Source: Pocillopora damicornis
Lineage: Eukaryota
Direction: 5' to 3'
Length of the DNA: 64,000 nucleotides
Assembly (NCBI RefSeq): GCF_003704095.1
Contig: NW_020844103.1
Span: 310,001-374,000, forward strand
Numbering within the stretch: position 1 is the first letter of the stretch; every line of letters starts with the position of its first letter. The position numbers and the translations under genes are program-made. The notes under the pieces were generated by a model. It was not told the DNA's origin, did not search any database, and was given only the letters and a program-made list of their open reading frames with translations. This document shows positions 1-64,000 of this stretch, piece by piece.

Positions 1-163
1 AACAAACAAAACAAAATAAAAAACAAGCAAAGATTTATATTTTATCGGCAAAAATGACATAGAAATTGGTCTTTGCGCATGCGTTAAGTGGCATGTTAAA
101 GATATGAATGAACCTTTTTAATTCGCATTTTCCTATCTGTTTCTTGAATTTCTGTTTAAAAAA

Positions 164-2912
164 ATGAACGCCAAAAAGACTTGGTTTTTTCTGCTTCACG
201 GAATGATGCATTTGGCAATCGTCGCTGCTGCTAAACAGTTTCCTATTTCTCGTAGAGCAATATTTTCCACACAGGAAAACGTGCGCTTGAAAGGCCATAT
301 TGTTGATAGTTTTAACTCACCCAGTTTAACGTCGTGCAGCCATTCCTGCCTCAGGAATTCATGGTGTTCTTCCACAAACTTCAAGAAGCCATCAAAGGAC
401 AACGACCAAGGAACTTGTGAACTAAACCAACACGGGTTCCTCGACGAAGAAGCCGAGTTTCAAGACGAGCAAGGTGTAACATACTCCGTGTTTCTCAAGG
501 TAGGATATGGGAAAAATTTATGTTCATACATTTTTCTCGTATTTTTTTGTCATTTCTTTGGATTTACTTCAGTTTCTGATCTTTGTTATCTTATACATAT
601 ATATGTGAAACTATCATAATAAACTTATGTTGCGCTGAAACTTGCTGGGAATGGCTTATCTCTCATAGAGCACAGGTGTGGTATTATTTTCCAAGGTTGA
701 TAAAAATAATCAAATGAGAATGTAAGCGCATAGCTTTTTGTTAATAATGGGTGTAGTTGGAGTTGTGGTCGAAAGTATTTGAGGTTGGATTTAGAGTTAG
801 ACTTGATGTAGCATCAAAACATATTATTTTGAAGTAGAAAGCTCAGTTGTGATCCAAGGATCTCGGCACCTGCCTCTCAACCAGTTTCCCCACTGACTTC
901 GCAACATTATTTTGAATAGGATAAGAATAAATATTTATAGACATGGCGCTATCGACATCGCTGATCCTAGAAGTATGCAGGACGCGTGTCACATATGAAC
1001 TTCATAATGGGCGTCGTTCACCATAGAGTCTCCGAAGGTCTGAGGTTCCATTCTTTATAGGAACTCAGAATTTTTTCTTTGTCCCCCGCTCGTGACAAGA
1101 CGCAAAACATCTTGCTGTATTATTTTGAATATTTTGAAGATTATCATTGTTATGTTAATCATAGGGATGTGATACGACCTGTTGTCTCATTGGTGGATCT
1201 TGCATTCTTGACCAAAACAAACAGACATTTCAATGTTCGTGCAAGGCTCCTTGGACTGGAGAAAGATGTCTAAATGGTAAGATCTCTTTTAAGCTGAAAT
1301 CTGGCATAGTACATGTCAAGCAGGATTTTCAGCAAACTGAGCTGTTTACCTGCCCTGAGGCACTAGTGATTTAGACTATGTAAGTCGTTTGGTGGATTAG
1401 AGTTTGTTATAACTTTATTGTAAAATTTACGTAACCTTTGATCTATAGCAGAGAATCTGGTGGCTCTTCTTGTCCACTGTTTCCAGGTCAAATTGGAAAT
1501 TGGAATGTTGGCTTTCGTGGAGGAAGAAAACCGGAAGATCTGGAGAAAAACCCTCGGACGAGATCCGACAATAATCTCGCCTCAGATGTGACACCAGGTC
1601 CGGGAATCAAACCCGGGCTACAGCGGTAGGAGGCGAGCGCTCTCACCACTGCGCCATCCATACTCTCTCTTATAGTTAAGCTTATTTCTTTATTCTCCGA
1701 GATAGAACGTAAAGAGGTGTTTTCTGGGAAAATATATCAAGGTAGAGTGAATGGGCCTCTCTCTCGAGTAATGTCCCGGTGGCTTTCGCTCTTAGTTGAG
1801 CAGAAGCTGGGGGGCGTTTATCGGCTGAGGCTTAAGTGTGGACTCTAATATTTTGATAGCTCCTCTTTCATGCAAGGACATCCGGGACTCATGGGACTCC
1901 ATTGGGGACGGAGAGTACTGGATCGACCCTGAGAACAGTTGCAAGCCTGTGAAGGTCTTCTGTGACATGACAACGGAAGGAGGTAAGCTTGGTATGAAAA
2001 CAGCTCATTCACAAGAAAGCGATCAGTCTTCTGTCCTATAAATGCTAGATCAAGGTAAACTAAGTTTTCATTAAACATTTCGAAAAATTCACACGTTACG
2101 AGTACTTGAAAGAGTATTTCACCCCTCACAAATCTAAAAGGGTAAACTTCAAATTTCAGCTTACCTTGCCTTTCTGTAAAACTTATGTATCACATCATCA
2201 TTTTGATCTTAATCACGTGACAAGTATGAACCTTTTGAAAAACTCAGCTAATAGCTACCTTACCCTCTACCGACAGTTTCACCTTGTAACAGCGAACAAA
2301 TTACTAAGTGATTTCATTCATTGAAAATAGGCTTAAAAAGAACTTTACATTCCGTTCTGTTTTATTTCAGGAGGATGGCTTCTCGTCGCGAACTTTGTGA
2401 CTGATGGCTCTACTTCATTTACCAGATGGACTTTAAATTCATCATACCGAGCGATCAGCAACTTCTCCAGCAATAAAATGGGTATTACAACAAAGGCAAT
2501 GCAAGATCTCAGATCACACTTGAATTTCACTCAGCTTAGATTCCATTGCAGTAAGAAACAGGGACGTACGTTCCACGTGGCCACTGTGGCTAACAGCTCT
2601 GGCGAAGCTGTCGTTCAGTATTTCAGCGGTCAGACAAATGTAGTGCCTAATTCATGCGGGTCCTTTAAAAAAATGCGCGGGGATAACTCAGAGCTGGCAG
2701 CGCAGTGTGGAAGGTGGGGACATGAAAACAGGTACTATGTGGGAAAATGGGGAAAGAAAAACCAGAAAAGAGAGCAACGGTTGTACGATAGGGCTGCATT
2801 TGTTACAAAGAAGTACTACTGGTATTTGAGAGAAGACTACTGGTTCTGTGATGACACGACTAATGATACCATCTCGTCGCCAGGAGATTTTTGGAAAATC
2901 TACGTGCGTTAA
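164..2912 (+). CDS. Secreted PAN/apple + EGF + fibrinogen-related-like protein, copy 1 (exons 164-499, 1165-1276, 1860-1982, 2371-2912)
   Basis: Signal peptide, then a PAN-like Cys pattern (SCSHSCLRNSWCSSTNF...CELN), an EGF exon (CLIGGSC...CSCKAPWTGERC) and a fibrinogen-type N-terminal motif (SCKDI...GDGEYWIDP...VFCDMTTEGGGW). The GT-AG introns are phase-consistent. Confidence 0.85.
919..1118. mobile_element. ~200 bp insertion in intron 1 of copy 1 with a 13-bp target-site duplication
   Basis: ATTATTTTGAATA occurs at 906-918 and 1119-1131. The paralogous intron (~8506-8520) has a single copy and no insert. Confidence 0.8.
1460..1659 (-). mobile_element. tRNA-derived SINE
   Basis: Minus strand begins GGATGGCGCAGTGGTGAGAGCG (A box) ... 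GGTTTGATTCC (B box). A diverged copy sits at the same position in the paralogue. Confidence 0.7.
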
Positions 2913-5593
2913 ATGATTAAAACGCACAAGAGGAAGAGCAATTTTGATTTGAGCATCGAAGCAGTATAGATCTGCGCTATTCGTCACACTGTTGGAAACT
3001 GTACGATACGTTAATTATTCTTATCTGAGTTGATTGATATTTATTAGTAATTTCGTTTATCCATACATAGCCAAACTAACATGTATGCGGCACGTGTTTT
3101 ATCGCCCTATATATGGCACTATTCTAACCTGTTTACAACGGGACATTTTGTGTGTGTTTCCTCGGAATAAGCCGAGAGTTGTTAGTGGGAGTTAACCGAA
3201 GCGTTGTAGTAAAATCGTTAAATCAAGTGAATAAACCGTGAGTTAATAAGAAGGCGTGGTACAGCTTTTTCACGTTTTGGACAACACTATACTTTGTGAA
3301 CTTTCTACCTTAAGACACGCACCATCCCAGCTCTCAATTGCCAATCAGGTCCAAAACTAAAAATAAATAACCCGAGATTTCCCGCCCTTAAGACCGATTT
3401 CGCACAGTCACTCTCAGTTCTGAGAGATCTTCTGATTAGTTCCTTGTATATACACTCTTCCTCTAATTTTCGTTTTGTTTCTACAATACTCAATCCAAAA
3501 TCGCTCTATATATNNNNNNNNNNNNNNNNNNNNNNNNNNNNNNNNNNNNNNNNNNNNNNNNNNNNNNNNNNNNNNNNNNNNNNNNNNNNNNNNNNNNNNN
3601 NNNNNNNNNNNNNAAAGAAATTAGTGTGATTTTTATTCTCGCCTAATTCGTACAGCGCTGAAATCTGTAATCTTACTTGTTGTTTTTTCTCATTGCCTTA
3701 GAGAAAGTTACAACCAATGCCAAAAATTTGTGAAAAAATCGCACTGCAAGGTATCAATCACACTACGACGATGATGGATTTAATACATCTTGAAATATTT
3801 GGGAGATTAAATTGTTGAGGAAATTTGAGCATGATCATTTTACTGGTGTAGAAGATTTTGAATAACACTGTCTGCTAAATGGGAAATACATAGTTCTTAA
3901 TGAATAAAGACTGAACACAAAGGAGAAATGCGTTGTTTCACTAAGAGGAAATTTGTAAGCATCGTAAGAGTACACCAGTCCAATAGGCGTTCGCAGCGCA
4001 CGCAGTGAAACGTGATGCATAAATTCCAAATTATCAAGTAGAGACAATAGCCTCCATTTGGCGCGAAAAATATGCGAAAATATGCGTTTCCTGGAGCAAA
4101 GCTCGAGGAAAACTGTGAGCTTCAACAAACAGATATTGTCCACTGAGGACAAGTACAAGAAAAATATCCTTCACAGCTCAGAGCTCACAGTTTTCCATTA
4201 GCTTCGCTCTCGGGAAACTGTTCGCATCTCGGAACAGATAATGTCTGCCCTCTTCTAATATGTAGTCTTGCCCTTCCTGGCCGACTTTTTTGACAACTTT
4301 CGCTCTATAATTCCCTGCTTTGTTTTTATTTGCACATTGGGTCGTCTCCATGAGTGATCTCTGCAGGTTTATAGAGAGGGTTTCAGTACGCTTACATTGG
4401 AAGGCAAAACTGCTAAACTGTTCCTCGAATGACTACTAGTATTAAAAAAAAGAAACATCAGAAGTTTGCTAAAACATGATCAGATTACTCGAAAAGCTTA
4501 CATTAAGACTAACCCTAAGCAAACTTCATTTCTTATCGACCGTATAAGAAGAAAAACAAATTTTTAGACATCTTTTATCCTCTGCGATTCTCTTCTGTTT
4601 ACCAATTGATTTATATTGAAACAACTCGTCATTCTTACACCTGTGGTACGTGTCCGTGTATTGGTGCAAATTTGAATCCGATCAGTTCACCTGTTTTAAA
4701 GATTTCAAAAGACACTGCACGCTACTAATCAATTTGAAAAGACATTGTTCTAGCTGAATAAAAGCTGAACGCAAAACAGAAATGCGTCGTTAAACTAAGA
4801 GGAAAAACTTGTACATTTGGTAACCATACATAAGCATGTTAGTTGGTCCTCTTGCTGCGCCTATGCACATAGGGCCTCAGCTATAGAACGCCATTGATTT
4901 CTTTTGGTTGCCTATCCGTCAAGCTAACCCATATCCAGCCTCTGGCCCTCATTTTCTTTTTTACAGCTCTTCTCCACGCCTTGTTTGGTCTCTCTTTCGT
5001 CAGTCAAACAACCTTTGGACAATCCATTGCTCTGTTAGTGTGAGAGAAATTCGTTGGAAGTGCATTTTTCGAGCTAATTTTAGCCTTTACCCTAGGAATT
5101 TGATGAGGGGGCTCTAAATAGGGATACCTCAGGGATCAGCCGCGAGCCCAAACCACTCTGGATTCTTCAATAACTTATTGATCCTCATAAACTGTGAAAG
5201 TTTGAAAGAAATCGGTGAGATGGCATGTGTCACGCCTGCCTGGTCCTCTCGCGGACAGACTCTTAACTTCTCCTTTCCTTTATAATTAGAATTATCCACA
5301 CCGTCAGATAATCACTAATGAACGATTCGGCTGTCAAAATTTAATTAGAATCTGGTAATATCATTTTGTGACAGGGTCTAACTGGCTTTTAAGGGCCTGC
5401 TGATTTTCATCGAAACTTGAAAGAGTAGTGAAAGAAACAAGTTTTCAACCTCCCCCCCCCCCCCCCCTTCTGTAAGTATGGACTCTCGCAATAAAACGAT
5501 ACATCACTACATTTAAGTCCAAACAAACGATCAACAAGTGACTAATGAATTGAAAACATAGTTAGAGCTATCCTTTGTGCTTTTCATTCCTAG

Positions 5594-5846
5594 GCTGTCC
5601 ATCTTGCGAAGGTTCCTTCACATTAGAGGATTGTGATGGAAATTTAACGACAGAAATATGAGAAAATTTACCGTGCAGATGCTTTGTGAGAAAGCAACTG
5701 TACCCCATCGGGACGCTCTTCTTGCGAGGCTGTGTTGTAAAAGAAATGGCTGCGGAGATAAGTAAAGCGTGCCGCGATGGCTTCTTGAAAGACACCTGTC
5801 AATATGGTATCTAAGGGGGAACTGGGTGTATAGCAACTTTCGAAAA
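5594..5846 (+). pseudogene. Ly6/uPAR (three-finger)-like pseudo-exon
   Basis: Bounded by AG and GTGAGT. Reads CPSCEGSFTLEDCDGNLTTEI*ENLPCRCFV...LRGC...C...C QYGI*GGTGCIA, with stops at 5659 and 5812 where Cys would be expected. Confidence 0.5.
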
Positions 5847-7325
5847 GTGAGTTTGCATATCTGGATACTTAGTTGGAAAAAGTTTGAGGTAAGAGTCATG
5901 TGTCATTCTGGAGTTTCTTTGTTTCCCCATCCATGCTTTGTTTGTCTTTTTTTCGTTCGGTCACGTAATGTTATTCCCAGTTTACATCTCAGAATGGATT
6001 GACTTTGAGGGCCTGGGAGAAAGTCTACAGGAAATATCTAATAGGGCAAATTTGGTCAAGTATTTAATCCCAAGACTTAAAAATGATAAAAACGGAAGAG
6101 CTCCATCGCTCATTTTATGCAAAACGCCACTTACATGGGCTAATTTCGAATGCAGACAACTGTTTGCTAATCGGTGACGGCTGATCATATTCGCGAACTA
6201 ATATTCAAGCTAATTTTCTTGCCCAACGTGAATACTGTTGACAGATTTTATGGCATTTTGTTAAAAGTGATTAACTGGTGCCATAAAGCATCTGATTACA
6301 GATGGGGCACATACATTCTCTCCTGGTCTATCTATGGCCTCAGGTCCGTTCCCTCACATTTTGTGTGCACCTGGCTTCTATTGTTATTCAAATTAAGGTA
6401 GGCACTTTTAGCAAACCATGACAGCGACGGAAACGAGGTGACAAAGCAAAAGATCTAATGGGGAGAACAAGAACTCCGCTCGTGCGTTTTGAAAATTTGT
6501 ACGAAACAACAACGTGAAATCCCCAAAATTTGCGTGGATTAAGAAAGGAAACCCCGACGGCAAATTAAATTATTTAAGTTTCCGTCTGGAATTAAACACT
6601 ACTTCCAAACGTGAAGCTGAAGTTGAAGCGTGGTGCTGCAAGACATCCATCCATTCACGAAAGTCTAACTAAAAATATGTATTTAATTTTTAATCTACGT
6701 CTTCCCTGAAATTGCCTTCCTCGCTGTTTAAGGTCCCAAATGATTCAAAGAAATGCAATGATAGCAAGTGGCCTAAACTATGGCCTAAACTGTTCAAAGG
6801 AATGATTTTTCAATTAATTTTTGGTATGACATATTAGAAACCAGGCTTGATGTTCTTTTATCTATGAAGGATTTCAAGCCTCGTTAGTTTTGTTTCCATT
6901 GTTAACAACGCTAGAAATAAGTGCGCAAACGGAAATTCTAGTTTTATTAAAAGTTTGTTTAATACGCGAATGTCAAAAGAGCTTTTGTTAACTGCCAACC
7001 TGGTGAATATTCCTAAAATTATACTTTCAACCAGTTTAAAGTTCCCTTTGAAAATGATCACTGGAAAAAACTTTCTGACTTTTTGTTCTTGCGGCTGTCG
7101 CATATAGAGCAGTTGTCGCCGCTGAATGATAAGTATTATTCTTCATAAAAAAACAAAACAAAACAAAACAAAACAAGCGAATGCTTTTTTTTAAAAAAAA
7201 GGAAACATTTGGCAAAAAGGACATAGAAAGTTTTCATGGAGCATGCGTTAAGTTGCATGTTAAAAATGTAAATCAATCCTTTTAATTCGCAGTTTCCCAT
7301 CTGTTTCTTGAATTTTTCTAAAAAA

Positions 7326-10096
7326 ATGAACCCAAAAAAGACTTTGTTTTTTGTGTTTCACGGAATTATGTATTTGATAATCGTCGCTGCCGCTAAACAG
7401 CTTCCTATTTCTCGTAGAGCAATATTTTCCATACAGGAAAACATGCGCTTGAAAGGCCATGTTGTTGATAGTTTTAACTCACCCAGTTTAACGTCGTGCA
7501 GCCATTCCTGTCTCAGAAATTCATGGTGTTCTTCCACAAACTTCAAGAAGCCATCAAAGGAAAACGACCGAGGAACTTGTGAACTAAACCAACACGGATT
7601 CCTCGACGAAGATGCCGAGTTTCAAGACGAGCAAGGTGTAACATACTCCATGTTTCTCAAGGTATGACATGGGAAGAAATTGTGTTCACACGTTTTCTCG
7701 TATTTTTTTGTCATTTCTCTGGATTTACTTTCTGATGTCTCTTATCTCATATTATGTGTAACTATCATGAAAAACTTATGTTGCACTGGAACTTGGCTGA
7801 AATGGTTTAGTCACAATCTAAAGTGAAAAAGTAATTATTAAAAAGAAGACAATGATGACCATAGTGCAACTGATATGACAATTCCATAGACAATAAATGG
7901 AGGAGATGATTACAAATGCAACAGTCATGTAATCAATAAAAACAATCAGTATTTCAAACTTTAAGTTACTGGAGTTTGATGTGACATCACTAGTGTTGGC
8001 AAGTGTTAGTGTTTTGTTTATAAAGAAGGAGCCAAAATAAGGCTCTTTTCGGTCTCATAAAAACTTCGCGTTCTATAATTATCATTGTATTTCATTTGCA
8101 TAAGACGTTACGCTGTTTTATTAGCGTAATATTCAGTGTTTTCTCACTAAAAAGGTTATTATTTATCTATGAGCCTTTCGTGCTTTACACTGTTTATCAA
8201 TGGTTATAAGTGCACGCCACTATCTCACATAGAGCACAAGTGTGTTGTTATCTTCCAAGGTTGATAAAAATAATAAAATTAGAATATAAGCGCATAGCTT
8301 TTTGTTAATAGAGAGTTTTACTTGGAGTTGTGGTCGAAAGTATTGGATTAAGAGTCAGAGTTTAAACTAATCAAGGAGAAAATACTGTGAACTTTGTAGC
8401 AGCAAAACATGATACATTAAAGAAGAAAGCTCAGTTGTGTTCCAAGAATCTCGGCACTTTCCACTCAGCGAATTTGCTCAAGCCAGTTTCCTACTGACGT
8501 CACAACATTATTTTGAATATTTTGAAGATTGTCATTGTTATGTTATTCACAGAGATGTGATATGACTGGTTGTCTCAATGGTGGATCTTGCATTCTTGAC
8601 GAAAACAAACAAACATTTAAATGTTGGTGCAAGGCTCCTTGGACTGGAGAAAGATGTCAAAATGGTAAGATCTTGTTTAGGCTGAAATCTGGCAAAGTAC
8701 CTGTCAAGCGGGATTTTCAAAAAAGCTATTTACCTGCCCTGAGGAACTAGAGATTTATAATTTCCCTATGTAAGTCGTTTGGTGGATTGGAGTTGGCTAT
8801 AACCTGTGAAATCTACGTAAAACTTTGATCTATAGAGGAAAATCTGGTGGCTCTTCTCGTCCGCTGTTTCTAGGTTAAATTGGAAAGTGGAATGCTGGTT
8901 TTTGTGGAGGGAGAAGAGTTGAAAGATCCTGGGGAAAACCCTCGGAGCAAGGACGAGAACTGACAATAAACTCGACTCTGATGTGACACCAGGCCCGGGA
9001 ATAAAACTCGGGCTACAATGTTAGGAGGGAGCCCTCTCACCACTGCGCCATCCCTACTCCCTCTCATAGTTAAACTTATTTCTTTATTATCAGAGATATA
9101 ACGTAAAGAAGTGTTGTTCGGGGAGAGATTTCCAGGTAGGATGAATGGGCCTTCCTCGAGTAATGTCACAGTAGCTTTGGCTCTTAGTTGAGCAAAAGCA
9201 GGCGGCGTTTATCGGTCGCAGCTTTAGTGTTGACTTTGATATTTTGATAGCTCCTCGTTCATGTAAGGACATCCGGGACTTATGGGACTCCGTAGGGGAC
9301 GGAGAGTACTGGATCGACCCTGAGAACAGTTGCAAGCCCATAAAAGTCTTCTGTGACATGACTACGGAAGGAGGTAAGCTAAGTATGGAAACGACTCATT
9401 CACAAGAAAGCGATTATTCTTTTGTCTTACAACTGCTGAATCAGGGCGAATTCAGTTTTCATTAAAAGTTTCGAAAAACTCACGCATCACTTGCACTTTA
9501 AACATTATTTCACACGTCACAAATCCAAAAGGGTAAACTTCAAATTTCACCTCACCGGGCCTTGTCTTTCTGTAAAATTTACGCATCACGTATTAATTTT
9601 GGGCTTAATCATTTACGCATAGCTGTGGAAAAACTTTTAGAAAATATTTACTTTTTTAAGGTTTAATTTGGTGCTAACATTACCATTTATAATCTCTTTT
9701 AATAAAAATGTACATCCAAGCCATTTCTCGCAAAAGCTGCGTTCGAATTGGTTACTTTACTCGCTGTCTATTCCGTGTGAGTAAAGAAATTAGGAACATT
9801 GCGTTATTATAAACAAGGTAAAATAAAAATATGAGGTTTTCTTGTTGTTAAGTTTTGAACGACTAATAGATCTTGCTGAAACAATTTGATAATTTACTTT
9901 TGATTCATATGCATAATGCTTATTTGGGATTTGTCTTTGTCAACTATCAAGCGACAGGAATCTCGAGCTCGTATTGGAATTGTGAAATCTCATTTTTTAT
10001 TCAAGCTGTGTGATTTCTTTTATTGAAAATAGGCTTAAAACGCTGAAAGAATTTTAAATTCCGATTTGTTCTATTTCAGGAGGATGGCTTCTCGTC
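7326..10096 (+). CDS. Secreted PAN-EGF-fibrinogen-like protein, copy 2 (exons 7326-7661, 8553-8664, 9251-9373, 10080-gap); last exon truncated by an assembly gap
   Basis: Same exon lengths (336, 112, 123 nt) and near-identical protein to copy 1. Exon 4 begins GGWLLV and then runs into Ns. Confidence 0.8.
8845..9053 (-). mobile_element. tRNA-derived SINE, paralogous to 1460-1659
   Basis: GGATGGCGCAGTGGTGAGAG head on the minus strand, same intronic position as in copy 1. Confidence 0.7.
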
Positions 10097-10893
10097 NNNN
10101 NNNNNNNNNNNNNNNNNNNNNNNNNNNNNNNNNNNNNNNNNNNNNNNNNNNNNNNNNNNNNNNNNNNNNNNNNNNNNNNNNNNNNNNNNNNNNNNNTACA
10201 TTGATGAGTAATAAGAAGGAAAAAAGAAATTAGTGCGACTTTTGTTCTCGCATAATTTGTACAGCGCTGAAATCTGAAATCTTATTGGTTGTTTTCTTTC
10301 ATTGGCAGGAGCCCATTACTTGATGGGCTCCTGTCATTAGCTGAGAAAAAGGTACAATCAATGCCAAAAATTTTTGAATAAATCGCACTGCTGGGAATCA
10401 ATCAGACTTCAACGATTATGGATTTAATAAATTTTAAATTATTTGTAGAATAAATTGTTGAGGATAATCGGGAGTCAGTTCTGAGGGCGACTCTGGCCAG
10501 GGCTGATGATGGCATTAGACTCTATAAAAACATGTACATAGATACAAAGTATGTTATAAAAGGTTTGTGTGCTACAGTACGTTTGAACGAGCTTGTGTAA
10601 TCATTTTTTGTGGAACGCAGAGTAATGAACATTATTGTTTCTTTTCTATAAACTCTAGGAAGACACGTTTCTCGTTACTATCGAGTAGACTTGCAGTAAT
10701 AAAAATTAAAACTCTCACACAAAAACGCATGCTCGGAAACCTTAATTAATGACTGAGAACCACCTTTGAAAAAGAATGTCCCTCGTGTCCCGTTAGCTTT
10801 ATGCTTAGATGCGTTTATATATGACTACCACAGACAGCATGAGTTATTTGCAATATTATTTTATTCATCCACTTGTTTTAGCCCCAAAAATAA

Positions 10894-10940
10894 ATGACAT
10901 CGAGAGTTCTTGAAAAGTGTTCAAGAACTCTCGATGTCAT
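10894..10940. repeat. Perfect 21-bp inverted repeat with 5-nt loop
   Basis: ATGACATCGAGAGTTCTTGAA-AAGTG-TTCAAGAACTCTCGATGTCAT. Confidence 0.9.
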
Positions 10941-11545
10941 GTATTGGCTGTATTACCAAAACTCATCTAGGCATTTTTTTAGCTTTTTTGCCTTTAATGT
11001 TAAGCCAATCGGGTCAACCCTGTAGGAAAGTACCGATAATTGAGAAGAATGATTAACTAAATATATTAACGAACATGATTTATCAATATACTGTACTAAT
11101 TCTCGTAGTTCCGATGCATATTACGGTTAATTTTGTTTTTCAATTTTCTCTCGGATATTTGATGTCTCCTCTCCCTGCCGGGTCAGCTTCTTCGATTCAA
11201 TTTAAGATTACCAATGCACTCTTTTGGTTCACTAAGAATAAATTCGTAAAACAAACAACATTACGCGAGGCCTTCATGAACAATGCAAGTTCCACTTCTT
11301 ACAATAATAGAAACACACGAAATTTATAACTTGAAGATCCAACTCTTCAGAAAAGAGAAAGAGATTGTTTTTCTTTATCCTTTGAAAAAAAAATGGTTTA
11401 CGGAGTACAGCCCACGTAAGGTGGCCGATGGTTAGACCCACGCAAAATGGCTCTTTGTTCATTATCAAATCAAATCAGAACGCAAATTCGTAGTCGAGTC
11501 TGAATGCAGATGATCATTTAATCTCGGTTACTCTCGCACCCCTTT

Positions 11546-11699
11546 GTCACTAGCAACGAGTATTTGTTTTTTTACTTTTGCTTTTCTTTATAAAACTACA
11601 CGGGTCATTCACGAAAAATCCAAGTCTTCAGCAGGATAAATGAGTTTTTAATTTGACACTAATGACGATTTGGTTACTATGTACGTCACCAGGGTAAAC
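11546..11699 (+). promoter_or_regulatory. RFX X-box-like motifs upstream of the DCDC2-like gene
   Basis: GTCACTAGCAAC (11546-11557) and GTCACCAGGGTAAAC (11685-11699) resemble the X-box consensus. DCDC2 is a known ciliary RFX target. Confidence 0.45.
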
Positions 11700-11858
11700 A
11701 AATCATGTGACACCCCATAATGTGCACGTCGACAATTACTGAGGTCACAGAGAGCTCAGTGAACTGTGAGTGATTTTACCATGTCTTACCTAATAGTGTT
11801 CTTCTCGTCTTAAACTTAATTAGAAGTTCTAAGTGAGGTAAAATAGGATTCCAGGATC

Positions 11859-14800
11859 ATGGCTGCTCAAGAGAGAGGGATAAATATGATGGGAAAGCCG
11901 GTTTTCGTACATCTCAACGGGGACAGTTATAAGAGAAAGCGTATTGTTGTCAATCACAGAGACATGCGAAGCTTTGAATCTTTCTTAAATACTGTGGCAG
12001 CTAGTTTTCGTACACCAGCTCGAGAAATAAGGACTCCAGGTGGAAGACATCGAATCAGAACGCTTGACGACCTACAGAGAGACTGCACTTATGTCGTTAA
12101 GGGAAGAGAGCCGTTTAAAAAAATTGGGTAAGATTTTTGTTTGCGATGGCGCGATCAGACTCGTGTTTGTGGAGTAATTCTTCATCAAGTGTCATTTGGT
12201 TGATCTTTGTTCACAAATGCAAACTCTCCATATAATGATAGTCTGTTTGCGCTTTATTTTCTCAGATATGATGTGAAAGACTCGAGGCCCAACCGTTTAC
12301 CGCCTCTCAAAGGACCTGAGGTAAGATATGTTCAAAACGCGTCAACATACAGTTAAAATCTAATCTAGGTCATATTTTGTATACTTTGTCGTGCAGTGAT
12401 AAAGGCAATTAAAGACAAATATTGTGTTAGATATTTTTGTACTATTTTTTAATGATCGCACATTCGATCACAATCTATTTTTTCAAAGCAACTATCAATT
12501 GTTCAGAGTTTGATAGGTTGATCTTCTCTATTATTCATGGAGACGATAGAGCCCTAATTATGCCGAGTGAGTTCAATAACAAATTTGGTATCGAAGTGAG
12601 CTTACGATGCATGAATAATTAAACGCTTAAATGTTTAAATAAATATTTAACCCAATTGCTAAGGAGTTATATTCAAATAAAGACTCAAAAAACGTCAATT
12701 TTGAAATCGTGAAAGGATTAATAGGCTGGTCGTATTTTCCAGAGTATACTTCACAGAATTTATTCAATGAGTTGTTCATGTACACGTCTCTCATTGTTTG
12801 AGGGTGTGACTGTCATTTCGTGATTATGTTTCGTTAACAGGTAAATTTCCTCGAGCTAAATCATCGCAAATTTGGAAACGTGCCGGGCAGAGCGAGGGTA
12901 AGCGGTCTACGGAAAAAGGAAGAGATAAAAACCATCATGTAAGTACTGCAGCTCTCGGTAAATAATGTCCTTGTAATGAATTATTTCAAACTTAGCATGA
13001 TTTGAAACCCAGCTTGTAAAAGGTGAACCAGTGGACAGTTAATATGTATGACAAAGGATTGAAACTTGGAGCCACACTGTTTTCTTCTTTTTTCATCAAT
13101 AGGCACTCCCCCTTTTTCAGTGCAGTCCCCAAATCAGTTGCAAAAGGCTCATGACCATTCTTTTACACAGCATTGTTTTTTTCATTTGGAAGTGGTTTGA
13201 GTTCTCATGTCTAGCTTCCATCTAACTCTTGGACTCAGGTTATGTAGAGGGTACCAAGTGTGACTCTGACAATGCACTCGAGCAGCTGTACTGGGTGTTT
13301 TTCATAGCATAGCATAGCCCCTTGCAGAGCTCCCTTGCAATACTTTTGTCAGCATCTTACTAGAGGCTATGTGTCTGTCAATTATTCAAAAGTGTTCTAT
13401 TCCATTTTAGTAACCTGAACAGAGGTATTCTGAATTAAATTTAAATAAACAATGAGGACCATTTGAAATAAAGTACTTTGAGCCCTGTTACTATGCTTGA
13501 GTGAGGCACATATGCCTTGAGTTTTCCCCCTGAAGAACTTTTTCTCTTTGGTTTAATGTGAAATGATTTAACGCAGAATATAAAATATATGTAGAATTAT
13601 GTTTTGGACAAATTAAGCAGATGTTCTTAATGCTCAATTGTTGTGTGGGTGTTAAACCATTCATATTCATGTCACAATGATTAATGTAATATGTAATGTT
13701 TTATTATAACAGTGTTTTTTGCAATGGAGTTGTGGCCAAACCAAAAAGAGTCCAGTTGCGAACAGACTTTAAAATGTTTCAGGTGAGGTGAATACTCCAA
13801 AAATCACATCATGTGCAAAATATGATTTAACCTTTTCACTTCCAAGATCTCATTTTAGTAATTCTCCTTACTATCTGCCATACAATTATTATGATGTTTG
13901 TTTGGAGAACTTTGTATTCGATCAGTCAGTAATCTCCTAATTGCTAGTTTTCTCTATTCTTGTTACTTGTCTGCTGGATGTTGTATTGATATTGCCTTGG
14001 TTGCTTTTGGGAGTAAAAGATTTTGAAAACATATGTAGGTCAATTTAATAAGGAGATCAGGGGCCTGCCCCTTGAAGGTTCTGGTAATTTAAAGCTGTTC
14101 TGTTTTAATACAAAATGGGTGCTTTAAAGGTTTTGAAAACTATAAAATAAAACCATAAGCTAAAGAAAAATATTGTACTTGAGGGGGTGATAGAACTGCT
14201 TCTCTATGCTTTAAATTTTGATCTTAAAAATTTGGCTTTGGGCCCATAAAGTTATTGACTTTCAAGAAATGACCTTTGGGCCGAGTTGTTCAAAGGTGGA
14301 TTAGTGCTAATACCCTCTTTTTGGGATAATTTTCTCTATCCTTTTTACAACAACCAATCATCAAATTGTAGGGAAAAATAATTAAAACGAATTTCTTTTA
14401 AATCTTTTAGATCTGAAATCAAGTTTCACACTAACCCTGGGTTATATTCACCCAGCTTTGCACAACCCAGTTAAGGCCCTACCCTGAATAAAATAATGGA
14501 ACCTTGACTTTCCAGATTTAATGGATGGAAAGCTTATGAATTTAGGAATTTCAGAGTGTCTTTCTGGAGTGCAGAGTTGATTTCAAAATGGTCTTATCCA
14601 TACTAAAATTTTTAAGCACTTTTAAAGCCAGGTAGTTGTAAATATGTTATTTCTTGATGGCAGAGATTATAGGTAAATATTTCTGAAGCATATTTCACCT
14701 TTTAATCTTACCAGTGGTTAGTTGATTGCGATAATCAAAAGCCCTTTTTTTCCTTGAATATGATTAAGGTCTTAGAGTCTGTGAATGATAAAGTGAGCTC

Positions 14801-17800
14801 AGTCAGCAAGAATGGTGCAGTTTATGAGTAAGTCTTCATTGCTTTAGTAAATTACATGTAGGTAGTCTTGAACAGTGTTAAGAGTGTGGCTATTAATTCT
14901 AGACGTGTTTGTGCACTCAAAAGAATTGTTAAAAAAAAAGGAAGAAAAAAAGGTCAATTTTCAAATCTCTTTGAAACTTCCAAATAAGCTCTACATGAAA
15001 CCAGTGTCTGTTGAAGGATTACTTTGTTCATTGATCAATGATATCTACTAAAAAAAACACTGTAAGTTGGATTCTGTTACTTTTTTGCCTGACATGGTAA
15101 CAAAAAAACTTTAGATCAGCACCAACATCAACCTCAGTTGAAAGTCAGCCAAAAATAATCCTCTGGCAAAGTTTTAAATGCAATTTTGTTTCTCTAAATT
15201 GAATGAATGTGTGAAGACTGTCAACTTTCTTAATATCATTTACGCACATCACTTACTTGATCACTCAGATAATATTCAATCATCTTTCTAATATTTATGT
15301 TTGTGTTTCAGTCTGTATACTTTAGATGGTCAAAAGATATCAGAACCATCACAGCTGAATGATTCTGGACAATATGTTGCTGTTGGGAGAGAACGATTGT
15401 ATGTTTAGTCTAACTTCTTCTTTAATGATGTATCTGTTTAACCTTTCACAACAGAACATCTGTAAGTTTATACTCCATACTGTTCTCTATACATTTCCTA
15501 TGGTGCTGACAAGGAGAATTTCTTGAACAATCAATAGTATCTTTGGTTTGTGATCAAAATCCTTTATTCTCTTGACTTAAATGTTTGATTCAGGGGTGAT
15601 ATTGAATGGAGAAATTAGATGCTAGTCACCCACTGGGATCAAAGTGCTGATCCATTTTCCATGATAGAAAAGAATGCTTAAAAAAGTGGAAATCAGAGTT
15701 GGAGCTGACTGTATTGTGCAACAAGTGAATTATGATGAGTAATTGTGAAATTATTCATAATTATTGTTTTGGAATTTAAAGTGTTCCAGGAAGTACTTCC
15801 AGTTTTAAAAGAGCATTTCTAGACACTTAAAGATCAATTACTTGGTTGGTGGGATGAGTCTGTAATTTTCCTTGATTATCATGATTGTGACTTGAAGCAA
15901 AAAGGTTCATTCCATGTTCTGAACACATAATTTGTAGAAGAATCTGACTGGATTGCAAGTGGTTTTCCTTTGAAATATTTCAATTAACTCCCTTGGCCTC
16001 CATACCAAGATCTACAAAACCATACTCCTATCAGTGGGCTGAGCAATTGATTATATAGTTTACTTCTATGTAACCAACAGACTGATGAAGGCTGAATAAT
16101 TCAGTCAAAATATTTCCAAAGAAAAACTAATTACGTTCCCATCATATTCCTTTACATACAAATTTTATGATAATAATTCACCCTTAATGTTCTTTGGACT
16201 TTCATTTCAGCTTTGATAGAAGTGTTACCTACAGTGACCAAGGAGTAGCAGCCCAGTTAACTCCAAGAAGGTGCAATAATCATTTATTTAGGATTTTTCT
16301 TTCACAATTTCTTTTTTCACAACCACAGTTATTTTAAGAATTGGTTAAATAAATTAAGAAAGGTTTATTCTTAGGTTTCCATAGTGGTCATTGGGTTACA
16401 CACATGTAAATATATTTATTTGTAAGATAACAATAATTATATTTGTTTTGAGGAAAGATGATAAAAAAAAAGAAAAAATAGTTATTAGTCTTTGAATCAA
16501 GGAACTCAAAGACAAACATGGATCAAATGTAGCTGATAAGATATATGTAGAGACATTCTTAAGAGAAACATGATTAAAAATCATATTTGTGTCAAGTTCA
16601 CTTGTTAATCAGTTTTTAGTGTTAAGAATTAATACATTTCACATTGTGAATTGACTTAAGTTTAATTTTTAAAAGTAAACTTACTTCACGGCTGATGATT
16701 ATTTGTTTTCCAACAGAACCTCAACCAAAGCCAAAGGAATAGAAAGAAAACCCCCCAGTAAAGTAAGGTTAACTTAAACATTTTGGGTTTAGAGTGTGCA
16801 CTGTTTCTCAGGGTCTTTGTAAAATTATGTTGGATACAAAGCCCCAATTTTTTTTTTGAATTCCATCTTAAATTGTACCCTCTTCCTTTCAGAAGTGAGG
16901 AAATTGTTTAATATGTTTTGATCATTATGACATGACCATCATGAATGACTAGCCCTTAAATATATATTTATATGAAATGAATTTCATATAAAATTGGAAA
17001 ACAGCTACATTGATAATTCGAAATTGATAACATTGTTTATTGAAGTTAATGAGTGTAATTTAAATGTTTTCATTCAGAGAGGAGCAGCTAAACGAGCCAC
17101 AAAAAAGAAGTCACTTGTGGCCGACAATGAGGAGCCTGTGAGTAAAATCAATTACTTGAATCAGCTGTAGAGTGCAAGTCAAATAACATTTAATTATTCA
17201 CTGAAGTTGACGTACATGATGTCCACCACTTTCAGTGACACTGAGGTGAATACATGGACTACGTCCTGTTTTAGTATATACCACACAGACACCAAAAATG
17301 AACCTTTATTTTTTTTGCAATATACCGAAAAATAATTAGAAATTGAAGTACTGATATGCAATTTTTGCCTCTTCTGCCACTAAAAGGTAAATAATACTTG
17401 TTAATCACTTTCAAACTTCCCAATTCATGGGTGCAATCAACAACTATCCACCAAAGTGGAGGTGGCTAGTAGTGGATATTTACTGAGCCATGAAGCACAG
17501 CAGGGTATGTATCCACCACCAGCCACCAACACTGTGGTGAATATTTTTTTTCAGTACCTGGTAAAACAATGAGATCAGACACAGCACAAAGATAATTTAA
17601 CTCATTTAGTCCTGAAACGATTAACTGGCTGTGATTTGTACACATGATTAGTAAATAAACATTTTATTACAGTGCCTATAATTTAGAGGCTCCATTGGTG
17701 CACCTCATCTGGCAGAGATCTGATACAAATATTGATACTCCAAGTTCAATCTTTTGCCAGGCTAAACATCTGACTGTATGGTTCACCCAGAATTGGGTAT

Positions 17801-20800
17801 TAACTGTAAATCATCACTAATGTGTACTTAACAATATTAAATTTTTTTTCAGCAGGTGAACAGTCTGCCCCCATACATGGCAACAAGAGATGAACCAGAA
17901 CCATTTTCTCCTTTTGATTCTTTGAAAGATACTCTAGCTGAGTCTCTTAGAGATGATGAGCCAGTGAGAGGCCATGTGACGGAAAGAAGTGACTCTCCAC
18001 ATGAATCAGAGATTGAGGATATACCAATAGAGGAAACTTTAAAGGATCAGGTTGCTAATGTTCTTGGAGACAATGGTGTTCCAGTTGATAATTTTGTGTT
18101 TGGCAGAAAAGATAGTGCAGATAATGGTATGTCTAAAAACTCAATTGGTCAATAAGCATGCTAGAAATTGAGGAAAGATTTTTCAAGTGTGTGATTAGCA
18201 GCTAGTAGTAATGTTTGTCCTGGTTAAACAATTTCTTTTTCCTTTTGACTTTTGTTTATTCTAGCATTGTATTATAGTTTAAGAAAGTTCTCAGGGATGC
18301 TAAAAATGACTCAAATATGTTGATGCAAGTTATCTGAACACTCTGATGAGCCTTCCTGTTAGGGTGCCAAACTTGTTACCTGGTGGTCCTGGGTTCAAGT
18401 AATACACCCTGCTACTCACTGGATTTGTTCTTGGTTGTCTGGAATTCAACTCCTGGGCAGTACCCTGTAAATAGCCAACTGGTCTGGGTCCTGATAGTTG
18501 GGATTTTCAAGCACTTGCACTTGTTTTTGATATGTTACTCAAAATATTTGTTTCTCTCTCTTAACAGTGCTTGGAGGCTTGCAATAAGCACTAATATATA
18601 AATTGTGAATTTAAAATATTTGTTTCATTTCCCTCTCTGATTATCCTCCCTCTGGGACTTCAAGTTTGGAAAGCCTCCTCTTTGTCCCCCTCTTGAACTT
18701 AAGCAAAAAAAACCAACAAGCTTATGTGGTCAACAAATTCACTTGGAGTGAGTTGTTCAGTGAACAATGTGTTACCATATCAGTTACTTCTGAATTTGTG
18801 CAAATCATGCTTCAAACAACTTGGTGCTGGTAGCCTTTAATATAACTCAATTCATTCTCTTGCTTGATATGGACATTTTTTCTCTTTGCAGGGAAGCCAT
18901 CAGTGTATGAAGCTAGTGGCGAGAACAGAGAGGATGCCAGAGAAATCCAAGATGATAGAGGTGACGCCCTGTTTACTTTAATTTGTTAACTATAAGTGAT
19001 CTTGTGAGGAGCAATCACACTCGTTCGATATACACTATTTATTTTTCCAACTCACTAGCAACTCCGATCTCACCATCAATGACCCTAAATCAGCCATCAT
19101 ATTTTGGTACCAATCTGTCATGAACCTATCAACAAGCTCATTGTGATGCTTTTGTCACAACAAACTAGTTTCTAATGTCACGGACACTATTTGAATACAA
19201 GGTTGACACAAATGTTACTTGTTTTGATGTGTATCCAACCTCGAGTAGTACATTTTGTATGTCTCAGCTGTCTTGTCCTGCATGTTGTGTGTGCAGTTTT
19301 GCCTGAGTTTGAATTTAAAACATTCAGAGATGATGTGGTGTACCATAATGTTCCCAGCTTTACATTACATGTTACATTGTATTGTAAAATTATAAAAATC
19401 TTTCCTTCTTTTTAAAGAAACAATAGAAGACAAACCCATTGATCAAATGCCAGCTGAAGAGGTTGCTGATGAAGAAATAGGAGATGAAAATTATGGCAAC
19501 CGAAATAATTCCACAGACAAGATACGCAATGAAGAAGAACGGGAAGAGATGGAGGAAAATGGTGAAACAAAACATTATGACAATGAAAGAGTAAGTGACT
19601 GGAATGCATTTGGTTTAGACTAGTACTTTGCAATACTGTAGTTCAGTTAAAAGTAATAATTAAATAGTTCGCATAGCAGCACTTTTGGAACCCATACAGA
19701 CACACAGGGGTATTGTTGTTATATATAAATGTTGTCGAAATTTTAGTAAAGAAAAGAAACCTCTGTGAAGTGGCATTCTGATGCATTTTGGGCCTCATAG
19801 TTTACAGCTAGCACCCACTCTTGTTAGTTAACCCTTAAACTCCCAAGATCTTATTGTTAATTCTTTTCTCTAGCTGCTACATCTTGCCTTGTAATTAAGC
19901 AATGAAAATTTGGTGTTTCATCAGGACAACTTCTTCCTGTTAAGTTTGAGTATTCTCATTACCTGTTTGCTGGATGATGTATCAATATTATGGGGAGAAG
20001 TTACATGTGAATCACTTCTGTGAGAGCTGTGGAAACCAGCAGGGGAAGCTGCACTTAGTGAGATTTAGTGAAGTCCTTTAAGTTTAGAGAAGTTAGAGCA
20101 TTATCTTAGCTAGTTTTAACAATTAGAGTTAACTGTGTCAGGTAGCTGAGAAGGAAGGTACATTTGTCAAGTCACAGTCTTCGTTACAGAGGTTGAGATG
20201 TCAGAGAAAAGGTGCGGTAGAAAAGTTAGGAGCTGATATTAAGCTTGATTGGCCATGTTGCCATGGAGCATCTTGCCCTTGAGTACAGAAGAAACCACGA
20301 ATAGAAAAACTAAAATAGATCTGCTCTCAGGACTACAACGTGACTGTGGAGGTTAACAGAGGGCAAAATAGATCTTGTTACTCGTTAAAAGCTCATGATG
20401 CAGCAGTGAAGTCCCCAGACATTAAAAGCTTTGTTTTGGTTAACCCTAGCTCATTTTATTTGTGAGGCCAAACAGGATCATAGCTTTTTATCCCCTGGGA
20501 TCCAGCCTGGCTTCCAAATCTGCTTGAAATGAGCTAGATACTTTCTTCTCCTCCCTGATCAGCAGGGTTACTTAATAGGTAAAAGAGTATATGTAGCTTT
20601 TCAATCAGGGTAGGTGTAAGCTAAACTGTGCCCAAAATCTGTGGTAGAAGTGCTGAAACCCATGCATTCTTAACATACTCTTTTGAGTATTGTGTTATTT
20701 TAAAAGTGGTAGAGTCACCGATAAAACTCCTGGTGGTAGTTGGTTGTGAGGTATCCATTTCAAAGTCAATTGAGGGAAAGGTGACATTTACTTTTGGAGA

Positions 20801-21084
20801 TGAATTAGTTGTTAGGGGTGACTCACTTTGTGTGTGTGTGTTTCTTTTTTTAGGATCAACCAAAAGCAAGTGAACAAATTGAGTCTAAAGATACAAATGA
20901 AAGTATAGAACAACAAGAACAACTTGAGCCAACAGGCACTAACAGGCCACAAGAAGAGATTGATACAACTGAAAATAGTGAGCCACGAGAAGAGATTGAT
21001 ACAACTGAGCACAATGAGCTGCAAGACTTAAACAACCATAATGAACCACAAAATGAACACGATCGACAGGAATCTGTACAGTGA
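11859..21084 (+). CDS. DCDC2: Doublecortin domain-containing protein 2-like; 13 exons starting at 11859, 12266, 12841, 13713, 14769, 15312, 16211, 16717, 17078, 17853/17856, 18892, 19418, 20854
   Basis: DCX1 (VHLNGD...RSFESFL...IRTPGGRHRIRTLDDL...YVVKGREPF) and DCX2 (VFCNG...LYTLDGQKI...QYVAVGRERF), then an acidic tail including ETIEDKPIDQMPAEEVADEE. All intron phases join in frame to TGA at 21082-21084. Confidence 0.8.
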
Positions 21085-23398
21085 AATTATTTGTTATGAT
21101 TATACAGTTAGTAGTTAAGTAGAGCAACTCTTGTTCTTCTGAGTAAAAATGTGGCATGCTCCACAGGTTTCCTGGAGGAAAGAAAAGATCCTCCTTTTTT
21201 AAGAAGACAGCCTCTTGCCATGTTATGTTTCTAGAGGAAGAGTTGTCGAGGATTATTATATTTTTAAAAACTCAAGACATGACTCGGTGATTTACATCTT
21301 TGGAAGAAAGATTGTAGTTCAGCAACACACATTATAGTCCCTATCCTATACTGGTGGGGAACGTTTCAGGATTGATCAACTGTTTACAGGACTGTTAAGA
21401 AGGTATTATTTTCTCCCCAGTACAATAATTTTACTGATCTGAAAAAAATCTAAAAATTTATTTCAAATGGAGAACAAATCACAAAAGTCTCAGAAACATG
21501 TGCAAGATCTATTTAATTTCTGGAAATTATTCTGAGATTAACAAAGACTCTTAAATTTAACTTGAATAAATCCTCTTGATGAACATTCTGTTTTCGCTTT
21601 CCTCACAAGGAATCCTTTTGTTTGTTTTTGGGATTTTGTGTCAAAGGAAATCATTTTATACAGTAAATAAATAATTATGTTTATGTGGTAATGCAAGTTG
21701 TAACGGTATATTTTTACGGCGTTTCATTCGTTTATGCATTTCGTAATGTAAATACATCAACTTGAAGAGTCTTTAATATAACGTGGGCTTTGTTTGTAAA
21801 CGTAGTAAAGTGGTTGTTAAGATAGCTCAGGTACACCAGTTGTTTTCACTAGAGGTCTTAAATGGTCATTTGTCTGACAGTTGGATTAAATATTACTTTC
21901 TTTACCCAAATGGAGTACTGATTTGGACAATGGAATTAGTAATAAAAGCAAATATAAGTGAAGTTTATACCTGAGCTAAGTGGCCAATGCTGCATAGGCT
22001 GGCCTACTCCACCCTGTATGGTTGTACCAGTTCATTGCAAAGTTGCCCACCAGGTCTCCCTGACAATTCAACTGTACCCACATGCACCTTTGGGAGGAGA
22101 GAGGGATCGTGAGCATAAAGTATTTTGCTCAAGAACATAACACAATAACCAGGTCTGCACAGCTGACCATAAGGCCACCAAAATAGTTAATATAAAATAG
22201 TAAAAGCTACAGCAGCTGGGAAATAAGTTGTAGTTTACCTTTCTGCATGAAAGTTTTTTAGTGGCTCGGTGCTTGAGATTGATTTTCACTTTCTTGAATA
22301 TTTGCTCAGTATTACAAACTAGTAACCACTGGCTTTAATCTGCAAGAACCCCTGTCTCTCACAACTGAACCATTTCAACACCAACATCTGTTAGCAACAC
22401 AGTTTTCAAGTTGAATTCAACACTGTTCTTTTGCTTTCAGCATGGCTAGATACTGTTGAAATTGTTTGTCTGCTGGGCTTATAGCCAGCAGGTAGTTTTA
22501 CATATATATATGCTAACAAATTCGTACTGGACTTTTTCTCCTTGATTGAGCTTTTTTTGTATGAAAACACTATTGCAAAAACAAAATGATCTGGGGATTA
22601 AAGAAGGAAACATTCTTCAATTTAGAGGAAAGAGATTTATTTCTTTTTAATATGAGCTCAATTACTACATTTACAACAGTAATATAAATAATGATAGTGA
22701 GAATTTCAAAACTAACAACAACTAAAACACTTTTTCTTACATGTTTTTTTTTTGTTTGAGATTAAAATAAATTTCCGAGGTAAAATATTTTTTATCTATA
22801 ATTCGTGAGCATTTCAGAAATCAGCCAGCTTTCTGAATTTTGAAGTAAACAACCCATAACCCACCTAACCCTTTCTAGAAAAAAATATAAATATTAGGTT
22901 AATCTCTTTGCTAATAACATCTTCAAAAATTTTACATCAAATGCAAGGAAATGGATGGCACATTTCCCAATAAGACTAGATCCTAACATATCCAACAATC
23001 TCAATTGGCAAGTTCTGCTCCAGACAAAATGAATGACAAAAAAAAGAGAGATTCACATGCTTGGATTTCATGATATAGAGATGTTCAGAAACTGGAAAAA
23101 TAGGAAACAGAAGAATTGGTTCCTAGTGCTTGTTTGGCCAAGAAGACTGGATATTAACCTCTTTGTGTGTGTTTTCATGGACTGAGAAAAAATGGGGGAA
23201 AAAAAACTTTGTCAATGTCTCCTCATCTTGACCTCGTGCTTGGATAATAACCCCACATATATTGTTATATCAACTATAGTAATCATTATTGATTTGTGTT
23301 AATTAAAGGATCAATCTATTCCAAAGACTAATTTCGACAATAACCCCACATGTATTGTCATATCAGCTAATCATCATTGATTTGTGTTAATTAAAGGA

Positions 23399-26300
23399 TC
23401 AATATATTCCATGGACTAATTTCAGTTGCTTAATAAGGTTGTGCTTCTCATTTTCCGGAAGAAATGCAGATCTTGCAGCATTAAATGTCTGAAAAACACA
23501 ATGATAGCATGTATGCGCCTCTTTGTTATATCAACACACTTCTTAGGAAGAAAAATAAGTTAAAAAACTAATGGCAAGTGTGGCAAAACATGTTATGAGC
23601 AAGCTAGGGTGCATTCTACATGCATGTACATTCCACCCAGCAGGCTAGAGTGCATTTTGCATACATGCATATTCTGCCCAGCAAGCTAGTGTGCATTTTG
23701 CATACACATATAATCTGGCCAGCAGGCCAGGATGTATTTCACATACATGTATATTCTGCCCAGCAAGCCAGGATGCATTTCACATACATGTATATTCCAC
23801 CCAGCTGGCTAGGGTGCATTTTGCATACATATATAATCTGTCCAGCAAGCCAGGATGCATTTTGCATCAATACACATTCCTCCTAGCAAGCCAGGATGCA
23901 TTTCACATACATGTACATTCTGCCCAGCAAGCCAGGATGCATTTTACACTGTACATGTATATTCCACCTGGCAGTCTAGGGAGCATTTTACATACCTGTA
24001 TATTCTGCCCAGCAAGCTAGGGTGCATTTTGCATACATGCATAATCTGCACAGCAAACCAGAATACATTTTGCATCAATGTATATTCTGCCCAATTCTGC
24101 CCAGCAAGCTAGGGTGCATTTAGCATAAATGTATAATTTGCCCAGCGAGCCAGGATGCATTTTGCATCTAAGTATATTCTGCCCAGCAAGCCAGGATGCA
24201 TTTCACATACATGTATATATTCTGCCCAACAAGCCAGGATGCACTTTGTACATGTTTATTCCACCCAGCAACTCAGGGTCCTTTTTGCATATATGTATAT
24301 TCTGCCCAGCAAGCCAGGGTGCATTTTGCATACATTTAACTACTGCTTAAGAAGCCAGGGTGCATTTTGCATAAATGTATATTCCACCCAGCAACTCAGG
24401 GTCCATTTTGCATTCATGTCTATTCTGTCTAACAAGCCAGGGTGCATTTTGCACACATTTATACTCTGCCCAGAAAGCAAGGGTGCATTTCACGTACATG
24501 TATTGCCTGCTCATTCCTGCCTGCCCATTTTTTTTCCACTGAACATGAGCTTGCCATAAGCTAATATTCAAATTATTTTTATTGTATGAAGCATTTGGAC
24601 TGGACTGAATGTCGTAAAACCAAAACCAAAGTAATCTAAATGGCCAATTAGAAGAAAGGAAGATACCTTTAAAAAGCCAATGAAATTCACTTAATACCTA
24701 CTTACATGTACGCACATAAAAACAAAATAACTTGCGCAAAATGCAGGAAAACATATATGACCTAGTTGTAATTGGTTTTAGTTTTAGTTTCAGTGCAGGG
24801 TAGGGCTTCATTGCACCCAAACATCCTAATCTAAACTCCAGTGCTCTGTTTTGTGAAAGAGTAGCTTAACTATCACGCAGCTTTGCATTGCAAAAGCCAA
24901 GAAAGAGACAACATAACATACCGCTTGGGTTAATTCTGCAGGGGTCAGTCCAATTTTATTAAAAGCAACGCCTTGTTCAAGGTCCACTCTTGTTTGGCAA
25001 ACAAGTGGATCATCTGAGTTAATGGAAAAATTTACTCCATCCTCAACAAACCTTGAAACAAAGAACACTCAATATTAAAATAAAACTAAATTAGAAAACA
25101 TACACAGGATATTTGCTCAAAGCCACATTTGCAACAATCTTGTCCAGTGAAAGGGATCTTACTCCTTTTGGACAAAGAGTGAAAATAGCAATGACAAAAA
25201 GATATCATTTCAAAGCCGTTAAGTTAAACAAGCCTTTTAATACAACCTACATATTATTGGGTCCACTTTACATTGCTCTAATGGTAACAATTTAATCTTC
25301 TAATTACTAAGGATAACAAGGAACACTTTCTCACAGATAGGCATTAACTTTTTTATAACTAAGCAATTCTAATGAAGGATAAAGTTAAATTGACTAACTA
25401 TACAGAACTTAAGAAGTGGCATCTTATAACTATGAGCTAAATTTCCATTGTCAGTGTCAACAAAGCTAATCTTGTTTGAAGGACAGCAGATAGCTTCTAT
25501 GGTCACCCATCCCCTGCTGCATACATAAGTTTTTACTAGTAGAGATCTATCAAATATATAATAATGTAGAAAGTATATGCAGGTTACATATTTTTCTCCC
25601 AGCACTCAGAGGCTCACTATAAAATTTGCATAATTATANNNNNNNNNNNNNNNNNNNNNNNNNNNNNNNNNNNNNNNNNNNNNNNNNNNNNNNNNNNNNN
25701 NNNNNNNNNNNNNNNNNNNNNNNNNNNNNNNNNNNNNNTATGATGTTTAAAACCCCCTGCATTGAAACTATTCTGTACCCAGAGTTCTCATGGTCAGACA
25801 GGCAAGCAAACATATCCGGCCAGCTACTACTGACAAGCTCTCCAGCACATTACACCTTTCTCAAGACCACTGAAAATTATACTTTACAAATTCAGTGCAA
25901 TTCAATTCATTCAGTTTGTTTCTCAAAAGTCTAGAGGTTTGCAATTCCCAAAGCTGTTTTTGTCATGTTTTTATTTCAAAATGGATTTATGCTTTAACTA
26001 ATTAAAACTAACATCTGTTAATTAAAACAGTTTTGAATTTCAAACAATAAAAATATCAGAAAATGAAACAAAGGCTTGCACTGTTATTCTCCTTAGAGTA
26101 ACAGTTTAGAATAATTATGGCTTTAAGCCTGTTAAGCTATTATAACTTTCAAGAAACTCTCCCATTGGTCTCTGTCTGACCTTCTATGCCACTGGAATGC
26201 TGGCAGAAAAAGAATGTTGCTGTAGCAACTCTTATGATGTAAGCTCTTAAAATGAATAAGGCAATGATTTCACTTCAAACCAGTAAATTGCGTGCCGGCT

Positions 26301-29300
26301 TGTAATTGTGCCCTTTATTGACATATTGATTCTGAAGTTCACATAGGCTTCCTAGCTTTGCTTTTGAGTGATGAAGATTATTTTTTTAAGATATGTTAAC
26401 ATTAAGGCAAGGAAGACGTATTTACATGAAAATAAGGGAAGAACTTTGATGCTCACCATTTAAGAAAGGTGGTCAACAATAAATGGTTTTCTTTATATTC
26501 TACAATGAATCTGGAAATAGCTCTTGGATGGATAACATAGTGACATATTAAAATACTTTTGTTTTAACAATACTTACTATTTTCACATTGGCAGCTGGAC
26601 CTGCTTCTCCAGCATGGACTGTTCTATGTATATTGAGCCTTTTAGCTTCCTGCATAAAAAAAAGATTTCTTTCATAAATGGCAAACCTACTATGTTAGTA
26701 AGACATTTACAGGGTAGACCAACCATGCCATCAACCAGAAAAATGGAAATAGGTCAATAGTGAGGGACTGTGAATATGGAATGTTAAGGACACTAGCCAG
26801 AAAGCTCATTTTTATTTAATTGATTATTGATTAGTTTAATTATTTCTGTTATCCTAGATAAGAACATAGTTACAAGTTATCTGTTTGTTTATGTTTCTAT
26901 TTGTTTTTGTAATTGGACCTTTCAGTGTCACCACGTGCATATAAAAGCAAGTTTAGTGTCCCTATAATCAGTTCTTCGCAAGTTTTTGATTAGTCTTCAT
27001 GAACTTTCGACTTTTTGATTTAAACCTTTGGCACAAGCGGGACCAATATGTGAGTAACTTTGTAACTTTGTTTTTTCTAATTTAGTTTTGCAGCTTTGGG
27101 TGAAAGTATACAAACAGATATTTTGTTATAATATGATGTATTTTGAATCGAATCAAGATTTAAAGGCAAAAATTGTGTCAGATTCAAGTGAATGCCCACT
27201 ATTTAGATAAGAATGATAGGCTGTTAACCAGCCACCAAATTCTTACAATTTTTGTACTTTAATATAGTTAATGTATTGGTTTATTTGTATTGTTTTATCA
27301 TCATTTTAATCTCCTTGTTGGCGTTAAGGCCTAGCTTTTTACATGCAGTTTTTTATTATGTTTTTTGCAGCATTTCTTTAGATTGATAGATCTTATTGTT
27401 TCAGTTTATAATTGTTCAATTAATTGATTGACTGATTGTGAGATTGGTCATGAATTATACAATTATTGTAGTTTGTGGATTGCTTGCAAGATTAAAGATT
27501 TGTGTAAAGGTCAACTTTGGTCTATTACATTTCAATCTCAATCTGTAAAAAATAGCCCTAAACACCTCATTGAATGTGTCTTGGGGCGACACTGCCTGAA
27601 ATCTTCTGAATTAGATTTTTGGTTGCCACAAGTGCTACATGGAATTATGTCCCTCTAAATTATTATAGTCCACACTACACAGAAGTTATAATACATTATG
27701 TTATTTCACAAATATTTTGCTTTTTTAACCCCATATCTTAAAATCTAAGTTATTATATTGCTGGCAGTGCTCTTGGGCAATATCAATCAAATCCTGTGTT
27801 CTGATTGGCTACTCAAGTAAGCAAGATTGGCCCATTTTGCCTGCTTGGGATTGTCCCCTTTGATCACATACAATAAAAAAATTTACTTGGAGCAGACATA
27901 CAAAGTTTATAATTTTTGGACAATATCAGCCATAGAGTTGCAAAAAGCAGCAGGAGACAGTCAGCAAACAAAGAAAACAAAAAAGGACTCCCATGGGTTT
28001 ACTTTGCTAAAAACACAGTTGGCTTTCTTTCAGGTCTCTTGAAATAAACATGTCTTGATTCTTACTAAATGACAGATCTCTTTTGCCATATGATATAATA
28101 AATCCTTCATTTACCAAGCTTTTTGGGTCAAGAATTGGCTGGACATCAGCCTTGTTCTTCTTTTGCATTTTTAGTAACCTCCATTTCATCTCAGTCCATA
28201 AAAACAGAAAAAAAGAACTTGGCTACTATCCAGCCACCTTTACCTCATGGCCAATAACGCATCTATATATATATATATTGGATATATCATGATAACCATA
28301 GCCACAGACAGATGAAAAGCACAACGAGACCTTATATGCATTCACATGTCCTTCCATAGCTTGTCCTTCCCACACCGGCTCATCACCAGCAATATCAATT
28401 CCTACCACTCCCTCATTTGCAAATTCCTGGCAGAGGGACACAACCTCCATTGAACAATCTTAAAACAAACACAAATTTAATTACACACATGCATAATTAA
28501 TTAGCATTAAAGAACACATCCACTTTTCTAAGGCAATGACTGAATGTCTGTTGATGTTTAGATTTCATACAACTTGGTAAACTTGTTTATTAAAAAATGC
28601 CAAGTTCTTGATTTCATAATGATACAAGAAGTTGATTTCTACCAATGTTTTCATTTGATCTTCTCAAAAAGTAATCTTAGTTTTTATGATACTTTAATGT
28701 GTTTGTAAATTTGTCTAAATCTGTTCTCGCTTAGCAATAAGATAACAGTTCATTAAAATTTGAGTAACACATTGTCAAATAAAATTTAATTCATTTCAAC
28801 CCTTATTAACAATCAATGTGTTCAGGAGGTGGGGAAGGCTGGCAGCAAACCCAGAGAAAAATTGGAAGGTATTCCCACAAACCTTACATTGGGTTATCAC
28901 AAACGAGAATTGCTACATGGAGGGTGAAGTGGGAAAAAGCTTAGAAGAAAAGTTTTAGCAAACTGCAAGGTGATTCCTGCAGATCAAGGGCTTTTTAGCT
29001 TCCTCTCATTGAAGTTGAAGGCCACAACGCACTATCAATGATAAATTTCTGTGTTAATTAACCAGCTGAATAAAATCTTTTAAATGTCATCTATACATTA
29101 CCAGGGAGGTGACGCATACAACAGAGAATAGAACGTGCAATCACACCAAAATCTTTAGCTCCTTTTTTCAATCCTCTATTCACTGCTTCCACTATAGCTT
29201 TTGGGGACACTCTTTCCTGGTCTGGAAAGGCTGAGTTTTCTGTACAAAGGGCATGAGGACTGTAACGAACTTCAAAGTACAGGACACCACATGCTGCCTG

Positions 29301-32300
29301 GTCTTCACAAAATTCATATGCTATTCTCTCCATTGCTTCAGTATCATTTCTAATTTTAAAAAGAAAAGTCAGGAAAACAATCATTAACTTTCATTAGCAA
29401 GAGTAAGTACATCATTGTGCCGCTTTCAACCACTTCAAAACTCTTTAGAATCATAATCAAAGCTGAACTCAGTCAGTTAACCCTTCAACTTCCACAAGTG
29501 ACCAAGACAGAATTTCTCCTCACAAAATCAACACAATATCAAGCAGGAGAGTGATGAGAATTAAGAAAAATATCATCAGGGGTTATTAGTAGATCCAATA
29601 CCAGATTCTCCAGACCAACCTCATAAGAATTCTATGGCAGACAGTGAGGAGAATTATTAATGAGATCTTGAGAGTGAAAGGGTTAACTGATGTGATTACC
29701 TAATCAGTGCTGTCCACACTTTAATCATAACCATTACAAATTCCTCAAATATTATCGGTGCATTCACAGCTTCATTTTTTACCAATCATTCTGTACAGTT
29801 GTGATGGGACAGTGTAATTGAACAGTTGGCTTTAATTCAACCCCTGTAATCGGAAGTTGAAGCAGCCAATCATACTCAAGTCCACTCAGCTAATCCACCA
29901 ATCACAAAAATGATCAAAATAACCATAGCAACAACTACTAATCCAAAGAAAAACTGGGGAATTTCCAAAATGGAGGAATTCTTACCTGAAGACATAGTCT
30001 CCACTGGAGATATTTGTTCTAGGTGTATTTGTTTTTTCAGAAATTGAAATGGTTATGATTAATTGGTAACAGGACTTCTTGTCATCCAATTCCATCTGTG
30101 ATCATATGAGTTATTAACAAATCAGATTCCCGCTTTGCAGTTATCTGATTTTGTTAATCACTCATATGATTACAGACCCAACTGGACTACACTTGGTCTT
30201 ATTACCATTATAAATAGAATGCAGTCATTGATTTCATAGTAGTCTAGTATAAGCATTTAAAGCATGACATGCAAAACCCATATCATGGAGAGGACAGGCG
30301 AGTCTTGCCAACAAGAATTGGTTCCACCAGAGAGCACTTGTTTGTGGCTATACATGGAATATGAACTTGAGAAATTGGCATGAGCAGTTTGGAAATTGTA
30401 CTTTGTAGTGACTACATTCTGAGTTGTGTAATTCATGAGTTTTTTGGGTAAGATTACTGAAGATGCACCTGAGACACTTAAAGTTCTCAACATTTTCTAG
30501 GGGTGGGGGAAGGGCAAAGCATGCCTCCAAACTTCCCTTATGAATGGGACCTTCAGCCATACATCCAGTGGCTGGTTTAACAATTGGTGGGGGTGTGTAC
30601 AAATGATCAAAGTTTAAAGTTAAGTTCTGGTAATGGTGGGTTGAGTTTGTGGTACTCACCGAATAAGAGGGTAAAAAATTTTGAAACATTCCAAAAAACC
30701 TGCCAAAGTTGATGGTTTGTTTAGACTAATGGACACATAGTCCTTTAAACAACTCTTGTCAAAAGAAGGTAGCTGATATTGCTTCTTCCTGTAATTACAA
30801 CCAAATAAGTAAAATATTCATTTGTGGATCTAATACTTTCCCATTTATCTTTTCACTCCTAACTGTGAATTGCCACAAAGAAATCTAGCCATGTCTTGTG
30901 AAAAGCAAACCTTCAAATACCCTATGACATCAGGCCTCCCCTCCCCCCATCAGCAAAAACTTCATATCTTTTTTTTTCAAAGGGTAACGCCAAACTTAGC
31001 AGCATGTTTTGTGCCTTCAGAATTGTATTTTCTGATATTGTGTTTATCACTTCCCTAGTAATATTGACAAAATACTAGGCAACCATTTTGAAATTGAGTG
31101 CTTCAGTTACAACCACCTTGTGCTAAGTGATTATAGCAAGATATTATGCAATCTTTTACCAATCAAAGCACACGCATTTCTATAATCATCAGAGCAATTA
31201 TATTATTCTGTAAATAGCCAGTCCCCTAGCAGGCAAACTGTGCCCAAGCAAGGACCTCTGCAAGGGTGACCATAAGTGCATTACTTTGCCAAATCTANNN
31301 NNNNNNNNNNNNNNNNNNNNNNNNNNNNNNNNNNNNNNNNNNNNNNNNNNNNNNNNNNNNNNNNNNNNNNNNNNNNNNNNNNNNNNNNNNNNNNNNNNNN
31401 NNNNNNNNNNNNNNNNNNNNNNNNNNNNNNNNNNNNNNNNNNNNNNNNNNNNNNNTTAGACATATAGTAAAATTCAAAAGGATTGCGTAAAAATCCATGG
31501 GAAATCATTTTGATTCAAGTTACTGCAAGGCTTGGGGTATAGAAATTTGATCAAGTCATTGGGAGTTGAATGTACTCCAGAAGTAAAAGCATGTGACAAG
31601 TTTGCCATTAAATTCAAATGGGACTCCCAAAGTTTCTAACAATGCAAACACTTGCTGATCTTTACATATTAGGTCATTAAACAAACTAAACTTGCCATTC
31701 AGAATGCAGCTCTCCTCCCATACATATTAAAGTAGCTAGATTTAGTGTAAGGAAAATGCATTATTTAACAAATAGATTCCAAGTTGCCATGTGTCTGTTC
31801 AGTAATAGATCACAGATGACATCAAAATGTGGTAAGCTACCACATTTTGATGTTATTTGTGATCTATTACTGAACAGACACATGGCAACTTGGAATCTAT
31901 TTGTTTTATATAATAAAGAATTAAAATATACAGAAAAGAGATTTAACGATGACATCATCTATATGTCTGTCCTCCAATAGATCATAAGTGAGAACCAATA
32001 AGAATGTCTGCATAACTGAGCTTATTATATAATTTTGTATAGAGTAACATGATACACGAAACAACACCTCCAGTCCCTCCCAACTTTCTCTGGACGAGGC
32101 CCAAATATGGACACAAATATGGCTTCCGACTTTATCTTGCCAAACTTCCAGAAAATTTCATTGTAATAACGACTTACTTAAAAATTATGCTTGAGCATCA
32201 GGAGAGTGCTGACGTGCTGACGTTTCTGAATTTAACTTTGACTTGAAATACAAATATTAACATAGTATCATCGATCGCACTGGATTAAATTTCAATGACT

Positions 32301-32845
32301 CAAGATCTTGGATATAGCAACGTGGAGTTTGGAGAACGAGAGTAAATATAACGATTGACTCAAAGCAAATTTTAACTTTCACTGATATACGCTCTGAAGC
32401 TGATTCAAAACGAAGAGATCGGATTGAAAAGAGGCAAAGATTTAGGAAACAGAGATACCCGTCACAACACGTGTTAGCGGGTTTATACGTATCCCTAGAC
32501 CGGCTACGCGTGTAAATCACTTCACATTTGCACAGAGCAAACTTATGTTTAAGGTAATCTTACACCATGAAATCAAAGATATGAGACCCCTTTAATGATA
32601 TGAGACCCCTGTAATGCTTTAAAAAAGCATACGGTTTAAGGTTTGAATAAACATTTAAGACGATAGGTTCACGTTACAGCTACGACAGGCTACGACAGAC
32701 ATGCTGTGAAACGTTACAACAACACTACAAGATATATTTGGTTACTACGCAGAAATCGGCCAACGTGGCTAGTTATTTTGAAGTCAAACCTAAAATAACT
32801 TCACTCTCACCAACTTACTTTCGACTTTGGTTGTTTAAGTGCCAT
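23399..32845 (-). CDS. ADA: Adenosine deaminase; exons 32845-32819, (gap)-31285, 30788-30660, 29349-29102, 28458-28331, 26649-26578, [missing, probably in gap 25639-25738], 25051-24922, 23488-23399
   Basis: Motifs ERIAYEFCED..GVLYFEVRYSPH, VVGIDIAGDE, HRTVHAGE, NFSINSDDP and FNAARSAFLP. The short first exon MALKQPKSK mirrors vertebrate ADA exon 1. Confidence 0.9.
23598..24510. repeat. Intronic minisatellite, ~38-40 bp unit, more than 20 copies
   Basis: Consensus CCCAGCAAGCCAGGATGCATTTTGCATACATGTATATTCTG repeated in the last ADA intron. Confidence 0.9.
29472..29690. mobile_element. MITE-like element; related fragments near 13830, 15440, 19830, 42720, 52500 and 53850-54250
   Basis: Terminal inverted repeats TCAGTTAACCCTT ... 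AAGGGTTAACTGA, and the internal sequence recurs across the window. Confidence 0.65.
31767..31905. repeat. Long near-perfect palindrome (MITE-like)
   Basis: AACAAATAGATTCCAAGTTGCCATGTGTCTGTTCAGTAATAGATCACA... is mirrored around 31836. Confidence 0.85.
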
Positions 32846-33775
32846 ATCTGTTCAACTTTCCGGTCTTTCACTTCACCGTCTTTTCAGTTTCTTCTGCGTG
32901 ACGAGTTGGATGACTGCGTGACTTTTGCGCAACTCTTGTTCTTTTGGAAAACTTAGTAGGGGTAGGCTCAACACTCCTTGCCAAGTGAGGGAGGGGTAGG
33001 AAAGGAGTTGCACCTATGGAGGTAGGCTGCAAGAAACTGAACTACAACATTGTATATCAAAGGGTGAATAAGCTAACCTAATAAAGATGAAATATATTTT
33101 GAGCTCGGAAAGTTGGTTTAGTCTGTCTTGTTACGAAGGAAAAATTTTGGGTCCCCATAAATCCTCAATAGACCTTCCGATGTCAGTGGTTAGTTTCAGC
33201 GACTGGAAAGACGTCGAGCAAAAAAAGAATATTGTATTTTATGTCAAGCGTCCCTTTGCCACACATCAACTTAGGCAAAACTTAGGTGGACAGCGTTGAG
33301 TTCCAGATGGAAACTGGAATAATTTGCTGTCGTTTCCGTTCACGAACCAAGCAGATCTTGGTCTGATTTCACGTGGTTGCTTTTGCAGAGGACAGCTCAG
33401 TAAGGAATATTCAAAGTTTTAAACGCACGTGCTGGGCTATTGTTCAGCTTCCCATAAGATCTTTTTTTGTTTTACCCTGACCTCGCTGCTGTCGCTGTCG
33501 TGGTTTTCAAGGAACTCATGCCCTGCATAGTGCTAGGATAAGCAAAGGCAGAGTGTAAGTTGATCTTTGTCTCATATTCGTGGCAAGACGAAAAACAATT
33601 TCCTCTTTAATTCCACTCTGAGGTCAAAATTAAGCCTCTCTCTGTTCTATTGATTCACATGGTGCTCATGGATACATACAATATTTTCGATGTCTTGAAT
33701 TCGTCACAGAACGTAAAAAATTAACAAATTTTTTTACAGTAAGTTCATTTACCTTAAATATATAGGATCAATATG

Positions 33776-33890
33776 AGTATCTGGGCAACTGCCCTCCTAC
33801 CCCTCCCCTAACCCAACATTAACCCTAAGTTGTTATTAATTGACTGTTGTTGAGTCAGGGGAGGGGTAGGTGGGCAGTTGCCCAGATACT
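33776..33890. mobile_element. Palindromic MITE-like element
   Basis: AGTATCTGGGCAACTGCCC..CCTACCCCTCCCCT ... AGGGGAGGGGTAGG..GGGCAGTTGCCCAGATACT. Confidence 0.75.
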
Positions 33891-34382
33891 ATACATATAT
33901 ATATTCTTAATTTGGCTATATTTCATCATATGATTCTCTTCTAAGTATCAGTTGAGCAGTTCTGCTGGTTTCTTCATTCAATTGTTAAATGGCTTTTATG
34001 ATCTATATTAAATTGAATTTTTTTTACTGATGCTAGGTGGCTTACAGCCTGTAGCACTTGTAGACTATTTACATTGGAATATAAAAAGCAAAAATTAAAA
34101 TTGATCAATTGATTTTTGTGGTCAAAGAAGCATTAGATTATTACTTCCTTAACACAATAAGGTGACTTTCTCAAGAAAGCATTATATTTAAAAACTCAGC
34201 TAACAATTTTTCTCCGAAGCATTCTTATATTAAAGTATATAATTAGATATTATATATTATTTACCCACGATGAAATAATATAATGAAAACAATTCCCTCG
34301 CGCAGTCTTTTTTAGCAGTGTAATGCGAGTTTAGGAGTTTTAAAAATTGACTGAGATGAAGTTTCAGAACCTGCGTATCATG

Positions 34383-35738
34383 TCATGCATGTATTCCACT
34401 CTCCTCTTTTGGCTCTGTTTGGTCTTGTAGAGAAACAGCAATATTCGCCATCGTATTCCAGTCTATGTAACTCATAGAAGGAGAGGTTACAACATGAGGA
34501 ATGAATTTTTGGATCCGATCTATCAAAGGATGTGCGATATCCGTACCTTCGATCAGCCCAAATTTTTTCTTTTGGTAATATAAGGGTGTTCCTCGTAACA
34601 ACATCAGAGGAAAAGCGACCAGCGAGCCATCAGTCGTCTCTTGAAGCTTCAGTATAGTCTGCTGGAAACTCTCTACGGTTTGCAGGGGCAAGCCAAAGAT
34701 GAGGCTGACTTCATGCTTAATTCTACGTTGATTAACAAGAGCCAGTTTGTGTAAAACTTTCTCGGCTAACTTATATGTGTTAGCATTGCGCACTCGCTCT
34801 ATATGCAGCAGCTCTTCGGGGTCGAGTGTTTGCACACCAAACTCCAAAACTACTTCAGCTCCTGTAGTTTTGCTCAGGGACTCTACCTGATCTAAAAACG
34901 CCTCCGTGATTCTTTCAGGCCTGCACTGAAGGCTGATTTTTCCGGAAAATCTGGCACGTTCTAGAAAGTCAAGTACCATGTTTCCGTTCAGCGTGTTAAA
35001 AGTGGGATCTAGCACAGCAAGATCGTGGACATTATTGTCGACGAACCATTCGATTTCCGATTGAATCCGATCCCTTTGCGAGTGCTGGATTTTAGTCCAG
35101 CTCTTATTTGCTGGCGAAGAAGGTGATGGATCTCTGTGCTGGCAAAATGAACAGCTGTAAGGACAACCACGGGTCGTTTCCCAACGCATGAAGTGCTGAG
35201 GTTCTAATGTTCCGTCGAGGAAAGGCGACGAAAGGTCGGATAATTTGGTAGACGTATGAAAGCCCTTGTCTGGAGTGTTTGCTAAGTGGACTCCTAGGAT
35301 ATTATCCTTCCCTTCCGCAAGTTCTAACACAGCCTGTTCTGCATACCCCCGTATGAATACATCTCCCTCCGGATAGTATTTTTCTAGCTCTCCTTTCTCG
35401 ACGTAAGACACCTGAGGACCTGCAATAACAATCCGACCTGGGTAGTCATAATATTTCAGTTCGCGAAGAATCGTCTTGAGGAAAGGCTCATTCCAAACAA
35501 AGCCTCCAAACATGAGATCATATTTCGAATCATTGTACTGGCTCCAAATCGTGTCAAGGATATTCCTTGCTAACGGGTAAACCTGCACTTCTTGAGCGAT
35601 ATTGTACGAGTGAGCATTGTACTCGATTTTGTTATGGCTCAAATGGCTGATAATACTCGCCACACCAAGCGACAATCGGGGATCCTTAGGCCGAATATGA
35701 TCGAGGCTTATCAGTATTGGAATTCTAGATCGTAGCAT
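34383..35738 (-). CDS. Cobalamin (B12)-binding radical SAM protein, 451 aa, intronless
   Basis: N-terminal B12-binding-like motifs (SLGVASII, IVIAGPQVS, DVFIRGYAE). Radical SAM core WETTRGCPYSCSFC (CxxxCxxC), LDPTFN, EFGVQT, LIFGLPLQT and LLRGTPLY. Confidence 0.9.
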   Translation of the reverse strand: MLRSRIPILISLDHIRPKDPRLSLGVASIISHLSHNKIEYNAHSYNIAQEVQVYPLARNILDTIWSQYNDSKYDLMFGGFVWNEPFLKTILRELKYYDYPGRIVIAGPQVSYVEKGELEKYYPEGDVFIRGYAEQAVLELAEGKDNILGVHLANTPDKGFHTSTKLSDLSSPFLDGTLEPQHFMRWETTRGCPYSCSFCQHRDPSPSSPANKSWTKIQHSQRDRIQSEIEWFVDNNVHDLAVLDPTFNTLNGNMVLDFLERARFSGKISLQCRPERITEAFLDQVESLSKTTGAEVVLEFGVQTLDPEELLHIERVRNANTYKLAEKVLHKLALVNQRRIKHEVSLIFGLPLQTVESFQQTILKLQETTDGSLVAFPLMLLRGTPLYYQKKKFGLIEGTDIAHPLIDRIQKFIPHVVTSPSMSYIDWNTMANIAVSLQDQTEPKEESGIHA

Positions 35739-35867
35739 TTTGCTTTGCTTTCAAGCAGGAGTTATTTAATGGGCTCCTGGTTCAAGGCATTCCTTGAAAA
35801 GAATTTTGATTTTACCCAAACCCATTTTGTTTTCCTATGGCGTCATTTAATTATATTTCTCAGAAAA

Positions 35868-35890
35868 AGCGGAAGTTTCGCGCGCGCGCA
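35868..35890. promoter_or_regulatory. CpG-rich ETS/E2F-like motif in the divergent radical SAM / MPV17 intergenic region
   Basis: AGCGGAAGTTTCGCGCGCGCGCA, ~130 bp upstream of the radical SAM ATG. Confidence 0.4.
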
Positions 35891-35935
35891 CTCCTGGAGC
35901 GCCACAGGCTAACCATCATCATCGAAAGGCTGTGT

Positions 35936-35951
35936 AATAATAATAATTATG

Positions 35952-35988
<37 letters not shown>
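35936..35988. repeat. (AAT)n microsatellite
   Basis: Direct reading of the sequence. Confidence 0.95.
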
Positions 35989-35989
<1 letters not shown>

Positions 35990-36864
35990 CCCGACAGCTT
36001 GAATGCTGCAGGGGTTTAAAACAAAGAACCAGTTACCAGCGTCTACCGCCGCCTTGTAAGACCTGACGACCACAGTTAGCCTTTTGGCTATTTAGCCTAC
36101 TCTCTTTAAATAAAGAATTGGCTATGCATGTACTACTAAGACCTCTTACTTTCGTCCGTTTAGCCTGTAACAGGCTCCCTTCACTGATCACCGCCTCTTA
36201 TGACATCATCGACAGTGGCATAGGGAAAAGATAAATAAAACTCCTGGGAATGGATGTAAAAACCGACCTCATTCCTTCCTCGTTTTATTGTCTCCTTACA
36301 AACGAAACCGTTAACTGTTCGTAGCTGAACTTTCTATAATTACTGCACACATGATGTGCACGAGCTCAACCTTGTGAGGGTTATCAATTTCAATCTCGGG
36401 AGACTTTTTGCTTTCGGACATTAGCGACGAGGTGCGGCCTTCCCTCCCCTCCCCTACATGGGGGCAGCCAGTGTTCACCTGGGAATAGTCATTTGTGCAA
36501 CTTTCGCTGTGGGGTAAAAGTCATTCGCAACTCTATTTCCTGTTCGAAAGTTATTTATCGTAGCGATAATTCCGTTGAAATCTCTGATATGAATTTCCGA
36601 ACCCAACATTCTGGAAATCATTTGGTCCGAGTTCAAAGTTTCGTTTAAAATTTTTATGTTTCTATGGTAGCGGTGATGCTGGTTTATATTGAATATTGTA
36701 CGGCGAAATGCAAATTTGACTCAGGCCACAATATATTCAAGGTTCACTGCTGCCGGTAATAACGTCATTCATATTTCACAATACAAGCAACTTGATAAAT
36801 AGTTAGGAAAGCATCATGGCTGGGCTGTGAAACGTTAGTGTAAGAACAAGGATTCAGTGGTGCA

Positions 36865-39036
36865 ATGAGATTACCTCTTCGTGCTTGGAGATGGTACATG
36901 CGATGTTTAGAGATTCATCCGTGGAAAACTCAGCTCATCTCGACAGGTAGACTTTGACCCTTGAATCATTAATCGTTCCTAACAAGCTAATTTTTGAGGT
37001 AAATTTAAAAATTTGTGGGCAAGATTTATAATTTTTCAGCGGCTTGGTCATAGAAACCGCAAATTACTTCTTGGGTCTACGTTCCCAACCAGTGTTTAGC
37101 ACTCTAACTGGGATTACGGTCTATCGAACGTAAGGTAATTAAATATTTGTCTTGACATCACAATAATTCGAAGAGTCGTATGTGTTTTTCAAACCACAGG
37201 TACTTATTTTTCTAATTTCTCATACATTTACTGCCGCTCCACTTTAGGTTTCTCAAAATCTTTCCAGGTAAGTCAGATTTTTATTCTGCAGGAATGTCTA
37301 GTTTGCGTTGAAATTCGTTGTGGTATAGGAAGTCATCGCTAAATCAAACTCGTTCAGATTGAAACCGCGGCTCCTCGTGATCTAATTCGGTCAAAATTTG
37401 CTCTCATAGTATTCTCTGCGAAGTTCATACGAAATACATTATTTTCAATACAAAATAATCTCTTAAAGACAAGCGAAAACCTGTTCAAGGATCAGTTCCG
37501 AATCCTTGCAAGATATTTCAAATGCCGTCGACCACTCAGCTGAAGAACTTCTGGTTTTATGACATTACAAGCTCTAAGAATCACTTCAATCCTGATCAAT
37601 CGTGTTTAGAAATGTTACATGGCCTTTTCGTAAAGCAGAATGGATTGGCCACCGAAAAATCAAGTGTATCTTTCAAAGTCTCGGAACTGTCTTACATAAA
37701 ATCAGTGAACGCTGCTTACGGTAGCGAAGTAGAAAACGGTAAAGGAGTAAGAATTATCAGGAAACTAAATTTAGCGTTCGTTTTTGTAACTTTCTTTTGT
37801 TTCAAAGACTTTCTCTAAAGCAGCATTGACGGTAAACTTTACATCTGACTCTTAAGTGTACATTAAAATCGCCGAAAATGAGTATGTGGTTCTTTACTTC
37901 GTGGTGTCAGCCTGGTTTCGAGCACAGAAATCTGTCACCTTCATTTGTTTTTGTCCCAGGGTCCTCAGTGGGTACGTTATATATGAGGACATAAATTATA
38001 GCCTAGTGTGGCCTACACGTTTCTTGTTCCGTGCTTCCCTCGTTTTCCCACTTTCCTTGGCTTGCGTATTTCATTTGCCAGGATTTATTTTACTCACAGG
38101 TCTAACTTTTTCTGCCTGAAGTATTTGACCCGTCAGACTTCACTGACGTGGCTTACTTGATTTTACACAACTGCCCGTCCAGGGAAGGGAGTAGGTGGAT
38201 CTCACTGTCTTTGGTTGTGGCTCTGTGAGGCCGGAGACCATTTTTTGAAGCTTCGTTCATTACAAGAACTCAGAAAATTATAACGCTGAATAGTTTTCTG
38301 ATAATTTCTGTATATTTTAAAAAATCTGATGTTAACATTTCACATTACGTTATTCTACATTACTTACACACATACATTACACATACATGCTTGCCCGCTC
38401 ATAATTGCCCATGATTCCCAATGTAGAAGAAGTGATGGATTTAGTCTCGAAAAAATATCCAGAAGGTGAGTTGGAAGGAGAAAAAATAAAGAGTGACACA
38501 AAAGAGGCTGCTGACAAAAATAACATGGTGTTCTTATTTAGCTCGTTTTATTTTCAGGAGCACTTCTCGGAGCTGGAGACTTCATTGCACAACAATACGT
38601 TGAGAAAGTTCCATTGCGAGAGCATGATTTGGTTCGTACAGCCCGAATGGCGGCTGTCGGAACTGTTGTGATTGGCCCCATATTCCACGTATGGTACGCA
38701 CAACTGGATAAAAGATTTGCTCGCAAAAGCCCTGGAAATGCCATCCGGAAAATGACAGTGGATCAAAGCATCCTGGCGCCAGTGTTTCTTGTTTTATTTT
38801 ACGGTGCTGTCGGAGTCGTTGAACGTCGCACCATCAAAGAGATTAGTGACAAAATCTACGAGGAATTTTATCCCAATATGGTTGTGAACTACCAAATCTG
38901 GCCAGCTGTTCAGTTCTGCAATTTTTATTTTTTTCCAGCCCATCTGCGAGTGCTGGTTGTGAATGTTGTATCACTGTTTTGGAATACATATCTAGCATGG
39001 ACTTCGCACAAGGAGTTGGAACATTCCAAGCAGTAG
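36865..39036 (+). CDS. MPV17: MPV17/PMP22 family protein, paralogue A (exons 36865-36946, 38558-39036)
   Basis: WRWYMRCLEIHPWKTQLISTG|ALLGAGDFIAQQ...RTARM...WYAQLD...VDQSILAP...NYQIWPAVQFCNFYFFP...LFWNTYLAW. Confidence 0.9.
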
Positions 39037-51574: not shown

Positions 51575-53289
51575 ATGAGGATTCTCGTGAGAGCTTGGGC
51601 CAGATATCAACAGTTACTCATAACTCACCCATGGAGAACTCAAACTATTGGCACAGGTGAGAAATAATGGTGCAATTTTCACGGATAATTTTCTCTGTTA
51701 TTAAAGCGGGCTTGGCGCGCTGCGAATGGTTAGAACGATTTTGTTTGGTAATCGCATGGGGTCGAATAAAATTATAATTACATAAAATTAAATTTTAGTA
51801 AACTTAAAATTAAGGAAAATGAATATTTTTCCGAGTTGCACAGCGACGAGAGTGATTTCTGCAACTTCTGAAAACACAGGTGATATCAATCCTTAATATT
51901 ACAATTACTTGTTTAGCATATAAAAGTCAAAATTTCCTTTTAATAAGATCAACAACGCACGCTGTTACGCACATTCGTAGGAAGCCATTTCAGTGTTTAG
52001 TTAGCGTCAATGATCTGTAAAACGTACGAATCAGCTGCATTTAAAAATTATTTTAAAAAATTGTGACAAAGTTAAGCCTTTTCTAAATTTTGTTCATTGC
52101 CCAGAGCAACATCCAAAACTGATAAAAATGCCCTCTGTCTCAGCAATTAGCATTTAGTGATTTTGCTCTCTATGTTATAACTTATTCAATTATTTGACAC
52201 CTTGGTTTGCACCTTAATGTGGCAACTGAGGAAAAGACAGGCTCATGCAGTTGCAACTGAAGAAAAATGTATTTCAAAACAAGTCATGAAAGACTCTAAA
52301 GATGCAGGCTACTGACACATGTACACTGTGCAGCACAACCAGACTTTTGTGCCAATTTAATTTGGGGACATTATTTAGCAGAAAATCAATTGCTATTGAT
52401 GTAGGAAGCGTTTTGTCCCTTTTGAAGGGCTGATGCAGGTGGCCTGTATTATTGTCAGCAACAATTAAAGAATGCTAACCATAAAATTCTTAACTAGTGT
52501 AACTCCTAAGGTTTGATTTTCAATACTCCCCTCCAGCTGTTTGACATTTCTTTGTAAATTAGTTATGAGAATTTGGTGTCAGATCAAGATAACAAGTTCT
52601 AACTGTACTCTCATTGCCTGTTTGCTGGATAATGTAAGAATACTGCTAAGGGTTAGGGAGAAGTTACATGTTAATCACTCATGGGAGTTAAAGGGTTAAA
52701 GAAATTAGTCAACCTTATTGGACACTTGTAAACTATGCTTCGTAAAGAATCTTACCATTAAATTTGTGTTTTTTGTTTTGTTTGTTTGTTTGTTTGTTTT
52801 TTAGGTGTTCTTGTTGCCATTGGTGATGTTGTTACACAGCAGTGTGTTGAGCAGAAAGGGATCACTCACGATTTCACCAGGACAGCTCGTATGGGTGTTG
52901 TTGGTTTAATTATCGGCCCTGTGTTTAGAACATGGTACCTGACATTGGACAGACTTGTTCCTGGAGCAGCAAAGACTGCCGGCTTCAAAAAGATGCTCCT
53001 TGATCAGGCTCTCTTTGCTCCATGTATGATTTGCTTTTTCTTTGGTGTTACAGAGACTTTAGCTGGGAAAAAACCCTCTGAAATAAAAGAAATGCTTCAG
53101 GAGCGCTATTTGGAGACAATGGTTACCAATTACAAAATATGGCCTCTGGCGCAGACGATTAACTTCACGTTTGTTCCAATTCAGCATCAGGTGGGGTTTG
53201 TTCAGATAGTGGCAATATTTTGGAATGCCTACATGTCTTGGATGACCAACAAGCCACTTCAAAAGGCCACCCTAGATAGCATGAACTAG
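51575..53289 (+). CDS. MPV17: MPV17/PMP22 family protein, paralogue B (exons 51575-51656, 52805-53289)
   Basis: AWARYQQLLITHPWRTQTIGTG|VLVAIGDVVTQQ...RTARM...WYLTLD...LDQALFAP...NYKIWPLAQTINFTFVP...FWNAYMSW. Same 82-nt first exon as paralogue A. Confidence 0.9.
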
Positions 53290-54772
53290 ATTTGCTGTCT
53301 GCTGACTAAATTATTTTCAAAAAGAAACCTGCCAGGAGAGTAGATGCTGAAATATGCATGAAAAGTAAACTAAGGTATTTGAAAGAAAATAGTGTTGTTT
53401 TCAATCACATTTCCTTAGTATTCAAATCACTCGCAGAACTTTGCAATTGGTTCATTTGTGTGCAGTTGGTTTATTTGTGTGTTTGTGTAAGAAGGTGAAG
53501 GAGTGGGTGAGTAGGGGGAAGGGGCCTCAAGGATTTTAGACCTTGACAATTAATAAGCTTAATTGCATATAATTCATGTAAACTGTCAGATTTTGGTGGT
53601 CAAAGATGCCAAAAAAAAGATGTCAACAATAACAGTTTAATAATGAGTAACATTTGTCAGCTATGAAATGTGGTTATCATAGCAGTCACAAGCTTGTAGC
53701 TGTAGAAACAGATCAAGGAAAGGAAACTTATTTGCCTTCTAAGGCTCAGTTGTGAAGTAGCAATACTTTTAAACAAATGTAAAGGAAGTGAACACAGATT
53801 TGTATTCTGAAACTTTTAACTGTATTTGACCGGGGAGGGCAGGGATTTTTAACCCTCTTACTTCCTGGATCCTATTGTTATTCTCCTTAACTTAAGGATA
53901 TTAATTTGGAGAATTTGGTATTTGATCAACTAATAATCCCCCTATTGTTAGTTTTCTCTATTCTTGTTACTTGTCTGTTTGATATTTTATTGTCAGTATT
54001 GACATTGTAGGGGAAAATTTTGTTAATCTTGGGAAGTTAAGTCAACCCTTTGCCCCTTAAGAGTGACCAACTTCTCATTTTTCCTGTTAATATAATCCCT
54101 GAATCAAACATTAAGGTCAAAGAATGAAGGAAATGATCATCAACTAATGAAGCTCTAGATTGTTTAAACAAATCCTTCATGTCAGCACTTAAAAAATGTA
54201 CAGGGAATGGTGAGGAGAGTCTGTGTTTTGATGTTAGGGTGTAAAGTTTTAAAGGGCAAGTAATTGTGCCAGAAGCTATAAATTTTTTCTTTAGCATAAA
54301 GAGGTATACTGTGAATTATAAACTAAGCTGCTCATGATCACTGATGATCAGGGATCTCACTCATCATGTGAGACTCCATTGAGCATCCAAACTATTCAAA
54401 TGTGTTGAACTTTTGGCTGCTTGCTCAGTAACCTGGCTGCTTTCCTGTGATGTGAAGAAGTCTCTTTCCTCTTCTTTTTTTTTTCCATCTCGGAAATTTT
54501 TTTATATAAGTTGGAGCCACAGGAAATTATAAATTTTTGTGATGATCAGAATAGCCGCTTTTTGTGAACCCCACTTTGTGGTTTTGTGCGTAGTTAGGTT
54601 ACCAAGTTTTACATAATTAGATGTAATTGACATAATTAAGTTCTGTACATGAAAATTATGTGACTGGGAGGCATTCTTTTCCTTTAAGAGTGGAAGTATT
54701 GAATATTTATGTAGACATTATTGATAAAATAGGCGTGAAATTAAAATTTTTTGAATATCAAATTACATTTTG

Positions 54773-54973
54773 TATTCTATATACCAGGCTAAAAGGTTAA
54801 AAAAAAAAATTAATTAAAATGTTTAAACCAAACGTTTTCGGCTGATTGCCATCATCAGGGTTAAAAAAAAAAAAAAAAAGTTTTTTTTAACCTGATGATG
54901 GCAAACAGCCGAAAACGTTTGGTTTAAACATTTTAATTTTTTTTTTTAACCTTTTAGCCTTGTATATAGAATA
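54773..54973. repeat. ~200 bp palindrome containing hammerhead-ribozyme-like cores on both strands
   Basis: Arms AGGCTAAAAGGTTAAAA... and ...TTTTAACCTTTTAGCCT. Each arm contains CTGATGA-TGGC(N5)GCC-GAAA-ACGTTT. Confidence 0.75.
54822..54865 (-). ncRNA. Minimal type I hammerhead ribozyme-like motif
   Basis: Minus strand reads AACC-CUGAUGA-U-GGC-AAUCA-GCC-GAAA-ACGUUU-GGUU: stem I AACC/GGUU, stem II GGC/GCC, palindromic stem III. Confidence 0.5.
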
Positions 54974-55976
54974 CATTTTACAAAGCGAACATTATGGACA
55001 AATTACATTTTGTTGCCTTATTAATGCTATGGTTATGAATGTCATATTATTGTGTATATTTATTGACAGGTGTATGAAATATCTCCTGCATAAGATTTTT
55101 ATTTTCCTCTCATATTCTCTAAAATTCCACAATAAAGGTGGTGAAATTTTTGGGTTTAAAAATAAAGAATTTTTGGATGATTAAAATTTGGTGGCTGATG
55201 TGCCAGCATTGTGTGAGGTTCAAAACATTTTGTCCGTACCACGTTGCTCTTCCTGGTTAAGAATAAAGATTCAGCACATTCTCATTACTTCAAAGATGAT
55301 AGCAGAGGAATTGATGTAAATTTAAAATTTAATTGTTTCGTTTTAAAGTTCTGACGCTGACCGCTTTTAAGAATTTAAATTTTCTTAAATTTCGACCACA
55401 GCCGTGACCATAATTAATGCTGACCATCATGCAATCTGGCCTCTCACCTGTGACGTACAAGGCCTCATTCCTTGTTTTTTTTGTATCTCTTGGTGATCTG
55501 TTCTAACGATTGGAACCTACACAAAGGAAGTATAATAGCTAAAATGATTTGTTCTTTCATGTTGTTTAGGGATAAGCAGCGTGGCAGCTGTTGCACCTGA
55601 CGCGTTGTGATTTTTAAAGCACGTGGCTTGATTTCTGATTTGTTGTTATTGTTGTTGTTTAGCTCGTTTGAAGGAAATTTTTGATAAGAAAACTTCGCGG
55701 TTTAAAACTAGAAACACGCTAAGCAGTTAATATCTATCCATACTTGTGAGGCGGAAAGAAGACTTGTTCATCCCAGCAGACGAGTCTGATGAACTGCGGG
55801 CGCAGATTACTAAATCGTCACGACTATCGTCACGTTATTCGTCATTAAACGTCCCTATGGTGACTGGAAGTATGTTTGTTTTGGCTGTTTGATTCGGTGA
55901 ATTTGTCGGTTATTGAAAACAGTAGCAGAATTCACGATATTACTATTTCCTTGAAAAGAGTTACTCAAAGATCACG

Positions 55977-58900
55977 ATGGTTGGATTGCAGAAAACTGAG
56001 AATCAGATTTACGCAGACATTGTTCGCAGCTTGAAGCAAAATTTTCGTTCCGAGCCTCAAATGTCGCTGACTCAAAGCGACAGAAAAGTGCGAATTCGCA
56101 CAAATCGTTACTACAAGTCCGAACTAACCGAAGATCACTGGAAAGATAAATACAACCGGCATGTTAAACAGCGACTCTGTGGATTCTACACACCGGCTCA
56201 TCTACCATATGCTTCAGTTGGTGACGTTTGTCTGGATATACGCGATCTAGTCCTCGACACTGTTGGAATTGATCAAAGCTCAGAGAAAGTAAGCAAACAA
56301 CAAATATTATACATATTGATAACGCTCAGTTGCCGAGTGTTTCTCTCGTTTTTATAAAGCCTGCTGTGCAAGTGTTCGGCCTGTTTCACTACTGTTAGTT
56401 ATTATACTTTTTTCGTTTTAATCAGGTGGATCCTCGTGTGTGCGCATTTATTTTAAGTTACATAGCTGTTGCTTCTTCTAACTGCGCAGAAAGTTTAAGA
56501 TAGCTTTGTGTTCAGAAAAAGAATTAAAATTTGATCCAAACCAAGAGATTGAAATATCTTTTCCAGACTCAAAGAGTCAATTTCCCTATTTTATGCACGT
56601 AGTTTAGAATCTAAAACATTGTCACAAAGGTTTTACTTGCTGTTAAATCTCTCCATTCACCTTATTTGCCCAAGTACTATTTTGACACTTCTTCTTTTTG
56701 TTCCTCCTTTATTTGTTTCTGAAACTACAATTAGCTGATACCACAGATTCTTTTACACCTGTTTTTGCAGGAAAAAACAGGAAAAAAAGGACAGGAAAAC
56801 TTTTCATATACGTTTCTGTCCAACCTAAAATTTGAAATATCGGCGAGAAATTGCGCGCACAGATTCGTTAAAAGCTCACGTAAGGTTGGAACTTCAAGTG
56901 ATCTTAAAAAGTTTTACATAGCAATAAACTTTGAGAATCAGAGTGTAACGGATCTAGGAATTATTTTGCGGTGTTACACAGCCATCGGAACATATGCAAA
57001 CACCACAACAACGACAACAAAATCTCAGAGTGAAAGAACACCATAGATTGTACCAAGGGTGATTCAAAATTGGTATCAGCTTCTAATTGGTTGAGTAGCT
57101 CACTGGCGCGAGTTTCTACCCCAACCACAAAACGCCCTCGAAATATGGAGTTCAGTGTCATACCCCGTCCACTTTAACATATTCAGCCTTCATTTTTCGA
57201 GTCTATAATTAAAATTATTGTTAATATTTCGCATCTTGTACCATCTTCTTTCCTTTTTATGGGAACCTTCCTTATCTTTCAGATTATTTTTGCCCAAGAA
57301 AATGATTCTCTATGGTGTTGTTATGTTATTGCATGTGAATTGAAGGTATTAGTGATAACATAAAGTACCGCATGGCAGTTCTGACCTCAAGTCTGGCATC
57401 GCTTAGATGTTTGGCGAAATGAACCAACTTACTAACTTACCTTGTTTTCACCTTTAGTGTAATGTCAGTGTTGTGGTCGACTCGAACGAAAAGGAGAAAA
57501 AGGAAGAAACAGACACAGAGAGTACCGCCCAAAAGGCATGTTCAATTAATTTGCCCATTAATTGATTTGCGCGTCAATAGAATTACATCTCGCGGATGCT
57601 CTTAGAGGCCCTTAGGGGTGTAATTAATTTTCAGTTCTTCTAGATGATAAAATCGTTTAGAGAGGGAACATATGTATTAGAAAGTTGGGAAGGGTGTGGG
57701 TAAAAAATTTATACAGTTAAAATGCGAAATTTTTTCCCTCAGAATCTTTGCTCATATTTGATAAACATTGATGTTTATTTTGTNNNNNNNNNNNNNNNNN
57801 NNNNNNNNNNNNNNNNNNNNNNNNNNNNNNNNNNNNNNNNNNNNNNNNNNNNNNNNNNNNNNNNNNNNNNNNNNNNNNNNNNNGGTAATGATACTCTTGG
57901 TCGCTTTTACGTAAAAGAAACTGGGATAAGCTCCGGCATGGTGTGCCACTTGGCTCGGGAACTGACTTAACCTTTACCGTACAGTAATCAAGACAGCCAT
58001 TTAGAGTAAAAGTTTTCCTTGTCTCTCATTACGTGACGAGGGAATTGACAATCTCAAATCTTACTGGCTACTGGCGAACAATTCTTGCTGTGTTTACTAT
58101 TTTTTCTGGGTCACTTCAACTTCTACCTCTCAACACACATGCGCATTTAAAAGAATATATCATATCTCTATGTAGGTGGTAGATGTCATGAAGGGCCCTC
58201 AAGGTCAGTTGCTGATGACGGAGCCATCAAATGTGTCTCCGAATAAAACCAAGAAAATGATGAACAAGCTCAGGTCATTTGATGGAACTGACACATTAGG
58301 GGTTGGGGAAGAGTTGATTGCCGCCTTCCCCAGTGAGATAAAATCAGAACACGAGGAAGAGGTTATTGATCAGAGGTAAGTTATTATGCAATGACTGGTC
58401 CCTGCTGTAAGGACTTGCATTAATCTAACTTACCCGCGTGGATTTGTTTTCGACCTAATTTCAATTATGCGTTCGGATACTCAATTAATTGACCTACGAA
58501 GAAGTCTTTGAGACACCATACCACAAAAAGCAAGTAGAATGATATGTAATAGACGTCCTGCATATTGTGGCGTCAGCACTATTGCGCGCAGCTCAAAGGT
58601 TTAGCAACCAATTCAGGGCCGGAGTACCAGTCCTCGCTCCTCGGCAGTGGTAAGTTTTTTATTCTCCCAGTTTGATGGCAACCATCCCCTGACCGAGATA
58701 TTCGTGGACTTTAGATACCAGTCAATCTCATCGACTCAAAAGACGAAATCGATCAATAAGAAAATTACGCCTTGTATTAATATTGTAAGCCGTTTGATGC
58801 CCAAATAAAGCTTCATAGTATCAGCTCACTGCGTGTTGAAAAGATCACGAGCCACAAAAGAGAGTTTGACAGTTATGTTTCGTTTTAGGGATGTACAACA

Positions 58901-61900
58901 CGATCGGTATGTTCGTAACTTTAGCGGTAAACTCAGAAGTCTGCACACTTTGCTGTGCTATGTGTATAACCTGAGGACAAAAGATTTACGCACCAAGGTA
59001 AAAAGGGGAATTTTTATAAAACAAATCGTAAATTTACTTTAAGTGCTTGGCGAGAACGAAAATTGATGATAAAGAACTTCTTTGTTACGAAAAAAGGTTA
59101 TCTTAGTTTAAAAATCGTAGGTCATATTTTTGAAAAGTGTACGTTCAAACAGCCTTCAACAGATTTCCTTTGGAATTACAGTTTTGTTTAAGGATAAAGT
59201 GAATTATACGGAAGTCTTTCCTTCATTCTTACCGCACAGTATCTCCTCTTCTACAATAAATAACTCAAGAACACTGTAAGGTAAATAACTTTCCATGACG
59301 TCTGATGCGCGTCTGTACTCTGACTAATCGTAGGGAATGACAAAGTCCTATCAGGTTTAGCGAACAAGTTGTACGGGGTACGCTAAATGAACATTGTCAC
59401 TTTCCAGCTCTGTGGAATGTAACCAGGTGTAGACTTTATTAACTTGCAGGTGCCGTTGTCAAAGGACTTTATTAGGACACTCAAAATAGCGATTTCGACG
59501 GATCAAAAAGGAAAACCCCTGAGACACACAAGGAATATGACACACGTGCAACTTCAGTCACGCGGTCCTCAAAGATCCTCCACGGATGCTGAAGTTTCCC
59601 GTATGGATCATGATCACCAGTTGTCTCCTCAGATGAACACACGTGCGAGCTTTTTTTGTGATTCGCCTTCTTCTATATTCCGCCCTGGAATTGCTGGATC
59701 TGGACGCACTGAGTCCAGGGCATCTGTCTTTGGACGCAAATTGAGGTTTTTTTTCTGTCTTACATATAGAGGTCATTGGGAGAAATGGATCGATGATGAT
59801 TTATCAGTAGATGGGACCGCTTTTTAAATGATCCATTTATTTAAATGAACTTTAAATGAATCAATGACAGAATAAAAAAGAAAAGAAGAAGTCATGTGTT
59901 AATAGATAGATGAATGAAAAAGCGGAAGAACGGACACGCACACATAGGAAGGAGTAATGTGCAGATAGATAGATGAATGAATTAATGAATAATTGAATAA
60001 ATGCACGAATAGGTGAGTGAATGAAATGAGGGGTGAATGGATGGAGAAGGAATCAATGAATGAGTAGATAAATAAGTGTTGGTTTTGAAGCTATTCAGAC
60101 TCTAAAGAAACTGCTGCACTGTGTCAGCTGGCTACTTAAATGCTCAGTTGATCATCCATCGGTGGTTAATAATGATAGATCATCCACCTCGGTGAATTTT
60201 GGAAAGCTATCCTTTCAAGCGCCAGGCCCCTGTCAGCTCAGAAAGAAGATAACACTTCGTCAAAGTACCTTGTCTCGGAAAAGTACTAACGCTCGGAAAG
60301 TCAGTTTTACAGAACTTCTTATGGCAGGTCAGTCACTTGCTTCAACTTCTAGTTGATACTAAAGTAAATACTTGTTTTCTGTAGGACAAGAGACACGTCT
60401 GACAAGATTGACACATGGGAAGATCTACTGGAAGCTGGAGATAAACCTTCTTCTCAATCTCAGGCTCCTGCGTGGCCGGGAGCCATAAGGGGTGGACCAG
60501 CTGGAGAACAGGGTGCTAAGAGCCAGGGAACAAGAGCCAGTTTTATAAACTCAGTGAAAATGGTTTATGGTGGTGTTAGAGTGAGGTAGGTGCACAGTTC
60601 TATGAAAGCTAGCGATGATGAAATGACTGTTTACTCTGAAAGCCAATGCTTTCGTAAACAAGTTACTTGGGTAATATCGTCAAGAAATGCTTTTGTCATG
60701 CACAGCGCTGAGTGAATCATACAAATGTCATAGCTAGAGATATTCCTGAAAATCTTTTACGTCCAAAATTTCACAGTCACTCTTCCAATAAAACATCACC
60801 CTTTTCTTAATGGCTATTACTGAGGATTGGATAGATATCTCTTCATCAGTATTCATCGTATTGCTTCTGGGAAACAAAGGAATAACATCTTTACTCTGTG
60901 CTGGTAACCACCATGCACATACTGTTACGATTAGTAGCGTCCTGCAACCACCATAAACCATTACGATTAGTAGCGTCCTGCAACCACTGAACACCATTAT
61001 TATAAATAGTGTCCAGTGGTAAGCGGATGCTTCCATTTTAATCTTGCTCAGCAACCATGCTCCAGCCTGTTACCTAAAGAAGTCTCCTTTTTCTCCATCT
61101 CCTGGCGATCTGCAGCAAAAAGGGCCTTCAAAAACGATATTCTCGACTACCGTAATGATTCGATTTAGCGCCCTACTTCCAATGAGTGCCCCCCTCAAAT
61201 TGTTTTTTTGTCAATGAGCGCCCCTGTTGAGTAAACACCTTTATTCCAATAAGCGGCCCTTTTCTAATACACGCCCCTATTCGGTTCCAGTAAAAGCACT
61301 GATCAATCTGTTGAGGTACCAAAAGTGAATAAGCACTCCGGGCGCTAAATTGAATAATTTCAGAACACAAATAATTTAATTTTTCGTATTTCATTTATTT
61401 TTGAGTTTTTAGAAGTGAAAAATAGGACAGCAGCTGTTTTTGAACCGCCCGTCGTAGTTCTACATGTGTGGCCTGGTTACGGACTTGTTTTCAAAATGGC
61501 GACGTCCATCGTTAATTTTTCAGCGTTATTGATCAAAGCTTTAGAGTCTTTATGCGACCAAAAAAACTATGCGGGAAATAAAATTGAATATACATAATCT
61601 TTGATAGGGTAAATCTTCGTAATTACCTCACACGCACGGCTACTTATAATTACATGATGCTTTAACACTGAAACATTGTTAAATTTTACGTCTTAACAGG
61701 CGACATGGTGGAATGCTGCAAGTCATTCAGAATGGAGCCGCACAAGCAAGTGACGCCAAGGATCAGCTTCCTATTTGGCACCAGGTTGCCTCTGCAGAGA
61801 AAAGTGAGCTTTTGAGTTCTTTCCATACGTGGGTTCAAATCATACATGTCGGTCTATCTCCAACATCAAAAACACAACAAGAAAAACTCGATTTATCCCA

Positions 61901-63078
61901 CAACATTACAATATAACAGTACAAACTCGAGGGATATTTCTATACTAGAGGAATTCGGCTAATGTGTTTTAAACATAGCGCAAACTTGCTCTCTCTTGTT
62001 TTCCAGATGCAAAGGAAAATGGCCCCAAAGGACAATTTCCGAAGAGACGGTTTGTTCAGTTTCCACGTACAATTCATTTCAGAAAACCTGAGACAAACAG
62101 GCTTACATATTAATGAAGTGGTTTTATCAACTGAGTTTAAAATGTAAATTGGCCACTGCAACGAGTTTCAAAGCTGACAGATTCTAGCATTAGGCCTATG
62201 GCAGAGCGAAGCTTACCTCTTTAAATACATGATTTATTGCTTGTCTAAACATCGCTTTTCGAGAGAGTCGAGCAATCTGTCTTTACTTAGAGAGTGAGCA
62301 ACGGGTAAGGCTGGCGTTTATCATGAACTGAGTTCGATGTACAGCAAGACATTTTCGAAATGTTTATATGACGATGGGTCAACGTTCGAAACGTCAGCTT
62401 TGAAACTCGTAACGGTGGCCAATTTTCATTTCCAACTCAGTTGATAAAACCAAAGTATCTTGCTTCGATCACTACCCCACCGACGCAGCACCACGGTTTT
62501 CTTAGAGACGTAATCCCTTTACACTCGGGTAGGTTGAGAGACAGACAGCTTGACCCGGCAACAGACAAACAGAGAGGCTAACTTGAGCACAGGAAAGCAG
62601 AAAGACTGAGTGTAAGGCAGGCAGATGGACCAACGCAAAAACAAAGAGACGGACAAACGGACAGAAAAACGAACTAACAGACTATAAGATAAACAGACAG
62701 ATCAAATGACTACTAGATGGACAAACAGATAAAAAGACATGTACATATGCAAAGACACCCATTCAGACGGACAGATAGACGAATCAGTAAAATGTACCGC
62801 TGAGTAGAATCTCGCTGGTTTTGTTCTATTTGTCTACGATTTAATTAGGTAATTAATTAATTGGCTTTTTCGTCTTTTTCTTTGTGTGTATCATACAATA
62901 ACTGCAAATAATGAAGATATTTTTAACATACTGGGGTTTGTGTCTATGTATTGTACAGCTTAAAGAAGTCTTCTTCAAAATCTGAAAACTCTTTGTGTGA
63001 TACGATCCAAGAAGGTTTTGAAAAAATTCAAGCAAGGTCTGCTGAGCGAGTCAGAAAAAAACTCACCGAGATCAACAG
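55977..63078 (+). CDS. Uncharacterised multi-exon protein, 3' incomplete (exons 55977-56288, 57458-57535, 58176-58375, 58889-58997, 59450-59745, 60313-60327, 60385-60585, 61700-61803, 62007-62049, 62959-63078)
   Basis: Ten segments join in one open frame with matching intron phases. I recognise no domain. Confidence 0.65.
62118..62522. mobile_element. Inverted pair of Penelope-like repeat fragments with a degenerate hammerhead core
   Basis: 62368 ATGACGATGGGTCAACGTTCGAAACGTCAGCTTTGAAACTCGT..GTGGCCAATTT..CAACTCAGTTGATAAAACC, with its reverse complement at 62118-62180. Another fragment lies at 46045-46092. Confidence 0.55.
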
Positions 63079-64000
63079 GTTTGTCATCTTGACACAACAA
63101 ACAACAAGCAAAACTGGCACAACAAGTTGTCATCCGCCGTTGTCATGAGCTTAAGGGATGCCTTAGTTAGGATTTCGTGGTGCTCATCTAGGTAGAATAA
63201 AAGGCTGCCTAAGGGTACAGCATTGCTTCCTCTTGTCTGAGATTAAAGCAAAATACATCTGACACTTTCATTCAGCTAGCTTCTTCTCTGCCTCAGGAAA
63301 TAAAACCAATGAAAGCTCAAACTCTTCAAAATGTAATGCGTAGAGATCTTTCCTCAGTTTAAACTGAAGTTGTATAACTTTGGACTTTGATGAATCTTAG
63401 TTTGTTAATTATCAATTGTTCTTATAAAGCTTACAAGGGCTTTGAATTTCAAGCATTGAGAATATCGTGCTACGAATTCTCAGTTTGGAATTCGTCAAAA
63501 TAGTGTCCAACTACTTACAAAGTGGGGGTAAATATTCGCCACTTTCACCAACACTGAGGTGGATACTTGATCTTGATTAGTATGTACCATACAGATACCA
63601 AAAACTTAAAGTTTATTTCTTTTGCTGAAATATGGTCAGAAATTAAACTCTTGACGTACTATTTTGTCTTTGGCTGCGCCTCGAACAACTCTTACGCTTT
63701 TCTCGTGCTCTCCAAACTTTCCGCGTACATCCATAACTTAATATACGCGCGCTAAGCATGGACCAATTCTTTAGTGTGGTATATACTTATATGAGATATT
63801 TTCCTCGTTAGCTACTTACTTTTAATGCCGGATGGAAGCGGTCGTCTTCTGGAAAAGAACTCAAGCAGAGACGTTTTAGAGAAGCGGACAGCAGGCGGAA
63901 GAAGAATATTATTTATTCTGGTGTCTTTTGACGCCAATTTATCGACTATAAGGTTGTCGTTTAAACGTTGCAAACGAAATTGTGCAGACCATGAGAACTT

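Follow-up and report, generated by a model that had tools for sequence, protein, structure and literature searches.

A conserved radical SAM gene of the PDC-M51A family beside ADA and MPV17 genes in the coral Pocillopora damicornis

We analysed a window of 64,000 nucleotides from Pocillopora damicornis (NCBI RefSeq assembly GCF_003704095.1, contig NW_020844103.1, positions 310,001 to 374,000 of the forward strand). A first-pass annotation of this DNA had described an ADA gene, a radical SAM gene and two MPV17 genes as a possible nucleoside-related cluster. All four genes were found and their adjacency is real, as listed here with positions in the window unless stated otherwise:

23399..32845, minus strand: ADA, an ADA1 orthologue (starts at 32845, ends at 23399; 7 exons seen)
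34383..35738, minus strand: radical SAM enzyme gene, PDC-M51A family (ORF 35738-34383, 451 aa, intronless)
35739..36864, no strand: intergenic region separating the divergently oriented radical SAM and MPV17-A genes (1,126 bp)
36865..39036, plus strand: MPV17-A (two exons, 36865-36946 and 38558-39036; 186 aa)
45678..46586, minus strand: secreted Cys-rich peptide 1, an intervening gene (one intron, no Pfam family)
48416..49204, minus strand: secreted Cys-rich peptide 2, an intervening gene (one intron, no Pfam family)
51575..53289, plus strand: MPV17-B (two exons, 51575-51656 and 52805-53289; 188 aa)
G000:C738:378144-376594, minus strand: MPV17-C, a third paralogue outside the window, 13 kb past MPV17-B

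The spacing given earlier also held. The radical SAM stop lies 1,537 bp from the ADA start on the same strand (annotated as about 1.5 kb), the ATG codons of the radical SAM gene and MPV17-A are 1,126 bp apart (about 1.1 kb), and 12,538 bp separate the MPV17-A stop from the MPV17-B ATG (about 12 kb). The divergent region is possibly a common promoter of the radical SAM gene and MPV17-A. Between MPV17-A and MPV17-B sit both Cys-rich peptide genes, each of them spliced. The first-pass annotation had noted neither these genes nor MPV17-C, nor the ADA exon gaps described below. MPV17-A, -B and -C make up an ancient array of three copies, interspersed with unrelated genes, in which the split of MPV17-A from B/C predates the divergence of octocorals and hexacorals. 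As tandem paralogues that share their only intron, MPV17-A and MPV17-B do not count as independent evidence for a cluster.

Judged by its sequence, the ADA gene is an ordinary ADA1. A near-identical full-length ADA protein (P0121) scored 315.8 bits with TIGR01430, for which the cut-off is 216.55 bits, and its metal and catalytic motifs align with those of mouse and bovine-type ADA. None of the 37 PDB matches of ADA is named as a 5'-deoxyadenosine or MTA/SAH deaminase. For residues 11-29 and 223-278 the window has no exons, and N gaps (31298-31455 and 25639-25738) occupy the places where these would be expected. At the second place (residues 223-278), an RNA contig (X8/20) is longer than the window sequence by about 167 bases.

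The radical SAM gene is intact, single-copy and under purifying selection. It is the single match in the genome of this coral (G000), its coral orthologues are 75-93% identical while the next matches reach 48% at most, and dN/dS is 0.044-0.073 in five of six pairs, the sixth being saturated. The orthologues form one clade with a support of 100, the GC3 of the gene is host-like (0.45), and one coral copy (L091) contains an intron. Poly-A RNA contigs cover 33913-35849, which includes the whole gene, with contig ends agreeing between two poly-A studies, and the gene was found in the RNA assemblies of all 4 runs examined. A frameshifted variant (P0013) occurs within a 4-member cluster.

The predicted structure of the protein (pLDDT 93) consists of an N-terminal Rossmann domain followed by a radical SAM barrel, and its best structural matches are TokK and CysS (Foldseek E 4e-25), with CysS superposing on the model at a VIA Z of 32.5 and an rmsd of 3.1 over 408 aligned residues. 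Among 106 aligned family proteins the active-site-like motifs are nearly invariant; the CX3CX2C cluster motif (Cys192/196/199) is present in 106/106 rows, as is Trp82, which aligns with TokK Trp76 and CysS Trp75, the lower-axial residues under the cobalamin site. In a search of the Atlas, the protein retrieved only bacterial YgiQ/B12 clusters, and all its NCBIfam matches were far below cut-off. From the model, we consider it probable that the enzyme binds B12 and is active. By analogy with the chemistry of TokK and CysS, a [4Fe-4S] cluster on Cys192/196/199 would generate a 5'-deoxyadenosyl radical by cleaving one SAM, and this radical would take a hydrogen from an unactivated carbon of the substrate. 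Methylcobalamin, held base-off over Trp82, would then give a methyl radical, and a second SAM would recharge the cobalamin. A phosphorylase, and not the adjacent ADA, would remove the 5'-deoxyadenosine released.

PDC-M51A was the only PADLOC match of the coral protein (E 2e-110, 367 bits, residues 3-441 on profile positions 3-415 of 420), and the same model matches 5/5 tested family members (E 1e-105 to 1e-138). The PDC-M51 system, in which A is a radical SAM enzyme and B a nucleotide kinase, belongs to the PADLOC PDC set (bioRxiv 10.1101/2024.01.29.577857); the 145 PDCs are candidates only, PDC-M51 being defined by embedding alone, and the main text of that preprint never uses the term 'M51'. 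In 18/80 prokaryotic loci the radical SAM relative is followed, in the same orientation, by a nucleotide kinase (62/80 are without it). This kinase matches both PDC-M51B and the viperin-associated kinase VakA, and it is additional to the housekeeping tmk in 5/5 genomes checked. The family is patchy, occurring in 25/301 genomes of one phylum. The prokaryotic clade nearest the coral gene has the kinase in 0/19 loci, where the neighbours are mostly unrelated housekeeping genes. PADLOC or Pfam matches to BrxA/B, SoFic, PDC-M38, PbeA, AbiEii, HipA and DUF4258 lie near some prokaryotic loci; they carry little weight because hand-picked ORFs were scanned without a control. In the coral itself, exon-wise searches, which are weak, gave no M51B-type kinase in the genome at E 0.001, a best VakA match of only E 0.1 (a dNK-like exon on C3414), and no clear kinase across some 35 kb of the viperin locus; the genome has one thymidylate kinase locus, on C2698. 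Since there is neither an adjacent M51B kinase (the neighbours are ADA and MPV17-A) nor a match elsewhere in the genome, the coral protein is a member of the PDC-M51A family and not a complete system.

Our preferred reading, to which we give a probability of roughly 0.4, is that this gene, conserved among corals and likely foreign, encodes a PDC-M51A family member that is predicted to be a radical methylase dependent on B12, with a nucleotide as its substrate and possibly an antiviral function. A nucleotide substrate comes close to an even bet, and it is suggested by the bacterial partner being a nucleotide kinase. The first-pass annotation had linked the locus to nucleosides and viperin; that idea finds independent support for the enzyme through a different partner, the bacterial kinase. 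An antiviral role, drawn by analogy, is rather doubtful: host kinases might stand in for the lost kinase partner, and a methylated nucleotide product might hamper viral polymerases as the product of viperin does. Several points count against the preferred reading: the kinase is missing from the 19 nearest prokaryotic loci and from 62/80 in all, the coral searches gave no M51B-type kinase, PDC-M51 is only a candidate system, the closest solved enzymes do not act on nucleotides, and the coral protein has neither a match to the Pfam B12-binding family nor an NCBIfam match above cut-off. This coral also has a viperin already, on C3758, where five exons match TIGR04278 (the viperin model leaves the radical SAM gene unmatched at E 0.1), and ADA has stayed next to the radical SAM gene in 4/5 corals placed.

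A serious competitor, though a tentative one, is a B12 radical methylase that serves ordinary, often mitochondrial, metabolism in eukaryotes and intracellular bacteria and has as its substrate not a nucleotide but a lipid, a cofactor, a protein or RNA, with the link to defence confined to the kinase-bearing bacterial branch. The lack of the kinase in all 19 nearest prokaryotic loci agrees with this, as do the presence of the gene in every RNA assembly examined and the non-nucleotide substrates of TokK and CysS. In addition, many relatives have N-terminal extensions that are rich in Arg/Lys and poor in acidic residues, resembling mitochondrial presequences in composition only. Against it, one PADLOC model fits the whole family, the active-site-like motifs hardly vary, and the patchy spread suits conflict genes.

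Less probable by a good deal is a Rossmann domain that holds no B12, in an enzyme whose radical chemistry resembles that of AprD4 or viperin, for instance the dehydration of a sugar. The radical diol dehydratase AprD4 is not known to need cobalamin and aligns with the model over both domains (Z 26.4, rmsd 3.6, 388 residues), and the Pfam B12-binding family (PF02310) has no match in the coral protein. However, both sequence and fold are nearest to TokK/CysS (profile E 3e-31 vs 2e-6 for AprD4), the lower-axial Trp is invariant, and PF02310 is recorded for several orthologues.

We regard as very unlikely a module of the kind proposed for this locus, with linkage under selection, in which ADA would remove 5'-deoxyadenosine or process the product and MPV17 would transport it. 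Linkage of ADA with the radical SAM gene does recur, being seen in four of the five corals where both could be placed: in the present genome, in Oculina (consecutive loci ACROYT_G031956/031957), in Orbicella (both genes on one scaffold) and on contig L089 (about 750 bp apart). Moreover, viperin-CMPK2 is a precedent for such linkage in animals. The exception is Montipora capricornis, whose chromosome-size records separate the radical SAM orthologue (54,133,718-bp record) from ADA and an MPV17 (50,184,710-bp record). Desmophyllum was left out of this count, its radical SAM gene and MPV17-A lying on records differing in length and further copies being possible. The first-pass annotation had named orthologues in unrelated neighbourhoods as evidence against its module, and Montipora capricornis provides such a case. 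A functional animal cluster would be linked wherever its genes co-occur, and this one is not, because the Montipora capricornis genes are unlinked. In the sea anemone Actinia, ADA and MPV17 also share a scaffold, and no orthologue of the radical SAM gene is listed for this animal. The linked corals may simply share one inherited insertion. Further arguments against the module are that this ADA is of the standard ADA1 type and no second ADA1-like locus was found, that MPV17-A diverged before the octocoral/hexacoral split, that neither a set of 80 prokaryotic loci nor one of 25 has an ADA or MPV17 homologue beside the radical SAM relative, and that 5'-deoxyadenosine is a phosphorylase substrate in mammalian cells. 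The four-gene neighbourhood is very probably incidental, reflecting inherited gene order rather than a pathway, and it is not worth pursuing as a module. Finally, bacterial contamination or a dead insert, to which the intronless gene of this coral and the frameshifted variant might point, is largely refuted and has hardly any probability left, given the spliced host genes that flank the gene in several corals, the single clade, dN/dS below 0.08, host-like GC3 and the intron of the L091 copy.

As to origin, the radical SAM gene probably came from a non-animal source. The clade nearest the coral gene includes a protist and no GTDB prokaryote, and among animals only corals carry the gene in the named records seen. 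A viral donor was considered and rejected: viral_contigs contained no relative, and phage records gave 2 weak unannotated matches at 25-26% identity. Plasmid records gave no match at 1e-30. The gene may already be listed, under a vague name, in a 2016 table of coral gene transfers, where one SAM-labelled pocilloporid entry is given as transferred and confined to corals. The words 'radical' and 'B12' are absent from the main text of that paper, which appears to propose no function for the SAM-labelled gene.

Animals are known for two B12 enzymes, methionine synthase and methylmalonyl-CoA mutase, and a working B12 radical SAM enzyme in an animal would lengthen this textbook list. It is conceivable, though unlikely, that stony corals have a third kind of B12 enzyme, a radical methylase that goes back to a bacterial system against phages, is also present in scattered protists and fungi, and yields a C-methylated nucleotide acting as a second small-molecule antiviral, independent of viperin. 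If so, coral immunity would be tied to B12 supplied by microbes. An antiviral enzyme of this kind would be a second radical SAM defence enzyme, after viperin, that occurs in animals as well as bacteria, and its product would be a novel nucleotide analogue. The long purifying selection in a eukaryotic host also makes PDC-M51 a better-than-average candidate for testing.

Among known systems, the class B cobalamin-dependent radical SAM methylases TokK and CysS (PDB 7kdx, 9n1b-d) share with the coral enzyme the Rossmann domain and radical SAM barrel, the CX3CX2C motif and the lower-axial Trp. Identity is 18-23%, and they have 645-681 aa compared with 451 aa, the coral enzyme being without most of their C-terminal domain. 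Their substrates are pantetheine-linked antibiotic precursors, not nucleotides, and no antibiotic gene cluster surrounds the coral gene. OxsB of oxetanocin A biosynthesis, which acts on the nucleotide dAMP, shares the B12 radical SAM fold with the coral model (Z 22.7) but ranks below CysS as a structural match, with 12-13% identity. It has an extra N-terminal domain in a four-domain layout (model residues 1-4 align with OxsB 113-117) and requires its HD-domain partner OxsA. With PDC-M51, the coral protein matches A at full length; the differences are an animal host and the missing B gene nearby. Viperin belongs to a different family without a cobalamin domain and aligns with the coral model over the barrel only (Z about 14). 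Most fungal and animal viperins (70%) have retained the kinase (bioRxiv 10.1101/2023.09.13.557418), unlike the coral radical SAM gene, which has no paired kinase. The likeness to viperin lies in the bacterial pairing of a radical SAM enzyme with a CMPK2/thymidylate-kinase-like gene, as indicated by the VakA matches, and in a family that is common to bacteria and eukaryotes.

The window comes from a stony coral, and its ADA and MPV17-A proteins share 99-100% identity with Pocillopora-labelled proteins. The gene arrangement described in the first-pass annotation is confirmed: the radical SAM gene, placed about 1.5 kb from ADA on the same strand, measures 1,537 bp to the start of ADA downstream; the start of MPV17-A lies 1,126 bp upstream on the opposite strand, matching the claimed divergent region of about 1.1 kb; and MPV17-B, put about 12 kb further on, starts 12,538 bp past the end of MPV17-A. 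The features that concern us here are:

35738-34383, minus strand: radical SAM ORF, 451 aa, intronless
45678-46586, minus strand: gene for a secreted Cys-rich peptide, between MPV17-A and MPV17-B
48416-49204, minus strand: second gene for a secreted Cys-rich peptide, also between MPV17-A and MPV17-B
G000:C738:376594-378144 of the coral genome (also L002:3595-5145), minus strand: third MPV17 paralogue, just past the window, sharing an intron position with the others

The window shows seven ADA exons, which RNA contigs connect; N gaps stand in place of the exons coding for residues 11-29 and 223-278. A degenerate tandem repeat inside the last ADA intron (23590-24520) is a source of spurious ORFs. 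The two peptide genes look related, have one intron each (spliced in RNA contigs) and matched no Pfam family; their products could be toxins or antimicrobial peptides. A protein-like frame of 143 codons without a Pfam match (55926-56357, plus strand) lies between MPV17-B and the third paralogue; beyond that paralogue come a CLN3-like gene and a mitochondrial carrier that looks intronless. Elsewhere in the window are two tandem multi-exon genes with EGF-/fibrinogen-like pieces (122-2912 and 7272-9465, plus strand, judged by eye) and a doublecortin-domain gene (11856 to about 21100, plus strand) convergent with ADA.

Our sequence comparisons indicate that the radical SAM gene is a new, kinase-less animal variant of PDC-M51, a candidate bacterial phage-defence system. 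The coral protein matches PDC-M51A, the radical SAM component in PADLOC, over the full profile (E 2e-110). Among 80 prokaryotic loci (the best 80 of 120; at least 800 bp of downstream sequence present in 70), a thymidylate-kinase-like gene comes next on the same strand in 18, at 21-204 bp past the match. In 5 of 5 genomes this kinase exists on top of a housekeeping tmk, and the bacterial partner kinases match both PDC-M51B and the viperin-associated kinase VakA. Of 301 genomes from a single phylum, 25 have PDC-M51A (at least two of the 25 already belonging to the 80-locus set), and in 10 of the 25 the kinase lies within 1.5 kb. According to Payne et al. (bioRxiv 10.1101/2024.01.29.577857), the 145 PDCs are untested candidates, chosen because they lie embedded in BREX, DISARM or RM systems. 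Five loci (L027, L032, L080, L084 and L085) carry a recurrent protein of 550-720 aa upstream of the radical SAM gene, which falls in no Pfam or PADLOC family and is followed by a small gene in three loci; other prokaryotic loci have DUF4258 or DUF2726 genes ahead of the enzyme.

The reading we prefer, with a probability of roughly 0.4, is a B12-dependent radical methylation of a nucleotide. Following the chemistry of TokK and CysS, the cluster would cleave one SAM to a 5'-deoxyadenosyl radical, which would take a hydrogen from the nucleotide; methylcobalamin would add the methyl group and be recharged by a second SAM. Host kinases would provide the nucleotide or complete it, and the resulting product would hinder viral replication. 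The partner kinase suggests the nucleotide substrate, while the PDC status and the analogy with viperin suggest the antiviral role. Several results nevertheless weigh against a link to defence. In the prokaryotic clade closest to the coral gene, 0 of 19 loci have the kinase and the neighbours are chiefly housekeeping genes (62 of 100 nearby ORFs scanned), no PDC-M51B kinase was detected in the coral genome, and the coral already has its own intron-bearing viperin (G000:C3758:4609-10012, minus strand). A weak test over about 35 kb near this viperin gave no CMPK2-like kinase; a viperin preprint (bioRxiv 10.1101/2023.09.13.557418) reports that a kinase is linked to 12% of the viperins of bacteria and to 70% of those of fungi and animals. 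A function in non-nucleotide metabolism is unlikely, if by no means negligible.

The structural model of the protein combines a Rossmann domain with a radical SAM barrel (pLDDT 93). Foldseek placed TokK and CysS at the top (E 4e-25 to 2e-23), followed by OxsB (1e-14) and viperin-like enzymes (2e-5), and VIA aligned 408 residues with CysS (Z 32.5, rmsd 3.1), with Z of 26.4 for MgmA and AprD4, 22.7 for OxsB, 22.5 for TokK and 14.5 for viperin. Since the Pfam B12-binding profile did not match the coral protein and no NCBIfam profile reached its cut-off on it, B12 use is a prediction. A B12-free radical dehydration appears improbable. Two further loci in the coral genome have a B12-binding domain.

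The proposal that ADA, the radical SAM enzyme and MPV17 jointly make, detoxify or move a modified nucleoside is not supported, and we regard such a module as very doubtful. Its predicted linkage across cnidarians held only in part, with placement by accession and record length serving as a proxy for a map. In Oculina, ADA and the radical SAM gene bear successive locus numbers (ACROYT_G031956 and 031957, with one MPV17 at 031973), all three genes share a 971,887-bp record in Orbicella, and ADA exon 1 lies about 750 bp past the radical SAM stop on the compared contig L089. In Montipora capricornis, the radical SAM gene is on a record of 54,133,718 bp, and ADA and an MPV17 are together on another of 50,184,710 bp; Montipora may have a second, unseen copy. 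M. foliosa, too, has ADA and MPV17 on a single record, as does the anemone Actinia, where the record measures 532,681 bp and the two accessions lie 35 apart. The matches listed (120 of 1,026) include no radical SAM orthologue labelled as coming from an anemone. By this proxy, ADA is linked to the radical SAM gene in 4 of 5 corals and to MPV17 in 6 of 6 genomes. The simplest reading would be that ADA and MPV17 form an old block and that the radical SAM gene moved either into it or away from it. The MPV17 array is itself old, because MPV17-A clusters with an octocoral protein and MPV17-B with Actinia. Also counting against the module, ADA is a standard ADA1 (P0121, the protein record used for the test, clears the TIGR01430 cut-off and has mammalian ADA as its nearest structures), and no ADA or MPV17 homologue occurs in the 80 prokaryotic loci (815 kb) or in 25 more that partly overlap them. 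Only one ADA1-like locus was found in the coral genome, a lower bound. PMC6079011 names two known routes for 5'-deoxyadenosine, a nucleosidase and, for mammalian cells, a phosphorylase.

The radical SAM gene is real, and there is next to no chance that it is an artefact. It has one match in the coral genome. Among the matches listed, identity is 75-93% for coral orthologues and falls to at most 48% for those that follow. Between the same species it is more conserved than ADA (80-82% vs 68-76%), with dN/dS of 0.061-0.073 among L088-L090. When these contigs are compared with the window, dN/dS is 0.044-0.050 and dS approaches saturation; of the six pairs, one is saturated. Poly-A contigs of two studies, which mark presence in a library rather than expression level, cover it from 33913/33914 to 35835/35849. 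In some corals an intron interrupts the gene after codon 158, as in L091 (position 1274), and gene calls P0292 and P0559 end at this point too; this intron is absent from the coral genome and from Montipora-like and Oculina-like contigs. The difference could reflect intron gain, or retrocopying, which could account for the change of position. The records P0013/P0312 (a four-member cluster) run out of frame past residue 348 when compared with 34383-35738; either a null allele is segregating or the assembly is wrong here. Coral copy P0596, whose changes all along the sequence fit C-to-T conversion, probably stems from a bisulfite library and was set aside.

In trees built by fast methods, whose root is unsure, corals form one clade (support 100) nested in a clade of 19-21 rows (support 99-100) that holds Anaeramoeba and no GTDB prokaryote. 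Copies from Tieghemostelium, Paraglomus and Attheya are interspersed with bins resembling Legionellales, Coxiella and Rickettsia; kinase-bearing myxobacterial copies branch outside. A transfer into a coral ancestor is likely, perhaps from a protist, although the gene may instead have descended vertically with many losses. With a cut-off of E 1e-30, an exhaustive search recovered 176 representatives, and animals other than corals may carry the gene. Many relatives, including intracellular-type bacteria, have presequence-like N-termini, which the coral protein lacks; in the Legionellales-like clade (P0023, P0075, P0080, P0083 and others) these are Arg/Lys-rich, acid-poor extensions resembling mitochondrial presequences. 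The gene may have passed to these bacteria from eukaryotes, or the bacteria may target the enzyme to host mitochondria.

Among titles and abstract openings outside subscription journals, none dealt with this gene or described a B12 radical SAM enzyme in animals, and PDC-M51 by name gave 0 matches in literature outside subscription papers. The coral-specific, bacteria-derived 'sam domain-containing protein' in Table 1 of PMC4878875 may be the same gene. As to the class B methylases, coral Trp82, invariant together with three cysteines in 106 of 106 aligned proteins, is the aligned counterpart of TokK Trp76 and CysS Trp75, which lie 3.8 A below the cobalt according to bioRxiv 2021.07.10.451909 and PMC12846815.

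What the first reader, a model, noticed from the sequence alone, without database searches (positions are those of the whole stretch)
34383..35738. Intronless bacterial-type B12-binding radical SAM enzyme inside an animal chromosome
Seen: an intact 451-aa single-exon ORF with a B12-binding-like N-terminal domain and a CxxxCxxC radical SAM core, lying with no assembly gap between ADA exon 1 and MPV17 and flanked by host-type MITEs and microsatellite. Established: this architecture (class B radical SAM methylases and relatives such as OxsB) is essentially prokaryotic, and the classical animal cobalamin enzymes are methionine synthase and methylmalonyl-CoA mutase. Inference: a domesticated horizontal transfer giving this animal an additional B12-dependent chemistry. 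The short basic N-terminus MLRSR could be an organellar targeting signal (weak).
Basis: partly seen in the sequence, partly recalled or inferred. Interest (0 to 1): 0.9.

Follow-up and report, generated by a model that had tools for sequence, protein, structure and literature searches.

The report
Coral cobalamin-type radical SAM gene
A stony coral carries an intact, expressed, single-exon gene for a radical SAM enzyme that probably uses vitamin B12; among animals it was found only in reef-building corals, and it most likely arrived by gene transfer rather than by ordinary animal descent.

Summary
The 451-aa ORF at 34383-35738 (-) is real. It is single copy. The same MPV17 / rSAM / ADA order appears in five independent assemblies and in an 82%-identical orthologue locus of another coral. 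Poly(A) RNA from four studies shows an unspliced transcript of about 1.95 kb. Selection is strongly purifying (dN/dS 0.06). It is not contamination.

The AlphaFold model (pLDDT 90) is closest to the cobalamin-dependent methylases TokK and CysS. The TokK cobalamin motifs are kept, including the Trp that sits under the cobalt. Pfam's B12 model stays below threshold, and AprD4, which binds no cobalamin, has a similar fold.

Orthologues at 75% identity or more were found only in Scleractinia. The next relatives, at 49% or less, are Anaeramoeba, eukaryote-like marine contigs and a giant-virus-like contig, not clearly bacteria. An AU test rejects grouping the corals with other named eukaryotes.

The family equals PADLOC PDC-M51A. 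In some Myxococcota-type genomes it is paired with a kinase that resembles viperin-associated kinases; this candidate phage defence system is untested.

My reading: a horizontally acquired class-B radical SAM enzyme, probably cobalamin-dependent, substrate unknown and possibly a nucleotide. The organellar-signal idea is not supported.

The parts
34383..35738 (-). Single-exon CDS of 451 aa: a class-B-type radical SAM enzyme matching PADLOC PDC-M51A
33913..35857 (-). Unspliced polyadenylated transcript of about 1.95 kb. The 5' UTR is about 100-120 nt and the 3' UTR about 470 nt. The ends are approximate because they come from contig ends.
   Evidence: contigs X4 33913-35835, X1 34090-35806, X10 34522-35821, X11 33919-34979 and 34981-35857; poly(A) libraries of 4 studies.
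35274..35738 (-). N-terminal Rossmann-like domain (residues 1-155), a putative cobalamin-binding domain
   Evidence: alternating strands and helices, E6-13 to E127-129; TokK, CysS, TsrM; Pfam B12-binding below threshold
35487..35513 (-). Residues 76-84 (MFGGFVWNE). They align with the TokK 'downstream Cbl-binding motif' A70-x-S72-x-Y74-x-W76. W82 and G78 are invariant in the family.
35142..35165 (-). [quoted passage not shown] The invariant His201 follows, at the position of TokK Trp215.
34539..35192 (-). Radical SAM partial TIM-barrel core (residues 183-400)
35790..35876 (-). 5' UTR and proximal promoter block, conserved at 74% with the orthologous locus L095
35935..35988 (.). (TAA)18 microsatellite just upstream of the transcript
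33776..33890 (.). MITE-like inverted repeat (43-nt arms, 93% complementary) just downstream of the transcript's 3' end. It is multi-copy in the RNA runs.
36150..36274 (-). Upstream exon of a spliced minus-strand transcript. Its intron, with a GTAAGA donor, spans the whole rSAM gene. Seen in one contig of one run.
32819..33036 (-). Second exon of that spliced transcript (TTCAG acceptor, GTAAGT donor). Non-coding; possibly ADA 5' UTR.
36737..36947 (+). MPV17 exon 1. RNA contigs of 3 runs end at 36947. The block 36872-36967 is 82% conserved with L095.
38552..39036 (+). MPV17 / PMP22-family last coding exon
24826..30794 (-). Adenosine deaminase exons, recognisable at 30652-30794, 29091-29384, 28226-28450, about 26562-26663 and 24826-25068

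Best explanation
This is a functional host gene of reef-building corals. It was acquired horizontally before the complex and robust coral lineages split, and it has been kept under strong purifying selection since.

It encodes a cytosolic radical SAM enzyme of about 51 kDa with class-B architecture. An N-terminal Rossmann domain most likely holds cobalamin in the base-off, His-off mode, with Trp82 under the cobalt. A C192/C196/C199 [4Fe-4S] cluster cleaves SAM to a 5'-deoxyadenosyl radical.

The most likely chemistry is TokK-like radical C-methylation through methylcobalamin, acting on a small anionic substrate. My best guess for that substrate is a nucleotide. In the Myxococcota-type branch of the family the enzyme is paired with a deoxynucleoside / thymidylate-kinase-like protein that resembles viperin-associated kinases.

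Shown: gene integrity, host linkage, poly(A) expression, selective constraint, fold, motif conservation and phyletic pattern. Inferred: cobalamin binding, methyl transfer, substrate class, donor lineage.
For: Integrity and copy number.

Host linkage: the same MPV17 / rSAM / ADA order appears in a 385-kb long-read contig and four Tara coral scaffolds, and in L095, an 82% orthologue from an Oculina-like coral.

Expression: poly(A) RNA contigs of four studies lie colinear over 33913-35857.

Constraint: dN/dS is 0.056 against L095, with dS saturated. Of 13 transcript variants, 11 are synonymous. GC3 is 0.45, close to MPV17 at 0.46.

Fold: mean pLDDT 90.2. Best PDB matches are TokK (TMq 0.70, E 3e-24), CysS, TsrM, MgmA and OxsB; phmmer against TokK gives 1e-15.

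Cobalamin motifs: query 76-82 aligns with TokK A70-x-S-x-Y-x-W76. G107-P108 corresponds to the GG motif. G131 and E134 correspond to the GE sequence. R190 corresponds to TokK R204. All these residues are invariant in the family.

B12 handling in the host: MetH exons and MMACHC are present in the genome.

Phyletic pattern: orthologues of 75% or more occur only in Scleractinia, followed by a drop to 49% or less. The corals sit in a clade with 100% SH-aLRT support together with Anaeramoeba and environmental sequences. The AU test rejects corals plus four other named eukaryotes as one clade (p 3.8e-6).

Kinase pairing: PDC-M51A at E 2e-110 and PDC-M51B at 1e-55, with VakA as second hit.
Against: - Pfam B12-binding is below its gathering score (14.8 against 32.1 bits).
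- AprD4, which has the same size and fold (TMq 0.67), binds no cobalamin.
- TokK's Trp215 is replaced by an invariant His, and the roughly 200-aa C-terminal domain of TokK and CysS is missing.
- The kinase partner is found only in clade 1, in 8 of 80 loci. It is never next to the coral, protist or Legionellales members, and none was detected in the coral genome.
- PDC-M51 is an untested candidate.
- Several eukaryotic members of the sister clade carry mitochondrial-looking presequences, which would suit a housekeeping role.
- The donor is unresolved, because clade 2 is a polytomy.
Confidence: 0.68

Rival explanations
1. The gene is an ancient eukaryotic gene inherited vertically. Scleractinia kept it and all other sampled animals lost it.
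For: The family is present in several eukaryotic supergroups: Tieghemostelium, Paraglomus, Attheya and Anaeramoeba. The Anaeramoeba gene sits on a 16-Mb scaffold beside an RPA3-domain gene. The coral clade's closest named relative is a eukaryote.
Against: No metazoan hit lies between 49% and 75% identity in 5.8 billion clustered proteins or in the 1.84-billion representative library. The corals do not group with the fungal or amoebozoan members, and the AU test gives p 3.8e-6. The gene has no introns in a genome whose neighbouring genes have many. The distribution is sporadic everywhere it was sampled: 6 of 81 and 1 of 81 genomes in the two bacterial orders searched, the orders of the Cystobacter genome and of the Legionella MAG.
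Confidence: 0.1
2. The enzyme is a cobalamin-independent radical SAM enzyme. The Rossmann domain would be only structural or substrate-binding, as in AprD4 or ArsL-type enzymes, and the chemistry would be dehydration, rearrangement or 3-amino-3-carboxypropyl transfer rather than methylation.
For: AprD4 (454 aa) matches with TMq 0.67 and TMt 0.67. A review states that AprD4 and ArsL homologues sit in the B12-rSAM similarity network but do not bind cobalamin. The Pfam B12 score is below threshold.
Against: Sequence similarity is to TokK and CysS, not to AprD4. The TokK residues that contact cobalamin are conserved and invariant: the Trp of A-x-S-x-Y-x-W, the beta-4 Gly, the alpha-5 Glu and the Cys-loop Arg. 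From my own knowledge, not tested here, the named eukaryotic carriers all belong to lineages that use B12.
Confidence: 0.25
3. The ORF is symbiont or bacterial contamination, or a misassembly.
For: The ORF has no introns and its Pfam and NCBIfam hits look prokaryotic. A 158-N run lies 2.9 kb away.
Against: Five independent assemblies and a second coral genus give the same neighbours. Poly(A) transcripts exist in four studies. Base composition is host-like. Host MITEs and a microsatellite abut the transcript. The gene is single copy in the genome.
Confidence: 0.01
4. The enzyme is a housekeeping modification enzyme, for example a C-methylase of rRNA, tRNA or a protein, rather than a nucleotide-modifying or defence enzyme.
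For: Conservation is very high across domains, with 46% mean column identity and many invariant Arg and Lys residues. Members of the sister clade carry presequence-like N-termini. Most bacterial members stand alone without the kinase.
Against: The distribution is sporadic, in 6 of 81 and 1 of 81 genomes of two bacterial orders and patchy in eukaryotes, which is unlike a core modification enzyme. No conserved RNA- or ribosome-related neighbour was found.
Confidence: 0.2

Closest known systems
TokK / ThnK / CysS cobalamin-dependent radical SAM C-methylases (PDB 7KDX, 9N1B)
   Same: They are the best sequence and fold matches. They share the N-terminal Rossmann Cbl domain followed by the radical SAM barrel, and an identical 'WET.RGCPYSCSFC' cluster loop. 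The VWN motif with the Trp under the cobalt, the beta-4 Gly and the Cys-loop Arg are all shared.
   Different: Identity is only 17-21%. The query is about 200 aa shorter and lacks their C-terminal domain. His201 replaces Trp215. It scores 56.6 bits against the 700-bit cut-off of the NCBIfam KedN5 family. Those enzymes act on carrier-tethered antibiotic precursors inside bacterial gene clusters, and nothing of that kind surrounds this gene.
PADLOC PDC-M51 (phage defence candidate: A = radical SAM, B = dNK / thymidylate-kinase-like)
   Same: The coral protein matches the PDC-M51A model over its full length (E 2e-110), as do the protist, giant-virus-like and bacterial members.
   Different: The B kinase is absent beside the coral gene and was not detected in the coral genome. 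A-B pairs are confined to the Myxococcota-type clade, at 36-39% identity to the coral protein. The system is an untested candidate proposed by guilt-by-embedding.
Viperin (RSAD2) / prokaryotic viperins with CMPK2 or VakA kinases
   Same: Both are a radical SAM enzyme paired with a nucleotide kinase, are highly conserved across domains, are patchy and transfer-prone, and occur in animals, protists and bacteria. PDC-M51B's second-best PADLOC hit is VakA.
   Different: The radical SAM subclass is different: viperin has no cobalamin-type domain. There is no sequence or fold match to viperin among the top hits. The analogy rests on gene arrangement only.
AprD4 (radical SAM diol dehydratase, PDB 6FD2)
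   Same: It has the same length and two-domain fold (TMq and TMt 0.67).
   Different: It binds no cobalamin. There is no significant sequence match. The Cbl-contact residues conserved in this family are TokK-like.
OxsB (cobalamin-dependent radical SAM acting on deoxyadenosine phosphates, PDB 5UL4)
   Same: It is a class-B enzyme whose substrate is a nucleotide, which makes it a precedent for the substrate class proposed here (rank 15).
   Different: The fold match is weaker (TMq 0.59, 12-13% identity). It has a CX4CX2C motif and extra domains.

Membership tests
Radical SAM superfamily | CxxxCxxC motif binding the [4Fe-4S] cluster | tested here: met
   C192, C196 and C199 are invariant in 25 aligned members
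Radical SAM superfamily | Pfam PF04055 above its gathering score, and a partial TIM-barrel fold | tested here: met
   45.4 bits against a 29.5 cut-off; fold matches to many radical SAM structures
Class B (cobalamin-dependent) radical SAM enzymes | N-terminal Rossmann-type cobalamin-binding domain | tested here: met
   The AF2 model has alternating strands and helices over residues 6-129. The top folds are TokK, CysS, TsrM, MgmA and OxsB.
Class B (cobalamin-dependent) radical SAM enzymes | Pfam PF02310 B12-binding above its gathering score | tested here: not met
   14.8 bits against a 32.1 cut-off, E 0.026. Relatives reach 21-29 bits, also below the cut-off.
Class B (cobalamin-dependent) radical SAM enzymes | Base-off Cbl contact motifs: the downstream motif on the beta3 loop, Gly on beta4, GE on alpha5 | tested here: met
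   M76-x-G78-x-F80-x-W82 against TokK A-x-S-x-Y-x-W76; G107-P108; G131..E134. The key residues are invariant. The GE sequence is only partly matched (GYAE).
Class B (cobalamin-dependent) radical SAM enzymes | Cobalamin is actually bound and required | not testable with these tools
   This needs purified protein. The AprD4 precedent shows that the fold alone is not enough.
TokK / ThnK / CysS / KedN5 methylase family | Family HMM above its cut-off and the C-terminal domain present | tested here: not met
   NF033712 scores 56.6 against 700 bits. The protein is 451 aa against 624-681 aa, and TMt is only 0.49-0.53.
TokK / ThnK / CysS / KedN5 methylase family | Cys-X3-Cys-X2-Cys-X-Trp, with the Trp between the cluster and Cbl | tested here: not met
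   The position is the invariant His201
PADLOC PDC-M51 candidate defence system | Protein A matches model PDLC04689 | tested here: met
   E 2.2e-110, covering residues 3-441 against model positions 3-415 of 420
PADLOC PDC-M51 candidate defence system | Adjacent protein B (dNK / thymidylate-kinase-like, PDLC04690) | tested here: not met
   There is no kinase beside the coral gene and no PDLC04690 match in the coral genome, although that search works exon by exon and is weak. B is present in 8 of 80 prokaryotic loci, all in clade 1.
PADLOC PDC-M51 candidate defence system | Demonstrated protection against viruses | not testable with these tools
   The authors list the PDCs as untested candidates

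The most novel reading that the evidence does not exclude
Reef-building corals, several protist lineages and marine giant viruses would share a third kind of eukaryotic cobalamin-dependent enzyme. It would be a B12 radical SAM that modifies nucleotides and acts like viperin in antiviral (or, in viruses, counter-host) nucleotide chemistry. It would descend from the same stock as the bacterial PDC-M51 radical SAM plus kinase module, and would have moved between viruses, protists and the scleractinian ancestor.
Probability: 0.15. Interest if true: 0.9.

Novelty: new variant of a known kind. Interest (0 to 1): 0.7.

Why it matters
Textbook animal B12 biochemistry has two enzymes: methionine synthase and methylmalonyl-CoA mutase. 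A conserved, expressed class-B radical SAM enzyme in all the major stony-coral lineages sampled would add a third cobalamin-dependent chemistry to an animal. It would also tie coral physiology more closely to B12 supplied by microbes.

The same uncharacterised family turns up in amoebae, early-diverging fungi, diatoms, an anaerobic protist, a giant-virus-like marine contig, and an untested bacterial phage-defence candidate where it is paired with a nucleotide kinase. One biochemical characterisation would therefore inform several fields at once.

The gene is small, has no introns and is single copy. That makes it easy to express, and to knock out in Acropora larvae.

Tried and rejected
- GTDB scan with the single protein found nothing; only the alignment-based scan worked.
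- IMG/VR viral contigs were scanned twice, with alignments A1 and A2, and no relative was found.
- The BFVD fold search gave only distant phage class-B enzymes at 18% identity or less, with no family member.
- I searched the Lon protease of the giant-virus-like contig to get a name for the organism. There were 3048 hits but none carried an organism name, so 'giant virus' rests on 19.7% GC, 91% coding density and gene content only.
- I looked for PDC-M51B in the coral genome and found none. The search is weak on intron-split genes, and the model also matches housekeeping thymidylate kinases in 13 of 14 control genomes.
- Pfam and PADLOC scans of longer family members found no informative domain fusions.
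- Clustering the neighbours of 80 prokaryotic loci found only the kinase (8 loci) and generic Ser/Thr kinases (7 loci). Nothing was conserved around the Legionellales-type members.
- Seven full-text literature searches found no paper on this coral gene or on this family in eukaryotes.
- The ADA exon 1 candidate at 36371-36421 ('...NPHK|gt') is not conserved with L095 and is not supported by a splice joint, so I dropped it.
- I did not fill the N run at 31298-31455. In a different species' locus (L095) I noted only the position of the ADA metal-binding motif and printed no letters.
- The Desmophyllum locus shows no MPV17 or ADA within 10 kb, so synteny is not universal.
Full report
**Observation**

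The window holds one long ORF at 34383..35738 on the minus strand. It is 451 aa, starts at ATG, and has an in-frame TGA five codons upstream. It is the only copy in the 234-Mb assembly.

Pfam gives Radical_SAM at E 1.3e-11 for residues 187-363. B12-binding reaches only 14.8 bits, below the 32.1-bit cut-off. NCBIfam lists only far-below-threshold hits to class-B families such as KedN5, MJ_1487 and PhpK. The best solved relatives by sequence are TokK (1e-15) and CysS (5e-12).

- (TAA)18 at 35935-35988;
- a MITE-like inverted repeat at 33776-33890;
- another inverted repeat at 31762-31910.

The window contains N runs. One of them, 31298-31455, lies between the ORF and the nearest recognisable ADA exon.

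**Is it a host gene?**

Yes. ADA exons (minus strand, 24.8-30.8 kb) and an MPV17/PMP22-family gene (plus strand) flank it. The identical protein is found with the same MPV17 / rSAM / ADA arrangement on a 385-kb long-read contig and on four separate Tara coral-sample scaffolds. An 82%-identical orthologue sits on a 1-Mb contig whose 90% cluster includes Oculina patagonica proteins, and it has the same neighbours in the same order and orientation. Desmophyllum has a 75% orthologue, but no MPV17 or ADA lies within 10 kb of it.

GC3 of the ORF is 0.45, close to MPV17 at 0.46.

Poly(A)-selected RNA-seq runs from at least four studies hold 81-93% of the sampled words of the stretch laid, 34300-35800. 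Their contigs lie colinear on 33913-35857 without any joint. The gene therefore makes its own unspliced mRNA of about 1.95 kb. Contigs cannot fix the exact ends or the strand.

**Local architecture**

RNA contigs of three runs end exactly at 36947. The block 36872-36967 is 82% conserved with L095, so this is MPV17 exon 1.

One 435-nt contig from a single run joins 36274-36151 to 33037-32816 and carries 89 further letters that lie outside the stretch. If the cut is shifted by one base, the intron has a GTAAGA donor and a TTCAG acceptor on the minus strand, and the second exon ends at a GTAAGT donor. If this contig is real, the rSAM gene is nested in a 3.1-kb intron of a minus-strand transcript, possibly an ADA 5' UTR isoform.

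I could not locate ADA's first coding exon. In L095 the ADA HxHxDG exon lies 2.4 kb downstream of the rSAM stop codon. In the window the matching place probably falls in the N run.

**Selection**

Against L095, dN is 0.127, dS is 2.25 (saturated) and dN/dS is 0.056. Against Desmophyllum, synonymous sites are fully saturated. Of 13 variants seen in transcript contigs inside the CDS, 11 are synonymous. The other two are conservative changes in the variable C-terminus.

Two decayed extra copies exist in other corals:
- L086 lacks residues 1-157, has a frameshift after the Cys motif and has changes at invariant positions.
- L100 has a frameshift at residue 221.

**Structure and cofactors**

AlphaFold2 with a 25-sequence alignment gives mean pLDDT 90.2. 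Foldseek ranks TokK first (TMq 0.70), followed by CysS, TsrM, AprD4, MgmA and OxsB.

The HMMER alignment to TokK pairs these residues:

| Query | TokK |
|---|---|
| G78-G-F-V-W82-N | S72-C-Y-V-W76-N |
| 'VIAG-PQV' | 'VVAGGPHV' |
| 'RGYAE' | 'HGEGE' |
| 'WETTRGCPYSCSFCQH' | 'WETNRGCPYSCSFCDW' |

A review of the solved structures (PMC9204698) describes the TokK side:
- Gly on beta4 forms the DMB pocket.
- GE on alpha5 hydrogen-bonds the Cbl tail.
- Arg204 contacts Cbl.
- Trp215 stacks between the cluster and Cbl.

In this family W82, G78, G107, P108, G131, E134 and R190 are invariant. The Trp215 position is an invariant His201.

This pattern favours base-off, His-off cobalamin binding. It is inference, however. 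AprD4 and ArsL-type enzymes have a related domain and bind no cobalamin.

The coral genome encodes MetH and MMACHC, so cobalamin handling is available in the host.

The coral N-terminus (MLRSRIPILISLDH) aligns with the start of beta1 in bacterial homologues and has no extension. Several other eukaryotic members have extensions of 20-95 residues that look like presequences. The organellar-signal idea therefore fails for the coral protein.

**Relatives and phylogeny**

Among 5.8 billion clustered proteins, hits of 75-93% identity are all scleractinian where they carry a name (Montipora, Desmophyllum, Oculina). Identity then falls to 49% or less. An exhaustive HMMER pass over 1.84 billion representatives shows the same gap, broken only by fragments of the decayed copies.

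Named members at lower identity are Anaeramoeba flamelloides, Tieghemostelium lacteum, Paraglomus occultum and an Attheya diatom. GTDB genomes with the family are MAGs labelled Legionellales, Coxiellaceae or Rickettsiaceae (42-48%), Myxococcota (36-39%), Planctomycetota and MGII archaea.

FastTree on 195 rows and IQ-TREE (LG+C20 PMSF, quick search, 89 rows) agree on three clades:
1. Myxococcota, Planctomycetota and archaea. This clade holds all the kinase-paired members.
2. A clade with 100% SH-aLRT support that holds the corals, Anaeramoeba, P0019/P0020, P0029, P0084 and the marine P0047/P0077 group. Its internal order is unresolved.
3. Legionellales and Rickettsiales MAGs interleaved with the dictyostelid, the fungus and the diatom.

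Holding the corals together with the four named clade-3 eukaryotes costs 352 log-likelihood units (p-AU 3.8e-6). I chose that group after seeing the tree, which weakens the test.

Within clade 2:
- The P0077 contigs have 34% GC and only 23% ORF coverage, which looks eukaryotic.
- The P0176 contig (52.9 kb, from a Tara metagenome) has 19.7% GC and is 91% coding. It carries ankyrin, three U-box/MORN proteins, a resolvase, MIF4G, a TGS1-like methyltransferase, NUDIX and Lon. That content is typical of a marine giant virus, although I saw no hallmark gene and obtained no name.
- The Anaeramoeba gene is intronless on a 16-Mb scaffold.

'Bacterial-type' is therefore too narrow a description. The nearest relatives are eukaryotic or viral environmental sequences, and the donor is open.

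**Functional lead**

The coral protein matches PADLOC model PDC-M51A end to end (E 2e-110), and so do all other family members I tested.

In 8 of 80 prokaryotic loci the next gene is a 200-aa P-loop kinase. It matches Pfam Thymidylate_kin and PADLOC PDC-M51B at 1e-55, with VakA, the viperin-associated kinase, as second hit.

PDC systems are 145 untested candidates proposed because homologues occur embedded in BREX, DISARM or type I RM systems. PDC-M51 is cassette CAS_00169. The paper's figure legend mentions a 'SAM' plus 'dNK' example (bioRxiv 10.1101/2024.01.29.577857).

The family is sporadic. It is in 6 of 81 sampled genomes of the order of the Cystobacter genome, and in 1 of 81 sampled genomes of the order of the Legionella MAG. 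That fits an accessory or defence-like gene better than a core one.

I found no kinase beside the coral gene or elsewhere in the coral genome, though that search is weak.

The many invariant Arg and Lys residues suit an anionic substrate. Taken together, this makes a nucleotide the best guess for the substrate and a viperin-like role a live possibility, but nothing more than that.

**Verdict**

The reading 'domesticated horizontal transfer of a class-B radical SAM enzyme into an animal' is supported for Scleractinia. The bacterial origin, the cobalamin requirement and the targeting signal are, respectively, unsupported, probable but unproven, and rejected.

I found no paper on this gene or on this family in eukaryotes. 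NCBI's automatic name for the Oculina protein is 'cobalamin-dependent radical SAM methyltransferase TokK-like'.

Another note from the same scan, on this window, reads the region as a 'nucleoside-themed cluster'. The second MPV17-family gene it mentions is real, at 52867-53268. I treat the ADA and MPV17 adjacency as suggestive at most.

Noticed in passing
window 52867-53268 (+): A second MPV17/PMP22-family exon, 37% identical to the one at 38614-39036. Two members of the family therefore lie within 15 kb of each other.
   Followed up: partly
window 36150-36274 and 32819-33036 (-): A spliced non-coding minus-strand transcript whose 3.1-kb intron contains the whole rSAM gene. It rests on one RNA contig in one run. 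It may be an ADA 5' UTR isoform.
   Followed up: partly
L097 / L099 (Tara scaffold, 52.9 kb): An AT-rich (19.7% GC), 91%-coding contig. Next to a serine resolvase it carries a family member, along with three U-box/MORN genes, ankyrin, MIF4G, a TGS1-like cap methyltransferase, NUDIX, Lon protease and a cellulase. It looks like an uncatalogued marine giant virus.
   Followed up: partly
L086:2013-2898 and L100:94-1307: Decayed extra copies of the gene in other corals, with frameshifts. L086 also lacks the first 157 residues and lies near a CDI-domain gene.
   Followed up: partly
G000:C1232:119301-119945 (+): The coral MMACHC (cobalamin-processing) homologue matches as one uninterrupted 230-aa open frame, so it may also be a single-exon gene.
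   Followed up: no
window 31762-31910 and 33776-33890: Both inverted-repeat elements attract very high summed depth from RNA contigs (hundreds to thousands). They therefore belong to abundant MITE families that are transcribed within many host RNAs.
   Followed up: no
window 24.8-39 kb: ADA (which deaminates adenosine and deoxyadenosine) and MPV17 (linked to mitochondrial nucleotide supply) flank a radical SAM enzyme that releases 5'-deoxyadenosine and may act on nucleotides. The order is conserved in two coral genera but not seen in Desmophyllum, so it may be coincidence.
   Followed up: partly
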